DNA of 64,000 bases from Nanohaloarchaea archaeon B1-Br10_U2g1 (GTDB lineage: Archaea; Nanohalarchaeota; Nanosalinia; Nanosalinales; Nanosalinaceae), in contig LKMN01000001.1 in assembly GCA_001563875.1 (NCBI GenBank), forward strand, positions 68,811 to 132,810. The letters are read 5' to 3'. This document shows, in pieces, positions 1 through 64,000 of the stretch. The notes beneath the pieces were generated by a model that searched no databases, was not told the DNA's origin, and saw only the letters and a list, made by a program, of their open reading frames with translations. Made by a program: the position numbers and the translations under genes. Each line of letters opens with the position of its first letter. Within the stretch, counting starts at the first letter, position 1.

Positions 1-1
1 T

Positions 2-664
2 GTAACTCCAAGAGACCAGGACGATGAGGATATAACTGTTTACATCTATGAGACGGCCGAGGCAGGTCAAAACTCTGACACTCTGCTCTACAGTGAGACG
101 GTTAACGACTTCGACCAAGTAAGTTTTGACGATTGGGGGGATCTCGCCCCGGGAGAGGATTACACATGGTCAGTTGCGTTCGATGACACACATGAGAACT
201 CTACATTTGAGTTTGATTTTCTACGTTTAACCTCGGAGAGTTACAGGGTTGAGAAAACTTTGGAATATGACTATACTACACTTTTACTTATGGAAGAAGA
301 GAATACGGACTTCGTATTTAGTGTACAGAACAGGATAGATGCCACTCAAGAAAGTCTTAGAACCTATGTAGAAGGTCCGAACGCTAGATTCATGGACTCT
401 GGTGAAGAAGTTAAGGAGTATGATATGGGTCCTGGTGAGGAAAGACAGTTCCATATAGAACTTGAGCCTGAGCAGACTGGTGATAAGGAATTAAAATTAG
501 TAACCGAAGATCAGGTGACAGGAGTTAACACTACAGAGTCTGTTCCTGTCACGGTTAGAGAGTTTCCCGAAGCATATGATCCTTACAGAGTTCCAGGAAT
601 AAGTGTGCTACAAGTATTATTTTTAGCTCTTGCAGCTACCGGTCTTTATTCTGTACGACTCTGA
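2..664 (+). CDS. Partial (5' end outside window) acidic surface protein with C-terminal membrane anchor
   Basis: Frame is open from position 2 to the stop at 664. Acidic and beta-rich. Ends VPGISVLQVLFLALAATGLYSVRL, resembling a PGF-CTERM-type sorting signal plus TM helix. Confidence 0.7.
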   Translation, partial: VTPRDQDDEDITVYIYETAEAGQNSDTLLYSETVNDFDQVSFDDWGDLAPGEDYTWSVAFDDTHENSTFEFDFLRLTSESYRVEKTLEYDYTTLLLMEEENTDFVFSVQNRIDATQESLRTYVEGPNARFMDSGEEVKEYDMGPGEERQFHIELEPEQTGDKELKLVTEDQVTGVNTTESVPVTVREFPEAYDPYRVPGISVLQVLFLALAATGLYSVRL

Positions 665-827
665 CTATATATCCTGCGACACGGTTTCTAAGCTTCTTTG
701 AGTTGAACTCGCCCATATCTTTGAGTTCTTCTTTGTTTTCATCGAAGTCTTCGCCGAATCTTTCCTCATCAGCGTCTACAAGATCTTTTGCTAGTCGTTT
801 AATGTATGTTGGTCTTACGCGTCCCAT
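636..827 (-). CDS. rps17e: 30S ribosomal protein S17e
   Basis: MGRVRPTYIKRLA...DFDENK...SKKLRNRVAGYI is the S17e signature. Start moved to ATG at 827. Confidence 0.97.
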   Translation of the reverse strand: MGRVRPTYIKRLAKDLVDADEERFGEDFDENKEELKDMGEFNSKKLRNRVAGYIVRVVQNKDR

Positions 828-886
828 CAACCTAAGAGTCGAAGACAACATTCTTAAACTACGGGGTCGCTGAAAACTTTATACGG

Positions 887-1120
887 ATGAGAAAGTACCG
901 AGAGTTCCTTACTTCTGCATTTCCAGATGATATTGTAACGAAGGCAGTCCATTTATACAAAGTTGTGAAAATATTTACGTTCTTTTACATACTTTTGGCA
1001 GGTTTCTGGATAGCTTTTACTAGAAGTCTGATAGTAGGTATCTCTTTCATGTTCTTCAAGTTCGCGGCTTTTTGGCTTACCTCTATCTTTGTTGCTCCAG
1101 GAGGAAGACCAGCGGTATAA
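887..1120 (+). CDS. Small membrane protein
   Basis: 77 aa with two hydrophobic segments and a TATA-like TTTATA upstream. Confidence 0.6.
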   Translation: MRKYREFLTSAFPDDIVTKAVHLYKVVKIFTFFYILLAGFWIAFTRSLIVGISFMFFKFAAFWLTSIFVAPGGRPAV

Positions 1121-1135
1121 ACGTTAAGAGCTGAA

Positions 1136-1861
1136 ATGCAAGATATGGCAGATCCTTTATATCTCCCTGATAGAGAGTACCGGAAGAAGTTTGAATCCTC
1201 AGTAGTGAAAGTAGAGTCTGATGGAAGCTACATAGTACTTCAAGAGACTCTTTTCTATAAGGAGGGAGGAGGACAACCCTCAGACAAGGGAAAAATTTAC
1301 TGGAAAAACAAAGAATCTGAAGTAGTCGACGTTCAGAGAGAGGATGGAGAGGTAAGACATTACATTAAGGGACAGCTGCCTAAGCCTGGAGAGAAAGTCA
1401 AAGGAGAGATAGAATGGGATAGACGTTACAAACATATGAGAATGCATACTGCGCAACACTTAATATCTTGGATCGTTCTGAACATGTACGGAGCCTCAAC
1501 AGCCGGAAATCAGATACATGAGGACTACTCTCGTATCGATTTCAAACCTGTAGAGTTCTCAGAAAGAGATGTAGAGAAGATTGAGAAAGCTGCAAATTCG
1601 CTTATAAAGAAAGAGCTTGGAGTCCAGAAGAAGATGATGGACAGAGAACAACTCGAACAGCAAGTAAAGGACGGAAGAACGAAACTTGACATAATACCGG
1701 ATCATATCGATCCTTTAAGGATAGTAGTTATAGGAGGCGAAGATATCTGTCCTTGTGGAGGCACGCATGTGGATAACCTTGAAGAGATCGGAGAAATCGA
1801 GATAACAGATCGGAAGAGTAAAGGCTCAGATACTGAAAGAATAAAGTTCGAGCTGGCCTAG
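1136..1861 (+). CDS. alaX: Alanyl-tRNA editing protein AlaX (AlaXp)
   Basis: TLFYKEGGGQPSDKG, MRMHTAQHL (HxxxH) and CPCGGTHV (CxxxH) zinc-site motifs. Confidence 0.95.
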   Translation: MQDMADPLYLPDREYRKKFESSVVKVESDGSYIVLQETLFYKEGGGQPSDKGKIYWKNKESEVVDVQREDGEVRHYIKGQLPKPGEKVKGEIEWDRRYKHMRMHTAQHLISWIVLNMYGASTAGNQIHEDYSRIDFKPVEFSERDVEKIEKAANSLIKKELGVQKKMMDREQLEQQVKDGRTKLDIIPDHIDPLRIVVIGGEDICPCGGTHVDNLEEIGEIEITDRKSKGSDTERIKFELA

Positions 1862-2565
1862 TAAAGATAGCTGTCAGAGGTCTTTAATCTGTCTTCAATA
1901 AAGCTATCTTTGTACCATTCGTCTATATCTGTAGTGTTTGGTCTTTCTCCATATGCTTCAGTCCATTCCCAATAACAGTAACCATTATTGTTGAAGGTTA
2001 TTTCCTCTTTTACTTTTTCTACAGGCAAAATTAGCTCTCCGATTAAGGCAGATTCAATTTCCGGACTTAGAGGCTCTAAAGGTACGCTGAAATCTTGTTC
2101 GAAATCTTTCTCAAAATCAGAACGAGGGTAATGGACTACAGTATGGAGTAGAGAATCTCTCTCAGCCAGTTTATTTATAGAGTTCTCTCTCATGTAGATT
2201 CCTCCTGGTCTGGAGTACCAGTTCCCAGTACCATCCTGGCCTTGGCTTACTAATACGGCAGCTCCTTTCGCCTGAACCTCTATATCTTCAAAGGCTCCGT
2301 CTTTGACTACGAGGTCTATACATCCATTGTTAACACGCTCCATGTTGTAGTTTTCCTCAAGATATCTCTCAACCATGTCACCTATACCTTCAGTATATCG
2401 GTCTAGATCTGGTCTACCCCACTCTTCCCTCTTATCTGCAGGCCTTTTCTCAAGAGGTCTGACAGAGTTTTTGGTTCTATTGTTCATGACAAAGTAGGGA
2501 TGCCAAGGTCTATAGGATCCGCCGAGCTCAGAATATAGCTTGTTTATCGTCTCTGTCCCTGTCAT
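1858..2565 (-). CDS. Hypothetical protein, possible PD-(D/E)xK nuclease-like fold
   Basis: 235-aa acidic ORF with a VERYLEE...IDLVVKD...IEVQAKG pattern. Confidence 0.55.
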   Translation of the reverse strand: MTGTETINKLYSELGGSYRPWHPYFVMNNRTKNSVRPLEKRPADKREEWGRPDLDRYTEGIGDMVERYLEENYNMERVNNGCIDLVVKDGAFEDIEVQAKGAAVLVSQGQDGTGNWYSRPGGIYMRENSINKLAERDSLLHTVVHYPRSDFEKDFEQDFSVPLEPLSPEIESALIGELILPVEKVKEEITFNNNGYCYWEWTEAYGERPNTTDIDEWYKDSFIEDRLKTSDSYLY

Positions 2566-2592
2566 TTCACTATCCTTTATCGATATAGGTAT

Positions 2593-4377
2593 CTATTCTT
2601 CGTAGTACTCATCTCTCTTCCTCTGTTCCTTATCTTTCTGGCTGTCTGGCTTGTTCGCTCTTGGTCTGCCTGTCTCTGGGTCTTTCCGGAAGGTGACACC
2701 CACTTCTTTCAGGAAATCATTTACTGCTTCACCTATCTTCATTGGCTTGGTCGATTTCCCGTGTTCTCCGGACTCACCTTTGAATACTATCCCTCTATCT
2801 GCCATATAGTCAAGCATTAGCAGATCGTGGTCAATAATCATCAATGGTTTCTCTGTTTTTCTTGCATAGTTTTTCAACATCTTGCCAAGTTTTACACGTG
2901 ATTCAACATCCAAGTATGCTGAAGGCTCATCCAAGAGATACAGGTCCGCGTCTTTAGCTAGACAGATCGCTATTCCTACTTTCTGTAGTTCTCCACCTGA
3001 AAGTTCGTTAAGGTTTTTCTCGTATAGTTTTTCTAGTTCCAAAGGTTTTGCTATACGGTTCTCAAACCTTTTGTTATCAAGGGAGGTATGCTGTGATACT
3101 ACATTCGCTACAGTTGTGTTAGAGGACTCTAGGTACTGTGGTTTGTACGAGATTGATAGGTCTAGAGCTTCTCCATTGTCCGGGCTTATTGCTCCGGCCA
3201 ACATCTTTGCGAAAACCGTTTTTCCTAGCCCGTTTTCTCCAAAGATTGCAAGAATCTCTTCTTCATGTATACTGCCGGGAGCAGTCTCAAGTTCGAACTC
3301 GTTTTCTCCAAAGTCTTTCCTCATCTCTGGGAACTCGGCAACAGTTTCTTTCCTCTCAACTTGTGATCTTTTGGAACGGTCAAACTTTATCTCGTCGGCT
3401 CTGAAACGGACGTTGTGGGTTGGAAGGTAGCCTTCTAAGTAACGGTTTACTCCTTCCTTACTTGACAGAGAGTCGGACACCATCCCGTAGCTGGCTTGAT
3501 CTCCGTAGAAGATATGTATGTTGTCTGAGATCAGGTCCAGTGTAGCCAGATCGTGTTCTACAGCCATAACACTTTTCTTCTCTCCAAGCTTCCGAATTTC
3601 TCTACCGGTCTTAAGTCTCTGTTTAACGTCTAGGAAGGACGACGACTCGTCGAACATGTAGAGATCTGCGTCTTTAAGTATGGTCGAGGCTATTGCGACC
3701 CGCTGTAGTTCTCCGCCTGAGAGCTGTTCGAGCTTTCTATCCAGTAAATGAGCTATGTCAAGTTTTTCTGCAACTTCGTTGAGCTGTTCTTCATCGATAT
3801 TTTCTAAAAGTTCTTGGACCTTACCGCTGTATACATCAGGTAGCTTTTCAACCTGTTGTGGCTTATAAGCCGATTTTACGTCTTCTTCAAGTTTCTCAAA
3901 ATGTGTCTGTAGCCCTGTACCCCTGAACTCTTTAGTTACCTCTTCAAGTTTAGGAGGGTCTTCGTAATCTCCAAGGTTGGGTAGTATGTCGCCACTAAGT
4001 ATCTTAAGTGAAACAGATTTTCCTATACCGTTTTTACCTATCATCCCTACTACTCGGCCACTGTCTGGCACAGGCAAGCCATAAAGTCTGAAACTGTTTT
4101 CGCCGAACTGATGGATTTTCTCCCCTTTTTCGTGAGGGAGCTGTATCATCTTTATAGCGTCATCGTAGGGATACTTGTTAATAGCCATCTTATGAGCTTC
4201 CATCACGTCTTCATCATCTATATGTAGCTCTCCTTCCTCTGTGAGGTAGAAACCTCCTTCTTTCCCCGCTCTATTTAAAGGATCAAAGTTGATTACGGTC
4301 TCTCTAGCTAAATCAGGCTCTATCTGTTCCTGATCGACTACTACAATAAATTTTTTCGAGTTTTTGTCAGTAGACAT
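2593..4377 (-). CDS. rli: Ribosome recycling ATPase ABCE1/RLI (N-terminal domain has no Cys)
   Basis: Two ABC NBDs (GKNGIGKS, LSGGELQR; GENGLGKT, LSGGELQK), FRLYGLPVP, and C-terminal TFRKDPETGRPRANKPDSQKD. Confidence 0.96.
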   Translation of the reverse strand: MSTDKNSKKFIVVVDQEQIEPDLARETVINFDPLNRAGKEGGFYLTEEGELHIDDEDVMEAHKMAINKYPYDDAIKMIQLPHEKGEKIHQFGENSFRLYGLPVPDSGRVVGMIGKNGIGKSVSLKILSGDILPNLGDYEDPPKLEEVTKEFRGTGLQTHFEKLEEDVKSAYKPQQVEKLPDVYSGKVQELLENIDEEQLNEVAEKLDIAHLLDRKLEQLSGGELQRVAIASTILKDADLYMFDESSSFLDVKQRLKTGREIRKLGEKKSVMAVEHDLATLDLISDNIHIFYGDQASYGMVSDSLSSKEGVNRYLEGYLPTHNVRFRADEIKFDRSKRSQVERKETVAEFPEMRKDFGENEFELETAPGSIHEEEILAIFGENGLGKTVFAKMLAGAISPDNGEALDLSISYKPQYLESSNTTVANVVSQHTSLDNKRFENRIAKPLELEKLYEKNLNELSGGELQKVGIAICLAKDADLYLLDEPSAYLDVESRVKLGKMLKNYARKTEKPLMIIDHDLLMLDYMADRGIVFKGESGEHGKSTKPMKIGEAVNDFLKEVGVTFRKDPETGRPRANKPDSQKDKEQRKRDEYYEE

Positions 4378-4466
4378 ATTTAGAGGACGTGTAAGAAAGA
4401 TTAATTAAACCATTTGAAGGATTTGGTTGGTAAGAAAGTTATAATGAAATAAAGGAAAGAAGGTTT

Positions 4467-4970
4467 TTACTCAAAGGCGAGCTGGTATTTCTCTCCTGTT
4501 ACTTCGTCGATGATCTCTTCGAACTCTCCGACGGATAGGTTGATTTTTCCTTCGTAGTCGTCGTCTACAACGATCTTCTTACTCTGTCCTTCAGGTGAGA
4601 ATACTGTGTTGACGGACTCTACTTCTGCCGGTGAGAGAAGTCCTTTAATGGTCTCTATATCTTCTGGAGCCTTCTCTACCACTCTTATTGATTTATCGAC
4701 CTGGTCTGCTATCTTCTTGACAATCTCTCCACTTCTGCCGACTACTTTAGCGCCGTCACCTTCCTCTGTAATGATTACGATGACGTTATCCATGTCGAAG
4801 ATTTTAAGAATTTCTGAGTCTCTGAGAGATGCGTGTTCTTTGCTCAGATCTTGGAGTATACGAGATACCTCTACATCTGTCTCTGTTATCTCGCCATTTT
4901 CCAGTTTATCCTCGCACCCGCTACAGAGCACATCACTCTTTAGACATACATTACATATTGGAGCCTTCAT
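4467..4970 (-). CDS. NusA-like KH-domain RNA-binding protein with N-terminal Cys cluster
   Basis: MKAPICNVCLKSDVLCSGC N-terminus and KH loop VVGRSGEIVKKI. Confidence 0.85.
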   Translation of the reverse strand: MKAPICNVCLKSDVLCSGCEDKLENGEITETDVEVSRILQDLSKEHASLRDSEILKIFDMDNVIVIITEEGDGAKVVGRSGEIVKKIADQVDKSIRVVEKAPEDIETIKGLLSPAEVESVNTVFSPEGQSKKIVVDDDYEGKINLSVGEFEEIIDEVTGEKYQLAFE

Positions 4971-5064
4971 ACAACAGTTTGGCACTGTCAAGAATTAAAT
5001 AGTTGAGGAGAGAGATCTTCCTTTCTCCAAGCTTTGCTCAAAGTCTACTTCTAACCTGTTGTAG

Positions 5065-5574
5065 CTAAAAATCTGTCTTTCTGTAAGTCATGCTCACAAT
5101 GTCGTACAATGATGCGGCAGTTAACGCTGCCAACCCGTAGAAAAGGAAATAGACGTTTACAGAATAAAGTATAAACCCTATAGAGAGCATAACTAGTCGA
5201 GCCTCATGACCTATAACCGGTTGAACCGTCTCTCTCAACTCCTTAATGAAGCCGTTTCTAACAGTGTAAGTCATGAGAACTGCTGCTATAGATAAGGCTT
5301 TGAGGTAAGGAGGTATTATAGGTGAGAGAACTGCTCCAAAAATAAGGATTGATTCATAGAATGGAGGTAGTAAAACAAGCATTATACGCGTGTTTGATGT
5401 TTTACCAGTCTTCCTAGATTCTTTGAAACATAGACGGGATGAAAAGAGGACTCCGATAACAAGAAGCCCGCTCAGAGCCGAAGTATGTCTGCCAGGATGG
5501 TTTAACATCAGAGCTGAAAATATAGATAAAACCAGTGTCAAAACAGCATAGAGATGTAATCGGTTGTAATTCAC
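5065..5574 (-). CDS. Membrane protein, degenerate CDP-alcohol phosphatidyltransferase-like
   Basis: About 5 TM segments. RKTGKTS, FYESILIFG, TYTVR and IGHEARLV sit at family-typical positions, but the catalytic Asp motif is missing. Confidence 0.55.
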   Translation of the reverse strand: MNYNRLHLYAVLTLVLSIFSALMLNHPGRHTSALSGLLVIGVLFSSRLCFKESRKTGKTSNTRIMLVLLPPFYESILIFGAVLSPIIPPYLKALSIAAVLMTYTVRNGFIKELRETVQPVIGHEARLVMLSIGFILYSVNVYFLFYGLAALTAASLYDIVSMTYRKTDF

Positions 5575-5618
5575 GTGTTCAATTCTTTAGAACCAAAGTT
5601 TTACCGTTTTCGGTGCAG

Positions 5619-5728
5619 AGAAAAATAAAAAGAAAATACAGACCTCCGTTAAGGGGGGGAGGGGAGTGTTCTTTGAAGACCGACGGGGTTTAATGTTTTC
5701 CATCGGCCTCCAAGGGGACGGAGGTCTG
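5619..5728 (-). terminator. Long stem-loop followed by U-tract downstream of ftsZ
   Basis: CAGACCTCCGT (5639-5649) / ACGGAGGTCTG (5718-5728) inverted repeat with an inner G-U-containing stem, then TATTTTCTTTTTATTTTTC on the minus strand. Confidence 0.7.
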
Positions 5729-5763
5729 AGGGGTATTAAAGGGGGAAATATAAATTGTGAATA

Positions 5764-6825
5764 TTATTTCATAACCTCGAGACCGAGATCGTTTACGTCG
5801 CTTACCTCGGCTTCTTGTTCTTCTTCAACTTCTCCAAGCACGTAAGGAGATTTTACGCCGGTTATAATCGATATTACCTGAAGTTTGCCTTCCAGTTCTT
5901 CTCTAACTCTTGCGCCCCAGATTACTTGTGCTTGAGGGTCAAGGTTGTTTTGAACTGTTTGGCCTACTGCGTTGATTTCATTCAGTGTTAGGTCTTGTCC
6001 GCCCGCTACGTGTAGGAGGGCTCCGTTTGCACCGTCGAACTCTACGTCGAGCAGAGGGTTTGATAGTGCTTCATGGATTGCTTCTTCTCCTTTGTTGTTT
6101 GTGTCGCTTTCTCCGTATCCTACTACTGCGACGCCTCCTTCGTTCATGATTGCTTTGACGTCTGCGTAATCTAGGTTGACCAGTGAAGGTTTGCTGATTG
6201 TTTCTGTTACTCCTTTGATCATGGTTGTGATCAGTTCATCTGCAACTCCGAATGCTTGGTCTAGCGGCATATCTCCAGCGATATCGAGTAGTTTGTCGTT
6301 TTCGATTACGATTGCTGTGTCTACGTGCTGTCTTAGTTTGTATAGCCCTTCTTCTGCTTTGCTCATTCTTGCGCCTTCTATTTCGAAAGGCATGGTTACT
6401 GTTCCGATTACGATACAGTCTTCTTTTTTAGCGATTTCTGCTAGAACTGGTGTAACTCCTGTTCCTGTTCCTCCTCCTAGTCCGCATGTCAGGAAGACCA
6501 TGTCTGCGTCTTTGAACAGGTTTCTTAGCTCTGCACGGTTTTCTTCTGCTGCTCGTGCTCCTTTTTCTGGATGTCCTCCTGCGCCAAGTCCTTTTGTCAG
6601 GTCTCGTCCTACTAGGATTTTTCTGTCTGCTGAGGACATTTCTAGGTGCTGTTTATCTGTGTTGATTACAACTGTCTCTGCACCTTCTACATCTTTCTTT
6701 TGGATACGTGTGACTTGGTTGTTGCCTGCGCCTCCGGCACCGACTACCAAGATTTTAGCATCTTTTACGTCGTCCAGATTTTGAACGTCTTTTTCCGACT
6801 TCGTATTATTGATTATTGATTCCAT
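5764..6825 (-). CDS. ftsZ: Cell division GTPase FtsZ
   Basis: VVGAGGAGNN, GLGAGG, GLGGGTGTG tubulin signature, NLDYADV. Confidence 0.98.
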   Translation of the reverse strand: MESIINNTKSEKDVQNLDDVKDAKILVVGAGGAGNNQVTRIQKKDVEGAETVVINTDKQHLEMSSADRKILVGRDLTKGLGAGGHPEKGARAAEENRAELRNLFKDADMVFLTCGLGGGTGTGVTPVLAEIAKKEDCIVIGTVTMPFEIEGARMSKAEEGLYKLRQHVDTAIVIENDKLLDIAGDMPLDQAFGVADELITTMIKGVTETISKPSLVNLDYADVKAIMNEGGVAVVGYGESDTNNKGEEAIHEALSNPLLDVEFDGANGALLHVAGGQDLTLNEINAVGQTVQNNLDPQAQVIWGARVREELEGKLQVISIITGVKSPYVLGEVEEEQEAEVSDVNDLGLEVMK

Positions 6826-7070
6826 TTGAACACCACGGCATCAGTATGCCTAACTTTTTTAAAGCGGCATATCTAATTCTACCTTAGAATAAGTCAAATT
6901 CAAGCCCAACTTGAATGCCCAAATGTGATTTCGGATTCAACGCCCAAATCGAATCCGGTTCGATCATACTCGCGCCCAAACGAGTGTTGATCAGTAGTCT
7001 CGAGTTCGTGGCCCAACACGAACACAAGATTAATGTTATATTCTAACCTTTAGTTGCCTAGTTTATAAAA
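6826..7070 (-). promoter_or_regulatory. ftsZ promoter and long structured 5' leader with five UUGGGC motifs
   Basis: Minus-strand TTTTATAAA at about 7070-7062 and GTGGTG SD-like site before the ATG. GCCCAA (plus strand) at 6904, 6917, 6942, 6974, 7011; four of these lie in hairpin loops. Confidence 0.75.
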
Positions 7071-7212
7071 GTTTGTCTTACTTCGTACAATCCAAGCTGT
7101 TCAATGTCTTTGAACAGTTACTGTTCATAACCGTTCATAGAACCCATATTTTTGCACTATGCTGTTTCCACTTATGGTTACAAAAAGCTTTATTACACCA
7201 AACATTCTTAGG

Positions 7213-7491
7213 ATGGTAGAAAAGACTGAGGTAAAAAAGGTTTCGGAAAACGCACGTATCAACCTGTCTGAAGAAGAGACAGAAAAGTTCTCAAAAGAGT
7301 TTGAAACTATTCTTGAAGTATTCAATAAACTTGAAGAGATAGATACAGAGAACGTAGAGCCGGCATTCCATCCTATAGACGTAGAACCGGAGAAAAGAGA
7401 AGACAACGAAGAAGAAACTCTAACTGAAGAGGAAGTCTTCCAAAACACTGAAAATGAAGAAGAAGGATGGTTTAAAGGCCCTAGCGCATAA
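7213..7491 (+). CDS. gatC: Asp/Glu-tRNA amidotransferase subunit C
   Basis: ARINLSEEE...LEEIDTENVEP...GWFKGP. Start moved to ATG at 7213. Confidence 0.93.
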   Translation: MVEKTEVKKVSENARINLSEEETEKFSKEFETILEVFNKLEEIDTENVEPAFHPIDVEPEKREDNEEETLTEEEVFQNTENEEEGWFKGPSA

Positions 7492-7500
7492 ATACACGTT

Positions 7501-7989
7501 ATGAAGATAGGAGTAATATCTGATACACACGACAATATTGAAGTAACTAAAAATGCTTTAGAACACTTCTCAGACAAAGAGGTGGACGTTGTCATCCACT
7601 GTGGAGACATGGTAGCTCCTTTTACAGCTGAACTTTTCGATAAAGACTTCGATTTCTATGCAGTGAAAGGAAACAACGACGGCGAATGGAGTCTAAGAGA
7701 AACTGTTGAAGAGTTCGGAACCTGGCTAGGGGATATAGGAGAACTTGAATTCGAGGGATACAGTATCGCGGTCTACCACGGAACAGAACAGGCAATAGTC
7801 GAATCACTGGTCTCTTCTGGAAAGTACGACTACGTTCTGAGAGGTCATACCCATACGAAAACTATACGTGAACAAGACGGCACAATCGAACTCAATCCTG
7901 GAGGTATAAAGCTCCCTGAGAGCTCAGAAGAGTTCCATATAGCTGTTCTAGATCTTGATACAGGCAATATAAGGCTTCACAAAGTCTGA
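7501..7989 (+). CDS. YfcE/MJ0936-family metallophosphoesterase
   Basis: SDTHDN, HCGD, GNND, YHG, GHTH and NPG motifs. Confidence 0.92.
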   Translation: MKIGVISDTHDNIEVTKNALEHFSDKEVDVVIHCGDMVAPFTAELFDKDFDFYAVKGNNDGEWSLRETVEEFGTWLGDIGELEFEGYSIAVYHGTEQAIVESLVSSGKYDYVLRGHTHTKTIREQDGTIELNPGGIKLPESSEEFHIAVLDLDTGNIRLHKV

Positions 7990-8086
7990 TCGGCACTAGT
8001 TTGAAGAGTTCTGATACTTCACAAAGAACCACGGGCTTTAACGGTAAGACTTATTTCAGTATATGGAGAAGAGTCTAAACAAGAGT

Positions 8087-8239
8087 ATGGAAAAAAGAAC
8101 AGTGCTTCAATGTCCCAAATGCGGAGGAAAGATGGAGTTTAAAGGTTACAGGCCGTTGTTTCCTGACTGTGAGAGATGCGGTTTAAGCCTCCATGTAGAT
8201 GAATGTGATGAGCAGCAGTTTAAGACGCAATTAGATTAA
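8087..8239 (+). CDS. Small CPxCG-type zinc-finger protein (50 aa; alternative in-frame ATG at 8063)
   Basis: Manual translation MEKRTVLQCPKCGGKMEFKGYRPLFPDCERCGLSLHVDECDEQQFKTQLD. Below the ORF-track cutoff. Confidence 0.8.
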   Translation: MEKRTVLQCPKCGGKMEFKGYRPLFPDCERCGLSLHVDECDEQQFKTQLD

Positions 8240-8269
8240 TTTTTAAGATTCGCTAGTGAAATCGACTCT

Positions 8270-9646
8270 ATGGGTATAAAGCAGATAGTAGAAGAGAACA
8301 AAGAGTTTGAACATTCAAAGTTCTTGGATGAACTGAGATCAAAAGACTCTAAGCTAAACTTCATGAGGGAGACAGTCGAACCTGAAGAGAACAACGGTGA
8401 TCTGAATGGAGTACCATTTGTCGTAAAAGACGCTATCTGCACAGAAAATGTTGTAACATCTGCAGGCTCAAAAATAATCGAAGACTACAAACCAGTTTTT
8501 GATGCAACAGTTGTCAAAAAACTGAAAAAGGAAGGAGCAACCTTCTACGGTAAAACAAATCAAGACGAATTTGGATTTGGAACATTCTCAACCAACTGCG
8601 CGTTCGAAACTCCAAAAAACCCTCACGACTCTGAAAGAGTTGTTGGAGGTAGCAGTGGAGGCGCAGGGGCAGTAGTAGCCGCAACAGATTACCCAATAAT
8701 CTCGATAGGAGAGTCTACAGGAGGTTCGATAACAAATCCTGCAGCATACAACGGGGTTATAGGGATAACACCTACCTATGGAAGAGTATCACGTCAAGGA
8801 CTAATAGACTATGGAAACTCGCTGGACAAGATAGGAGTACTCACGAAAACAGTTTATGGTGCAGCTAAAGGGCTGGAAGTAATATCTGGCCACGATAAAA
8901 ACGATCAGACAACAGTGAAAGGCGCAGTGCCTGCGTTTTCAAACAATCTTGAAGAGAGAGAGGACCTGAAGATTGGTGTACCAAAACAGTATATAGAGTT
9001 AGAGGGTATGGAAGAAGGAGTAAGAAAAAATTTTGAAGAGTCACTAGAGTTCTTTAAAGATCAAGGCTTCACAGTTGAGGAAGTTGACGTGCCACTGCTT
9101 GATGCAGATTACTCTGTAGCAGCATACTATGTTATAGCAATGGCTGAAGCTTCAACTAACTTAGCAAGATTTTCAGGGATTCGTTACGGAATGGAGTTTG
9201 ATACAGAGGAATACTCAGACTTCAATGAATACTTTTCAAAAGTTAGAACGGAAGGGTTTGGAGAAGAAGCTAAAAGAAGAATACTACTGGGAACATACAC
9301 TAGACAGGCTGGTTACAGAGATCAGTATTATGTCAAAGCTGCGAAAGTTCGACGTAAGATAATCAACCAGCTAAAGGAAATATTCCAGGATTATGATGTA
9401 CTAATATCTCCTTCAATGCCTAATATAGCACCAAAGATAGAGGAAGCAGAATCAATGAGTCCTGAAGAAGTGTACGCAATGGACACACTTACAGTAGGCC
9501 CGAACCTTGCCGGTATGCCTATGATATCAGTACCCAACGGAACCTCTGAAGGTATGCCAACCGGTTTACACGTAATAGGAGATCACTTCGAAGAACAAAA
9601 GATACTTGACGTTGCGTACACTTTTGAGAGAGGTGAGAAGAAGTGA
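8270..9646 (+). CDS. gatA: Asp/Glu-tRNA amidotransferase subunit A
   Basis: Amidase signature: VKD, GGSSGG, STGGSI, NLARFSGIRYG, GFGEEAKRRILLG. Confidence 0.96.
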   Translation: MGIKQIVEENKEFEHSKFLDELRSKDSKLNFMRETVEPEENNGDLNGVPFVVKDAICTENVVTSAGSKIIEDYKPVFDATVVKKLKKEGATFYGKTNQDEFGFGTFSTNCAFETPKNPHDSERVVGGSSGGAGAVVAATDYPIISIGESTGGSITNPAAYNGVIGITPTYGRVSRQGLIDYGNSLDKIGVLTKTVYGAAKGLEVISGHDKNDQTTVKGAVPAFSNNLEEREDLKIGVPKQYIELEGMEEGVRKNFEESLEFFKDQGFTVEEVDVPLLDADYSVAAYYVIAMAEASTNLARFSGIRYGMEFDTEEYSDFNEYFSKVRTEGFGEEAKRRILLGTYTRQAGYRDQYYVKAAKVRRKIINQLKEIFQDYDVLISPSMPNIAPKIEEAESMSPEEVYAMDTLTVGPNLAGMPMISVPNGTSEGMPTGLHVIGDHFEEQKILDVAYTFERGEKK

Positions 9647-11061
9647 GCGAGGAAACCGATGTAATGATAGGGCTGGAAACACATATACAGCTGGATACGG
9701 ACACGAAACTGCTATGCGGCTGTCCAAACAAAGAAGCTGAAGAACCTAACAGTCACGTCTGTCCAACATGTCTAGGCCATCCGGGAAGCAAGCCAAGACT
9801 GAACAAAGCAGTACTGGACAAAGCAGTGAAAACCAGTCTAGCACTAGGCTGTGAAGTCAATAAAGATATCTTCTTCTCACGTAAGACATACTTCTACCCG
9901 GATATGTCTAAAAACTATCAGATAACACAGTATGAAATCCCTGTGGGAGAGAAAGGCGAGCTAGAAGTAAAAATAGAGGATGAGAAAAAACAAATCGGTA
10001 TCACAAGACTTCATATAGAAGAAGATCCGGCAAAAATGAAACACGTTGGCGGAGACATAGGAAACTCTAAATACACACTTGTAGATTACAATAGGGCCGG
10101 TACTCCTTTACTAGAAATTGTTACCGAACCTGACTTTGAGTCGCCGGAAGAGGCAAGAGCATACCTTCAGCAGCTAGCACAGATATTTGAGTATCTTGGA
10201 CTTTACAGCCCGGATTCAGACTACGCAATTAAAAGCGACGCCAATATCTCAATCGAGGGTGGAGAAAAAGTTGAAGTCAAAAACATTACAGGAACATCTG
10301 AGGTAGAGAAAGCGTTAAGCTACGAAATCTCACGTCAGAAACAGATGACACGTAGGGGCCGAGAAATCAGACAACATACGAGAAGCTACAACGCAGACAT
10401 GGCTTCGACAAAGAAAATGAGAGACAAAGAAACCGAAGAAGACTACGGATACATCTTCGATCCGGATCTGACAAGACAGGAACTAGACAAAGAGTACCGG
10501 GAAAAAATTAAGTCTGATATTCCGGAACTCCCTCATGAGAAATTTGAACGTTTCCAAGATGAGTACGGCCTAACAGATAAACTTGTGGAGTCGCTTATAA
10601 CTGAGCCTGAAATGGCTGAAGATTTTGAAGCTTTGGTTGGCAAACATGGACCAGAACTGCCGGCTTCATGGATGGCAGGAGAGTTAAAGAAAACACTTAA
10701 CTATAATGAAACATCTTACTCTGAATCGGATATCCAGAGAGGCTGGCTCTCTGAACTTTTCAGGCTTTTAGAACAAGACGAAATATCAGATAGAAACGCA
10801 GAACAAGTTCTGAGAGAGATTGTCGACGATCCAAGAAGTACTGAGAAAATTGTTCAAGAAAAGGATTTATTGAAAGCTGAAGAGTCAGAGATAGACTCTA
10901 TTGTAATAGAGGTTGTTGAACAAAACTCCGACGCTGTTGAAGACTACAGGTCAGGAGAAGAAGGAGCAATTAACTTCCTAGTAGGACAGGTTATGCAGAA
11001 AAGCCAAGGAAAAGCTGATCCTAAAACAGCACGTGAGAAAATAACTGAAGAGATAGAATGA
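9643..11061 (+). CDS. gatB: Asp/Glu-tRNA amidotransferase subunit B
   Basis: IGLETHIQL, FSRKTYFYPD, HIEED, DYNRAGTPLLEIVTEP and a C-terminal Yqey domain. Confidence 0.97.
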   Translation: MSEETDVMIGLETHIQLDTDTKLLCGCPNKEAEEPNSHVCPTCLGHPGSKPRLNKAVLDKAVKTSLALGCEVNKDIFFSRKTYFYPDMSKNYQITQYEIPVGEKGELEVKIEDEKKQIGITRLHIEEDPAKMKHVGGDIGNSKYTLVDYNRAGTPLLEIVTEPDFESPEEARAYLQQLAQIFEYLGLYSPDSDYAIKSDANISIEGGEKVEVKNITGTSEVEKALSYEISRQKQMTRRGREIRQHTRSYNADMASTKKMRDKETEEDYGYIFDPDLTRQELDKEYREKIKSDIPELPHEKFERFQDEYGLTDKLVESLITEPEMAEDFEALVGKHGPELPASWMAGELKKTLNYNETSYSESDIQRGWLSELFRLLEQDEISDRNAEQVLREIVDDPRSTEKIVQEKDLLKAEESEIDSIVIEVVEQNSDAVEDYRSGEEGAINFLVGQVMQKSQGKADPKTAREKITEEIE

Positions 11062-11966
11062 AGGCTCACAAAGTCCTAGATCAGATTGGTATAGAGTACG
11101 AACTTGTAGAACAAGATAATCCTACAAAGGACTGTGATGCTGCAGCTAAAGAACGTGGAATTAAGACATGTCAGATTGTAAAAAGTCTTTTGGTCGAGAG
11201 AGACGGTGAAAAACTCCATCTCTGTATTCCTGGAGATAGGAAGCTGTCGGAGAAAAAATTTGGAGAGTACAGACTTCTACCTTCTGAGGAGTCGGAGAGG
11301 ATTACAGGGTTTGAATCAGGTACTATACATCCACTTTCTTCAGATCTTAAACATTTTGTAGATGAAAGGGTTTTCGAAAACGATAAAGTCTCCTTTACTA
11401 TAGGCGAGACACTTAGAGGATTGATAGTAAGCTCTAAGGGCTTCAAAAAGGCTTTACAAGACCAAGACTTCAAATCGGTTGTACAGGACATAGTTTCCGT
11501 TGAAGAGAGGGAGATTGAGCAGATTAAAGAGAAAGGGCTCTCTGAGGAAGAAGCAAGCTTTATTGTCAAGAACGGTTACAGAAAAAGGTTCCTAGAGTTA
11601 GAAAATATTTATACTGCTCAAGAGATATTTACGGTTACAAAGAAACTTCACAGAGATATACCGGATTTTTCTAGGGATCAGGCGTCCAAAATACTTGATA
11701 AAGCGGAGAATGAAACCCATATACAGAAACTTGTTGAACATCTATTTACCGACGGAGAACTTCCTGAAGAAAACAGTTTCTTGCTGGAAGAGACTGTAGA
11801 AAAAACAGTTGAGGAAAACCCTGAAGCTGTAAAAGACTACAGAGACGGCAACACATCCTCTCTAAACTATCTTATTGGACAGATAATGCAGAAAACTCAA
11901 GGACGCGCAGACGGTGAGAAAACCAGAAAACTACTTCTAAGTAGACTTGATAATAATGAATACTAA
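11058..11966 (+). CDS. YbaK/ProX-family aminoacyl-tRNA deacylase fused to a GatB/Yqey-like domain
   Basis: N-terminal QIVKSLL...ITGFESGTIHP...FTIG. C-terminal ENPEAVKDYRDG..SLNYLIGQIMQKTQGRAD matches the tail of the adjacent GatB. Confidence 0.85.
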   Translation: MKAHKVLDQIGIEYELVEQDNPTKDCDAAAKERGIKTCQIVKSLLVERDGEKLHLCIPGDRKLSEKKFGEYRLLPSEESERITGFESGTIHPLSSDLKHFVDERVFENDKVSFTIGETLRGLIVSSKGFKKALQDQDFKSVVQDIVSVEEREIEQIKEKGLSEEEASFIVKNGYRKRFLELENIYTAQEIFTVTKKLHRDIPDFSRDQASKILDKAENETHIQKLVEHLFTDGELPEENSFLLEETVEKTVEENPEAVKDYRDGNTSSLNYLIGQIMQKTQGRADGEKTRKLLLSRLDNNEY

Positions 11967-12207
11967 AGAGATCTACGAGAAAATAGAAGGGGAAGATGTT
12001 GGACAAAAAAGGTACTTGATGTCGAAGATAATTGACAAACTTCTAGAAGAGAAATATCCTCAGATAACTGTCGAAAAAAGGCTGGATAGACTTAAACAGG
12101 ATGAAGGATATCTTTACAAGCTTGTCCAAGATTTCTTCTTATCTTCAAGTACTATAGAGAAGGAGAGAAAACTAGAGAAGATAAGAGAACATACAGATTT
12201 ATTTTAG
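11956..12207 (+). CDS. Hypothetical protein
   Basis: 83 aa, overlaps the upstream stop, so probably operonic. Confidence 0.65.
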   Translation: MNTKEIYEKIEGEDVGQKRYLMSKIIDKLLEEKYPQITVEKRLDRLKQDEGYLYKLVQDFFLSSSTIEKERKLEKIREHTDLF

Positions 12208-12212
12208 TTAGC

Positions 12213-12443
12213 TTAGGCCTGGTTGCCGCTGGAATCAATCAGCTTAAACCCGACTTCAAAGCCTTTACTGTCAGAGTGTACTCTCAAAGGTATTATGTTC
12301 TCAAAAGGCTGAAAGACCTTCCAGCCATCTCCCTCCATAGAAATGTTTTCTCCATCTTCTAATGAGTCCGCAAGATCTCTCAGAAATTCCGCGGCATCTT
12401 CTCTTTCAAGCCGGAACTCTTTTTCGAAGTCCTCGCTGCTCAT
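12213..12443 (-). CDS. Amphi-Trp-like small protein
   Basis: FEKEFRLEREDAAEFLRDLADSLE amphipathic helix; terminal Trp absent. Confidence 0.65.
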   Translation of the reverse strand: MSSEDFEKEFRLEREDAAEFLRDLADSLEDGENISMEGDGWKVFQPFENIIPLRVHSDSKGFEVGFKLIDSSGNQA

Positions 12444-12445
12444 TT

Positions 12446-13645
12446 TTATGCGAACATCTCGTTTGGATGGATACCTTCCTCTGCAAGGAAATCTTTCTGT
12501 TTTCCAATATTTCCTTCCTCAAGGTCTTTGATGGCTTCTTGGAAGTCTTTCATTCCTACTTTGGCCTTTGATATATCCTCTGATGCATCTAGAGCTGTTA
12601 TAGCGGCTTGTTTAACTATCTGTTTGATGTCACGTCCTGTAAACTCCTTTCTAAGTTCGTCGGCCAGGAGGTCATGGTCAACGTTGTCATCTAGGTCAAG
12701 TTTACGGGTATGTACCTGGAGTATTTCTTTCTTGGATTCTTGGTCAGGTACAGGAACCTCTATAGCTGAACAGCGGTTCAGCAGTGCTGGGTCCATTACA
12801 TCTGGTTTGTTTGTTGCGAACACAGATATTACGTTAGAGTTCTCTGAGTCGAGTCCGTCGAGTTCGGAAAGTAGTTGACTCATAGTTCTTTCTACCTCTT
12901 CTCCTCCGTGTCTTCTGTCGTCAAGTCTCTTCTTTGCTATTGCATCTATTTCATCTATAAATATTATTGATGGCTTATCGCTTGCACGTGCTTGTTCGTA
13001 TAGCCTCTTTACTTTTTTCGCGCCTTCGCCTATAAATTTCTCAACAAGCTGTGGTCCGTTGATCATGAACATGTCGGCTTCGTATTCTTTACTCAGTGCC
13101 TTTACTAGATGAGTCTTACCTGTTCCTGGTCTACCTACGAGTAACATTGATTTGTCTAGGTCCATACCCCATTCCTGTATCTTCTGTTGCTTCTCAGGAT
13201 CTAGCTGTGCGCCTACATTAGATTTCAGTGATCTAATCACGTGGTCTAGTCCTCCCACATCTTGGAATGTTACATCTGTCCTGATGGAGTCGAACTCTCC
13301 GTCTTTTCCTTTTTCAACTATATCTGTTATCTTGAAGCTGTTAGGATCCAAAGCTACTTCTGTTCCGGGGGTCAGGTCTTCCGGGCTGTAGCCGTTTGGC
13401 ACCTCGACTCCGTAACGTCCTTTCATGTTTCCGGATGCTTCTACCCAGATTCTCTCTCCGTCGTACTCGGATACGATTACTCCTCTCAGTACAGGTGTTT
13501 TCAGGTTGGTTCCATGAGGATTAGAGTCTGTCTGTGCTTTCTGTTTCTGAAAGTACTGTGGGAACTGAATCTTCTGCTCCTTCTCTTGTTGCTTGGTTTT
13601 CTGTTTTTTCTCTGACTTCTCCGTATCCTTGTTTTCATCAACCAT
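12446..13645 (-). CDS. PAN-like proteasome AAA+ ATPase (divergent)
   Basis: OB-fold segment (LTPGTEVALD), DVGGL, GRPGTGKT, KFIGEGA, FIDEIDAI, C-terminal MFA. SD GGTGGA precedes ATG 13645. Confidence 0.85.
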   Translation of the reverse strand: MVDENKDTEKSEKKQKTKQQEKEQKIQFPQYFQKQKAQTDSNPHGTNLKTPVLRGVIVSEYDGERIWVEASGNMKGRYGVEVPNGYSPEDLTPGTEVALDPNSFKITDIVEKGKDGEFDSIRTDVTFQDVGGLDHVIRSLKSNVGAQLDPEKQQKIQEWGMDLDKSMLLVGRPGTGKTHLVKALSKEYEADMFMINGPQLVEKFIGEGAKKVKRLYEQARASDKPSIIFIDEIDAIAKKRLDDRRHGGEEVERTMSQLLSELDGLDSENSNVISVFATNKPDVMDPALLNRCSAIEVPVPDQESKKEILQVHTRKLDLDDNVDHDLLADELRKEFTGRDIKQIVKQAAITALDASEDISKAKVGMKDFQEAIKDLEEGNIGKQKDFLAEEGIHPNEMFA

Positions 13646-13833
13646 GTACTCCACCTTTTCAACTAACCTTTTTAACGGGTTACTGAATCGGAAAGATATC
13701 TTTCTTATCCGTTTCACCCAGTTTTTCATTATATTTGAGTGACTGTTTCAGCTTTATAAAACAAATCTTGACATCGGATATAATGCTAATCTAAACATAT
13801 TTTTTATACCAATCATAGATATCCGTTAAAATA

Positions 13834-14184
13834 ATGGATATAGAGGAAGAAACAGAAAGAGCAATAGAAGTAATGCATGATGAAGTATCTAGATATATTA
13901 TCAATAGCTTAGAACCGGATAGAAAGCCGGTAAAGAGTATATCTGAAAATATAAGTAAAGAGGTCGAGGTCTCCAAGTCTACAGTTTATAGACGTATGAA
14001 CTATCTGGAGGAAGAAAACGTCGTAGAGGAGGTCAGTCTGGTAGGTGATGTAAACAAAAACTACTATCAGCTAACAGACTACGGCGAAAGTATACACAGA
14101 ACTCTTGAGCTTATATCTAGCATCCTAGAATCCGATGAATATGGGCCTTTAAAAGATCTAGAGAACGAGCCCGCAGGGATTTGA
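13834..14184 (+). CDS. Winged-HTH transcriptional regulator (ArsR/HxlR-like)
   Basis: VSKSTVYRRMNYLEEENVV...YYQLTDYG. The last codons overlap the tRNA-Arg 3' end. Confidence 0.85.
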   Translation: MDIEEETERAIEVMHDEVSRYIINSLEPDRKPVKSISENISKEVEVSKSTVYRRMNYLEEENVVEEVSLVGDVNKNYYQLTDYGESIHRTLELISSILESDEYGPLKDLENEPAGI

Positions 14185-14240
14185 ACCCTGGGCCTTTCGG
14201 TCCGAAGCCGAACGCTCTGTCCGGGCTGAGCTACGGGCTC
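14166..14240 (-). tRNA. tRNA-Arg(UCG)
   Basis: Cloverleaf GAGCCCG..., anticodon arm TTCGG-CT TCG GA-CCGAA, T-loop TTCAAAT. Confidence 0.96.
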
Positions 14241-14283
14241 CTGTTAACGTGTTTCAGATAGAAGTCTTATAACTGTTGATTTC

Positions 14284-15510
14284 CTACATCCACAAGATAA
14301 AGTCAACAAGTCTGTACCAGATATTTCTCAGGACGGCGAGAAATCCTTTCTGCTCAGTACTAGTTTGCCCCATTGAGGTGAAGTTGCCTTCCAGAGATTC
14401 GTATACATCAATCTTTCCTGAACCTTGGTAGTTCTCCGGATAATCAAGATCATGTGAGGTACCCATTATTTTCTTCTTTACTTCTCCCGGCTCTTTGTCT
14501 GTCTCTGACAGTATAACTGCTGCCTGTCCGGAGACGTGAGGAGCAGCCATGGAGGTGCCTGAAGAATATCTCCATCTGTTTTCAGGCCATGTTGACACTA
14601 TATCGGATCCTGGAGCCACAACATCGGGTTTGACTCTGTTGTCATACGTAGGGCCTCTACTGCTGTAGGGAGCCATTTTATCTTCTTTATCTACAGACCC
14701 TACCGTAAGCGTATTTGAGGCGCATCCTGGCGCAGTAATTGTTGAATTATCTGGCCCACTGTTCCCTGCAGCGGTAACTGTTAATGTCCCTGAGTTTGTT
14801 GCTTTATTTGTTGCTCTAGAAAGCATGTCTCTCCCGTTACATCTCTCTACCTCGGCACCGATACTAATTGAAGCGATATCTACCTCTTCCTCTACTACCC
14901 ATTCCAAGCCCTGTATAATCTGTGATGAGGAGCCTCTACCGGTTTCATTGAGAACCTTTGCATCGTAAAGATCTATTTTGGGGGAAATGCCGGTGTAGGT
15001 AGGATGTTGCGAACCTATAATTCCGGCTACATGTGTTCCATGGCCGTTCAGATCTCCTGTGCCTTCTTCGGTAAAGTTTTCAGCCTTGTAGATGTCCAAG
15101 TAATCGTGGTCGTAAATCCCTGTATCAAGAACAGCTACAGAGCTGTTTGATCCCATGTATCCATTGTTGTGTAGGTCGGGCATCCGGAAACTTTCACCTG
15201 TGTCTGAGACTAGAGTCTCTACAGGATAGTCTGGTTCTATACGTTCTACAGGCTGTCTTGAACTTAAGTTTTCTATCTCAGAACTGGTAAGATTCATCTT
15301 GGCTCCTTCAATAAGACCGAATTCATGTTCGATCGAGTATCGGTCATCTATACCTTCAACCGTACTGTCGTCTATATCTCCTTCAAACGTAACAAGTACT
15401 TCGGTATATTCTTCTTGCTTCATCTGGTCTTCAAGTTGCTGTGTAACAGAAGATGCTGCGAGAGCTGAGAAAACAACTAAAATCAGAGTTAAGAACAAAT
15501 AACGGGACAT
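14284..15510 (-). CDS. Secreted S8 subtilisin-family serine protease
   Basis: Signal peptide, propeptide, VAVLDTG, GHGTHVAG, AAGN, GTSMAAPHV. Confidence 0.95.
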   Translation of the reverse strand: MSRYLFLTLILVVFSALAASSVTQQLEDQMKQEEYTEVLVTFEGDIDDSTVEGIDDRYSIEHEFGLIEGAKMNLTSSEIENLSSRQPVERIEPDYPVETLVSDTGESFRMPDLHNNGYMGSNSSVAVLDTGIYDHDYLDIYKAENFTEEGTGDLNGHGTHVAGIIGSQHPTYTGISPKIDLYDAKVLNETGRGSSSQIIQGLEWVVEEEVDIASISIGAEVERCNGRDMLSRATNKATNSGTLTVTAAGNSGPDNSTITAPGCASNTLTVGSVDKEDKMAPYSSRGPTYDNRVKPDVVAPGSDIVSTWPENRWRYSSGTSMAAPHVSGQAAVILSETDKEPGEVKKKIMGTSHDLDYPENYQGSGKIDVYESLEGNFTSMGQTSTEQKGFLAVLRNIWYRLVDFILWM

Positions 15511-15554
15511 AAAGATGTATTTAGGGAACAGGAATTTTTAACTCTTTCTTCCTT

Positions 15555-16106
15555 CTAAATAACCGTTAAACCGTTCAGATAGCCGTGGTCGTACAGATAA
15601 TGTGTGCCATCGCAGGTAGGAAGGTCTTGGATTATCTCTTTCCTGTTGAACCATCTAACCTCGTCTGCATCCTTGCCTATCCTTAACATTTCTCTTTCGG
15701 TCTCTATCTTGAAAAAAATCCATTTATGTTCTTCACAGCTTCTCCAACAACGACTAGCTAAGACTACTTCCCCAAACTGTTTTGGTTTGTCAACTTCTAA
15801 GCCCGTCTGGCGTTCGACCATCTCTTTAACCGCACTGTCTAGGTTTTCATCTTTCTTTAGGTGTCTGAACGGTAGAGAGTATAGATAAGGAAATTTTTTT
15901 CTCTTAACCATTACTATCTCTTCTCCAGTGTATATAACAGAGGCTATCTTTACAGGAACTCTCTTAGAATTAAACTTGACAGTTTCAAGGTCCTCCTTAT
16001 CTCTCTTCACTGTTGGTCTTTCATGTCCGTTAGAGCACTGGAAGAGAATACGGCCGGTTCTTTCCACCTCTACCACTTTACTGCTGTCACATATGCTGCA
16101 TCTCAT
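15555..16106 (-). CDS. Zn-ribbon plus NUDIX-fold protein (degenerate Nudix box)
   Basis: CxxC...CxxxH N-terminus, then KRKKFPYLYSLP and ENLDSAVKEMVERQTGL. Confidence 0.7.
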   Translation of the reverse strand: MRCSICDSSKVVEVERTGRILFQCSNGHERPTVKRDKEDLETVKFNSKRVPVKIASVIYTGEEIVMVKRKKFPYLYSLPFRHLKKDENLDSAVKEMVERQTGLEVDKPKQFGEVVLASRCWRSCEEHKWIFFKIETEREMLRIGKDADEVRWFNRKEIIQDLPTCDGTHYLYDHGYLNGLTVI

Positions 16107-16234
16107 ATCTACAGTTTTGAAATCTGTCTGTTCTAATTAGAAGATTGTTGCAGATAAAAAACAGTTTTTTATCCGTATTATTGTTATTGATGTTTATAGG
16201 AAGTCTTTTTACAAACCTAAAAGAAATTGGAATC

Positions 16235-17830
16235 ATGGAGTTGAAGACGGCATACTTCTCAATGGAGATAGCATTAGAGAATGATATCAAGACCTATAGC
16301 GGCGGATTAGGCGTCCTGGCAGGAGACACCTTACGGAGTGCTGCAGATTTGGACTATCCAATTTTAGGAGTCACTCTTCTATACCGAAACGGTTTCATAA
16401 AGCAGGTTTTAGAGGACGGCGAACAGAAAGAGGAGCCAGATAAATGGGACATCGACCGATTACAGCATTTAGACGTATACACCAGTATTGAAATCTTCGG
16501 TAGAACCGTCGACATTACTGCTTATCAGTACACTATTCAAGGCGAAAATGGGGAAGTACCGGTTATACTACTAGATACAGATCTTGATTCAAACGAAGAT
16601 TACGACAGATCTCTTACGGAGAGACTATATCTTGGAGACGATGAGTACAGACTTGCCCAAGAAGCGGTGTTAGGTATAGGAGGGTTCAGAATACTTGAAG
16701 AACTGGGATACAGACCTAAGCACTACCATATGAACGAAGGACACTCATGTCTTTTAACAACAGAGTTGTTTGGAAGAGAAGACATACAGGAGAAATGTAT
16801 CTTTACAACCCACACGCCTGTAAAGGCAGGTCACGACGTTTTTGATAAAGATACTGTCCGGAAAGTCTTGACAACAACTTCAAAGAAGCTAGAGGAAAGA
16901 GGGTTTGAAAGTCTAAACACAACAGAACTAGCTTTAGAGTATAGCGGCTTCGTAAATGCAGTGTCTGAGAAACATGAAAACGTGTCAAGCCAGATGTTTC
17001 CGGATTATGACTTTGATTCAGTTACAAATGGCGTTCACAGTACAACTTGGACGAACCCTTACTTAAGAGAGGTTCTTGACTCAGAGATAGGTGCTTGGAG
17101 ATGTCAGCCAGGTATGCTGTCGAGAGCATTTAAGATAGATGATAGAAAGCTCTGGAACGCAAAAATGGAGGCTAAAAAGGAATTAATAGACTATATCAGG
17201 GAAGAGACAGGAGAAGAATTTGAGCAAGATGTTTTCACTATCGGTTTTGCAAGACGTGCCACAGGTTACAAACGCCCTACACTTCTATTCAAGGATATTG
17301 AAAGGCTGGAAAGTCTTGGAGAGTTACAGATAGTATACGCAGGAAAAGCGCATCCGGATGACACACAAGGCAAACATTTCATAAAGAAGATAAACAGATA
17401 CGCAGATATACTTGAAAACGTCAAGCTAGTCTTCTTAGAAGACTATGACATGAATGTTACCAAGAAAATGGTTTCTGGAACAGACTTGTGGTTAAATACT
17501 CCTTTAAGAGGCAAAGAAGCATCAGGCACCTCCGGCATGAAAGCCGCTCTAAACGGTGTTCCCCAGCTTTCGGTTCTTGACGGATGGTGGATCGAAGGAC
17601 ATATAGAGGACGTCACGGGGTGGAGCATAGGAGAGAATTATGTTGAAGGCGAGAACCAAGACGAAATAGACAGCGCCTCAATCTATCAAAAACTTGAACA
17701 TGCCCAGTCGTTGTATTTTGATGATAGAAAAAAATGGATAGAGATAATGAAGAGCTGTATAGCTATAAACGGTTCTTACTTTACCACGGATAGGATGTTT
17801 AAAGAGTATGTTACAAAAGCTTATCGTTAA
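16235..17830 (+). CDS. glgP: Alpha-glucan (glycogen/starch) phosphorylase
   Basis: YSGGLGVLAGD, HMNEGH, GFARRATGYKR and the EASGTSGMKA PLP site. Start moved to ATG at 16235. Confidence 0.95.
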   Translation: MELKTAYFSMEIALENDIKTYSGGLGVLAGDTLRSAADLDYPILGVTLLYRNGFIKQVLEDGEQKEEPDKWDIDRLQHLDVYTSIEIFGRTVDITAYQYTIQGENGEVPVILLDTDLDSNEDYDRSLTERLYLGDDEYRLAQEAVLGIGGFRILEELGYRPKHYHMNEGHSCLLTTELFGREDIQEKCIFTTHTPVKAGHDVFDKDTVRKVLTTTSKKLEERGFESLNTTELALEYSGFVNAVSEKHENVSSQMFPDYDFDSVTNGVHSTTWTNPYLREVLDSEIGAWRCQPGMLSRAFKIDDRKLWNAKMEAKKELIDYIREETGEEFEQDVFTIGFARRATGYKRPTLLFKDIERLESLGELQIVYAGKAHPDDTQGKHFIKKINRYADILENVKLVFLEDYDMNVTKKMVSGTDLWLNTPLRGKEASGTSGMKAALNGVPQLSVLDGWWIEGHIEDVTGWSIGENYVEGENQDEIDSASIYQKLEHAQSLYFDDRKKWIEIMKSCIAINGSYFTTDRMFKEYVTKAYR

Positions 17831-17887
17831 ATAAAGAATAAAAGAAAAAGGTTCGCCTGTGGGAGGAGAATATAGTTTAGGAAGTTT

Positions 17888-18004
17888 TCAAGATTCTATG
17901 CTTGCTTTGACAGGTAATTCGTTGTTTTTTGTACCTAAACGGTTCTTGAAATTTCTATCAGACGCTACCTTCTCCAAAAACTCGTCCAGCTCTTCATCAG
18001 TCAT
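17888..18004 (-). CDS. Putative 38-aa small protein
   Basis: MTDEELDEFLEKVASDRNFKNRLGTKNNELPVKASIES with GAGGTGG about 15 nt upstream. Confidence 0.4.
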   Translation of the reverse strand: MTDEELDEFLEKVASDRNFKNRLGTKNNELPVKASIES

Positions 18005-18147
18005 CTTGCAGATTGGAGACCACCTCGACAGGAAAATACTATGGTTGCCGGTTTAAAATCGTCATTACAGTCGAGAACAATAGAAAAAACCGTTTAAACA
18101 TGTCTAAGAACGATTATATCGCCGACAAATTTCTATAAAATATCTAT

Positions 18148-18399
18148 CTAGCTCTCTTCTTCATCTTCAACAAGAGCTTTAATCTGAAAAGTTTTCTGAC
18201 ATTGAGGATAACCTTCACAACCCCAAAAATAGCCGTAACGCCCCTCTTTAAGCTTCATTGGCATCCCGCATTCCGGACAACCAACCTCTTTAGGCTTCTT
18301 GTCCTTGTGTTTCCTACATACTGGCTGTCCCTTAGAGTTTTTCTTTGTAGCATTCCTACCACAAAAAACACAGGGAGTCATAACGGTTTCAGAGGTCAT
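18148..18399 (-). CDS. Small protein with topoisomerase C4-type zinc finger
   Basis: CVFCG...CRKH and CPECGMPMKLKEGRYGYFWGCEGYPQC. Confidence 0.85.
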   Translation of the reverse strand: MTSETVMTPCVFCGRNATKKNSKGQPVCRKHKDKKPKEVGCPECGMPMKLKEGRYGYFWGCEGYPQCQKTFQIKALVEDEEES

Positions 18400-18559
18400 A
18401 CTCTTCCTTGAGAGGGCTAGAAATATAACGGTAAGTTATGTTTGTTAAAAAGGGCTTCAAGTCAAAACTTTGTAAGAGCGGTAAAAGCGAAAATAGTCTA
18501 TAATAGTTCTGTGAGGAACAGTTTACGTATTAAGCTTTGGAGATGTGTTATAGAAATAA

Positions 18560-19012
18560 ATGAAAGGAACCGCAGCAGAAAAAGTTATCGGAAACGAGTA
18601 CAGTATTGCCACACATTCCTTTAATCTAACAGGTCTACTAGAGGTGGAAAAGAACAATATATTCGACTACACCTTACAGTCTAGGGTTTCCGAAGAATTT
18701 CTGAACTCAAAGTCGTCAGCAAGCTCTCTAGCTTCTATAGTCAGGGCTTTAGACGATTCAAGAAGTGAAGACTATCAACACCGTTACGGTACCACATTGT
18801 GGACAGGCACAGTTGATACAGATAATAGAGAACTATGCATTGCGGCTGAATACTCAGTTAGCTCTTCCAGAGAAGATCTGCCTGAAAGATACAGATTCCA
18901 AAGAGATCTGAAGTACGGTGAAGACCCATACGATATTCTCGAAGAGCCTCTACAATTTAAAATTGAAGGAGAGCCAGATCTAGCGCCTAGAACAGTAAAA
19001 GAAACGCTTTAA
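18560..19012 (+). CDS. Hypothetical protein
   Basis: 150-aa acidic ORF filling the intergenic space. Confidence 0.6.
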   Translation: MKGTAAEKVIGNEYSIATHSFNLTGLLEVEKNNIFDYTLQSRVSEEFLNSKSSASSLASIVRALDDSRSEDYQHRYGTTLWTGTVDTDNRELCIAAEYSVSSSREDLPERYRFQRDLKYGEDPYDILEEPLQFKIEGEPDLAPRTVKETL

Positions 19013-19017
19013 ACGAA

Positions 19018-19941
19018 CTATTCTGATTTCTGGGATTTAACATACTCTGAAGCATTTAGAGCTGCCTGACAGCCTTGTCCGGCGGACACGACTAGTTGTT
19101 GAGCGCCTTTATTTGTTACATCTCCTGCAGCGTACAGACCGGTTGTAGATGTCTCTCTATTCTCATCTACTTTGATGTATCCGGAGTCGTTGGTTTCAAC
19201 AAGATTTGTGATATCCGAGTTGGGTACCGTTCCAATTTCTATGAAAGCTCCTTCAACTTCTAAATCTCTAATCTCTCCTTTGTGATTGATCTTTACTCCT
19301 TCCAAGAGATTGTCTCCATAAAACTCTTTAACAGTTGCTTCTCTCACTACTTCTACGTTTTCTGCCTCTAGAACTTCGTTTATTGTGATTTCTTCTCCTT
19401 TTAGTTTTCCTGACCTACTTAGAACGTATACTTTTTCCGCTATATCTGAAAGATATACAGCGGCTTCAGTACCGGCATATCCACCTCCTACGACAGCTAC
19501 TTCTCTTCCTTGGTACAAAGGCCCGTCACATACAGCGCAGTAAGCTACACCTTTATTCGAGAACTGTTCCTCGCCTTCAACACCTAACTTTCTGCGTGAG
19601 CCTCCTGTAGCTATTACTACGGAGTAGCTTTTGAAGACAGAGCCATCCTCAAGTTCGGTCTCGAAGACACCGTCCTCCTTTCTTATATCGACAGCTTTCT
19701 GTCCTACCTCTTCATCAACATCGTATTCGCGCATATGTTCAAGATATCTCTCCGCTAGCTCCGGCCCTGAAACGGATTTGATACCAAGATAGTTCTCTAC
19801 GACATCAGTATTGTTTATCTGTCCACCGTACTCATCAGCGATAACGAGCACGTCCATACCGCTTCTTACAGCATATATCGCAGCACTCTGTGCTGCACAA
19901 GCACCTCCAATAACTATTAGATCCTGAATCCCAGAACTCAT
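19018..19941 (-). CDS. trxB: Thioredoxin reductase
   Basis: GVAYCAVCDG, GGGYAG, GLYAAGDV. Confidence 0.93.
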   Translation of the reverse strand: MSSGIQDLIVIGGACAAQSAAIYAVRSGMDVLVIADEYGGQINNTDVVENYLGIKSVSGPELAERYLEHMREYDVDEEVGQKAVDIRKEDGVFETELEDGSVFKSYSVVIATGGSRRKLGVEGEEQFSNKGVAYCAVCDGPLYQGREVAVVGGGYAGTEAAVYLSDIAEKVYVLSRSGKLKGEEITINEVLEAENVEVVREATVKEFYGDNLLEGVKINHKGEIRDLEVEGAFIEIGTVPNSDITNLVETNDSGYIKVDENRETSTTGLYAAGDVTNKGAQQLVVSAGQGCQAALNASEYVKSQKSE

Positions 19942-20032
19942 ATACTAAGGAACATAGAACATTGGTATTCAAAAATCCAACTCACCGGGTAAGTTTAAAA
20001 CAGTAAACACACTCAACAAGATATACGTAGAA

Positions 20033-20103
20033 GCGGCATTGGTCCAGTGGCACGACGTCACGTTGCCAACGTGGAGACCCGGGTTCAAATCCCGGATGCC
20101 GCA
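20033..20103 (+). tRNA. tRNA-Gly(GCC)
   Basis: GCGGCAT...ATGCCGCA acceptor stem, anticodon loop TT GCC AA, TTCAAAT T-loop. Confidence 0.96.
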
Positions 20104-20178
20104 AAATCCGCCGACTCTAAGGTAAAACTTATTTTACGAACAGTGAGAGATTATTTTCACAGAGCGGCAGACTGTGTT

Positions 20179-21147
20179 ATGAAGGAACGTTTTTTTGGAT
20201 TGGTCGAAAAAGAACTTGGAGATGAACTTATTGCTGTAGAAGAAATTGATGAAGGCCTCAATACAGTGTACAGGCTGGAATCTGAAGATAAAGAGTATAT
20301 CGTTAAGGTCCACACTAACGAACAGAACGAAATAACATGGTTTAAAGCCGAGCCCAGAATATATGAACTGATTTCTGATAACGAAGACGTCCCTTCCCCC
20401 GAAATCATCTTTAAGGATTTCTCTGAAGAGAGGTACGAAGACTCTTTTTACGTAATGGAAAGATTGCCTGGACGAAACCCTGATAAGATAAAACATGATC
20501 TTTCTAAGAAAGAACTTCTTAATATTGTCCGCAGATACGGTCAGATACTAGGTAAGATCCATAATATAACCTCTTTCGACAACTACGGAATGCTTTCTGG
20601 TGAAGGCGACAGCCTTCAAACTATCAACGATGCTGAGAAATGGACTTGGTCTCTTAAAGGAACAATTGATGCATGGGCAGATATTGTGAAAGATAAGTGG
20701 GATGAACCGGTGAAGATAGATACTCCTGAGACAGAGATAAGGGAAAGACTGCCTGAAGAACCAGATTCTGTACTTATACACTCTGATAACCGTTTAGACA
20801 ATCTGCTTGTTGATGAAGAAACTATCACGGGTTTTCTAGACTGGAGTCATCCAAGGACCGGTCATAACGAATATGACTTGGTAAGAGCAGAGTATCTATT
20901 GATAGACTGGGATTTAGATTTCAAAGATGATCAGTTAAAAGAAGTATTGAGAGAAAGGCTTTACCAGGGTTACAAAGAATTCAACTCGCTCAAAGAAGAT
21001 TTTGATGATAGAAGAGAGGTCTATAGATTCGCTACTACGGCTTGGCTTGCAGCAGGATTCGCTAATTGGGGATCAAAACTTAATGAAAAAGAACACAGAG
21101 AAATGAGAGAAGAGATAATAAAGAGAATTAGAGAAGAGTCTCTGTAA
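20179..21147 (+). CDS. Aminoglycoside phosphotransferase/choline kinase-family protein
   Basis: YIVKV, YVMERLPG, LIHSDNRLDNLL, GFLDW. Start moved downstream of the tRNA. Confidence 0.88.
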   Translation: MKERFFGLVEKELGDELIAVEEIDEGLNTVYRLESEDKEYIVKVHTNEQNEITWFKAEPRIYELISDNEDVPSPEIIFKDFSEERYEDSFYVMERLPGRNPDKIKHDLSKKELLNIVRRYGQILGKIHNITSFDNYGMLSGEGDSLQTINDAEKWTWSLKGTIDAWADIVKDKWDEPVKIDTPETEIRERLPEEPDSVLIHSDNRLDNLLVDEETITGFLDWSHPRTGHNEYDLVRAEYLLIDWDLDFKDDQLKEVLRERLYQGYKEFNSLKEDFDDRREVYRFATTAWLAAGFANWGSKLNEKEHREMREEIIKRIREESL

Positions 21148-21203
21148 ACCGGTTAGTCGCACAGGCTGATATCTGTTTAAGTCCTCATTGTTAATATCCA
21201 GTT

Positions 21204-21695
21204 ATGGAGACAGCGGTTTTTGGTGGAGGATGTTTCTGGTGTACTGAAGCAGTTTTCCAAAGGGTTGAAGGTGTTGAGAAGGTTGTATCAGGTTATGCCG
21301 GAGGGGATACTGATAACCCGAGCTATGACGAGGTGAAGAAAGGACTTACAGGTCATGCTGAAGTAGTCCAGATAAGTTTTGATCCGGAAAAAGTTAGCTA
21401 CTCTAAACTTCTGGATATCTTCTTCGATATCCATGATCCTACACAGCTTAACAGACAGGGTCCTGATACAGGCAGTCAGTACAGATCAATTATCTTGTAT
21501 CGTAACGAACAACAGAAGTGTCAGGCTGAAAAGGCTGTCGAGAGGGTGGAAAAGGATATCCAGAAAACTGTGGTTACAGAGGTTGAAGCTCTTAAAGATT
21601 TCTACTCTGCTGAGGAGTATCATCAAGACTTCTACAGTAAGAATCCGGAACATCCTTACTGTAGAATTAATATTGAGCCCAAGCTTGAGAAGTAG
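21204..21695 (+). CDS. msrA: Peptide methionine sulfoxide reductase A
   Basis: GGGCFWCTE, GHAEVV, QYRS, AEEYHQ. Confidence 0.97.
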   Translation: METAVFGGGCFWCTEAVFQRVEGVEKVVSGYAGGDTDNPSYDEVKKGLTGHAEVVQISFDPEKVSYSKLLDIFFDIHDPTQLNRQGPDTGSQYRSIILYRNEQQKCQAEKAVERVEKDIQKTVVTEVEALKDFYSAEEYHQDFYSKNPEHPYCRINIEPKLEK

Positions 21696-21754
21696 GGTTT
21701 CAGAAAGGTTCCTGTTTGTAAGGTTATAAAGAAATTCTGTTACAAGTTTCGGAT

Positions 21755-23410
21755 ATGAAGCTTGAAGAGGTCGCAAGAAAGTATGCTTTAAAGAACGCTG
21801 TGGAGTACGGCGGTGAATCAAACCCGGGAGCAGTTATAGGTAAGGTGATAAACGAGACAGGGGAAGCGCCTGACAAGGTAGGTAAAATCGCTGGAAAAAT
21901 CTGCGGCGAAGTGAATCAGCTTTCATTAGAGGATCAGGAAGAAGAGCTTGAAAACTACGAGTTTGAGGAAGAAGAACATGAACACGACCCTTTACCGGAT
22001 CTAAAGAATGCGGAGGATGGTGAAGTTGTTGTACGTTTTGCACCGAATCCGAACGGACCGCCACATATAGGTTCAGCAAGAGGAATGTTCGTTAACGGAG
22101 AACTGAAGAATAAGTATGACGGTAAACTGGTTTTACGTTTCGATGACACTGATCCAAGGAACAAACGGCCTCTACCTGAAGCATATGATATGTATCAGGA
22201 GGATTATGAATGGATGGGCTACGAGGTTGATGAGGTTGTACGTAGCTCAGAACAGTTCGACAAGTATATCGAACATGCTGAACAGCTGATTGAAATAGGT
22301 AAAGCCTATGTCTCCAAGACCTCTCCTGAAGAGATGCAGAAGCACAGAAAAGAAGGAACAGCGTCAGAATACAGGAAACAGAGTCCTGAGGAGAACATGG
22401 AACTCTGGGAACAGATGAAGAATGGAGGAATAGAAGAAGGAGAGGCAGTACTGAAAATTAAGACAGATCTTGACCATAAGAATCCGGCTGTAAGAGACTT
22501 TGTAGCATTCCGTATAATAGAGAATCCTGATCATCCGATAACAGGAGACAAGTACCGTGTATGGCCATTACTTGACTTCGCAGGGGCTATAGAGGACCAT
22601 TATACAGAGACTACGCATATTGTAAGAGGAAAAGATCTACGTGCCTCTACTAAAAGACAGAAATACATCTACAACTACCTAGACTGGGAGTATCCTGAGG
22701 TACGTTACTGGGGAACCATTAAAGTATCAGGCTTTGACGCTCCTATGAGCACTTCAACTCTGGGCGAGATGATTGATAACGGCGAACTTAACGGCTGGGA
22801 CGACCCACGCGTCGGAACGGTTAGAGCGTTGAGACGTAGAGGTTTTCAGCCAGACGCCTTGAAAGAGTTCTTCCTGGAGATGGGTGTTACCGAAAACACT
22901 GTTGAGGCAAGTCTTGAAACACTGGAATCATACAACCGGGATATAGTCGAGGATTCTGACCGCTACTTCTACGTAAGAGATCCTGTGAAACTTGAGATAG
23001 GGAATATCCCAGAAGATCTTGAGCCAGAGATTGATAGACATCCTGATTATCCTGAAAGAGGTGTGAGGAAACCTGGTCTAAAACGTGAAGACGGTAAAAC
23101 AGTTGTGTACGTTGAATCGGATGACCTAGAAGACGGTTTCATGAGACTGAAAGGTTTATGCAACGTCAAGGTAGAGGATGGAGAAGCAACGTATATTGAG
23201 GGAGATCACAAAGTAGCTATCGAAAAGGACGCGGATATAGTTCACTGGGTGTCAGAACATGACGAAGCCAGAGTCTTGATGCCTGATGGGAAGGAGTACG
23301 AAGGTTATGTTGAGCCTTTCGATGTGGAAGAAGGCGATATTGTCCAGTTTGAGCGTTTCGGTTTCACACGGTGTGAATCTGGAGACTTGTTTGTCTATAC
23401 ACATGAGTAA
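21755..23410 (+). CDS. gltX: Glutamyl-tRNA synthetase (archaeal type)
   Basis: RFAPNPNGPPHIG, RFDDTDP, THIVRGKD, MSTS, QFERFGF. Confidence 0.97.
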   Translation: MKLEEVARKYALKNAVEYGGESNPGAVIGKVINETGEAPDKVGKIAGKICGEVNQLSLEDQEEELENYEFEEEEHEHDPLPDLKNAEDGEVVVRFAPNPNGPPHIGSARGMFVNGELKNKYDGKLVLRFDDTDPRNKRPLPEAYDMYQEDYEWMGYEVDEVVRSSEQFDKYIEHAEQLIEIGKAYVSKTSPEEMQKHRKEGTASEYRKQSPEENMELWEQMKNGGIEEGEAVLKIKTDLDHKNPAVRDFVAFRIIENPDHPITGDKYRVWPLLDFAGAIEDHYTETTHIVRGKDLRASTKRQKYIYNYLDWEYPEVRYWGTIKVSGFDAPMSTSTLGEMIDNGELNGWDDPRVGTVRALRRRGFQPDALKEFFLEMGVTENTVEASLETLESYNRDIVEDSDRYFYVRDPVKLEIGNIPEDLEPEIDRHPDYPERGVRKPGLKREDGKTVVYVESDDLEDGFMRLKGLCNVKVEDGEATYIEGDHKVAIEKDADIVHWVSEHDEARVLMPDGKEYEGYVEPFDVEEGDIVQFERFGFTRCESGDLFVYTHE

Positions 23411-23411
23411 C

Positions 23412-23798
23412 TTAGAGGGTGGTGACCTCTACTTTGTCACCGTCTTCTAAACCCAGTTTCTCTCTTAACTTTATAGGCGCTATAATCTCTACTACGTTGT
23501 CTTCATAGTCTGTAACATCTATATCTATGTAGTATGCGTTAAAGCCTTCTATTTTTACAGGGTATAGGTCTAGTCCGCTGTAGCCGGTATTGTTCTTTCT
23601 AAATCCAGGAATTCTTGCTTTTTCAGTTGTTTCTGCAAGTTTCTGAGTCTTTTTATCGTCTACGTTGAGGTTCAGTGTTCCTGGGAACGGTCTGAAACCG
23701 GTTTTATCTTTAATTCTTTCTTGATACTCTTCCATGGAGAGATATTCCTTTGCAACCTCCATTCCCGAGAAAAGTCTCCCTTCTAGCCTCACTGTCAT
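23412..23798 (-). CDS. ribK: CTP-dependent riboflavin kinase
   Basis: SGM, GFRPFPGTLN, VEIIAPIKLREKLGLEDGD. Confidence 0.88.
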   Translation of the reverse strand: MTVRLEGRLFSGMEVAKEYLSMEEYQERIKDKTGFRPFPGTLNLNVDDKKTQKLAETTEKARIPGFRKNNTGYSGLDLYPVKIEGFNAYYIDIDVTDYEDNVVEIIAPIKLREKLGLEDGDKVEVTTL

Positions 23799-23837
23799 TC
23801 TATACTCAGAGTGAGAATTTTAATTATAGTGTTTTAA

Positions 23838-24191
23838 TCACGGATCCTGTCCCTTGAAGTCGTCTATCTCGTAGTTTTCTCTCAACAGTTTTTCAACTTT
23901 CTCTAGCCGGTTCATGTCAACCTCTTTGGGCAGATAACGGTTTGGCGAACTAGACTCGGTTCTCACCTTTACAATATCTAGTTCATTTAAGATGCTTAGA
24001 GATGATCCTGCTGCCGGTATGCTCAAGGGAAAGTTTTCTGAGATCTTGTTGGCTGTAAAGGACATATTTTTCTTGACTGTATAATATCTTACAGCGGACT
24101 TCACCAGATAGAAATTGTTGGTGAATACTTTGAACTTTCTAGGATATACGTCCTTAAGCTTTACAGTATCCTGTTTCAGTTTCTCATCCAT
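23838..24191 (-). CDS. Hypothetical protein, probable winged HTH
   Basis: FTANKISENF...AGSSLSILNELDIV...PNRY pattern. Confidence 0.65.
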   Translation of the reverse strand: MDEKLKQDTVKLKDVYPRKFKVFTNNFYLVKSAVRYYTVKKNMSFTANKISENFPLSIPAAGSSLSILNELDIVKVRTESSSPNRYLPKEVDMNRLEKVEKLLRENYEIDDFKGQDP

Positions 24192-24483
24192 CTATACAAC
24201 TTCATTTTACAACCTAACATAGATAAAGATCAGAGATGTTTGTTTTTGAGAAAAATCTGGTATAAAAATAAGAAGTAAAAAGATAAGTTCTGGTAGGTGT
24301 AGAGGTTTTTAGGCTGGTTCTTCTTTTTTCTTTGGTGTTTATTTTATTTTAGTTTTGTTCTCAACGGTTTTGCCGTTTTTTATGGAACTTTTTGTAGTTT
24401 TTTATGTTTCTTTGTTATTTTTCGAGGTATTGGATGGTTGTATCAGGGTTTTAATCTGATGTGAAGTGTTTCTCCTCTTTTTT

Positions 24484-24720
24484 GGAGGAGTTGAGAATTA
24501 TTTTGTTTCGGTCAAGTCCTTGACGTCAAACCCGCTTAGTTGCGGGTTAAATCAGGGGATCCTGACCTACTCCTTCATTATCCTGCAATATTGTGCAGGA
24601 TAAAGCTATATGAGTTATAGAAGTAGCTCACTTCGTCCTTAGACTTCTTGGACTGATTCGTAAATGCGCCGGGACGTGTGTGAGCCATTCGCATATACCT
24701 TACTTGTAGCGACGCATTTA
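24484..24720 (+). ncRNA. Putative highly structured non-coding RNA of unknown class
   Basis: At least seven consecutive hairpins; G-U pairs favour the plus strand; TATA-like TTTTAAT at about 24449. Confidence 0.6.
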
Positions 24721-24860
24721 AAAAAGTTTCTGAGAATGGTAAATAGTTTTTCTCTTATTAGTATCATGGCGATAAGCACCCTATATTGAGGAGATATTTC
24801 TAGAAACTGTTGCCAAACAAAGCGCTTTATATTAAAAGCTGGCCGCTTAACACGATACTC

Positions 24861-25121
24861 ATGGTACAGTTTGAGACAATTGAGAGAGAACGTAAAGACT
24901 ACGGAAACTTTCCTGGAGAGAAGTTTATCGAGGTAAGCAGAAACAAAGTAATCAAAGACAACGGTGATGAGAATACTTTCTTGCAGGTTGCGACAGGTTA
25001 CTACAACAACGATGAAGAACCTCAGTACAAGAAACGTTTTACGGTCCCTACGGATGAGAAAGCAGTAGACCACGTAGTTGAAGAACTGCCAAAGATGTTT
25101 GAAAAAGAAGTCTCAGAGTAA
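24861..25121 (+). CDS. Small protein, possible PC4/Whirly-like nucleic-acid-binding fold
   Basis: MVQFETIE...FIEVSRNK...FLQVATGYY...KKRFTVP followed by a C-terminal helix. TTTATATTAA promoter about 35 nt upstream. Confidence 0.7.
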   Translation: MVQFETIERERKDYGNFPGEKFIEVSRNKVIKDNGDENTFLQVATGYYNNDEEPQYKKRFTVPTDEKAVDHVVEELPKMFEKEVSE

Positions 25122-25154
25122 TCTGACTCTATACTGTTCCGTCATTTATTTTCT

Positions 25155-25910
25155 TTATTGGGTTCTACATCTTGCTAGGAATTTAACGAAAACCAGCCAT
25201 GAGAGAGCTGCCAAAACAAAGCTGTATACAGAGAAAACATGGCTGGATATTTCCGAGTAAACTGTTGAAGTTATAAGAACTAATAGGCCAACAGCTGTAA
25301 GGTATTTTAGAAAAAATCTCTGATACCTAGTGTTCTCAGGTCGAGCATTAGTTATCAGATTCCCTCTTACTTTCAGATCTGAGTAAGGATGAAGCCATTT
25401 GACGCCTGACCTAGTACAGCTGTCCTGAACAAGGTGAAGAAATGCACCAAGTAAATATCCTGACAGGAATATACTCAGAAAGTGTATAGAGAAGAGATCA
25501 AAGAAGATTAGGAAAGGCGTAATATATATACCAGTAACCAGTGTTGAAGTAGATATACCGAGTATAGAATGCATAAAACCTCTATGTTTCATCTTTAAAC
25601 TATTTTCTGAAAAAATAAGTGTGTTGAAGACTATTACTGAAGGTTTGTAGATACAGTACTTTGTTAAATAACCGAATAAAGGGAAAATCAATGCAAAAGT
25701 GTTTAAGGCTGATAGAGGACCGCTATTTCGGAACTCTTTAACCTCTGTATGGAATATAACGGCGTCACGACTATCAATATCTGGTATTAAAGATCCTATA
25801 ATACATCCTGCTATTGAAATTAGTACAGCTTCTGGAAAAATACTAAATAAAGGTATTATTACCATTAGGAACGTTAAAGTAGAAAGTAGAAGGTGATGGC
25901 GCCCTAACAT
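25155..25910 (-). CDS. Membrane-bound metal-dependent hydrolase (YdjM/DUF457-like)
   Basis: GRHH, GSLIPDID, HRGFMHS, HLVQDSCT..GV.WLHP. Confidence 0.88.
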   Translation of the reverse strand: MLGRHHLLLSTLTFLMVIIPLFSIFPEAVLISIAGCIIGSLIPDIDSRDAVIFHTEVKEFRNSGPLSALNTFALIFPLFGYLTKYCIYKPSVIVFNTLIFSENSLKMKHRGFMHSILGISTSTLVTGIYITPFLIFFDLFSIHFLSIFLSGYLLGAFLHLVQDSCTRSGVKWLHPYSDLKVRGNLITNARPENTRYQRFFLKYLTAVGLLVLITSTVYSEISSHVFSVYSFVLAALSWLVFVKFLARCRTQ

Positions 25911-26030
25911 ACTAAAGCTTGCCGTGGCGCTGGCTTATAAAATCGAGACGGTTTCTAAGCTGTAGCTTAACCATGTTTGAAACTGGTGAGAAGGGACAAA
26001 TTAATATTAACTAAGGAAAATTTTCTGAAT

Positions 26031-26942
26031 ATGAGACTAAACAACGCGGTAATCTTCATGGCTATTCTGGCTTTTTCAATAAACTCGGTAGCAGCTTCGG
26101 ACATGTGCGAGGAAAGGATAACGGAGCTTGAGATGGATTTAGAACATAGTTTAGCTGAGGCAGAGTCCCAGGAAGAACAGGAGGAGATAACTGACGAGTA
26201 CGAGATGATGATAAATCAAGTAGAGGAAGAATGCGGGGCACAGGATGATAGCTCTGATACTGTAGAGGAGGTTAGAGATGATATAGATCACGAAGATCAT
26301 CAGGCTTCAACCTCTCTAAGCTTTGAAGAGAGAAAGGAGGAGGTTCTTGAGAGTCTGAATGAGTCCGGCGATTATCTGTATGAGGAGATGCATGAAGAAT
26401 GTGGGGAGCTTGGAAGATCTCCTGAAGAGTATATGGAGAGGGTAGAAAATGCTGAGGATGAGCGCGAACTGGAAGAGGTAATGGGTCAGATGGATGAAGT
26501 AGGTCTAGCTGTACAGGACTGTATTAGACAGTTAGGAGATCATGAAGATTCTGACCAACCCTCTTTCGAAGAAGCCGTTGAAGATGATATTTCGGATCAA
26601 GACTCACCTAATCATGAAGAAGTAACTCCTGAAGACCTTGAAGATATTGAAAAATCCTTCACGGGCCTTAAAGAAGAGCTGGAGAGAAAGAATGAAAGGA
26701 TTGAAGATCTAGAGCAAAGAGTCGAAGAGCTTGAAAATCAGTTGCAGGGAACTAGCCAAGAAACAGATGAACAACAAGAATCTATAGAAGACTCTCTAGA
26801 GAAACAGAGCTCCACGGGCACTGATGAAGAGGTAGATGATAGGAATCAAAGCAGTGAACAAGATGGCCTAGATGCTGAGCCTACAGAAAATAGGTCTCAG
26901 GCGGAAGGACTAGCTAGAAACCTTGCCAACAGGCTGTTTTAG
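26031..26942 (+). CDS. Secreted, very acidic coiled-coil protein
   Basis: Signal peptide MRLNNAVIFMAILAFSINSVAA, four Cys (possibly two pairs), coiled coil ELERKNERIEDLEQRVEELENQL. Confidence 0.8.
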   Translation: MRLNNAVIFMAILAFSINSVAASDMCEERITELEMDLEHSLAEAESQEEQEEITDEYEMMINQVEEECGAQDDSSDTVEEVRDDIDHEDHQASTSLSFEERKEEVLESLNESGDYLYEEMHEECGELGRSPEEYMERVENAEDERELEEVMGQMDEVGLAVQDCIRQLGDHEDSDQPSFEEAVEDDISDQDSPNHEEVTPEDLEDIEKSFTGLKEELERKNERIEDLEQRVEELENQLQGTSQETDEQQESIEDSLEKQSSTGTDEEVDDRNQSSEQDGLDAEPTENRSQAEGLARNLANRLF

Positions 26943-27039
26943 AGGTCTTTACAAAATCTTATTTTCTTCTTTAATTCGCAGTATTAAAACTTAAAGTAAG
27001 ATTTACCAAAAATAGAAACAGCTTTATAGAGGTTTCAAC

Positions 27040-27735
27040 TTGAACTACCAGCTAAGAAATCTTTATCCAGATAATTTCTACATAAATGCTCTAGAAATCC
27101 TAGAGTCTGTCTCTCAGAAGGACTATCCTCCGCTTTATCACAGGATGTCTGTAAAGGCCGTGAGAGGTTTTTATGGTATCAACAGGCGCAATAGACCTAA
27201 TCCTTACAGGCTGGTGTACCTAGAGCCCGGCTCTGTTTCGCTTGTACAAACAGGTGGTAGGGAGGATCACTATACCAGCAGAGGAAGGTTCAATAAGCAT
27301 GAGCCCGGGCTTAGAGGAGGGAAATGGCACGAACAGACTATGCGTCTTGAAAATTCGCAGTTATATACAGGTCTAATACAGAGGTTTAAAGAGGGTTTAA
27401 ACTGGGAGGACACAGCTCTTCACCCAGATAGATATGAAGCAACACATCGGAACCTACCTTCAAGATATGAGGAATATAGCTTAGAAGAATTTTTAGAACG
27501 TGGAGAGCATATTGATAGGTTATACCAGTCTATTAGAGACTATGGATACAGAAATTACGTTGAGAGAAGAGATAGTTTCTGGGACGAGCTTGCTATCAAC
27601 ATAGGTCCGGGAGGAGAGCTTATCCGGAATTCAAGCGGTTTGCACAGGCTGATAATCTCAAAGATGGTGGGTGTAGAAGAGATTCCTGTTAGAGTTCTCG
27701 TTGTTCATCCCAGATTTATTGAGAGTCGCCTCTAG
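27040..27735 (+). CDS. Hypothetical protein with ParB/Srx-like C-terminal motif
   Basis: LYQSIRDYGY...GLHRLIISKMVGVEEIPVRV. Start uncertain. Confidence 0.65.
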   Translation: MNYQLRNLYPDNFYINALEILESVSQKDYPPLYHRMSVKAVRGFYGINRRNRPNPYRLVYLEPGSVSLVQTGGREDHYTSRGRFNKHEPGLRGGKWHEQTMRLENSQLYTGLIQRFKEGLNWEDTALHPDRYEATHRNLPSRYEEYSLEEFLERGEHIDRLYQSIRDYGYRNYVERRDSFWDELAINIGPGGELIRNSSGLHRLIISKMVGVEEIPVRVLVVHPRFIESRL

Positions 27736-27754
27736 TTGTCGATCAGTACAGATC

Positions 27755-28477
27755 TTAGCTTAAGTTTTCAGGAGGGTATTCCTCTGGTTTTAGGTCTCCG
27801 TTTTCTACGAGCTGGTATCTAGAGCAGTATTTTTTCAGCTTAGTGTTTTCACAAGTTGGGTTTCTGGCAGAACAGTTTCTCTTTCCATGCTCTATCATCA
27901 ACATGTGGAAACTGTTTTTGATCTCGTGAGGTACAGCTTCGTTAAGCAGGCTGTGGGCTCTGGTATTTGATGTTGAGAACGGGATTAATCTTAATCTCTT
28001 AGCAATTCTTTCAACATGTGTATCAACCGGCATTACGTCTGCGTTAAAATGGAAGTTCAGAAGTACGCTTGCGGTTTTGGGTCCTATGCCTTTTATGTTC
28101 TCAAGCCATGCCTGGGCGTCTGAGTCGTCCATCTTTCCTAGGAAGTTGACTGAGTAGTCTCCTGTCTCTTCTCTTAGAGCTTTCAGGGTTCTCTGGATTC
28201 TCTTAGCTTTGGTCTGCGGTAGCCCGGCAGGATTAATCGATTTAGCTAGCTCATCTATATTGGCGTACTCTATTTCTTCATAGTCTTTGAAGTCGTTGAA
28301 GAGGTTTTCTGCGGCCCTTGCAGTATTGGTGTCTGCTACGTTCTGTGAAAGTATAGTTATCAAGAGCTGTCTCACACCGTCGCTGTCTCTATCCCATTTT
28401 TGCTCCCCGTAAATATCTAGTAGGTCGGAGTGTATAGCTCTTATCCGTGACTCAGATCTATCTATATCCATCAACAA
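27755..28477 (-). CDS. nth: Endonuclease III-family HhH-GPD DNA glycosylase
   Basis: TILSQN, IKGIGPKTA, PVDTHVERI. C-terminal Cys motif is incomplete. Confidence 0.88.
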   Translation of the reverse strand: MLMDIDRSESRIRAIHSDLLDIYGEQKWDRDSDGVRQLLITILSQNVADTNTARAAENLFNDFKDYEEIEYANIDELAKSINPAGLPQTKAKRIQRTLKALREETGDYSVNFLGKMDDSDAQAWLENIKGIGPKTASVLLNFHFNADVMPVDTHVERIAKRLRLIPFSTSNTRAHSLLNEAVPHEIKNSFHMLMIEHGKRNCSARNPTCENTKLKKYCSRYQLVENGDLKPEEYPPENLS

Positions 28478-28530
28478 AGTTATCGTTCAAAACACTAATA
28501 TTACCTACCTAAAAGTGTTTTTAACTGTTA

Positions 28531-29652
28531 GTGGTAACAACTATGTTTATGCGGAGAGAAGGTTACCACGCCAGAGAATCACCACTGCTAGAGACGAACA
28601 ACTACAGCATACCCCAGCTAGAAGAAGTTATTAGAGAAGACCTATCTGAAATAACTGAGCCAAATGAACTGCTACTAGACTGGATGACGGAGTACAGTTT
28701 CGAAGAATCGGTGAACGAGGAGAATCCATCTTGGTGGAAACCCTCTACAGCATCTATCAATGTTGAGGTAAAGGGAGATAGAACGCTAGAAGCATATGCA
28801 GAAGAAGTCCTAGAAGAACTTAGGACAGAAAGGTACAGAGTCACGGACGACAGCATAGACCCGATGACCGGAGACATGGTGCCTATAGAAGTAACAATAG
28901 GAGACCTGGAACAGAAAAACGGGCTGGTAACCTTGAAAGAAGACACCGGAGAAAGACAGACAGTTGGGATAGAGGGAGCTAGAGAAATACTTTCCGAGAA
29001 AACTCCCAAAAGAGAACACGGTCAAGACCAACCTTTAACCTCCACCCTCAAAGAAGATAGTTTCAGCTACGAGATAACCGCTGATCTAACATCAGGGTTC
29101 TTCGAAGTAGATGCGGTAATGGAAAATGGGAGTGAGCTAAGCTCAGTACTATTCATGCCTTATATAGACAGTGAAGAAGCATTGCTGTTTTCTATCGACT
29201 CCCAGTTCTCAAACGGTATAGACAGCTACAATGTAGACTGGCGGAAAGGAACAAACTATACAGGGAACAAGGCAGTAGACGCATTAACACAGGAGCTACC
29301 TTACTTTGCAGCGTTCGAACAGATACCGACTCAGGAGATACCTTCAGAGGCCATAGAATACAAACAAGAAAACCATTTAAGCCGCGGAACAAAAGACGTG
29401 ATAATCCAAAACCGTGCCTGGAACTCACTGGACGGCTATGATCTATGTAAACAAGATAAGATACAGCAAAAAATCTACAGGATAGCTCTCGGCAAGTCAA
29501 CACCCACAGAACAAAGTAAGAACAGTAATCTAACCCGTATAGGGAACGAGGGACATTTCATAAGGTATCGAGAGAACGAAGATAAAACTATTATACAAGA
29601 GATAGGCCACTACAAGGACGTATTCGACAACCACTCCAAAAGAAGAACTTAG
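28531..29652 (+). CDS. Hypothetical protein with C-terminal RelE/ParE-like domain
   Basis: C-terminal VIIQNRAWNSLDGYD...KIQQKI...RIGNEGHFIRY...IIQEIGHYKDVF. Confidence 0.6.
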   Translation: MVTTMFMRREGYHARESPLLETNNYSIPQLEEVIREDLSEITEPNELLLDWMTEYSFEESVNEENPSWWKPSTASINVEVKGDRTLEAYAEEVLEELRTERYRVTDDSIDPMTGDMVPIEVTIGDLEQKNGLVTLKEDTGERQTVGIEGAREILSEKTPKREHGQDQPLTSTLKEDSFSYEITADLTSGFFEVDAVMENGSELSSVLFMPYIDSEEALLFSIDSQFSNGIDSYNVDWRKGTNYTGNKAVDALTQELPYFAAFEQIPTQEIPSEAIEYKQENHLSRGTKDVIIQNRAWNSLDGYDLCKQDKIQQKIYRIALGKSTPTEQSKNSNLTRIGNEGHFIRYRENEDKTIIQEIGHYKDVFDNHSKRRT

Positions 29653-29855
29653 TAAAAAACCTGGTCATTTCAGCTGGAAATAAGTAGGTTGGTGCTTAAA
29701 AACCGGTTTTAGGTTCGCACTCTGATTAAAACATATATTTTCTGACTTTTTCAAATTATTTTGATAGTTCTCAGCCCTACTAAGAAATTTTTAGCTTAAT
29801 AGACCATATTTAGGCGCTGATTAAATAATAGCACAACTGTTAACTTTCAGTGAAT

Positions 29856-29926
29856 AGCCCCTTTCTGAGTGAGGCTATTCGGGTTCAAAAGCTCACAAAT
29901 ACGTGGATGGCGACCCTGAGATCGTA
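29856..29926. repeat. Junction 1: core plus right arm only (distal array boundary)
   Basis: AGCCCCTTTCTGAGTGAGGCTATTCGGGTTCAAAAGCTCACA...GGATGGCGACCCTGAGATCGTA. No left arm upstream. Confidence 0.85.
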
Positions 29927-29972
29927 TCTGTAATAAGTATAAACAAATGTTTTAACTTATTTGTTGGTTATT

Positions 29973-31229
29973 CTAGACTGGATTAATAGCAGAAACCTCG
30001 GGTATGAATATTAAGGCATCAAAGTTTTCTCTCAGTCTCAGTTTGTCGTAGTGATCTTCAATAGTTTCAAGATGGAAATAAGTTCCTGCAGTATGGAGTC
30101 TGTGTTCTTGAGTTATCCATTTCTTCAGTCCTTCATTTGGTATGCTAGTAAAGTCTAGGAAGAACGGTTCTTCAATGTGATCTAGTTCTTGAGCTAAAGT
30201 ATTCTCGTGTATTTTATCGAATGATTTCTCACCGTTCCATTCCGTCCTTGGTTCTTCCATATTTAGATATTTGAACGATCCTGTTCCGAAATCAAAACCA
30301 ATAGAATAGTAATCTTCTCCATACCTTTGATCTAGGTAGTATCCGAGTGCTTTTGATTCAGGGTTTTCAGGTTTTCCTCCTTTCTTGATGTGAGCGTTAT
30401 GCGCCCAGACAAAAGCGTTTTCTTCATCCTCGAAATCCATCATCCAAGAAATATTTTCCGCCATACATTGATCCCTAAAAGTCCAAGAATCCATATCAAA
30501 TTCAGCATTCTCATTCATAGCCAAACAATACTTTCTACATTGACCAAGTATTTCGACTAACTGCTTCAGTAATCCATATTCCTGTTCAGAAATAGTTTCC
30601 AAATACTCATCCTGTTTCTGCTTGACTTGATTCTCCAAATCTGTGATAAAGTCTCTGAGTTCAGCTTCTTTTTCTTTATCTATTTCTGCAAACATCATTT
30701 TTCCTTCCTCTATAAACTTCAGAGCCTCATCATTTGCTTCAATAAAGTCGCTGTCAACTTCCTGCATTTTTTCTCGCAGCTTCTTGAAAGAAGCAACATC
30801 GTTCTGCATATCAAAGCCATAGAATTTGACTTTCTCATTATCTGAAACCTGCTTATTATATTCTCGAACCCATCCCACCAAGTTCAAAATTTCTTCTGTT
30901 CTGAATATAGGCGAGCTTATCGAACTCAGTGCTTCTTCAGCCGTTCCTTCTCCGTTAACAACATAGTTGTTGATTTCAAGCGTTTCTCCAAACGATGCTT
31001 CCCAAGCAAATATGCGGTAGTCTAACTCTTCAACAAGAAACCGAAAGAATCTGTGTCTAACCCTATGGAATTCTTTGCTGGAGTGTGTAGCTTCACCCAT
31101 ACCAATAATTTTCCTGTTCTCAAGTGTTTCCTTCGGCACTTGGAAGTCTTCAAAAGGATTTTCTGAAGAAATCTTAAGCGGAGTTGAATAAGATTCTAAC
31201 TGATTTGATATATTCTCTTGAGAAGACAT
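29973..31229 (-). CDS. Erythromycin esterase (Ere)-family protein
   Basis: IIGMGEATHSSKEF, FAWE, FYGFDMQ, RDQCMAEN, VWAHNAH, FDALIFI. Confidence 0.92.
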   Translation of the reverse strand: MSSQENISNQLESYSTPLKISSENPFEDFQVPKETLENRKIIGMGEATHSSKEFHRVRHRFFRFLVEELDYRIFAWEASFGETLEINNYVVNGEGTAEEALSSISSPIFRTEEILNLVGWVREYNKQVSDNEKVKFYGFDMQNDVASFKKLREKMQEVDSDFIEANDEALKFIEEGKMMFAEIDKEKEAELRDFITDLENQVKQKQDEYLETISEQEYGLLKQLVEILGQCRKYCLAMNENAEFDMDSWTFRDQCMAENISWMMDFEDEENAFVWAHNAHIKKGGKPENPESKALGYYLDQRYGEDYYSIGFDFGTGSFKYLNMEEPRTEWNGEKSFDKIHENTLAQELDHIEEPFFLDFTSIPNEGLKKWITQEHRLHTAGTYFHLETIEDHYDKLRLRENFDALIFIPEVSAINPV

Positions 31230-31390
31230 AAAACATAAATTTACATTTTCAGGCTTAAATCTCTGGAATTCTCGAAAGATGGTTGAATTGCCGAAGATAT
31301 GTTCTCAGTCCTCTTTTGATGGTTACATCCCTAAACTGCCTACCTGTTGTTACCATAAAGTACTTAAACCTTTGTCTCTAAGTTTACACT

Positions 31391-31732
31391 ATGTCAAATA
31401 ATTACCTTACAGATGGCGGTCAACTTGAATACGATTCAGTCGAAGAAGGAATGAAGCAAGTCCTTAGTAAATACGGAGTTGAGGAAGATCACGCAGAAAA
31501 TCTTGTAACCTTGACTTTTGGAACTCCTGCACTCACAAGAGACATCCCTGAGGGAAAAGAAGAAGTTATGGAAATATACAAAGAAAGTCTTGGGAATACA
31601 GAGTACGAACAAGATTTAGCGGAGGATGTAGATCCTGAACAAGTACAGACAGAATTAGACGAAGTAGTAAGGGAAGGACTAGACGGAGAAATCAGAGGGC
31701 CTGCCAGCGTATCAGATGAAATATTGGAATAA
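31391..31732 (+). CDS. Hypothetical acidic protein
   Basis: 113 aa with N-terminal LTDGG, own TATA-like element and downstream T-tract. Confidence 0.7.
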   Translation: MSNNYLTDGGQLEYDSVEEGMKQVLSKYGVEEDHAENLVTLTFGTPALTRDIPEGKEEVMEIYKESLGNTEYEQDLAEDVDPEQVQTELDEVVREGLDGEIRGPASVSDEILE

Positions 31733-31933
31733 TAGAGAGATTCTATAGGCTCTCCAGCTTTTTTCTTTATTTTTTGACAAACTTTCTTTCAGTAAGAGTG
31801 CCTCTACAGAGGAATTATATGAGAAATTTTAGCATGACCTGTATGACCTTCTAACTAAGCTATAATTCTTCTTAAGACATAAACTATGAATCACCGCGTC
31901 GTCTGTTAATAACTGTAGAAAGATAGCCGTTCA

Positions 31934-32078
31934 GTTCAAAAGCTCATATGAGCAATATCTGAATTGAATTCTGTCATTAGAACTTAATACTTTCAAATAA
32001 TGAGGGAAGCCCCATTTTGAGTGTGGCTATTCAGGTTCAAAAGCCCACAGACTAGCGGATGGTGATCCTGAGGTCGTA
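31934..32078. repeat. Junction 2: left arm, core and right arm
   Basis: GTTCAAAAGCTCATATGAGCA (31934), AAGCCCC (32007), GTTCAAAAGCCCACA (32035), then GGATGGTGATCCTGAGGTCGTA. Confidence 0.88.
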
Positions 32079-32203
32079 TTTATTGTAAGTATAGAAAAAA
32101 TTAATATTTCTTAATCCAATATATTTGAGTAAATTTTTCTCTTTGTTGATATACTTATTATATTTAGGTCCTCTATATTAACTAATTACAGGAGGGCGTT
32201 AAA

Positions 32204-32851
32204 ATGTCGCATCAAATCAAGCCACCAACGGAAGAATTAGAAGAAGCCAAAGAAATAGTAGATACAGCTCTATTGGAAGCAGAAGAAAAACTGCCGATGG
32301 AACAAGAAGTAGTTATAGAGCTGGGATGGACGGAAAGCGACTTCACAATCGAGGAAATGGACGGCTCAAGAGGATTCGCCAAATACCCGAACATTATCAC
32401 TCTGGATTTCAATACTTCCGCAGAAAAATGGCGTGAATCGCTACAAGCTTCTGCCTTCCACGAGTATGCCCATACTTGGGATTATGAGCAGAGAGGTCAG
32501 CAGTGGGATACCAGATGGGAATACATTCTTGGAGAGGCATTAACACAGCATTTCGCTGAAGAGAACGCAGAATACGAATCACCTTGGAGAACCAAACATA
32601 GTAGAGAAGAAATAGCTCAACATTGGTCAAAAATCAGAGATGAAGAACTTGACCACGAATACCAAAATGACGGTGGAAACGATCCGCTATTTATCAACAA
32701 AGGAGACGGAGAATACCCTAACTGGCTCGGCTACACACTATCATACCAGATAGGAGAACAGCTACTTCAAGAATACAGCCTTGAAGACTTCCCAGAACTT
32801 GACAAAGAAGATGTGGTAGAGGCAGGGAACGAAATTTACACTGAATCTTGA
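32204..32851 (+). CDS. Zn-dependent metalloprotease (DUF2268-like)
   Basis: HEYAH, LGEALTQHF, YPNWLGYTLSYQI. Confidence 0.85.
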   Translation: MSHQIKPPTEELEEAKEIVDTALLEAEEKLPMEQEVVIELGWTESDFTIEEMDGSRGFAKYPNIITLDFNTSAEKWRESLQASAFHEYAHTWDYEQRGQQWDTRWEYILGEALTQHFAEENAEYESPWRTKHSREEIAQHWSKIRDEELDHEYQNDGGNDPLFINKGDGEYPNWLGYTLSYQIGEQLLQEYSLEDFPELDKEDVVEAGNEIYTES

Positions 32852-32966
32852 TTTTCAGATTTTTAGTGGTTCTGAGGCCGTGATTTCTGTAAGGAAGATT
32901 ATTACATCGAAATTTTCTGACAATATCTCTTCAATAACTAATTTTGACAAGAAGAAAAAATATCGA

Positions 32967-33106
32967 GTTCAAAAGCTCATAAGAGCATATTTAGAGATAA
33001 AAACTCTGGAAAGCCCATAATGTTGAAGTAAATGTTCTAAGCCCCTTTTTGAGTGTGGTCATTTGGGTTCAAAAGCTCACAAATTTATGGATAGTGACCT
33101 GAGGTC
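32967..33106. repeat. Junction 3: left arm, core and right arm
   Basis: GTTCAAAAGCTCATAAGAGCA (32967), AAGCCCC (33039), GTTCAAAAGCTCACA (33067), then GGATAGTGACCTGAGGTC. Confidence 0.88.
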
Positions 33107-33150
33107 TAGACACCTATTTGCTAATAAATGTTATAATCCTTGTCTAGTCT

Positions 33151-34278
33151 TCATTGTAACTTTCTGTTTAATATTGAACTTATTCTCATAGATAATAATG
33201 TTCTTAGAGGAAGTTCACAGATTTCTTTTACTTCTTCTAGTTCTTCTTCAGGGTTTTCTGATAACCAGCTATAACTAAATAGAATGACAAACTTCAACCT
33301 ATCCGATAACTCTTCCAATTCGATTTCTCCGAAAAAGGCGATTGAACACTGCAGCTCGCCCAGACTTTTTTCGTTGATATGAACCTCAAAACTATCACTA
33401 TCGAAGTACACATTCTTGGGGTTTGGAGGATAATTCATCCCATCTTTCAGGTTTTCTGTCAAAAAGAAGTTATTCTCGGAATAATTTCTACTAAATGATT
33501 CTTTTTGAACGGCTAAATCCCTGATATAGCTAGCTAATTCTTTATCAGTAAAGTTATCCTTTACTTTTTTGATGGGTATTGAATAAGCTCGCAGACTTTC
33601 GAAATCAGGCTGGTAAGATATGGACATTTCAAAATAATGTCGCATAGAGTCGGAATGCAATTCAAAGCCTTTTTCTTGGAAAAAATTATTTAGTTCCTGA
33701 ATAACTTTAGAGTTTGCTATATAGAAATAATCCGATTCTTGATAGTAATCAGACTTGTTACGGGCAGTATCTGGCTGAGAGTATTTTCCCTCAGTTTCGT
33801 GAAATTCAAAATCAGTGTCTTCATATTCTTCAAATAACTGGTCAAGATTCTCAGATTTTTCATAGCTAAAATCGAGATCATCAACATAGGAGATCCCTAC
33901 CCAGTCTTGAATTAAATCAGGTATAACTTTGATGTCATACTTCTGATAGTAGTAATCTTTTAGGAAAGAATAACTGGGACTAGATACAATTTCTAGCTCG
34001 TCAACTTTATCCTCCTTAATCTCCAAAAGTTTTACTAGATTGCCGTGTTCAGTACTTCTCAGGATAGCTAATCTGTCAACTAGATCGCTTAATCTCAGTA
34101 ACTTCTTGTACCTGATAGGCTTTTCATAAAATTTCCATTTCTTCTTAGTATGAACTGTTTGATCATCAACTACTGTTAAATCAGATTTATCTTCTACAAG
34201 CCCTAGATCACCCATCCTTTCCATAGTTTTCTCAGGCTCTTCAGTTTCCATTACTGTAGATTCCCACGACCATCCCAT
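33151..34278 (-). CDS. Hypothetical protein (cassette cargo)
   Basis: 375-aa AT-rich ORF with no recognised motif. Confidence 0.75.
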   Translation of the reverse strand: MGWSWESTVMETEEPEKTMERMGDLGLVEDKSDLTVVDDQTVHTKKKWKFYEKPIRYKKLLRLSDLVDRLAILRSTEHGNLVKLLEIKEDKVDELEIVSSPSYSFLKDYYYQKYDIKVIPDLIQDWVGISYVDDLDFSYEKSENLDQLFEEYEDTDFEFHETEGKYSQPDTARNKSDYYQESDYFYIANSKVIQELNNFFQEKGFELHSDSMRHYFEMSISYQPDFESLRAYSIPIKKVKDNFTDKELASYIRDLAVQKESFSRNYSENNFFLTENLKDGMNYPPNPKNVYFDSDSFEVHINEKSLGELQCSIAFFGEIELEELSDRLKFVILFSYSWLSENPEEELEEVKEICELPLRTLLSMRISSILNRKLQ

Positions 34279-34372
34279 AGAAAAATCAGTTTTACCGCAG
34301 AATTATTACTTTAACTGTTGTTTAGGAATTCTACAATTTACGAGTCAAAACTTGTTTTTGTGTAGAAATAAG

Positions 34373-34451
34373 GTTCAAAAGCTCATACGAGCAGATATAC
34401 TGATAGAAGCTCTGAAAAGTCCATAATGTTGAAGTAAATGTTCTAAGCCCC
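34373..34451. repeat. Junction 4: left arm plus core running into the tRNA-Thr 3' end
   Basis: GTTCAAAAGCTCATACGAGCA (34373); 31 nt CCATAATGTTGAAGTAAATGTTCTAAGCCCC identical to junction 3. Confidence 0.9.
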
Positions 34452-34517
34452 GTCCGAGATTCGAACCCGGGATCTCGTCCTTACCAAGGACGCGCTCTAC
34501 CGCTGAGCCAACGGGGC
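34446..34517 (-). tRNA. tRNA-Thr(GGU)
   Basis: GCCCCGT...ACGGGGCT acceptor stem, anticodon loop TT GGT AA, TTCGAAT T-loop. Confidence 0.96.
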
Positions 34518-34556
34518 GTTAATTAACCAGTGATGTTTAACTCTAATAAACTGTTT

Positions 34557-35438
34557 CTATATAGCGACCAGTGTTACTCCGATTACCAGGATTGCTGATC
34601 CTATTAGCTTGAGTAGTATATGGTCTTCGTTGAACAACGCTCCGCCTGCTAATACAGTTAGAGGCACCTGTAACTGTAGTACAGGTATTACTTTGGAGGC
34701 TTCTGCCTGTGATAAGGCTGAAAGTATAGTTAGGAATGATAATGCCTGTAGTAAACCTATTATAAGGTATTTTACTGTGTTGTCAAGTACTTCTTTTTTA
34801 GATTGGTGAAGGTAGTCTATACCTTGGGTTTTGAACATCCAGATATTGAACAAGACTGCAATACCTGTTATTACAAAGAATGAATGGATTTCCGGAGGTA
34901 TCTGTGTTGTTATGTATCTGTCTGTTACTGCGGCGAAACCGAATGCTGCTGCGGAAAGAACTGCAAACTGTTCGCCTCTATCCGACAAGATGTTTTGGAA
35001 AGGAGAAAGTAAATGGTGAGGATTTTTCAGTAGGACTATATATCCTCCGAAGGTAGCTAGAAGTATTCCTGCTGCCGAGAGAATGTCAACTGCTTCGTTC
35101 AAAAAAATAAAGCCTATTACCGCTACAAAGACTGGTTGCAGCCTGTTCAGAGGCATAACCTCGGAGACAGGATCATTTTTTAACGCGTAGTTGTAGCTGA
35201 AGTAGCCTAAAAAGTTGGTTAAAAGTGATAAAGCTATGAACCCGGTTAGAACAGTTATAGAAGGTATTAGACTGGCTGAAAAGTAGTAAAGGAATACGGG
35301 TAAGTAGAATACCGTTGACAAGGCCATTGTTAGACCTGTGAAGAACGTAGGCGATATATCCTTCATCAGTTCCTTACTTAAAACTGCTATGAACACAAAT
35401 ATGACTGCTGACAAAGCTGCTAGAAAGAACCAGTCCAT
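34557..35438 (-). CDS. EamA/DMT-family transporter
   Basis: About 10 TM segments, two EamA repeats (YALK..PVSEVMP...FLNE; ALSQAEASKVIP...FNE). Confidence 0.9.
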   Translation of the reverse strand: MDWFFLAALSAVIFVFIAVLSKELMKDISPTFFTGLTMALSTVFYLPVFLYYFSASLIPSITVLTGFIALSLLTNFLGYFSYNYALKNDPVSEVMPLNRLQPVFVAVIGFIFLNEAVDILSAAGILLATFGGYIVLLKNPHHLLSPFQNILSDRGEQFAVLSAAAFGFAAVTDRYITTQIPPEIHSFFVITGIAVLFNIWMFKTQGIDYLHQSKKEVLDNTVKYLIIGLLQALSFLTILSALSQAEASKVIPVLQLQVPLTVLAGGALFNEDHILLKLIGSAILVIGVTLVAI

Positions 35439-35468
35439 TCTGTAAACAGTTTCCGAGCTTTCAGTTAA

Positions 35469-35849
35469 TTAAAGTTTGTCTTCAACTGAAAATCTGGTTC
35501 CATAACCGAACTCGTCTTTTACCTCTTCTAGGAACTCGTCTCTCTTAGTATAATCTGGTTGAAATGTTTCAAAGTTCCTCAAGAATGCAGGTCCTTCGTG
35601 TTCTTCTAGCTCATAAGACAGGTTGCCTTCACTGTCTGAGACAACTTTACCGGTATACCTCTCGCCAGGTAGTCTGAGTTCTCCGTACTCTCCATTCCAG
35701 TCTTCTGTTATATTGGTAAGATAGTTTTCTTCCAGTGTTCCCTCGAGATCTAAATCTTTTCTTACATCTTCCCAGAAATCTTCTATAGCTTTCTCTGCTC
35801 TAGTTAGCTCGATCTCTCCAGGTACGCCTGGCTTAACAGAGTAGGCCAT
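35469..35849 (-). CDS. Hypothetical protein
   Basis: 126-aa acidic ORF 5 nt downstream of rpl40e. Confidence 0.65.
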   Translation of the reverse strand: MAYSVKPGVPGEIELTRAEKAIEDFWEDVRKDLDLEGTLEENYLTNITEDWNGEYGELRLPGERYTGKVVSDSEGNLSYELEEHEGPAFLRNFETFQPDYTKRDEFLEEVKDEFGYGTRFSVEDKL

Positions 35850-35854
35850 CTATT

Positions 35855-36016
35855 TTATCCTGCGAACTCTTGGTTCTTCTTCCTAAGATGTTTGTAGCCA
35901 CATTTCCGGCATACGGTGTTCTCAGGGTTGGTGGTTCTGTTCCTTGCGTTACATCTTCTGCAGACGTAGACGTTTCCGAATACACGTTCCTCTGCTTCTT
36001 CGAACTTCTGTGCCAT
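35855..36016 (-). CDS. rpl40e: 50S ribosomal protein L40e
   Basis: Manual translation MAQKFEEAEERVFGNVYVCRRCNARNRTTNPENTVCRKCGYKHLRKKNQEFAG. Missed by the ORF track. Confidence 0.95.
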   Translation of the reverse strand: MAQKFEEAEERVFGNVYVCRRCNARNRTTNPENTVCRKCGYKHLRKKNQEFAG

Positions 36017-36158
36017 TGTTTTTGAAACCTCGTACAGAACTTGTTGTAGATTAATCTTAAGTAGGTTGAACCTTTACAGCCTGATCCGGACTATCTAAAA
36101 GGCTAAACCGGTTACACTCTAGGTAGAACTCTTAACTTTACAGGAATATAGCTAATAT

Positions 36159-36725
36159 ATGAAAACAGTTATCGTTGTTGGCGGAGGATTGTCCGGCTTA
36201 CAGGCAGGTGTATTCACAGCTAAAGCAGGAGAAGAAACACTTGTACTGGATACGGATGAATCACTTGTGTACAATACCTCGAATATCCAAAACCTGGTAG
36301 GTCATGACTCTGTATCCGGTGAAGAGCTACTAAGAAGCGGTAGAGATAAACTGGAAGAGTTCGGCGGAGAGTTTAAACAGGAGAAAGTTGAGTCTGTTAA
36401 AGAAAACGAAGAAGGATTTCTAGTTACTACAGAAGAAAGTCGGTATGAATCAGAGTATCTTGTACTGGCTTCAGCAGGTATCCACGACTACGCAGACCCT
36501 TTAGACCTTGAGTTTGAGGACGGTGTAGAAGGGATGTACATGATGGACGAGCATGTTAGGACTGATGAATCCAATAAGGTAACTGGAGCTGAGAAGATCT
36601 ATGCTGCAGGACTCGCAAACACATGGGAGTACCAGGCCTCAGTAGCTATAGGTGATGGAGCTAAAGCCGCAGTAAACCTTTTGACGGACAAATACGGAGA
36701 GCCTTACGAAGACCATGATACCTAG
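36159..36725 (+). CDS. Short FAD-dependent oxidoreductase (thioredoxin reductase-like)
   Basis: VVGGGLSGL, LVLASA, IYAAG, QASVAIGDGAKAA. No NADPH domain or CxxC. Confidence 0.82.
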   Translation: MKTVIVVGGGLSGLQAGVFTAKAGEETLVLDTDESLVYNTSNIQNLVGHDSVSGEELLRSGRDKLEEFGGEFKQEKVESVKENEEGFLVTTEESRYESEYLVLASAGIHDYADPLDLEFEDGVEGMYMMDEHVRTDESNKVTGAEKIYAAGLANTWEYQASVAIGDGAKAAVNLLTDKYGEPYEDHDT

Positions 36726-37462
36726 GACCTACTATCTACTATTTTTTCAATCTCTTTAGCGGCTTCAACCAGTCTTGGTCCAGGCCTGTTAAGTAGAGAG
36801 TCATCTAAGATGTGTATATTACCGGTCTCCACGGCCGTGATATCTTTCCAGCTCTCTCTATCTTTAACAGCTTTATCTGAAACTTTTTCTCCTGCCCCGC
36901 ATATGCTGAGAATTATATGTTCTGGACAGAACTGTCTGAGCTCCTCTAGCTCAAAGGTATCGCTTCTCGTGCCTTCCTCTACAAAGTACTTGCCGTCTAT
37001 AGCCTCTATAACTCCAGGAACCCAGTTACCTGAGAAATGCGGAGGTTCTAGCCATTCCTCACAGTAGATTCTTGTACCGTTAATAGAGATTTTCTCAAGC
37101 TCCTCTCTCATACATTCTACAGTTTTCTCAGCTTCAGCTTCCCTATCAACAGCGCGACCAATCTCAAGTATTGAGCCATAGACCTCTGCTAAAGTGCGTG
37201 GCTTCAGATGTAAGACCTCGAAATCCATAGACTCCAGTTTCTCAACAACTCTATCCTGTAAACTGTCTGAACATACTACAAGATCAGGGTTATGCCCAGC
37301 TAGTTTATCGGTTTTAATACCTTTGGACCAGCCGCCTAGACTTGGTTTGTCCATGGCCTCCTCCGGATAGTTACAGAGAGAAGTTGTAGCTACAAGTTCG
37401 TTATCCACACCTATACGGTAGAGTATCTCTGTGTTTGAGGGCGCCAAGGAAACAACTCTCAT
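36722..37462 (-). CDS. BtuF-like cobalamin/siderophore-binding protein
   Basis: RVVSLAPSNTEIL, CNYP, NPDLV, LLNRPGPRL. No signal peptide. Confidence 0.87.
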   Translation of the reverse strand: MRVVSLAPSNTEILYRIGVDNELVATTSLCNYPEEAMDKPSLGGWSKGIKTDKLAGHNPDLVVCSDSLQDRVVEKLESMDFEVLHLKPRTLAEVYGSILEIGRAVDREAEAEKTVECMREELEKISINGTRIYCEEWLEPPHFSGNWVPGVIEAIDGKYFVEEGTRSDTFELEELRQFCPEHIILSICGAGEKVSDKAVKDRESWKDITAVETGNIHILDDSLLNRPGPRLVEAAKEIEKIVDSRS

Positions 37463-37560
37463 AAACATAGACTGTAACCGGTACAACTTGTAACTTGTGT
37501 TTCTAGAAAGTCAACGGAGTCAATGAAAATATTTAATCCAGATATGTGAAGGTTCGTTTA

Positions 37561-37839
37561 ATGCCTGAAGAGCTGTTGTTCAAGAAAGAGGAGAGAATAA
37601 CCAGTAGAGAGGTATCGCAGTATCTAAAACAGATAGCCTCTAAACTTGAATCTGAGAAAGAGATAACCTTCAAAAGCGGAGAACAGTCCGCCACGATAAA
37701 GGCTCCTCTGAAGCCGGAGTTCGAGGTAAAGATTGAACGAGAAACATCGATCTCAAACGGCAAAAGCAATCTATCACTGGAGATTGGGTTAGGGTGGGAT
37801 GAAAACGGCGGAAAGGACTCCAGGCTGGAAGTCGAATAG
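37561..37839 (+). CDS. Amphi-Trp domain protein
   Basis: LFKKEE..SREVSQYLKQIASKL...FEVKIERE...LSLEIGLGW. Confidence 0.85.
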   Translation: MPEELLFKKEERITSREVSQYLKQIASKLESEKEITFKSGEQSATIKAPLKPEFEVKIERETSISNGKSNLSLEIGLGWDENGGKDSRLEVE

Positions 37840-37884
37840 ATTCTAACGAAACTGTTTTGAAGATGTTAACCAGAGAATTGTTGT

Positions 37885-38727
37885 ATGAGTTTGAAAGTAG
37901 GAGCACACGTATCCGTCTCAGGAGGAGTAGAAAAAGCAGTAGAAAGACAAAAAGAGATTGGAGGTAACTGCGGCCAGATATTCGCAGGATCGCCACGTAC
38001 TTGGTCTGTAGCAGAGTATACCGATGAGGAAGGAGAAAGCTTCCAAAACGGAACAAGAGATGAAGGTCAAAACCCCTACGTAATACATTCTACCTACCTA
38101 GTTAACTTAGGGACACCAAAAGATGATCTATTTGAGAAATCACTGAACTGTCTTCAATCCGAACTGGATGCTGCAGAAAAACTTGGCGTAGAGTATGTTG
38201 TGTTCCATCCTGGAGCCCATACCGGTTCAGGAAGGAAAAACGGCATTCAAAGAATAGCTGAAGGAATAGACGAACTGAACATACCTGAAGGAGTAACATT
38301 ACTACTGGAAAACACTGCAGGAAAAGGTACAACTCTGGGAAGAAGCTTTGGAGAGCTAAGAGAGATGATAGAAAAGAGTTCCACGCCTGAAAAAAAACTT
38401 GGTGTCTGTCTTGACACATGTCACGCACACGCAGCAGGATACGAGCTCAGAGAGAAGGAGGGGTTCCAAGACATGATACAAGAAATTGAAGAGGACTTAG
38501 GGCTTGAAAAAGTGAAGGTTCTACATTTGAACGACTCTAAAAATGAGAAAGGAAGTGAGAAAGACAACCACCAGCATATAGGAGAAGGAAATATAGGAGA
38601 AAAAGGTTTCAAGAATCTTGTAAACTCTGAAAAGTTTGAACAGCTCCCAATGGTACTAGAAACTCCTGTAACTGACGAAAAAGGCTACTCTGAAAACTTA
38701 GCTAAAATAAAGAAGCTTAAGAACTGA
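37885..38727 (+). CDS. nfo: Endonuclease IV
   Basis: GAHVS, HSTYLVNL, FHPG, LENTAG, DTCHAHAAG, HLNDSK, DNHQHIG, LETP. Confidence 0.96.
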   Translation: MSLKVGAHVSVSGGVEKAVERQKEIGGNCGQIFAGSPRTWSVAEYTDEEGESFQNGTRDEGQNPYVIHSTYLVNLGTPKDDLFEKSLNCLQSELDAAEKLGVEYVVFHPGAHTGSGRKNGIQRIAEGIDELNIPEGVTLLLENTAGKGTTLGRSFGELREMIEKSSTPEKKLGVCLDTCHAHAAGYELREKEGFQDMIQEIEEDLGLEKVKVLHLNDSKNEKGSEKDNHQHIGEGNIGEKGFKNLVNSEKFEQLPMVLETPVTDEKGYSENLAKIKKLKN

Positions 38728-38804
38728 TTAAGGCTCTACAGTCACGGATAGTTGTGGCTGAGTCGTAGGTGGTCCTAAAGAGTACAGCTTCCTAGGCTAT
38801 CATC

Positions 38805-39296
38805 ATGTGGGATAAAGATGAAGAGTGGTTCCTCGAAACAACCAGAACCGTGGAATCTGTCCTCAAAGACGAATTTGTAGGAGAGTACTTCAGAAGCAGA
38901 GAGTTCGCTTATTACTTAGAAACGAACTCTGTATGGGCCGGAAGACTGCTGAAAGAGTACTCCTACGAATCAGACGGCTTAGTGATTGAAAGAGACAACG
39001 GCACAATAGTATGGGGGTACAGAACAGATTCAGTAGAGTACGATTCAAAGAGTTTCAGCGAAACTAGGCCACATCGTGAAAAAGAAAATATTCTGTTAGA
39101 TTCTCTTTACCAATCTATCTGTTCCAAAGGCCCTGTTGACTCGATAAAGATTGATGGAGAGATAGGAGATTTTGTAAGCCAAGAATATGAACTACCTTGT
39201 CTGCGTGAAAAGACAGAAAAGGTAGGCGAGATACGTTCAGAGCTATTAGAAAAGTATGACGTTGTAAACGCACAGGGAAAGTATTGTTTAGAATAG
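38805..39296 (+). CDS. Hypothetical protein
   Basis: 163-aa ORF, possible N-terminal wHTH. Confidence 0.65.
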   Translation: MWDKDEEWFLETTRTVESVLKDEFVGEYFRSREFAYYLETNSVWAGRLLKEYSYESDGLVIERDNGTIVWGYRTDSVEYDSKSFSETRPHREKENILLDSLYQSICSKGPVDSIKIDGEIGDFVSQEYELPCLREKTEKVGEIRSELLEKYDVVNAQGKYCLE

Positions 39297-39330
39297 TAGA
39301 TTAATAAACGATTCTCCTTCAAGTGTTTAT

Positions 39331-40299
39331 ATGCCATCTGAAGGTTTACGAGTTGATATAGAACTTCTAATGCTCGTAATAACAGCAGGATTAATGGGCT
39401 ACCTTTTAACAGACCAGTTTATATCTAATGCGCTTTTATCCGGGCTGCTGGCTGCGCTATTCTTTCTGATTGGACTTCAGATAGAGCCTGGCATACTTAA
39501 AAACATACGTTTGAAGCCTAAACAGATGGTTCTGGGGCTATCTACAGTATTCGTTGTAGCTCCAGCCACCGCCTTCATGTTCGGGACTATCGTACCTGAG
39601 TTTCTAGATGTACTTCTAGTAATCGGAGTCTCTGCTGCAGGTATTAGCTCGGCACGTATATGGTCAAATATGACGAACTCGGACGGAGATCTGGCTCATG
39701 ATATAGGAGTTGTGTCTCTTTTTACAGGGCTTTTAGCTATTCCGGTGCTGATAGCGGTAACGGGGCTGAATATTGATTACTCTGTCTTCGCCAGTAATGC
39801 TTTAATACCTCTAACAGCGCTTTTTGTGGGTATAACAGCAAGGAACATTAAAGCTAGAGCTGTTAGCGACCTAAGATACCACTTCTCTAAGGCATCTTTC
39901 TGGCTTATAACAGTAATAACGGTTGCTCAGACCCATCTAATTTTCTTAGAAGAGGGTTTCTCGCTTTTTTACACTTTCCTCTATGCATCACTAGTTTTCA
40001 TGGGTTTCACACTTGCATGTTTCGGTATAGCCTATCTCTTAACACGTATCACGGACATATATAAGAAAGAGGCTAGGGCTATAGCCTTTTCAAACGGCTC
40101 TAAAAATGTAGCAATTGCGTTCTTTATAGCCCTCCATATTGACGGCCTGGCGGTCGCATTAGTAGGTCTCTACTACTTTGTCAGACAGTTGACGGGTTTA
40201 GTGGCTGTAGACTTAATGGTTCATGGCGAGTTCAGAGCATTTAAACGGTTAGTCTTAAAAGCCTCATCGCCACTTGGTAAACTAAGAGTTAACAAATAA
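39331..40299 (+). CDS. Bile acid:sodium symporter-family transporter
   Basis: Multi-TM; FLIGLQI, SDGDLA, ARAIAFSNGSKNVAIA. Confidence 0.82.
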   Translation: MPSEGLRVDIELLMLVITAGLMGYLLTDQFISNALLSGLLAALFFLIGLQIEPGILKNIRLKPKQMVLGLSTVFVVAPATAFMFGTIVPEFLDVLLVIGVSAAGISSARIWSNMTNSDGDLAHDIGVVSLFTGLLAIPVLIAVTGLNIDYSVFASNALIPLTALFVGITARNIKARAVSDLRYHFSKASFWLITVITVAQTHLIFLEEGFSLFYTFLYASLVFMGFTLACFGIAYLLTRITDIYKKEARAIAFSNGSKNVAIAFFIALHIDGLAVALVGLYYFVRQLTGLVAVDLMVHGEFRAFKRLVLKASSPLGKLRVNK

Positions 40300-40322
40300 T
40301 TTTTTAGAAAGGTATAAACTTT

Positions 40323-40826
40323 ATGACAGAAATACACGATAATCAAAGAGTAGGCGTCTATGTAGACGTCCAAAATATGTACTATAGTGCCAAAAACCTG
40401 TATAATTCAAAAATAGATTTTGATAAACTTTTAGACTCCGCTGTAATGAACAGAAAGCTTGTTAGAGCTTCAGCATACGTAATAAAGGCTGATACTCCTG
40501 ACGAAGAAAACTTTTTCGAAGCATTGAGACGTATGGGTTATGAAGTGAAAATTAAGGAGCTTAAAGAGTTCTACGGCGGCCAGAAGAAAGGAGACTGGGA
40601 TCTAGGAATGACTGTAGACATGATACAGCAAGCTAAAAAACTAGATACAGTAGTTCTTGTGACTGGAGATGGAGATTTCGCAGTCTTAGTAGACCATCTT
40701 GAGTCTATGGGTTGCCGAGTTGAAGTAATGAGCTTTGGAAAGTCTTCAGCTAAAGAGATAAGGGAGTCAGCTGACAAGTTCATCGATATGGATGAGAAAC
40801 CAGATAAATTCTTGGTGGATAGGTGA
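40323..40826 (+). CDS. NYN domain protein (LabA/DUF88)
   Basis: VYVDVQNMY, KGDWDLGMTVD, LVTGDGDF, ADKFID. Confidence 0.92.
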   Translation: MTEIHDNQRVGVYVDVQNMYYSAKNLYNSKIDFDKLLDSAVMNRKLVRASAYVIKADTPDEENFFEALRRMGYEVKIKELKEFYGGQKKGDWDLGMTVDMIQQAKKLDTVVLVTGDGDFAVLVDHLESMGCRVEVMSFGKSSAKEIRESADKFIDMDEKPDKFLVDR

Positions 40827-40831
40827 TATAG

Positions 40832-42001
40832 ATGACATCTGTGAACAAAATAACCGCGAAGAACGTAATGAATGAAAACCCTACAACTGTGACGAAAGAC
40901 AAAAGCCTGACACAGATAAAAAACGTGATGGAAGAAAAAGACATAAGAACTGTTCCTGTTCTAGATGACGGAATATTAATAGGTGCGATTGGTTACAGAG
41001 ACCTTATAAGGTTCATACAATTCAATCCGGAGAAGACTGATGTAAAAAAGGTGATGCATCAGCCTCCGGAATTTGATAAAGAAGATAGTCTCGTAGATCT
41101 AGCAGATCTGAGAATCAACTCTGGCCGAAAAATGCTTGTAACTAAGTCAGGAAACTCTTTAGAAGGAGTTGTAACTGATAGAGAGTTTTTAGAGGCATTC
41201 CAAAACTCGGATGAGTTAAGCAAGATATCAACAGAGAGTCTTGCCACAAATAACCTTCTGACCGTGTTCCAAGAAGACTCTGTAGAAAAAGCGCGTCACA
41301 AGATGCTTGACAACAACGTTTCCAGGCTCCCGGTACTCGATAAGAATGGAGAGTTGACTGGGATGCTTAAAAGCACACATGTGCTGAAGACTATGGTTAA
41401 ACGTGAGAGAGTAGAGTCTGGAGGACGTAGTGGAGCAAGAACAGGAGAAGAAGTAAATATTTCAGGAGGACACGAGAAGGAAAGCATGTCTAAGATACCG
41501 GCAAAGAATCTTATGGAAAGGAATTTACTGACGCTAGAAGATCATATTGATGCAGACAAAGCTGCTGAGAAAATGATTGAGGGGTCTGAAGAAGAAATCA
41601 TCTTCGTTAACGGTAAATATCCTGAATCCATCTTAGCGGTTAAGGACTTAGTCGATTACATTGCCGAATTTGCGCCTGGTAAGACTATTCTTGTGAGCTT
41701 GACAGGTATAGATACTTCCGAAGAGAAAGCTGCAGTTCACGGAAAGATCAGGAAACAGCTACAAGGCTCTATAGGCCGTAAAATTGAAAGAGCTGAAGAG
41801 CTACGTATGAGAGTTAAGAAGATGGATTCTGACGGTAAGAAACATCGTTATGAGATTGACACTCGTTTAGACTGTAATTACGGCCTCATTAAGATAGAGG
41901 AGGAAGGATGGGATTTACTGGATGTAGTGGATAACTCGCTCAACCAGTTAAACACTGTTCTCAGAAAGAAAAAAGAGAAGAAAACAGATCACAGGACTTA
42001 A
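40832..42001 (+). CDS. Four-CBS-domain protein with C-terminal HPF/RaiA-like domain
   Basis: CBS motifs (RTVPVLD, SRLPVLDKNGELTGML). C-terminal ELRMRVKK...RYEIDTRL...GWDLLDVVDNSLNQL. Confidence 0.82.
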   Translation: MTSVNKITAKNVMNENPTTVTKDKSLTQIKNVMEEKDIRTVPVLDDGILIGAIGYRDLIRFIQFNPEKTDVKKVMHQPPEFDKEDSLVDLADLRINSGRKMLVTKSGNSLEGVVTDREFLEAFQNSDELSKISTESLATNNLLTVFQEDSVEKARHKMLDNNVSRLPVLDKNGELTGMLKSTHVLKTMVKRERVESGGRSGARTGEEVNISGGHEKESMSKIPAKNLMERNLLTLEDHIDADKAAEKMIEGSEEEIIFVNGKYPESILAVKDLVDYIAEFAPGKTILVSLTGIDTSEEKAAVHGKIRKQLQGSIGRKIERAEELRMRVKKMDSDGKKHRYEIDTRLDCNYGLIKIEEEGWDLLDVVDNSLNQLNTVLRKKKEKKTDHRT

Positions 42002-42357
42002 CGTCCCAATTCTTCTTCGCCCATCTTTTCTAACTTCTTATCTTGTGATATCCCATAGGCCTGAGCGATTTTCTCGAACGCCATAGCGGCGTAGATTAGG
42101 TAGATAAATACAAGCACTAGTATTACGTACATCGGATATCTGGCTACTGATGAGCCGTAGAGCATCGCATCGTAGAACATCATGTACGATACGTAGAGAA
42201 GTAGGACGGCTATAGCCATGAGAAATCTTCGAGAGAACTCTTGTATCTTCTCGTCCTGTATACCCTTGAAGGTGGTGTATACAATGAAGAACGTTATGGT
42301 TCCTATAGCAAGCGTTCCTGCAGTGTTAACTGCTAGAACAATCTCTTCTATACCCAT
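41998..42357 (-). CDS. Small membrane protein (3 TM)
   Basis: Three hydrophobic segments. Confidence 0.75.
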   Translation of the reverse strand: MGIEEIVLAVNTAGTLAIGTITFFIVYTTFKGIQDEKIQEFSRRFLMAIAVLLLYVSYMMFYDAMLYGSSVARYPMYVILVLVFIYLIYAAMAFEKIAQAYGISQDKKLEKMGEEELGR

Positions 42358-42460
42358 GAATTCTTTATTACGAACCTTTTTTAAATAGATTAGTCGGTCT
42401 TAAAGAAATCCCTTTATACTGCCGGTGACCTTTCCTCGAAATCTGGTCAGAAGATAGAGA

Positions 42461-44254
42461 TTAGATTCTAACGTCGAGTTTACCGGACTCATAACACCCT
42501 ATTAGTCTTCCTGCTAAATCAGATTCTTTGGTCAATGCTATCTCTCCGTTTTTACCGACGGTTGCCGTAAACAAGAAGTCGTTACCGTCGTATACATCTA
42601 CTTCTTTTCCTGAATGGTCGGATCCAACGTCTATAATCAATGAGTTGCCTCTTTCCTCTACATGGTACTGTATTCCTTGTTTCAGTGTTTTCTTTCTTGG
42701 CTCGACAGTTATGTCGAGACCGAGCTCCTCTTCTAGTCTGTCGATGTTTTTGCCTCCGTGTCCGATAACGTGTGATATCTCGTCCTCGTCAACCATTAAC
42801 CTGATATGGTCGTTGGAGATAAACTCTATCTCAGGATTGTCAACCTTGCCGCTTAGCTCGTGTTCAAGCTGTTTTCTTGCAAGCTTTTCGGCACCAGTCT
42901 CCTGTTTCTCGCCGTCCACCGGTATAACTACTGTTTCCTCTCCGTAGGTATAGATCTCGTAGACAGGTCTCTCGTTCTTCAGTTCAGATATCTGTACCAC
43001 AGGTCTTGCAAGATCTTCCTCTGTCATACCGTGAGGCACCTTAACAGTAAGCTCAAGCTTGTAGACTTCAGCCACATCCGCGTTCTCAATATGGATAACA
43101 GTATCAACTATCTGAGGTATCATACCGAGCTCCACTCTACCAATTAAACGCTGTACCGCATCGACCGCTTCAGATGCGTGGACAACTCCAAGCATTCCTA
43201 CGCCAGCCATACGCATATCCGAGTACACTTTGAAGTCGGAAGTCTTCCTTACCTCGTCGTAAACCGTGTAATCCGGTCTTACAAGCAGTAGAAAGTCTCC
43301 TGTATTCTCCATCTCCCCATCCAGTTCGGAGTACTGTGTGATATCCGGTCCTACATCAAGATCTCGCGGTTTCTCCATAGTCTTCATTATCTTGCCTTGG
43401 TCTTCGTAGTGTTCGGACAGTGCCTGTGCGAAGGTAGACTTTCCGTGTCCTGGCGCTCCGGCAATCAGTATTCCTTCAGCCCTCTGGTTAAGTCTCTCCA
43501 TAAGTTTGTCAGAAAGATTGTAGTCTTCCAGTCCTACCTTCGATACAGGTCTTACTGCCGTGATCTCAGGAGCTTCCGAGAAGGGCGGTCTAGCCATAGC
43601 TATACGGTAGGAGCCTATCTGTACTACTGTTGCTCCGTCCCCCTCCATCTCGATAAGTCCTTCGTCCGAGATTTCGGCTGTCTCTATAGTTTCCTGTACT
43701 AAGTTCTCAATATCTTGTTGTGTCAACGGGTCTTCTCTTATCTCTTCTAGCGTAAACTCTCCTGGCATCCCTCTCTTAGCTTTAGGCACCGAGCCTTGTT
43801 TGAGGTGTACGCTCATTGTTTTATCGTCGAAGTAGTCTTCTAGTGAGAACTTTTCGACACGTTCTTTCTCGAACAGTTTGACATCTATACCTTTTGCTTC
43901 GGCTACACGGGCCTGTACTATGTCTCCGGTGTATAACGTTGCATCTTCCTCTTCAGCAACGTCTCTTATCAATGCGTCTATACGTCCACTTGATGCCAGT
44001 CCTATCTCTTCCTCTGTTGGCCTTCTTCCGATGAAAGATACCTGGAAATCTTTCTCTTCACCGAGCTCCCGGATATTCTTTATCTCCTGTATACCGGTGT
44101 ACCCTATTTCCAGTCCTTTGTTGGCCTGGTTTTCTACCTCGTCCACCACAAACTCAGGAATTATTACTTCTCCCTTTATTTCGTCTTTTTCTGCTAGCTC
44201 TGAGAGTTTTCCGTCTATAAGTGTGGAGGTATCGGGAACGATTTTATTGCTCAT
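42461..44254 (-). CDS. PIN + VirB11-like ATPase + KH protein (PINA family)
   Basis: IVPDTS PIN start, GAPGHGKST, RPDYTVYDEVR, KH loop IGHGG. Confidence 0.92.
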   Translation of the reverse strand: MSNKIVPDTSTLIDGKLSELAEKDEIKGEVIIPEFVVDEVENQANKGLEIGYTGIQEIKNIRELGEEKDFQVSFIGRRPTEEEIGLASSGRIDALIRDVAEEEDATLYTGDIVQARVAEAKGIDVKLFEKERVEKFSLEDYFDDKTMSVHLKQGSVPKAKRGMPGEFTLEEIREDPLTQQDIENLVQETIETAEISDEGLIEMEGDGATVVQIGSYRIAMARPPFSEAPEITAVRPVSKVGLEDYNLSDKLMERLNQRAEGILIAGAPGHGKSTFAQALSEHYEDQGKIMKTMEKPRDLDVGPDITQYSELDGEMENTGDFLLLVRPDYTVYDEVRKTSDFKVYSDMRMAGVGMLGVVHASEAVDAVQRLIGRVELGMIPQIVDTVIHIENADVAEVYKLELTVKVPHGMTEEDLARPVVQISELKNERPVYEIYTYGEETVVIPVDGEKQETGAEKLARKQLEHELSGKVDNPEIEFISNDHIRLMVDEDEISHVIGHGGKNIDRLEEELGLDITVEPRKKTLKQGIQYHVEERGNSLIIDVGSDHSGKEVDVYDGNDFLFTATVGKNGEIALTKESDLAGRLIGCYESGKLDVRI

Positions 44255-44296
44255 ACAAACTATTTATTAACGACAATTTTCATAAGCCGTTGGTTG

Positions 44297-45106
44297 TCAG
44301 TCAAGATATAGCTGATCCATTCTTACAGATCTGAGAAGCCTCTTTCCTTCATAATTCAGTTCTTCGCCATCAACCAGTCCGTTTAGACCTACTTCATAGT
44401 TTTTATTATCTATGTTGGAAGGTCTTTCCGGCTGTTCAAGTCTGTAGAGATCTCTGATACTTTGTCCTGTGAGGTTTTCATCGTAAAGTACGGAGACAAC
44501 TTCTCTGAACTCGTCTTCAGGACTGTATTCATGCAGCCAACGGTTCTTAAAGCTTTCAGGGTTTCTGAGATATCTGTCTAAATCTATCTCTGTGTCGATA
44601 GTGTTGTTGATGAAGTCGGGCATATCTTTTTCGGTTTTTCTAGATACTGTCTGGTTGTATCTTTCTTCTTCTGCTAGAGCTTCCTTGAACCGGTTCCAGT
44701 TCTGAAGCACCTGTTGTCCTTGGGTTGAAGGCTCTAAGAGTTCATCTACTTCAACCAGGCTCTGGCTTTCTGCTATATCTGTCAGGTCTGGTAGTTCTTC
44801 TTGGTAAGGTTCAGCTTTTACCGGTCCTTCAGAGTCTAGATGGGCCAGTAGTTCGAATACTCCGTACTCGAACAGTGCACTGTAACGTGTTTCTAATGCT
44901 CTTGCCTCTGTAACGGTTATTGGAGTGCTGTTTTTCTCATTTTCTTTTATCGGAGAGGTTCCTGTTGAAAGCTCTTCAGGCATGTTTGAGGTAGTGAGTT
45001 CTCCTAGTTCGCGGTTGAGTTTTTCTGTTTCTCTAGGCATCTCTATGGTTTTTCTGTCTTCTCTTCGCGTAAGTTCTTCTTCTATATCTGTGGCTCTGCC
45101 TTCCAT
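44297..45106 (-). CDS. Hypothetical protein
   Basis: Acidic ORF of about 270 aa; start uncertain. Confidence 0.7.
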   Translation of the reverse strand: MEGRATDIEEELTRREDRKTIEMPRETEKLNRELGELTTSNMPEELSTGTSPIKENEKNSTPITVTEARALETRYSALFEYGVFELLAHLDSEGPVKAEPYQEELPDLTDIAESQSLVEVDELLEPSTQGQQVLQNWNRFKEALAEEERYNQTVSRKTEKDMPDFINNTIDTEIDLDRYLRNPESFKNRWLHEYSPEDEFREVVSVLYDENLTGQSIRDLYRLEQPERPSNIDNKNYEVGLNGLVDGEELNYEGKRLLRSVRMDQLYLD

Positions 45107-45196
45107 ACAATTCAATAGTTACAACCTAACAAATATTAACTTTAACAAATTTTGTTACCAACTAATGAATATTCTTCTGAATTCAACACAGTAGAG

Positions 45197-45284
45197 TTTA
45201 TAATATAACAGTCCAAAGATTGGGTTAGAAGAAAACACTACATGTTGTGGGGGAGGGGGATTGGTTCTCCACAACATCTAGTAT
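45197..45284 (+). promoter_or_regulatory. nrdR-nrdJ promoter with two NrdR boxes
   Basis: TTTATAAT at 45197. ACACTACATGTTGTGG (45235-45250) and CCACAACATCTAGTAT (45269-45284) match the acaCwAtATaTwGtgt consensus. Confidence 0.85.
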
Positions 45285-45309
45285 TAATAGACTAGAGGTA
45301 GCTATAGCT

Positions 45310-45750
45310 ATGCAATGTCCATACTGCAGCAACGAAAAAACAAAAGTAATTGACAGCCGGGAAACAGACAGGAAAGTCCGGAGAAGGAGAGAGTGTTCAA
45401 GCTGCGAAAAACGTTTCACCACATACGAAACCGTTGAACGTTTCGACGTCAAAGTAAAGAAAAGAAACGGTGAAACACAGGACTTCAACCAAGAAAAAAT
45501 ACGTGAGGGCATAGCTAAAGCAGTAAAAAAGACTTCAGCATCAGACCAAGTAGAAGAGATCGTAGAAGAAGTAAAAACTAGCATACTTGGAAACGAAGAA
45601 GTTACAGCTGAAGAGATAGGTGAAGCAGTTAAAAAATCGTTGAAAAAACGAGACGAAGTAGCCTACATGAGATTTGCCTCAGTCTATGACTCTTTTGAAG
45701 ATGCAGAAAGCTTCAAACAGGAAGCAGAAGCTCTTAGAGACTCAAAATAA
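45310..45750 (+). CDS. nrdR: Transcriptional repressor NrdR
   Basis: MQCPYC...VIDSR...RRRRECSSCEKRFTTYE, ATP cone, DEVAYMRFASVY. Confidence 0.97.
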   Translation: MQCPYCSNEKTKVIDSRETDRKVRRRRECSSCEKRFTTYETVERFDVKVKKRNGETQDFNQEKIREGIAKAVKKTSASDQVEEIVEEVKTSILGNEEVTAEEIGEAVKKSLKKRDEVAYMRFASVYDSFEDAESFKQEAEALRDSK

Positions 45751-45798
45751 TACTTCCAATCCATATTTCCAACAAAAAAACAAAGGTGCAACCAATTA

Positions 45799-48729
45799 AT
45801 GTCTAACACTGTTACGAACGAAGAATTCAGGTTACCTGTGAAAAGAGTAACCGGAGAAACTGTTGAAGAAAGACTAACTGAAAATGCTTACAAAAGAATC
45901 CTGCCGGCAAGATACCTCCTCAAAGACGAGGACGGAAACGTTGTCGAAACAGTCGAGGAGATGTTCGAACGTGTCGCAAAAAACGTGGCACAGCCGGACA
46001 AAGAGTACGAAGATGTGGAGTACGAGGAGTCGTGGAAAGAGTTCTACGACATGATGACCAACCTCGAGTTCATGCCTAACTCCCCAACCCTCATGAACGC
46101 AGGAGCAGAACTACAACAACTAAGTGCCTGTTTCGTGGTCCATCCGGAAGACGATATGGACTCAATCTTCAACAAGGTCCATCACGCCGCAAAGATCTTT
46201 CAGAGCGGAGGAGGAATGGGATACCCCTTCCACCTACTAAGACCTAAAGGAGATACCGTATCAAGCACAGGAGGAATTGCATCAGGACCATTAAGCTTCC
46301 AACAGGTCTTCGACACCATGTGCGGAACTATCAAACAGGGAGGTAAGAGAAGAGGCGCACAGATGGGAATCATGCGTGTCGACCACCCTGATATCCTGAG
46401 ATTTATCGTAGCTAAGAGAAAGGAAGGAAACCTATCCAACTTCAACATCTCAGTAGGAATAACCGACGACTTCATGGAAGCAGTCACAATGGATGAAGAT
46501 TACACACTGATCAACCCGAGAACCGGAGAACCTTTCACGGTCTCACAGCAGACCGCAGAGTTCTACAACTCGGATGAAGACTGGTATCCTGAAGCAGCGG
46601 GTTCAGACTCAGGTAAAGACGACAATTTCTGGAGAGACTTCGCACACACCTTCTCAGATGAGGCAAAAGACTTCAATATAGAGCTGGAACCCGGAGAAGA
46701 GATGAAGCTTCCAGCAAGATTTATCTGGGAGACACTTATCGACGGTGCATGGAGGAACGGGGAGCCAGGGCTGTTCATGTACGATGAAGCCAACAAACAA
46801 CACAGCTTCGATGTAGAAAAACATCCGGAACACAGGATAGAAGCAACAAATCCTTGTGGAGAACAGCCTTTAGAAAACTATGAGGCATGTAACCTAGGAC
46901 ACATCAACCTAAGTCTTCTAGCAGAAGACCACGGAGACGGAAAAGGACTTAACTGGCAGGAATGGAAGAAAGAAAACACAGAATACGACTACACCACACA
47001 GGAAGGTCTTGAGAAGGCAATGAACGCCTTCATGCAGGAAGCTCTCCGAATGGACAAGTTTGAAGAAGTAGCGAAGACAGGAACACGTTTCCTAGACAAC
47101 GTTGTAACCATGTCCGACTTCCCACTAGAAGAAATCGAAGAAAAAGTAACAAGCCTCAGAAAAATAGGCTTAGGTCTTATGGGATTCGCACAGTTAATGA
47201 TGCAGCTAGGAATCCGTTACGGAAGCGACGAATCAATCGTAGCAGCAAAAGAGATTCAGAGACTAATTACTCTGTTCTCAATCGAAGAAAGCAACCGTCT
47301 TGCGGACGTAAGAGGAACCTTCACAGAATGGGAAGACAGCAAATGGGCGAACCCGACAGATCACGAAGAATGGTTCGAACAGTACACAGGAGGACTCAAC
47401 GCCTCAGAATTTGAAGATGGACTGAATATGAGAAATCACAACACCGTTACGATAGCACCGACAGGAACAACCTCGATGATAGGAAACACCTCTGGAGGAT
47501 GTGAACCTGTCTACTCTCTTGCCTACTTCAAGAACGTGGCGAAAGACATCCAGGGAGAAGACATGCTTGTAGAGTTCGATGACTACTTCATCAGAGCACT
47601 AAAAGCCAACGGGATTGATGTAGAACAAGTAAAGGAAGAAGCAGAGAAACTAATGAGAAACAACGAATGGGAAGGAGTAGAAAGCATTTCAGATGATGTA
47701 CTTCCTCCACAGATCAAGAAACTGTTTGTAACCACAAACGACATCAAAGCAGAAGAACACGTAAGGATTCAGGCAGCATTCCAGCAACACAACCACTCAG
47801 CGATCTCCAAAACATGTAACTTCCCCAACGAAGCCACAAGAGAAGACGTCAGAGAAGCCTACAGACTAGCATACGAACTAGGAATCAAAGGCATGACAGT
47901 CTACAGAGACGGAACAAGAGACGTACAAGTACTCCAAACCAACCAAGAAAACACCTTAACCGACATGGACAAGGTTGACGTTATCTCAGAACTGATCGAG
48001 GAAGAAGGAGGACTAGAAGAACTAGTCTCCTCACAAGAGTTCGCAGAAGCAGCAGGATTCGAAGAAGAAACCGGATTAGTAATCAAGACAGAAGACCAAC
48101 TAGAAGAGAAAGAAGAACTGGAGAAAGAAGTAACACAGGAAAACATTGAAGCCGACACAGAAGGCTCCGGTAAAAACACAAGTATGGGAGAAAGCGGTAG
48201 AGTCAAAGAAAGACCAAAAGTCGCAACAGGAACTACACAAGAAATCGAAACCGCTTACGGCGACCTATACGTCACAATCAACAACTCCAAACACAACGGA
48301 CCGATCGAGGTATTCGCAAGAGTCGGAAAAGGAGGAGGCTATACACAGAGCTTTACAGAAGCACTAGGAAGAACAATAAGCCTCTCACTCAGAAGCGGGG
48401 CAGACGCAGAAGACGTCATCAAACAGCTTGATGACATCCGAAGCCCTCAGATCTCATGGGATCAGGGAACACAAATCCATTCAGTGCCTGACGCAATAGC
48501 AGAAGCGATGAAAAGGCATACCAACAGCAGCCAAGGATCACAGCAAACCGTTGAAACCTACGCAGAAAACAAGGCCGTAACAAAGCCTAAAACAGAGACA
48601 GAAGAACAAGCAGACACCGCAGCAATCATCAGCGACGGCGACAACCCGGAATGCCCAGAATGTGGAGGCATGCTCGAACTACAGGAAGGATGCAAGAAGT
48701 GTCCTAGCTGTGGTTGGAGCAAATGCTGA
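45799..48729 (+). CDS. nrdJ: Class II adenosylcobalamin-dependent ribonucleotide reductase
   Basis: [38 protein letters not shown], and a C-terminal TSCPD-like domain plus Zn ribbon. Confidence 0.95.
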
Positions 48730-48742
48730 GGAGGATAAAAAG

Positions 48743-49009
48743 ATGGAGTTATACTGGTTCAAAGAAGGAAAACAGGAAGAAATAGTCTCTGGTTTAGAAG
48801 AGAAGAGAGATTCAGAGTATCTCTCAATGAACAAGATTCCTGATTACGAGCAGAGGGACCTTGTTCCGGGTCTTGATCTTTATCATGACCCTCAGTATCT
48901 GACGGTAGCGACGACACCTGAATCCCATCAGGTAACTATCAGTCAGTCACTTGAACAAGTAGATCTGAGTGAGTGGACTCAAAACATTTACCAAAGTCTC
49001 AACGACTAA
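48743..49009 (+). CDS. Hypothetical protein
   Basis: 88 aa with a strong GAGGAGG SD upstream. Confidence 0.65.
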   Translation: MELYWFKEGKQEEIVSGLEEKRDSEYLSMNKIPDYEQRDLVPGLDLYHDPQYLTVATTPESHQVTISQSLEQVDLSEWTQNIYQSLND

Positions 49010-49073
49010 AGGTTTAGCCAGCCAAACTGGCTATATCTCCTTATTTTTGACTTTAGAACGTATACTAATGTTT

Positions 49074-49637
49074 TTATTCTGTATTAAGTTCTAGAGTAGA
49101 TCTATTTTTTATCGACCAGTTAACACTGTTACCTTTCTCCAAGTCCATCATTGCGGCCAGTGTTTCCGGTATTTGAATAGATAAAAAACCTCTACGGCCT
49201 GATTCTTCGACTTCGGCTTTTCCGCGGTTTGTAGAGCTTGGACGGGCTAGGCTGTAGGCTTCTAGTTTGTCAGAGTTCATTTTTTCTGTGATGCCTTTAT
49301 TACTGTCTGTAAACCAGATTTCACAGTTCACGTCTCGAAAGTCTTTCAGCCATTTCAGCTGGCTGTGTCTTAGACCGTCTCCTTCTCCCTTTACTTCTAT
49401 GAAGGTGTAGTCTCCATTGTCGTCAAAGGCCAAGAAGTCAGGTACTCCTGGACGGAAGATGGTTCCTAGATTTTCAACTCCTTCCTGCCGCACCTTCTGG
49501 TTCACTATATCACATAGATGTGGATACTCTTCTTCGAACTGTTCGATCGCTCTGGGAGTTGTACGTAGATAGTTGTCCCAGTTAGCTTCTATCTTGTCTA
49601 AAGCAATTTCCTCTGTGGAAGTGATTCTGTCTCGCAT
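49074..49637 (-). CDS. VRR-NUC (PD-(D/E)xK) nuclease with C-terminal AbrB-like segment
   Basis: PGVPDF...FIEVKGEGDGLRHSQLKW. C-terminal SIQIPETLAAMMDLEKGNSVNW. Confidence 0.85.
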   Translation of the reverse strand: MRDRITSTEEIALDKIEANWDNYLRTTPRAIEQFEEEYPHLCDIVNQKVRQEGVENLGTIFRPGVPDFLAFDDNGDYTFIEVKGEGDGLRHSQLKWLKDFRDVNCEIWFTDSNKGITEKMNSDKLEAYSLARPSSTNRGKAEVEESGRRGFLSIQIPETLAAMMDLEKGNSVNWSIKNRSTLELNTE

Positions 49638-49703
49638 TAAGAACTTTTGAGAGTTTAGTTTAAAATTTTTAAGCTTCTACCCCCTTATTTCTGAAGCCAG
49701 GGT

Positions 49704-50456
49704 TTACTCTTCGTAGTCTTCTTGATCAGTGGTCGGTAGATGTAACTGCTCAACTCTTTCCTCCTCTAGGTTTATTCCGTCCCACTCATGGTAGTCTTTT
49801 ATGGCTTCTATCTCTTTTAGCTCTTTTTCTTTTCTGGATAGATACTCTATACCTTTTCCTGTCAGCTGTTCCAGTTCTCTCTGATATCTTAGTATATTAG
49901 CTTTGTCGGAATCACTGTGCTGTAGATCTTCAGTTATCTCGAAACTGTTACTGGCCATACCTGGTCTGTACTCTAGGTTCACAGGCTCGCCTATAAGATT
50001 GAGCTCTACTGTAGGAGACCTAGATTCTAGATGGTTTGCAGCTTCCTCAAGCGTTTCTCCTGCTTCTAAGCCGTAAACTCTTGTGACTGCAGGATATTCT
50101 TCTCTTTCAAGGTCTTCTAAAGTCTCCCTTATCTCGTGCATATGTGTTCCATAGTTGTTCATCACTGTTGCTAGAGGAATCTTTTCATGTTCCAGGTCTT
50201 CAAGACTTGATACATCTTCTCTGTCTTTGACTGTTGCAAATCCGGTTAGAGGTATCTGGTTGAACGCTCTCTCTATCTCTGTATCCTGTGAGTTATATCC
50301 GACGACATACTCAATGTTGTCTTCTAAACCTATACTTTCTTTGTGTCTCTCTATCTCTAACATAGCCTCTTTTAGGCCGTTTAAAGAGATATTTTCTGAG
50401 TCATAAGGGATTTCAACGTTCATGTCTTCCATATTTGTTACGAATGTATATATCAT
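49704..50456 (-). CDS. Hypothetical protein
   Basis: 250-aa acidic ORF, SD GGAGG upstream, adjacent to the upstream stop. Confidence 0.7.
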   Translation of the reverse strand: MIYTFVTNMEDMNVEIPYDSENISLNGLKEAMLEIERHKESIGLEDNIEYVVGYNSQDTEIERAFNQIPLTGFATVKDREDVSSLEDLEHEKIPLATVMNNYGTHMHEIRETLEDLEREEYPAVTRVYGLEAGETLEEAANHLESRSPTVELNLIGEPVNLEYRPGMASNSFEITEDLQHSDSDKANILRYQRELEQLTGKGIEYLSRKEKELKEIEAIKDYHEWDGINLEEERVEQLHLPTTDQEDYEE

Positions 50457-50457
50457 T

Positions 50458-51306
50458 TTATGTCCTCCATTTGTCTGCTATTCTGTCATCTATACATGTT
50501 TTGATATCGTAGTCTTCAGGGTTCTGTGTAAGTAGTTTGTATCCTCCGTTCACCATGTTCAGCCTGTCGTTTGAGTAGTCTATATTTACAAAGTAGTCTA
50601 TTATTCTTGCATCTCTGGCCATTTTAACGAAGTTTGAGACTTCGTTAAGCGCATCATTGCCTCTTCTCTTACCTAGGTACTCTTTACCTGTTATCTCAAC
50701 TGTTTTGTTTGACTCTAGTTCTGTCAGATAGTTGTTCTGCTCTATCTTATTAGCCTTCTCTTTGAAGGTGTGAGGATGCCAGTCTCTGACTTTGATAGGC
50801 GCTGTTGGTACGGTCTCTCTGGCTGTAACATAGATTAGTTCCAGGAGTTCGGGGTCCGCTCTTCCTATGCTTTCTTCGGCCTCTCCTGCGTACTTTGTAA
50901 GAGCAGTTGTTCCTGACCATGGGTTCTCTGTCTGCGCTATTACTGTTCCTGTGCTGCTCTCTTCTAACCACGGGATCCATGCTCGACAGACGTCCCCGCT
51001 TTCTGTGTTTATATCTATCAGTCCCTACTCTACATCCATACTTACTTCGGTGTAGAAGGTGCTTTCTATTATGTCCTTAACTGCTTGGTGGTAGGTGAAG
51101 CTCTCTATATCTGGGTCTTCAATAGTTTCTGAATCTATTATGAAGTCGTATTCTGTATCGTCTAAGTTGATAGCGTCTAATGGAGTTACTTCCTGGTTTT
51201 TTAGGGCTTTGAAGACGGATTCTTCAGTGACTCTGCTTATCTCTTCATCTAGGTATTTCTGTACGTATTTGTCATGTTCTTTTCTAGGGTTTGTGAATCC
51301 TGCCAT
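50458..51306 (-). pseudogene. 283-codon reading frame interrupted by a single in-frame TAG (51025-51027)
   Basis: The frame stays open for 188 more sense codons after the TAG and ends at TAA 50458-50460, immediately before the next gene. Confidence 0.75.
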
Positions 51307-51397
51307 CAAGCATTACTGTTTTACACCACCAGATTTATATATGACTCAACAGTAGCAAATCCTAATTAATAAGTATTTAATACATATAGGGTATTAC

Positions 51398-52024
51398 GTG
51401 TTAGATAACAGTCTTGACTCATTAGTACACCGACATCTCTCAGAAAGAGGAACAGAAAACGAACACGAGTACCTCTGGTTTGTAGCCGGAGAAGAACTAG
51501 AGGGAGACCCAGTCAGTCTCGATGTATTCATAGACGAAAGAACCCTCACAGTCGCATCAGACACTTCAGTAAACCTCAGAGAATTTTTTGAAGCAGTAGA
51601 AGCCTGGTACCCCGTAAAAGGAAGAAAAGCAGACACCTATTCAGTCAGAAACGGCGAGTGGAGACAGGACCGGCCCAAAGATGTTTTAACAGATACAGAA
51701 GAAGTAGAACATTTTGACTTCCATTTCTACGACGACTTTGACTACTTCAGAATATGTATATCCGACTACGAAGTACCGAAGGAAGACCTTCCTGATAGAG
51801 AAGTAAGCATGACTGTCGAGTACGACAATGCAGACAATCAGTCAGGACCTGATGTCCTAGAACCTCTTATAACGGTTTTCCCCAATACCTTAGGAGATGA
51901 GGTGTCAGAAAAAGCTAAATACCAAGCCGTTACAGATATATTGAAATACGTTAACAGCTCAAGAGACTTTCAAAGATCTTATGACGCCCTAAACGGTTTT
52001 AAACCGGAGATATTCAGGTACTGA
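51398..52024 (+). CDS. Hypothetical protein
   Basis: 208-aa acidic ORF with TATA-like sequence upstream. Confidence 0.7.
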   Translation: MLDNSLDSLVHRHLSERGTENEHEYLWFVAGEELEGDPVSLDVFIDERTLTVASDTSVNLREFFEAVEAWYPVKGRKADTYSVRNGEWRQDRPKDVLTDTEEVEHFDFHFYDDFDYFRICISDYEVPKEDLPDREVSMTVEYDNADNQSGPDVLEPLITVFPNTLGDEVSEKAKYQAVTDILKYVNSSRDFQRSYDALNGFKPEIFRY

Positions 52025-52072
52025 CCTCTATAGCCACAAGAAACTTAACTTTCTATACCAGGATAACTCAAT

Positions 52073-52426
52073 ATGCTCTTTGAAGAAGTATTGGCTATAA
52101 GTCTTTTAGGAGGAATAGTGTTATTAGGTGCTCTATCTTCTCTAGCCGCCTTGGCTGTTGTTATATACGCCCTCTACCACGTACTGATAAAACAGGAAGA
52201 AATGAGAGCCGAAGAAAAAATCTTATGGGCTGTAGTAATACTCTTTCTAAACCTTTTAGGCGCTCTAATCTACTTAATAATGGTTTGGTCCGGTTACACC
52301 GGGCTATATGATGAAAAAGAGCTTTCAGAGCTTGAAAGACTTGCAGATCTAAGAGAAAAAGAGGCCATAACAGAAGAAGAGTACCAAGAACTGAAGTCAG
52401 ACATTATCGAAGATATGACCGATTAA
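52073..52426 (+). CDS. Membrane protein with PLDc_N-like and SHOCT domains
   Basis: EKILWAVVILFLNLLGALIYL; ELERLADLREKEAITEEEYQELK. Confidence 0.85.
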   Translation: MLFEEVLAISLLGGIVLLGALSSLAALAVVIYALYHVLIKQEEMRAEEKILWAVVILFLNLLGALIYLIMVWSGYTGLYDEKELSELERLADLREKEAITEEEYQELKSDIIEDMTD

Positions 52427-52478
52427 GGTGTTATAACTTCAAAGAAAGTTTAAGGAGCCATCAAGTTGGAGGAAAATT

Positions 52479-53480
52479 TTACAGATCATCAAAGTTCTGC
52501 GTGAAGACCTCCGTTATCGTCTTTGTGAGTCCAAAGATTACCGGTCCAATAAACAGGCCTACTGCTCCAAAGATGTATACTCCGCCTATAACCCCTATAA
52601 GTATAGCTGCTGGTTCAAGCTCTGCTTTCCTATCTACCATGTAAGGTCTCAAAAGATTATCAGCTAGGGAGATCACTATGAGTCCATAAAGCATCAGGAA
52701 TATACCTGCCCCTATATCACCCATAAGCAGTAGGTAGATTCCTGCCGGAGCCCAGATAAGGAAAGCTCCTACTACAGGTATGAAACATAGAATTATCATG
52801 ATGAAGGTCCAGAAAAACACGTTTGGTACTCCTGCGATGTACAGACCTATACCTCCTATTAGTCCTTCAATAACTGCTACAAGCACATGGCCTTTCAGAA
52901 CAGCGTTTGTCATTATTTCCGCCCTACTGTACATCTGTTCCTGTATACCACTGTTTACAGGGGTGACAGATTTAATCCAGCCGTGAAGTCTCCCTCCATC
53001 TTTCAGCAGGTAGAACAGTGAGAAAAACATTACGAGCATTCCAATTGCGATTGATGTTAACGCACCCACGACCTGTGAGACTCCTCCTAGAGCGATATTT
53101 GTAAAGGATTCAAAGAAGTCCTGTAACTCCTGTTCTATATTCAGTTCTTGTCCTGTAATATCCTGTATACGGTCCTCTATAGCCCCGAAGTCAACTACCT
53201 CGGTATCGTCTATATTATCAACTAGCTCCAGTGCGTCAGTGGCTACTGTTCCAACAGCTAAAGCAAAAGGTATAGCAATCATAACTGTGAAGCCTATAAT
53301 TATCAGTATTGCAGAGATGTCTTTTCCGAAATACGGTTCAAGATGGTTCTGAATAGGTTTTAAAATGAATGCGAGAATCATGGCGCTAATTATGTAGGTA
53401 AGAAACGGCGCCAGCATTAGAAGAGATAGCAGTAGGAAGAATGCTGCTGCTCCACCAAGAAAATTTCTCTGCATACTCAT
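52479..53480 (-). CDS. AI-2E family transporter
   Basis: FYLLKDG, FIPVVG, DNLLRP, GGVYIFGAVGLFIGP. Confidence 0.92.
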   Translation of the reverse strand: MSMQRNFLGGAAAFFLLLSLLMLAPFLTYIISAMILAFILKPIQNHLEPYFGKDISAILIIIGFTVMIAIPFALAVGTVATDALELVDNIDDTEVVDFGAIEDRIQDITGQELNIEQELQDFFESFTNIALGGVSQVVGALTSIAIGMLVMFFSLFYLLKDGGRLHGWIKSVTPVNSGIQEQMYSRAEIMTNAVLKGHVLVAVIEGLIGGIGLYIAGVPNVFFWTFIMIILCFIPVVGAFLIWAPAGIYLLLMGDIGAGIFLMLYGLIVISLADNLLRPYMVDRKAELEPAAILIGVIGGVYIFGAVGLFIGPVIFGLTKTITEVFTQNFDDL

Positions 53481-53544
53481 TATAGTTTAACTTGGTAGAC
53501 CCAAAGTTAAGTGTTTCCTGTTTCAGTATAGCATATATGATGTT

Positions 53545-53877
53545 TTACTGAATATCGTCTATCTTCTCTATATGCTCATCTCTAAGACCAAAATCCACGG
53601 AACCTGTGTACTTGTCGCTTTCAAAGACCTCTCTTAATCTTTGTCTTTCTCTAACCGGTAGCTCCACAGGGTCATTGACAGCTTCATTCTCGAGATAAGC
53701 AAATAGACGTGTCTCGTTTTCACTCCCATACTCAACATAAACTACACCGGTGTTACGGCTTAGAGACTCGTAGCCAGGTCTAGCATCTATACCCTGAACG
53801 CCTCTATAACCGTCATCCGGTTCAAGGTTTTCGGCGATTGTCTTACCAAGTTCCTGTGTTGGACTGTCCTGTTGCAT
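53545..53877 (-). CDS. Hypothetical protein
   Basis: 110-aa acidic ORF. Confidence 0.65.
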   Translation of the reverse strand: MQQDSPTQELGKTIAENLEPDDGYRGVQGIDARPGYESLSRNTGVVYVEYGSENETRLFAYLENEAVNDPVELPVRERQRLREVFESDKYTGSVDFGLRDEHIEKIDDIQ

Positions 53878-53933
53878 AGAGAGATTATCTAAAGATCTCG
53901 GACATAAATATTATCACAGAAAGAAGTAAGGGT

Positions 53934-54617
53934 TCAACCATCGTACTTTAGACATTTGACTTCTGGCGAGATTAGATCAAGATCTTCAGCAACCGTTTTT
54001 AGCAAATCCGCGTAAGCAGGATCGGCATGGTAAAAATGAGCCTCTCTGCCTCTAGGATAATCTACACTGGTTTCAACAGCTATATCTCCGATTAAAGGTT
54101 CAGGATCCCCATCAAAATCAAGTTTTTCTCCCTTAACATATATTTCGGAAGTCGCTTCCAATTTATCCTCTTCATAGTTAATAGGAAGACTAAGCAAAGA
54201 GTTAACAACGTTTTTGGGGTTACCTGATTCTATACCAAGGTCCTCCAGGATTTTTTCTGAGGACTCCTCGGTTATATCGCCTAGTGATTTCTCCTTGTTG
54301 TACTGCCACGGCCTAATCTTGGATCCTGGCATTACGCTGTCGAAAGGGAGTTCATAACTTTTGGCCGGCTCATGTAAACCTATTTCCTCCGAGTGTTGTT
54401 CCGTTGCGTATACTACGATCTTGTTGTCTGATGTCTTGTAGCCAGCAAGCGTCTTGAAACCTTCTAAAGCGTTTTTACCTCGCGCACCAAACTCTACAGC
54501 ATCGCTTCTTCTTTCTAATAATTCTACGCGTTTGCCATCCACAACTCCTCTGTTAATATCCAGCTCCTGATAGTCGTCTAGGTCGAAGGTATGTTCTTCA
54601 AGAATCATTTCCAACAC
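53934..54617 (-). CDS. Hypothetical protein
   Basis: 227-aa acidic ORF. Confidence 0.65.
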   Translation of the reverse strand: MLEMILEEHTFDLDDYQELDINRGVVDGKRVELLERRSDAVEFGARGKNALEGFKTLAGYKTSDNKIVVYATEQHSEEIGLHEPAKSYELPFDSVMPGSKIRPWQYNKEKSLGDITEESSEKILEDLGIESGNPKNVVNSLLSLPINYEEDKLEATSEIYVKGEKLDFDGDPEPLIGDIAVETSVDYPRGREAHFYHADPAYADLLKTVAEDLDLISPEVKCLKYDG

Positions 54618-54675
54618 TTAAGTGATATTGACCGGTAACCGATACTTATCGATTTATCCGGAGTAGTCCATACTT

Positions 54676-54972
54676 TCAGTTCAGATAGTACTTTAAAATA
54701 CCGTAGAACATCATAGGTACTGGTAAGGCTCCTGCAACAGACACGAGGCCTACAAATCTAACTCCCTCAACCTTCTTACCATAAACGGAAAACGTAACGG
54801 ACAGAAGGCCGCCTAAAGGCATAGTCACCATCAGAACCATTATATCAAGAAGAGGGTTAGGGCCGTATAAAGCCAAATAAACTGTTCCTAATAGCGCTCC
54901 TAGAACTACTTGTAGTACAAAAGATACTGTACCGATTTTAGTAAGTTCGAAGCCCTTTGTCTTACTGTTCAT
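54676..54972 (-). CDS. Small membrane protein
   Basis: Three hydrophobic segments, directly downstream of tRNA-Trp. Confidence 0.65.
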   Translation of the reverse strand: MNSKTKGFELTKIGTVSFVLQVVLGALLGTVYLALYGPNPLLDIMVLMVTMPLGGLLSVTFSVYGKKVEGVRFVGLVSVAGALPVPMMFYGILKYYLN

Positions 54973-54982
54973 TATAGTAGGA

Positions 54983-55138
54983 TGGGGGCACAGGGATTTG
55001 AACCCTGATCTTCGGATATCTCCGACAAAGCCATCTTTTGTAGGCTCATATCCGTATTGTAATCATCGGCGTTGAACGCCTCATAACTCCAAACTTGTTT
55101 CTGGAGTCCGATATGATGCCAGGTTACACCATGCCCCC
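54983..55138 (-). tRNA. tRNA-Trp(CCA) with 83-nt intron (55018-55100)
   Basis: 5' exon ends TCGGA-CT CCA G; 3' exon starts ATCCGA. Bulge-helix-bulge formed by CTCC/GGAG. Confidence 0.93.
55018..55100 (-). ncRNA. Intron-encoded box C/D-like guide RNA
   Basis: TGGAGT (antisense to the anticodon loop) followed by T-ATGA; GATGATT C'-like box; CGGAT followed by ATGA. Confidence 0.7.
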
Positions 55139-55297
55139 TGGATAAAAACCGGTTGTTGGATGAAGCTTAATAATGCTTTCAACAGCTCTGTAAGTTTTAA
55201 GATCTCAAAAGCCGTCAAACCCTTTAAAATTGTGAACGCATAATATCTGCTTTCAGATAGTTCTTGCGTCTCTAAGCTGTTTTGATGTTTCTTAACC

Positions 55298-55588
55298 TTA
55301 TAGAAGCGATAATGAAGCACCTGTATATGATGCTGCTAGTAAGGAAGCCATAAGCGCCATTATAGAAATTACCTCCATGAAACTGCTCCAGTCCTCGCTA
55401 ACCGCTTCAGATATACCTGCCGAAATAAAGGCTATCGCTGCCATAACTGATACTCCTATCATGGTCCCGGCAATTTTAGGCTGTACCATCAAAGCGACAC
55501 CCGCTAAGAACATATAACCATAGAACAGAGGCTTGGATATCCTTATTAAAATATCTTTATCTGCTTCAAAATTTATCCTTTCAACCAT
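55298..55588 (-). CDS. Small membrane protein
   Basis: Three TM segments. Start trimmed to avoid overlap with the divergent gene. Confidence 0.65.
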   Translation of the reverse strand: MVERINFEADKDILIRISKPLFYGYMFLAGVALMVQPKIAGTMIGVSVMAAIAFISAGISEAVSEDWSSFMEVISIMALMASLLAASYTGASLSLL

Positions 55589-55636
55589 AAGACACATGTA
55601 AGAGTTTTCAGAGTTAGTAAATAAAACCTTAGGTAG

Positions 55637-56581
55637 ATGATAAGAAAGAAGGACGGCATACATATCTATAGAGACAGTCATCTAGTTCTTGATAGCCGTA
55701 GCTCTAAGGGTAAGACCAACTTTGTATCGCATGCCCACTCAGACCACTCACCTAGAAAAGGAGGCGAGGTAGTCTGTTCCAATCTAACTGCAGAGATACT
55801 GAGAAAACGATTCAACACAGATATACAGCCAGCGGACCAACCAAACATACAGCTACTTGAGTCAGGACATATTCTGGGTTCTTCAGCAGCACTGATAGAC
55901 GGAGAAGTACTTTACACAGGAGATGTATCGACACGGAACCGAGCGTATCTAGATGGGTTTAAGCCTGTGAAAGCTGAAGAACTGGTTATAGAGTCGACCT
56001 ACGGAATACCTGCATACACCTTTCCTGAACAAATACAAATAGAGAAACAGATACAAGACTGGATTGAAGATACGTCTGGCACAGTCTTTCTCTTCGCTTA
56101 TTCTCTAGGGAAAGCACAGAAGATACAGTACTTGGTAGAAGAAGTTGCAGAACGTCCTATCTACGCTCACAGTGCTGTGATCGAGATGAATAATGTGATA
56201 GAAGAACATACCGATCTATCTTTCAGAGCCGAGGATATGGAGAACCAGGATCTAGAAAACAGTATTGTAATAGTCCCCTCCCATCTATCACGATCAGATA
56301 AAATAAGACGTCTAGTAGATAGATACAGCGTCAAGAAGGCCGGATTCTCAGGATGGGCTGTAAAGAATTCCTACAACTACAGAGGAGGCTACGACAAAAC
56401 GTTTCCTTTTTCCGATCACTGTGACTTTAACGAACTTGTAGAATTGGTGGAAAGTGTTGACCCCGAGAAAGTTTATACGCACCATGGCTTCGACGAAGCA
56501 TTCGCTTCATATCTCCGTAAAGAGAAAGGTTTCAACGCAAGAGCACTGAAAAACAACCAAACCTCTTTGACCGAGTTCTAA
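55637..56581 (+). CDS. MBL-fold beta-CASP-type exonuclease
   Basis: SHAHSDH, SGHILGS, YTGD, ESTYG, YSLGKAQ, SDHCDF, THHG. Confidence 0.9.
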   Translation: MIRKKDGIHIYRDSHLVLDSRSSKGKTNFVSHAHSDHSPRKGGEVVCSNLTAEILRKRFNTDIQPADQPNIQLLESGHILGSSAALIDGEVLYTGDVSTRNRAYLDGFKPVKAEELVIESTYGIPAYTFPEQIQIEKQIQDWIEDTSGTVFLFAYSLGKAQKIQYLVEEVAERPIYAHSAVIEMNNVIEEHTDLSFRAEDMENQDLENSIVIVPSHLSRSDKIRRLVDRYSVKKAGFSGWAVKNSYNYRGGYDKTFPFSDHCDFNELVELVESVDPEKVYTHHGFDEAFASYLRKEKGFNARALKNNQTSLTEF

Positions 56582-56592
56582 ATCCCTTTTAT

Positions 56593-57021
56593 TCAGAGAT
56601 ATAGACCGTCCAATGCAGCCTCTGCAAACTTATCGAATTTAGAGCTAAACAGCGGTTCGGCGTCTTCAAGCGTCATTCTGCCGGTCGAGGTTAGCTGTGC
56701 GCCGAACTGTTTTCTCCCCGAGTTGAGAACATCTATGTCTCTATCCTGTAGGAACTGGTTCAGCTTCTTGTTTTCTTCTTTACCGTGTCTATCGAAATCT
56801 GTCAGTATAACCGTTCTCTGACTTCCTCTTTCTAGATCTTCTGAAAGGTCTTCCATTGTTCTTTCTGCGGAAAGAAATATCTTGCCGGTGAAACCTAGTC
56901 TTTCTAATACTCTTTTATCGCTGAATCCTTCGACTACAGCAGAGTCAACATCTCTTTCCAGCTTCCTTACTTCTCTCTCAAGTTTTTTACGCTCTATAAA
57001 GGCCTTCTTACTTGGATCCAT
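56593..57021 (-). CDS. Small TOPRIM-domain protein
   Basis: VVEGFSD and ILTDFDRHG. Confidence 0.88.
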   Translation of the reverse strand: MDPSKKAFIERKKLEREVRKLERDVDSAVVEGFSDKRVLERLGFTGKIFLSAERTMEDLSEDLERGSQRTVILTDFDRHGKEENKKLNQFLQDRDIDVLNSGRKQFGAQLTSTGRMTLEDAEPLFSSKFDKFAEAALDGLYL

Positions 57022-57136
57022 CGCATTTAAGTTGGCTTTGAAGTTTGATATAACTAATGATGACAGTCTTCTAACTCTTTAACATCTTGGAGATCTATCA
57101 CTGTGTTTTTGTAATCTGTAACCTAAATATTGTCCG

Positions 57137-57721
57137 ATGAGATCTAATAGAGACCTGGTAGACTATCTGAAAAGCTCAGGCTATATAAAGTCGGAAAGGG
57201 TTGAAAAAGCATTTAGAAAGGTTGATAGAGCCGAGTTTGTACCCTCTGAGCTTCAAGATTCTGCGTATAAAGACCGACCGTTATCTATAGCCCAGGATGC
57301 CACAGTTTCAGCTCCACACATGGTTGCAGTTAATACGGAGCTGCTTGATGTAAAAGATAACTCCAAAGTTCTTGAGATAGGTTCAGGTTCAGGATACCAA
57401 GCAGCTATACTTTCTCAAATATCTAAAGAGGTAATAGGCGTGGAAATACAGGAAGAGTTAGTAAGAAAGTCTAGAGAAAGGTTAGACGATTATGAAAATG
57501 TTGAGATCCTTCATGGCTCAGGTTTAAGTCCGGTAGAAGATGTCTTTGATAGGATACTTTACTCAGCGGCCACAGATTCGTTCAAAGATTCAAGAGATTA
57601 TCTTGATGAAGATGGTGTCATTGTAGCTCCGGTAGTTCAGAACGGTTACCAGCTGCTGAAGAAGTATAGTGGCGGAGATATATCTACTCATGGACGTGTA
57701 AGGTTTGTTGAGATGGTTTAG
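57137..57721 (+). CDS. pcm: Protein-L-isoaspartate O-methyltransferase
   Basis: VDRAEFVP, AYKDRPL, TVSAPHMV, VLEIGSGSGYQAA, VRFV. Confidence 0.93.
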   Translation: MRSNRDLVDYLKSSGYIKSERVEKAFRKVDRAEFVPSELQDSAYKDRPLSIAQDATVSAPHMVAVNTELLDVKDNSKVLEIGSGSGYQAAILSQISKEVIGVEIQEELVRKSRERLDDYENVEILHGSGLSPVEDVFDRILYSAATDSFKDSRDYLDEDGVIVAPVVQNGYQLLKKYSGGDISTHGRVRFVEMV

Positions 57722-58935
57722 ACAGCATTGACTTTTTTGCCTAGCTCTGGGTTGACTGATTTGCTGTAAAGGCTGTTTACTGAGTCTTTATATGCTTCAA
57801 ATGATTCTTTCATATCGTTGTAGATTATCTGGAAGTCTTCAGTAACCTCAAGCTCATGGTACAGAACATTATCTTCTATACGGCCTAGTCTTTTACGGGA
57901 GTTTATCATTGACTCCTTTATTTTTCCTGGCGCTTTTTCCGGTAATACTACCTTTACAGAGTGTTTTATGTCGTTCTGTGTTCTTACTTCAAGTTTGAAT
58001 CCGAAGCCATGCTTATCCTGTATTTTTATTCCTTTGTCGGTGTATTCTTTTTCCGTCTTTACTTTCGGGGTGAATAGCTCTGCTATCTTGTCCGGCGATA
58101 CTATTCCTGCAGTCTCCATTATCTCGTTTTCTACCTCTTCCGGCTGTAAAACGTATTCAGAGTCGTATTCTCTGAACGTGTTTATGGAAGCATAGAATAC
58201 TTGTTTATCTAGGTTCTCCAGCCGTTTTTTCACTTCTTCTACCTTGTTGTCAACGTTTTTGACGGCGTTCCAAGAGTAAGGGGTATCGAATAAGAACGCC
58301 TCGTCTCTGCCCTCATGTGTTACAACAGCATCAACCGGAATTTCTATATCATAACTGCTTAGAGGCGGGTTCTTAACCTCCAAACCTATGTACTCGGTTT
58401 CTATATTTTTTAGAACATTCAGTGCTTTATCGAGCCGTTTTTCATAAGGCTTTACGGAGTTGAAAAGCAGTCTTGCCTGGCTTTGGCTCAACTGTTTTCT
58501 CTCAATCATTTTAGAGAGATCTCTCACTACTTTGTCGGTATCTGTGTATACAAGCTCTTTCTGCAGGAGCTGGTGAAATGCCTTGAACTTTACTGTTTCG
58601 TAGTCATCTATCTTGGGTTCTTCACGAGCTGTGACAAATAGTCCTCTAAACTTGTACTCTGATAGTTCTCCTAGTTCAAGTCCTGCATCGATAGGATTTG
58701 CTTTTAGCATAGATATATATTTCTCCATTCTTTCCTTGTCTTCAAAGTCTATTTTTGACTTGTTTTTAGCGTCTATCACCCATATCTCTTTCTTGTTTTC
58801 TCTGGTTATACGGGCAAAGCAGTCGGGTCGTGAGTCATCGCTGAGGCTTCCTACTCTTTCAAAGAAGTCGAAGAATCCTTCGTACTGTCTCAAAACGTCC
58901 AGGACGTCTCTTTGGAATACGTCCCAGTCCTTCAT
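57718..58935 (-). CDS. Hypothetical protein with N-terminal PD-(D/E)xK nuclease-like domain
   Basis: FQRDVLDVL...RPDCFARI...WVIDAKNK. Confidence 0.7.
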   Translation of the reverse strand: MKDWDVFQRDVLDVLRQYEGFFDFFERVGSLSDDSRPDCFARITRENKKEIWVIDAKNKSKIDFEDKERMEKYISMLKANPIDAGLELGELSEYKFRGLFVTAREEPKIDDYETVKFKAFHQLLQKELVYTDTDKVVRDLSKMIERKQLSQSQARLLFNSVKPYEKRLDKALNVLKNIETEYIGLEVKNPPLSSYDIEIPVDAVVTHEGRDEAFLFDTPYSWNAVKNVDNKVEEVKKRLENLDKQVFYASINTFREYDSEYVLQPEEVENEIMETAGIVSPDKIAELFTPKVKTEKEYTDKGIKIQDKHGFGFKLEVRTQNDIKHSVKVVLPEKAPGKIKESMINSRKRLGRIEDNVLYHELEVTEDFQIIYNDMKESFEAYKDSVNSLYSKSVNPELGKKVNAV

Positions 58936-59855
58936 GTAGAACCCTCTTTTTCTAGTACTTGGTAGTCGTCGATTTCTCCATCTCCGTCTATATCTTGACC
59001 TCTGACCACTATATATGACTCCTGTTCCATGTATTCTTCTACATGGTTTTCCAGGTTTTTGAATGCTGCAACTGCTGCCTCCGTACCTTTATTTCGTACG
59101 CCAGCTATAATGAAGAGTGAAAGATCCTTGTTTTCCGGATGCCTGGTTTTTGCGATTACGCCTACCTTTTCACCTGTGAAGCTGGAAGAGGATGTTTTGA
59201 TCTCTCTATAGGGAAACTCTTCTCCCTCAAAGCTTACTGGGAACTGGTCGTTGTACTTCTTTGATACTGTATTGGTTAGAACTCCTCCGAGAAGTAGCAG
59301 GTTCTGTTGGAACTTTCCCGACTTCACAAGCTCTGTATCCATCAACACAGTTCTTTCTGCAGTATCAGTGTATCTGCCGAGTTTAAGACCGATTTCTCCT
59401 GCTAGATGTCCGTCTCTACCTCTTACCTGATCTGGTCCGTGTCTATCAGGCGATCCCACGACGATTTTTCCATTCATCTGCCCCTTCTTGATTAGAGGGT
59501 TCAGAAAGTGTCTGGTTTCATCTGAAAGTTTCTGAAAGCCTGTCGGATCTCCTCTACCCCCTATATCTATTATGAATCCGCCAGTCACCGGTTTATAGTA
59601 GGTTGCTAGTCCGCCTGAATGTTTTTCTTCCTTTACCTTTTCTATTAATCCGTTTTCTTTTAACTTGTTGAAATGGTAGTGTGTCTTCTGTTTGGTTATA
59701 CCTAAGTCTTCTGCAACTTTGGAGGGATAGCTAGGTCTTTCTGTTAAAAGCTCCAGTATCTGTCTTCTTGTGGGGTCGTTGACCGCCTTTAAGGCATCTT
59801 CATCCAGTTGCTCGGCCTTTACTGCCTCGCCGTTCTCTCTCAGAAATACAGCCAT
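58932..59855 (-). CDS. ArsR-family regulator with large C-terminal domain, divergent from glmS
   Basis: LKAVNDPTRRQILELL...YHFNKLKENGLI; C-terminal IVVGSPDRHG, NLLLLGG.LTN. Confidence 0.85.
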   Translation of the reverse strand: MAVFLRENGEAVKAEQLDEDALKAVNDPTRRQILELLTERPSYPSKVAEDLGITKQKTHYHFNKLKENGLIEKVKEEKHSGGLATYYKPVTGGFIIDIGGRGDPTGFQKLSDETRHFLNPLIKKGQMNGKIVVGSPDRHGPDQVRGRDGHLAGEIGLKLGRYTDTAERTVLMDTELVKSGKFQQNLLLLGGVLTNTVSKKYNDQFPVSFEGEEFPYREIKTSSSSFTGEKVGVIAKTRHPENKDLSLFIIAGVRNKGTEAAVAAFKNLENHVEEYMEQESYIVVRGQDIDGDGEIDDYQVLEKEGST

Positions 59856-59989
59856 TAAAACCATTTTTGTACCGGTATTATAAGTTTTTTACCTTTTTCC
59901 TCTCAGCATTAATAAAGACTCCGGAGACCGGTAAAAAACCAGTATTAAGCCTGTTTTATAACATATCAGTCCGCAAAAGGTATCTATAG

Positions 59990-61720
59990 ATGTGCGGCAT
60001 AATCTGTTACTCCGGCCATAGAAAAGCCTCGCAGGTAATAGTAGAAGGACTAAAAAACTTGGAGTACCGAGGCTACGACTCGGCAGGAATAGCAACACAT
60101 ACAGAACAGTCAATAGAGGTCGAGAAAGGAGAAGGAACCATTGACGAAGTAATCAAAACCGGTTTAAACGGAGATAGAGGAATAGGACACACCCGTTGGG
60201 CCACACACGGCAAAGTAAACAGGACAAATGCACATCCCCATACATCCTCAGACAACAGCGTATCTGTAGTACATAACGGCATAATTGAAAACCATGAGGA
60301 GTTGAGGAAAGAGCTAGGGAGAGAAAGATTCAAATCTGACACAGATACCGAAGTAATACCCCATCTAATACAGGACGAACTAGAAGAAACCGACGACCTA
60401 CAGAAGGTCTGCCGTAACGTGATGGAAAGACTTGAAGGATCGTTTGCTGCTGTCGCGCTTCTAGATACCGGCGAAAAAATTGCTTTCAAAAAAGGCTCTC
60501 CACTAGTTATAGGAGATGCAGGAGACGAGATATTCTTAGCATCCGACGTAACACCTTTCCTGAAGTATACCGACAAAGCAGTGTTTCTAGAGGAAGAGGA
60601 CTACGTTATTGTGGACGAAGAGTATACAATCTACAACTCCGGAGAAAAAGTTGAAAGAGAGGTTGAACATATTGACTGGGACGCTGAAGAAGCATCCAAA
60701 CAAGGCCACAGCCACTACATGCATAAAGAGATAATAGAGCAGACGGAAACGGTTAAAAGAGCGGCTTTCCAAGACCGTAAAGACCTGTTAAAAGCGGTTG
60801 AAATGGTTGAGAAAGCTGAAAAAGTCTATATAACCGGCTGCGGAACCTCAAGCTTTGCAGCAGAGCTCGGAGCATTATATCTTAGAGAAGCAGGCATACA
60901 GCTCGAAGTAGAACAGTCGCATGAGCTAGAGTACCGTAAGGACCAGATAAACAAGGAAGACCTCATAATAGGTATGAGTCAGAGCGGGGAGACGGCTGAC
61001 CTACTCTCACTGCTGAAGAAGACAGATGCCTCTGTACTCGGAATAGTTAACGTCGTAGGTTCAACACTTGACCGAGACTCAGAGCTATCATTATATGTCA
61101 ATGCCGGACCAGAGATAGGTGTAGCATCTACAAAAGCGTTTACAGGTCAGTTAGCAGTACTCAAACTTTTAGCAGCTGCAGCAGACAATAATATAGAAGA
61201 GGTAAGAAAAAGTATTCTTGAAACATCTGACAAGATACCCAAGGTTTTAGAAGACAATGACAGCAATATAGACCTTATAAGCAGTTATCTTAGCAATAAA
61301 AATGATGCATACTTCATAGGAAGATATAAAGGCCGTATAGTTTCTAAAGAAGCTTCTCTCAAACTAAAAGAAATCTCTTATATTCACTCCGAGGCATTTG
61401 CAGGAGGAGAGTTCAAACACGGGACTCTGGCGCTGGTAGAACAAGGAACGCCAGTCATAGGCTTCATGACCGAAGACACATCTAGTGAAACACTATCCAA
61501 TATGGCAGAGGCAAAGACACGTGGAGCAGATATTATAGGTATAGGAAATGTTGAAGACACAGGTTTTGACTACTTTGTAGATATTCCGGAAGACAACAAC
61601 CCTGAAATACTTCAGACGGCTGTAGCACAGCTCTTAGCATACAGGACTGCTTTAAAACGTGGAGAAAGTATTAACCCGGATAAGCCTAGAAACTTAGCGA
61701 AAAGCGTAACAGTCAAATAA
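59990..61720 (+). CDS. glmS: Glutamine-fructose-6-phosphate aminotransferase
   Basis: MCGII, LEYRGYDSAG, GHTRWATHG, SQSGETAD, INPDKPRNLAKSVTVK. Confidence 0.98.
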   Translation: MCGIICYSGHRKASQVIVEGLKNLEYRGYDSAGIATHTEQSIEVEKGEGTIDEVIKTGLNGDRGIGHTRWATHGKVNRTNAHPHTSSDNSVSVVHNGIIENHEELRKELGRERFKSDTDTEVIPHLIQDELEETDDLQKVCRNVMERLEGSFAAVALLDTGEKIAFKKGSPLVIGDAGDEIFLASDVTPFLKYTDKAVFLEEEDYVIVDEEYTIYNSGEKVEREVEHIDWDAEEASKQGHSHYMHKEIIEQTETVKRAAFQDRKDLLKAVEMVEKAEKVYITGCGTSSFAAELGALYLREAGIQLEVEQSHELEYRKDQINKEDLIIGMSQSGETADLLSLLKKTDASVLGIVNVVGSTLDRDSELSLYVNAGPEIGVASTKAFTGQLAVLKLLAAAADNNIEEVRKSILETSDKIPKVLEDNDSNIDLISSYLSNKNDAYFIGRYKGRIVSKEASLKLKEISYIHSEAFAGGEFKHGTLALVEQGTPVIGFMTEDTSSETLSNMAEAKTRGADIIGIGNVEDTGFDYFVDIPEDNNPEILQTAVAQLLAYRTALKRGESINPDKPRNLAKSVTVK

Positions 61721-61744
61721 GAAGTAAGTTAAAACAAAGATAAG

Positions 61745-62233
61745 ATGCTACCGAACCCTAAACTGTTGACCGCATTAACTGTTCTAACACTGATGTTTTC
61801 AGCTGTAGCAGCTGAAACCGCGGATCTGGACCAGTCTTACTTTGAGTACTTCCACAGTAACTTGGATACAGACGAACTTAAACAAGAGATCAATAGTAAC
61901 CAAGACGATATTCCGGGATTCGCCGCCAGCATTATCGGCGATCAGACTATAAATATAGAGTTCCAGGAGACCAACCAAACCTACTCCGTAGTTATGGAAG
62001 ATACTAAGATAGAAGAGTTTGATCGAGCTCATAACGAGAACGCTACACTAGCCGTATACGTAAACGAATCAACAGTGGATGCAGTTCTTGAATCTGAAAG
62101 CCCTATACAAGAGTTGAAGGACAGTTTGGATGAAGGAGATATAGAGTATGAGACAATGACTCGGTCAAACAGTGTGAGAATGTTTATAACTGAACGAGTC
62201 TTGGATATACTGTCCCGGTTCGATGTTTTATAG
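61745..62233 (+). CDS. Secreted hypothetical protein
   Basis: Signal peptide LLTALTVLTLMFSAVAA followed by an acidic body. Confidence 0.75.
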   Translation: MLPNPKLLTALTVLTLMFSAVAAETADLDQSYFEYFHSNLDTDELKQEINSNQDDIPGFAASIIGDQTINIEFQETNQTYSVVMEDTKIEEFDRAHNENATLAVYVNESTVDAVLESESPIQELKDSLDEGDIEYETMTRSNSVRMFITERVLDILSRFDVL

Positions 62234-62878
62234 GATTTTTACAGACACACCTGCTTCATCCTTAAATCTTTCCGGATCTGCTTCAGTACCTTCTACAACA
62301 TTGTAATGGATAGGTACAACAGTCTCCGGATCTATCATTTCCACTGCCTCAAGAGCTTCTTCCTGGTCCATAGTATACTTCCCTCCTATAGGAACGAAGG
62401 CCACATCAACATCAGAGACCTCTCTCATATCAGGTATAGGATCTGTATCTGATAGATGGTAGAAAGCTGTATCCTCTAACTCGAAGACTACTCCTGTGCA
62501 GAACCCTTCAGGATGGAAAGATTCTCCTTCCTCACTGTACTTGTCGACATTATAAGCCTTCACACCTCTAAACTTTACTCCATAGACCTCAACCTCTGTA
62601 CCAGAACTTATTATCTTGTAATCCATATCTTCGGGTACTTTGTCTTCAGAATGTTCCGTACATATCAACACTGTGTCCTCTTTCCTCAAGTTCTCTATAG
62701 CATCTAGGTCAAAATGATCAAAATGGTCATGGGTAGAAACTATGATATCCGCCTTCTCATAGCTGTCCATTACTTCCGACCAAGGATCAATGTAGATTTT
62801 CACACTGTTTTCAAGCTTTACAGATGCGTGAGCTAAGAGTTCTACTTCAACACCGTTAAAATCCGTCAATAGAGACAC
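62228..62878 (-). CDS. MBL-fold metallo-hydrolase (UPF0173-like)
   Basis: IYIDPW, THDHFDH, YHLSDT, FVPIGGKYTM, VPIHY. Confidence 0.9.
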   Translation of the reverse strand: MSLLTDFNGVEVELLAHASVKLENSVKIYIDPWSEVMDSYEKADIIVSTHDHFDHFDLDAIENLRKEDTVLICTEHSEDKVPEDMDYKIISSGTEVEVYGVKFRGVKAYNVDKYSEEGESFHPEGFCTGVVFELEDTAFYHLSDTDPIPDMREVSDVDVAFVPIGGKYTMDQEEALEAVEMIDPETVVPIHYNVVEGTEADPERFKDEAGVSVKIL

Positions 62879-62908
62879 CTCTATTATGTTTTTGTCAGCC
62901 AGTATTTT

Positions 62909-63559
62909 TCAAGGAATACTGCAGTCAACGCTTCTATCCTCTAACTCGGCGGACAGACCTTTCAAGTCAGGCTCTTCACCGCCGAACAGATAGGGAACAG
63001 TCTTCTCAGGCTTGATTCTTACAGCGGCCTTTACAACCTCTTCTGGTTCAAGATCTTTCAAAGACAGGAAACAGATATTGATACGGCTTTCAAGCTCTTG
63101 AGAGTTCTCGATGGAGCCCGTATCACCTGAGACGTAGAAACTGGTCCCTCTCATAACGAAACGGTACCCTATACCATCACCTAGAGAATGTGCCTCTACC
63201 TCTATACCAAAGATGTCCATTACCTCTCCGGTCTGGATCCGTTCAGTGTCTTGACAAGGAACACCCTCCTCTAAAGAGGAGGGTACAACCACACATGTAT
63301 TTTTCCCACAAAGTCTTTCAACAGTGCTGTGATTATAGTGTTCTTCACTTGTTACAAGTATTAGGTCAGCAGAACTTTTAGAGAAATTTTCCTGAGGATC
63401 AACAGAGACCGTGAAACCTTTATCCACAACAGTAACAGTTTTCCCCTCATCCACGTAGATATCGAAATCTCTGTAATCTAACAAAAACGGTTCCCCCTTT
63501 AAAACAAAAAGGTTTAATCCAGATTTTAAATCCATTACCCGAACATCCAAGGGTGTCAT
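62909..63559 (-). CDS. Degenerate MBL-fold paralogue
   Basis: VDP, ADLILVTSEEHYNH, FYVSGDT, PEKTVPY. Metal-binding motif eroded; start uncertain. Confidence 0.75.
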   Translation of the reverse strand: MTPLDVRVMDLKSGLNLFVLKGEPFLLDYRDFDIYVDEGKTVTVVDKGFTVSVDPQENFSKSSADLILVTSEEHYNHSTVERLCGKNTCVVVPSSLEEGVPCQDTERIQTGEVMDIFGIEVEAHSLGDGIGYRFVMRGTSFYVSGDTGSIENSQELESRINICFLSLKDLEPEEVVKAAVRIKPEKTVPYLFGGEEPDLKGLSAELEDRSVDCSIP

Positions 63560-63596
63560 TAAAAACCTTTACTGTATCAATTCCATTATACAGACA

Positions 63597-63679
63597 GCGG
63601 GGGTAACCAAGTGGCCAAAGGTGCAGGATTTAGGCTCCTGTCCGTTAGCGGTTCGCAGGTTCGAATCCTGTCCCCCGCA
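63597..63679 (+). tRNA. tRNA-Leu(UAG)
   Basis: GCGGGGG...CCCCCGCA acceptor stem, CAGGA-TT TAG GC-TCCTG anticodon arm, variable arm. Confidence 0.96.
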
Positions 63680-63877
63680 AGCTTAACTTTTTAATCTAAA
63701 ACCTGTTTCTGAGTACATCCAGACTTAAACATTTAATCTCTTTATTTCGGCTTCTCGTTCAGTAAATAGAATGTTTCTGTTCCGTCTTTCTCTTCTACTA
63801 GAAGGTGTGTCTTCTTGACTGTAGATTGATTTACTCTAGATTCAACATCTTTCAGTTCTTGGTTGAGAAGAATTCTG

Positions 63878-64000
63878 TTATTCCAGTTCTTTTCTGGTCT
63901 TTTTGAGAAGTCTTTCTGCTGATTTTATGGCTCTGTCAGCTTCTGTCTGTGATACTGATTTATTTCGGTACTGTATACTTGTTTTCTCATCTACTACCCA
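63878..64000 (-). CDS. Partial CDS (3' end), possibly HEPN-like
   Basis: WVVDEKTSIQYRNKSVSQTEADRAIKSAERLLKKTRKELE-stop; 5' end outside the window. Confidence 0.4.
   Translation of the reverse strand, partial: WVVDEKTSIQYRNKSVSQTEADRAIKSAERLLKKTRKELE

Follow-up and report, generated by a model that had tools for sequence, protein, structure and literature searches.

The window, a stretch of 64,000 nt from a metagenome-assembled genome (26 contigs, 710 kb, 96.75% complete; G000), carries three units of 2152, 1032 and 1406 bp, which are stacked in tandem between a distal junction (J1) and a tRNA-Thr(GGU) gene (34446–34517, minus strand; ARAGORN, 65.5 bits with Rfam RF00005), annotated as attB. 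The host of the array is a tiny salt-lake archaeon. Apart from the tRNA, no Rfam family has matched at the locus. The tRNA ends in GGGGCU (five acceptor-stem bases and the discriminator), and these six bases form a core that is shared by all junctions. As AGCCCC it has been found at 29856, 32008, 33040 and 34446 (J1 to J4, from the distal end to the tRNA), with an A directly in front of it at J2 to J4 and a T (29855) at J1, and between 23001 and 36000 of the window AGCCCC or its complement occurs at these four junction positions only. The tRNA gene is intact, which together with the 6-bp AGCCCC at every junction is characteristic of insertion at a tRNA 3' end. The 13-mer GTTCAAAAGCYCA has been observed six times, always on the plus strand and at fixed distances from the core: the left-hand copies lie 72–73 nt before the 7-nt core, the right-hand copies 28 nt after the core start. 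From shuffles an expected count of 0.20 has been determined, and at least six copies have been reached in 0 of 100 shuffles; elsewhere in the own genome (26 contigs, 710 kb) the 13-mer has no site at 0 mismatches, and one unrelated site matches it at 1 mismatch.

The repeats are part of two longer arms, A to the left of the core (∼90 nt, profile model R2) and P' to its right (∼85 nt, profile model R1). J1, the distal end (29856–29939, plus strand; R1 71.7 bits), consists of the core and a P' arm (13-mer at 29883), and no A arm has been found to its left by nhmmer. J2 (31917–32091, plus strand; R2 69.8 bits, R1 74.6 bits) contains an A arm of subtype A2 (13-mer at 31934), the core at 32008–32013 and a P' arm (13-mer at 32035), and J3 (32950–33119, plus strand; R2 71.3 bits, R1 73.8 bits) contains an A arm of subtype A1 (13-mer at 32967), the core at 33040–33045 and a P' arm (13-mer at 33067). 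At J4 (34360–34451, plus strand; R2 67.1 bits), a further A1 arm (13-mer at 34373), 89% identical to the left arm of J3 over 79 nt, abuts the tRNA 3' end at the core. The original prediction had described half-sites at both ends of the array, with the right arm alone at the distal junction, the left arm alone at the tRNA junction and both arms at the two inner junctions; this pattern, the tRNA-derived core of the four junctions, the spacings of the repeat and the three unit lengths have all been reproduced.

Cassette 1 (29856–32007) holds an esterase gene of the Ere superfamily (29973–31229, minus strand; Pfam PF05139, 1.8e-60), whose NCBIfam scores lie far below the Ere cut-offs, and an ORF for an acidic protein of 113 aa (31391–31732, plus strand). 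Its esterase module, which comprises the P' arm, the gene and the upstream region (29856–31277; 1424 nt aligned by blastn), is 89.6% identical in DNA to G017, a relative of a different genus assembled as a single 1.03-Mb contig, where it makes up a cassette of 1561 bp. In the assembled public contigs that have been compared with the window, 31277 recurs as a breakpoint in two runs, as a loose end in X3 and as a joint in X5. Cassette 2 (32008–33039) encodes a predicted DUF2268 Zn-protease with an HExxH motif (32204–32851, plus strand; Pfam PF10026, 1.6e-14); without the arms, this gene shows 83% DNA identity to a gene in G015. Cassette 3 (33040–34445) contains one ORF of 375 aa (33151–34278, minus strand), to which no family could be assigned, as nothing above threshold has been obtained in Pfam, NCBIfam or PADLOC and no lead in the protein atlas. 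The cassettes have a GC content of 0.345–0.39, as compared to 0.416 for the window. That the units would lack a recombinase and carry genes in either orientation has been confirmed: a Pfam scan of the three units finds no recombinase, and from cassette 1 to cassette 3 the strands of the main ORFs are minus, plus, plus and minus. Neither recombination nor transfer genes have been detected among the cassette ORFs with Pfam, NCBIfam and PADLOC, and the three units are also devoid of a replication gene.

Arms and cassettes in related genomes

Both arms are conserved and modular beside unrelated cargo, and they are restricted to tRNA-Thr genes. In the loci examined, the P' arm has been detected by nhmmer at 16 junctions and the A arm at 12 (10 by nhmmer and 2 in G033), next to an esterase, DUF2268, a phosphodiesterase, an RsmC-like methyltransferase, HEAT repeats and unknowns. 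Of 70 phylum genomes searched with R1, 9 have matches, and these all belong to family f1; of 50 family genomes searched with R2, 4 have matches. In other nanohaloarchaeal genomes and salt-lake contigs, the A and P' modules bound other small cassettes (0.26–2.2 kb across arrays), which usually contain one gene, and the arms are 71–93% identical between junctions and arrays. All arrays with a visible tRNA end (8/8) stop at tRNA-Thr, which has the anticodon GGU at the window, L066, L070 and L097, is an intron-bearing GGU gene at G017 and L071, and has CGU at L069, while the array of G033 ends at an intron-bearing tRNA with an anticodon read as UGU. In six arrays, involving three different tRNA-Thr genes, the A arm meets the tRNA precisely at AGCCCC, which calls either for a separate site-specific insertion in each case or for common descent.

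Cassettes turn over between related genomes. L070 and L066 are 89.8% identical in the left flank over 1386 nt and 89.9% identical in the tRNA flank over 218 nt, and despite these common flanks L070 contains three cassettes and L066 one. A cassette of 845 bp is present in both L070 and L071 with 93% identity, and its neighbours differ on both sides. Furthermore, one cassette has spread across genera, as the esterase cassette is shared at the identity given above by two genera whose core genes are 65–73% identical in DNA. Between the esterase cassettes of G000 and G017, the P' arms have diverged more than the cargo, which fits recombination within the arms. Two expectations of the original prediction, a variable gene content at tRNA-Thr and a motif that stays with the tRNA core, have therefore held, in that cassette number and cargo differ between arrays and the arms have been found together with the core in the own genome and in relatives.

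Integrase genes beside tRNA-Thr

A co-occurring recombinase had also been anticipated, and a matching family of candidate tyrosine integrases is indeed present in the arrays of relatives. In G017, a full tyrosine recombinase (461/472 aa; PF00589, 1.6e-17) adjoins tRNA-Thr and is part of a 28,950-bp element, which encodes MCM, is bordered on both sides by direct repeats of the tRNA end and has the core with a P' arm at its far end. On contig C14 of G066, a P' arm has been found at 76–153 and a homologous integrase at ∼21.0–21.7 kb. The core and the P' arm are common to the cassettes and to the elements of G017 and C14, whereas the left arm on the integrase side is of type B, which has its 13-mer inverted at about −25 and is distinct from the cassette A arm. 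Truncated members of the family have been encountered in L097, in which a fragment of 284 aa adjoins the tRNA, and in L066, in which an N-terminal fragment lies beside the distal core and is fused to a REC-PAS ORF. In the own genome, PF00589 and PF00239 have given no match at E ≤ 1, and tblastn with three integrase queries has yielded nothing below E = 0.46; in G071, a further array-bearing genome (77% complete), no tyrosine recombinase has been detected at E ≤ 0.001.

Comparison with known systems

CIMEs are att-flanked, devoid of recombination genes and located in tandem with or beside an autonomous element at a tRNA gene or another conserved 3' end, with mobilisation presumed to occur in trans, and the ICEs and IMEs of streptococci accrete in tandem. 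The units described here resemble CIMEs, as they are flanked by att sites, have no recombination or transfer genes of their own, lie at a conserved 3' end and share part of these sites with an autonomous element (core and P', with a different left arm, A versus B). They differ from streptococcal CIMEs in their archaeal host, their far smaller size of 0.26–2.2 kb, their own left arm and the lack of conjugation. The pdif (Xer) modules of Acinetobacter plasmids are recombinase-less gene modules in arrays as well, and their 28-bp dif-like sites are used by the host XerC/D. Discrete modules in arrays, with sites for a recombinase that is encoded elsewhere, are common to both systems, but the sites found here, with long arms on either side of a core taken from the tRNA, bear no resemblance to dif-like palindromes of 28 bp, no Xer-type gene has been detected, the own genome has no PF00589 match, and the candidate integrase reaches only 48 bits with archaeal XerA (cut-off 220). 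An assignment as Xer-dependent modules has therefore been rejected.

Archaeal elements that integrate into tRNA genes either keep their integrase gene whole or, in the SSV type, split it upon integration. The 29-kb element of G017, which has a full integrase gene next to the tRNA, encodes an MCM helicase and is bordered by repeats, fits the whole-integrase elements (PMC8371274), whereas the units of the window have one or two genes, no integrase or replication gene and a repeat of only 6 bp. They are accordingly not autonomous tRNA-targeting elements, since an own integrase occurs only in the large elements of relatives. In Prochlorococcus, the tycheposons, elements with a tyrosine recombinase, target specific tRNA 3' ends, where successive integrations push older ones away from the tRNA; they carry niche cargo, and degenerate remnants as well as att-site repeats are scattered over the island (10.1101/2020.12.28.424599). 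Small streamlined genomes, tRNA 3' ends, accretion and niche genes are thus shared features. However, tycheposons encode their own integrase, a tyrosine or large serine recombinase of the tycheposon clade, and usually replication genes, of which the window cassettes carry neither, and the repeats of tycheposons are partial tRNAs whereas only 6 nt are tRNA-derived here, which has led us to reject membership; the parts of the tycheposon account drawn on here (10.1101/2020.12.28.424599) describe no dedicated class of integrase-less cassettes with arms of their own.

Integrons have been reported in Archaea (10.1101/2022.02.06.479319). The array shares with integron cassettes the small, mostly single-gene and recombinase-less units stacked at a fixed site, the recombination site belonging to each unit, the diverse cargo and the variation of arrays between strains. 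The sites of integrons are, however, attC hairpins formed by imperfect palindromes, while bipartite double-stranded arms of ∼180 bp in total with direct instead of inverted 13-mers are found here, and the array is anchored at a tRNA 3' end instead of at attI beside intI. As had been proposed, the sites do not look like attC: when either strand of J2 or J3 is folded as single-stranded DNA, z-values of −0.28 to −1.26 are obtained, and 19–72 of 200 shuffles fold equally well. Moreover, no IntI lies by the array, the candidate integrase of the relatives scores 31.1 bits with TIGR02249 (integron integrase, cut-off 265), and the cassettes are not aligned in one orientation behind a common promoter; with genes in either orientation, a common Pc promoter is not implied. 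The designation of the array as integron-like consequently stands as an analogy of function and falls as a statement of membership. The array probably works like an integron or CIME array and is a member of neither.

Origin of the array

We consider it probable that the array consists of three tandem non-autonomous cassettes, whose insertion at the tRNA core was carried out by an integrase from elsewhere, acting in trans. The variable content, the arms that keep with the core and the candidate integrase in relatives support the earlier proposal that a trans-acting recombinase captures and stockpiles cassettes at this locus. Cassettes would exist as circles, each of which would present one composite double-stranded site composed of the A arm (13-mer at −73, then a short palindrome), the 6-bp core AGCCCC and the P' arm (13-mer at +27). 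Strand exchange would take place within AGCCCC, the sequence common to the last six tRNA bases, and would be catalysed by a tyrosine integrase that is encoded elsewhere, likely on an MCM-type integrative element with the same core and P' arm, and that presumably acts on A-type sites in trans. The tRNA would remain intact upon insertion, with A-core-tRNA on the proximal and core-P' on the distal side, and later cassettes entering at a core, presumably at the tRNA-proximal site, would build up the stack. Public contigs provide some support: record 28 of run X8 has been found to contain the tRNA, 736 other letters and a J2-like core with P' arm, followed by other sequence (side 59), and a weaker joint in X1 (32006→34445; side only 23) has seven common letters that correspond to the core. 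Several observations speak against this explanation, namely the lack of a tyrosine recombinase in the array genomes G000 and G071 at the thresholds given above, the difference between the left arm B of the large elements and the cassette arm A, the decay of integrases within arrays (L097, L066), the divergence of the esterase P' arms beyond that of their cargo, and the junctions in L071 (367 and 1212), L070 (2971 and 4075) and L097 (1210) that have neither A nor B. In addition, neither circles nor excision products have turned up in the public assembled contigs, nor has an empty-site allele of the strain; the listed pieces of these contigs do not independently bridge the order of the cassettes, and IMG/VR has yielded no free attP.

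The units might instead be immobile fossils, left over from full-size tRNA-Thr elements after deletion of integrase and backbone. Some arrays do show decay of larger elements, as the truncated integrases within the arrays of L097 and L066 mark the route expected for such remnants, and a recombinase is missing from the own genome; in archaea, integrated elements without an integrase are frequent, presumably through loss of the gene, and may lie in tandem (PMC8371274). Nevertheless, we regard this origin as unlikely for the window, as the cassettes keep their own left arm (A1 or A2) at 12 junctions beside unrelated cargo and never the integrase-side arm B, and none of the 14 small stretches shares an ORF with the six integrase-bearing stretches, which have a common backbone. 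The same cassettes also recur whole in different arrays with breakpoints at the cores, and a 152-bp unit of arms only, without cargo (33106→32955), is present in the three runs X1, X3 and X5 (sides 42–69).

Shuffling of cassettes by homologous recombination between the 70–180-nt junction modules, after one or a few site-specific insertions and without a dedicated recombinase, seems quite improbable to us. It would account for the diverged P' arms of the esterase cassettes, as if arms had been swapped, and for mosaic joints between different P' arms in run X3 (29897→33087 and 33049→29915; sides 20 and 34), it could draw on the identity of the arms between junctions and arrays, and module exchange of this kind between tandem integrated elements is mentioned in PMC8371274. 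The arms are, however, rather too short and too divergent for homologous recombination to be efficient, the exact abutment of A arm and tRNA in six arrays argues against it, and it leaves the cross-genus conservation of both arms and the fixed distances of the 13-mer unexplained. Very little probability remains for an artefact or a non-mobile repeat, be it a regulatory or RNA element or a chimeric bin assembled across repeats. The window does originate from a MAG of 26 contigs, J1 and J3 are not bridged by at least 31 nt in the listed pieces of public contigs, and tRNA-Thr lies at contig ends in several relatives, but the same architecture has been found in independent assemblies, including the single contig of G017 and contigs of several other projects. 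The absence of Rfam families besides the tRNA and folds no better than those of shuffles disfavour an RNA element, and the half-sites at both array ends are not expected of a regulatory repeat.

The conserved modules around the recombinase-less cassettes, which also bound large integrase-bearing elements in relatives, suggest an integron-like swapping of single genes. We put forward, with some reservation, that nanohaloarchaea could possess a cassette system of their own, functionally equivalent to integrons, in which each gene would travel with a bipartite site of its own (∼180 bp, made up of A arm, AGCCCC and P' arm) and circulate between genera of these ultra-small symbionts. Tyrosine integrases borrowed from MCM-type integrative elements would stockpile them at tRNA-Thr genes, and the arms might serve a dual role, forming the 3' trailer of the tRNA and also binding the integrase through mimicry of the tRNA T-arm. 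If true, this would represent an independent answer to gene-cassette capture in Archaea that is based on double-strand sites.

Structure of the array and of its arms

The genome to which the window belongs (710 kb in 26 contigs, 96.75% complete) encodes strongly acidic proteins. The minus strand of the window carries the tRNA-Thr(GGU) gene at 34446-34517, and the last six bases of this gene, read on the plus strand, are AGCCCC. Further copies of this core have been found at 29856, 32008 and 33040, and within 23001-36000 neither AGCCCC nor its complement occurs outside these four places, the tRNA end included. A 13-mer, GTTCAAAAGCYCA, is present six times, on the plus strand in every case, namely 72-73 nt left of the 7-nt core at the inner junctions J2 and J3 and at the tRNA junction J4, and 28 nt right of the 7-nt core start at the distal junction J1 and at J2 and J3. 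Shuffled sequences have given an expectation of 0.2 copies, with six copies in none of 100 shuffles, and no further copy has been detected elsewhere in the genome. J1 carries the right arm (P') only, J2 and J3 carry both P' and the left arm (A), and J4 carries A only, as the original prediction had it; its account of the cores, the 13-mer spacings, the unit lengths and the missing recombinase has likewise been correct in all details checked. The junctions delimit three units: one of 2152 bp with an Ere-superfamily esterase and an acidic 113-aa ORF, one of 1032 bp with a DUF2268 Zn-protease-like protein, and one of 1406 bp with a 375-aa protein for which functional searches have given no lead. 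None of the three contains a recombinase gene.

The arms are conserved modules, and their repeats reach well past the 13-mers. The P' arm extends over ∼85 nt right of the core in the order core, TTTTGAGTG.., 13-mer, CACAAA.. and GGATGGTGACCTGAGGTC; the A arm, left of the core, comprises ∼90 nt or more, in which a short palindrome comes after the 13-mer, and occurs in two subtypes, A1 and A2. In J2 this palindrome (GCTCATATGAGC, 31940-31951) is a perfect one of 12 bp that overlaps the 13-mer. The 13-mer is itself similar to the T arm of tRNA-Thr, which reads GGTTCAAATCCC in relatives. Folded as single strands, the inner junctions have done no better than shuffles, and Rfam matches in the junctions are confined to the tRNA; consequently, the junctions are neither attC-like hairpins, a resemblance already doubted from their appearance, nor known RNAs.

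Left of J1 (23001-29855), no degenerate older junctions have been found with nhmmer up to an E-value of 50, and no arms have been found elsewhere in the genome. The stretch 25977-29855, which may be older island DNA although it has shown no arm remnants, holds four genes, one for an EndoIII-like HhH-GPD glycosylase and the others for products of 321, 231 and 373 aa. These genes separate the array from homologues of genes that in a related genome, G021, lie 42 nt to 1.4 kb off the tRNA-Thr 3' end.

Arrays in relatives, their cargo and its turnover

The core-plus-13-mer pattern has been scanned against public genome contigs, where 2 of 25 matches were real and 23 arose by chance, and against metagenome contigs, where 7 of 39 were real loci (on 5 contigs) and 32 were chance; the chance matches lie in unrelated, mostly bacterial DNA. 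Those contigs with near-identical arms that bear names are labelled Nanohaloarchaea or Nanohalarchaeota. A sequence model of the P' arm (R1) matches 9/70 genomes of the phylum, every one from the family of the window, and the model of the A arm (R2) matches 4/50 genomes of that family. The bare exact 13-mer has given 10 matches in 9 of 60 relatives' genomes, against 6 in the same 60 for the pattern read backwards, and these matches are thus mostly a product of chance. The 13-mer locus at 833422 of the relative G017 has proved to be a real junction on further reading, and two contigs of the relative G033 with the 13-mer (C10, C15) have shown no R1 or R2 match, the arms of that genome being on contig C22.

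Arrays at tRNA-Thr have been found at seven places outside the window. At Thr(GGU) genes, locus L070 has units of 845, 259 and 1442 bp, L066 one of 686 bp and L097 units of 967 and 6211 bp, and at Thr(GGU) genes with an intron there are units of 845 and 1446 bp in L071 (genome G071) and of 800, 1561 and 28,950 bp in G017. One unit of 1057 bp adjoins a Thr(CGU) gene in L069, and one of 972 bp in G033 adjoins an intron-bearing tRNA to which ARAGORN gives no amino acid, its anticodon being read as UGU. With the window included, tRNA-Thr occupies the proximal end in 8/8 arrays in which that end is visible. The intron-bearing attachment sites lie at 2330-2470 of locus L100 (G017), at about 8232-8406 of L071 and at 7829-7918 of L118 (G033); ARAGORN missed two of these genes and called the third without an amino acid. 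In six contigs of five relatives (G022 C46 and C36, G028 C13, G016 C12, G032 C53, G067 C32) tRNA-Thr(GGU) lies 0-950 nt from the contig end, a position to be expected of a gene whose 3' side, in the populations sampled, is repetitive or variable.

Fourteen small cassettes (259-2152 bp) are complete, and their cargo, which is unrelated between cassettes and stands in both orientations, includes the esterase, DUF2268, a type I phosphodiesterase, an RsmC-like methyltransferase, a HEAT-repeat protein and several unknowns. The 259-bp unit of L070 (reverse-complement 3816-4075) lies between two cores and holds no ORF of at least 45 aa. Public salt-lake data, taken as assembled contigs only, have been mapped on the window at a likeness of 90, and contigs of the runs X1, X3 and X5 pass from the end of the J3 P' arm (33106) to the beginning of the J3 A arm (32955), so that the two arms form a 152-bp unit by themselves (sides 42-69). 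Together, these two units suggest that empty cassettes exist. In one contig of X8, a run from another study, 736 other letters lie between the tRNA and a J2-like core with P' arm, beyond which the contig continues with other sequence (side 59). Joints with sides below 30 have been rated weak (29897 to 33087, 29897 to 34446, 29958 to 34147, 31277 to 34445 and 32006 to 34445); the last, seen in X1 with a side of 23 and 7 common letters that equal the core, would set cassette 1 straight onto the tRNA. X1 is perhaps the source sample of the window and does not count as independent support. In X5 and X8 the cassettes are partly covered and the chromosomal flanks have no cover, and missing cover has not been counted as evidence.

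Comparison across relatives has confirmed that cassette number and content at tRNA-Thr differ. L070 and L066, whose backgrounds are about 90% identical, have 1386 nt of left flank and 218 nt on the tRNA side in common, yet the former holds three cassettes and the latter one, and the segment distal to the cassettes differs as well. The 845-bp cassettes of L070 and L071 are 93% identical between neighbours that are unlike on either side; this common cassette is distal and the tRNA-proximal ones are different, a layout that, in this single comparison, agrees with new cassettes entering at the site next to the tRNA. Over 1424 nt, the window's esterase module (29856-31277) has 89.6% identity to a 1561-bp cassette from a different genus (genome G017), whereas conserved chromosomal genes of the window reach 64-73% DNA identity with other-genus relatives (G025, G071, G017). 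In G017 and in one X3 contig the A arm directly follows the esterase module, and the window has 650 bp in between, which hold the 113-aa ORF. The DUF2268 gene recurs in the relative G015 at 83% DNA identity without arms, so that cassette cargo can be an ordinary accessory gene elsewhere.

Candidate integrase and origin of the small cassettes

A recombinase co-occurring with the array, for which the original prediction proposed to look, has not been found in the window's own genome, and a tyrosine integrase candidate has emerged from the arrays of relatives. In the own genome, no tyrosine (PF00589) or serine (PF00239) recombinase domain has been detected at E ≤ 1, tblastn with three integrase queries has given a best E-value of 0.46, and a search with the L097 fragment described below has returned nothing; at 96.75% completeness, this means that no Xer-type gene has been detected either. 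Among the other genomes of the family, 34/49 have PF00589 at E ≤ 0.001. A recombinase encoded in cis beside the arrays has been considered and rejected, the left-flank proteins of the window being without homologues near other arrays.

In L097 the ORF adjoining the tRNA is a 284-aa tyrosine recombinase fragment that ends about 20 residues past the box-I arginine, and full-length relatives of it (51-56% identity) are present in G017, G073 and G066. The G017 gene (461/472 aa; PF00589, 1.6e-17) directly adjoins the intron-bearing tRNA-Thr, and between it and the core lies a left arm of another type (B), which carries the 13-mer-like motif in inverted form about 25 nt off the core and is also found beside the L097 fragment. 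The G017 element measures 28,950 bp, ends in a core-plus-P' junction and encodes an MCM helicase, a second tyrosine recombinase, GmrSD, large helicases and a HerA-like ATPase; the GmrSD-type restriction endonuclease and two helicase-like proteins of 1040 and 1245 aa lie at L112 17786-19552 and L113 93-6952, and the element looks like a carrier of defence genes. In G066 the P' arm and the integrase are at opposite ends of one 21,954-nt contig, and the other genome of the window's genus has a 33%-identical integrase at a contig start. Beside the distal core of L066, the N-terminal part of the integrase is fused to a REC-PAS ORF (1739-2890, minus strand), the chimera of 383 aa running as integrase up to the box-I TGAR and then as a REC plus PAS-like part; at the corresponding place L070 has two membrane-protein genes. 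A pseudo-core in the integrase gene, GGGGCT in G017, where it encodes part of the TGAR box, had been considered as the cause of the truncations and was dropped because L066 is without AGCCCC at that place. The G017-type family has 21-26% identity to archaeal virus integrases, the integrase has found only a 25% relative in IMG/VR, and assignment as XerA or integron integrase fails the NCBIfam cut-offs. Three patterns for a free attP have yielded one chance match in viral contigs and otherwise none, and junction DNA has had no match in a phage collection.

P' alone at J1, A plus P' at the inner junctions and A alone at the tRNA form the pattern expected from successive site-specific insertions, in which circles carrying A-core-P' would enter the core at the tRNA one after another. 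With the proposed crossover region in the last 6 nt of the tRNA, a longer tRNA copy is not needed for an intact gene, and 6 bp matches the overlap length of tyrosine recombinases. The T-arm-like 13-mers may be binding sites of the integrase or of an accessory protein, and the A arm may also provide the 3' trailer of the tRNA as well as a T-run terminator, a role that would help to conserve it. Through their common core and P' arm the cassettes are linked with the integrase-bearing elements, and the distinct, conserved A arm marks them out as a separate class. The original interpretation, that a trans-acting recombinase gathers gene cassettes here, is supported in substance, activity in trans being its proposed part, and we regard mobilisation of the cassettes in trans as somewhat probable.

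Decay of full-size elements clearly occurs, as the truncated integrases of L097 and L066 attest, and may account for some units. As a general origin of the small cassettes it is opposed by the finding that 0/14 small stretches keep any ORF of the six integrase-bearing stretches, which have a backbone in common with each other, by the A arm at 12 junctions beside unrelated cargo, and by the existence of an arms-only unit. Homologous recombination between arms probably adds to the shuffling, since between the two esterase cassettes the P' arms have diverged more than the cargo and mosaic P' joints occur in X3. An assembly artefact could alter the exact cassette order in this MAG but does not explain the architecture as such, which recurs in independent assemblies, one of them a 1.03-Mb contig.

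Relation to known systems

The genomes of Nanohaloarchaea measure 0.7-1.3 Mb, these archaea rely on hosts among the haloarchaea, and to our knowledge little is known of how they take up and exchange accessory genes. A cassette array at a tRNA gene offers a concrete, testable route of gene flow for DPANN archaea, characterised by modular sites, turnover among close genomes, one cassette at 90% identity across genera and a candidate helper integrase. Functionally nearest are integron arrays, CIME/ICE accretion arrays and tycheposon islands. The array lacks what defines an integron (IntI, attC hairpins, common orientation) and what defines a Xer module, and it shares two of three features with non-autonomous (CIME-like) integrative elements, the third, mobilisation in trans, being proposed here. 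Beside integron attC hairpins and Xer/pdif modules it would represent a third design of a cassette system, in which a 6-bp tRNA-derived core lies within long double-stranded arms. The sites and the integrase are defined enough for synthesis and assay, and may become a tool for site-specific integration in halophilic archaea.

In the accessible portions of the literature, supplementary tables aside, no description of this cassette system has been found. As far as its accessible text goes, a review of archaeal tyrosine recombinases treats tandem integrated elements and integrase loss, and not DPANN or cassette arrays (PMC8371274); the main text of a preprint on archaeal integrons does not mention Nanohaloarchaeota (10.1101/2022.02.06.479319), and no account of integration at tRNA-Thr is given in the accessible part of a preprint about the viruses and satellites of nanohaloarchaea (10.1101/2025.02.15.638363).

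A different arrangement has been observed in the relative G068 (contig C7, locus L023), where 7.4 kb separates two full-length tRNA-Thr(GGU) genes (782421-782492 and 789892-789963) and an esterase homologue (72% aa identity) is found some 9 kb further on. The locus probably represents an element of a different kind, which makes a second copy of the entire tRNA.
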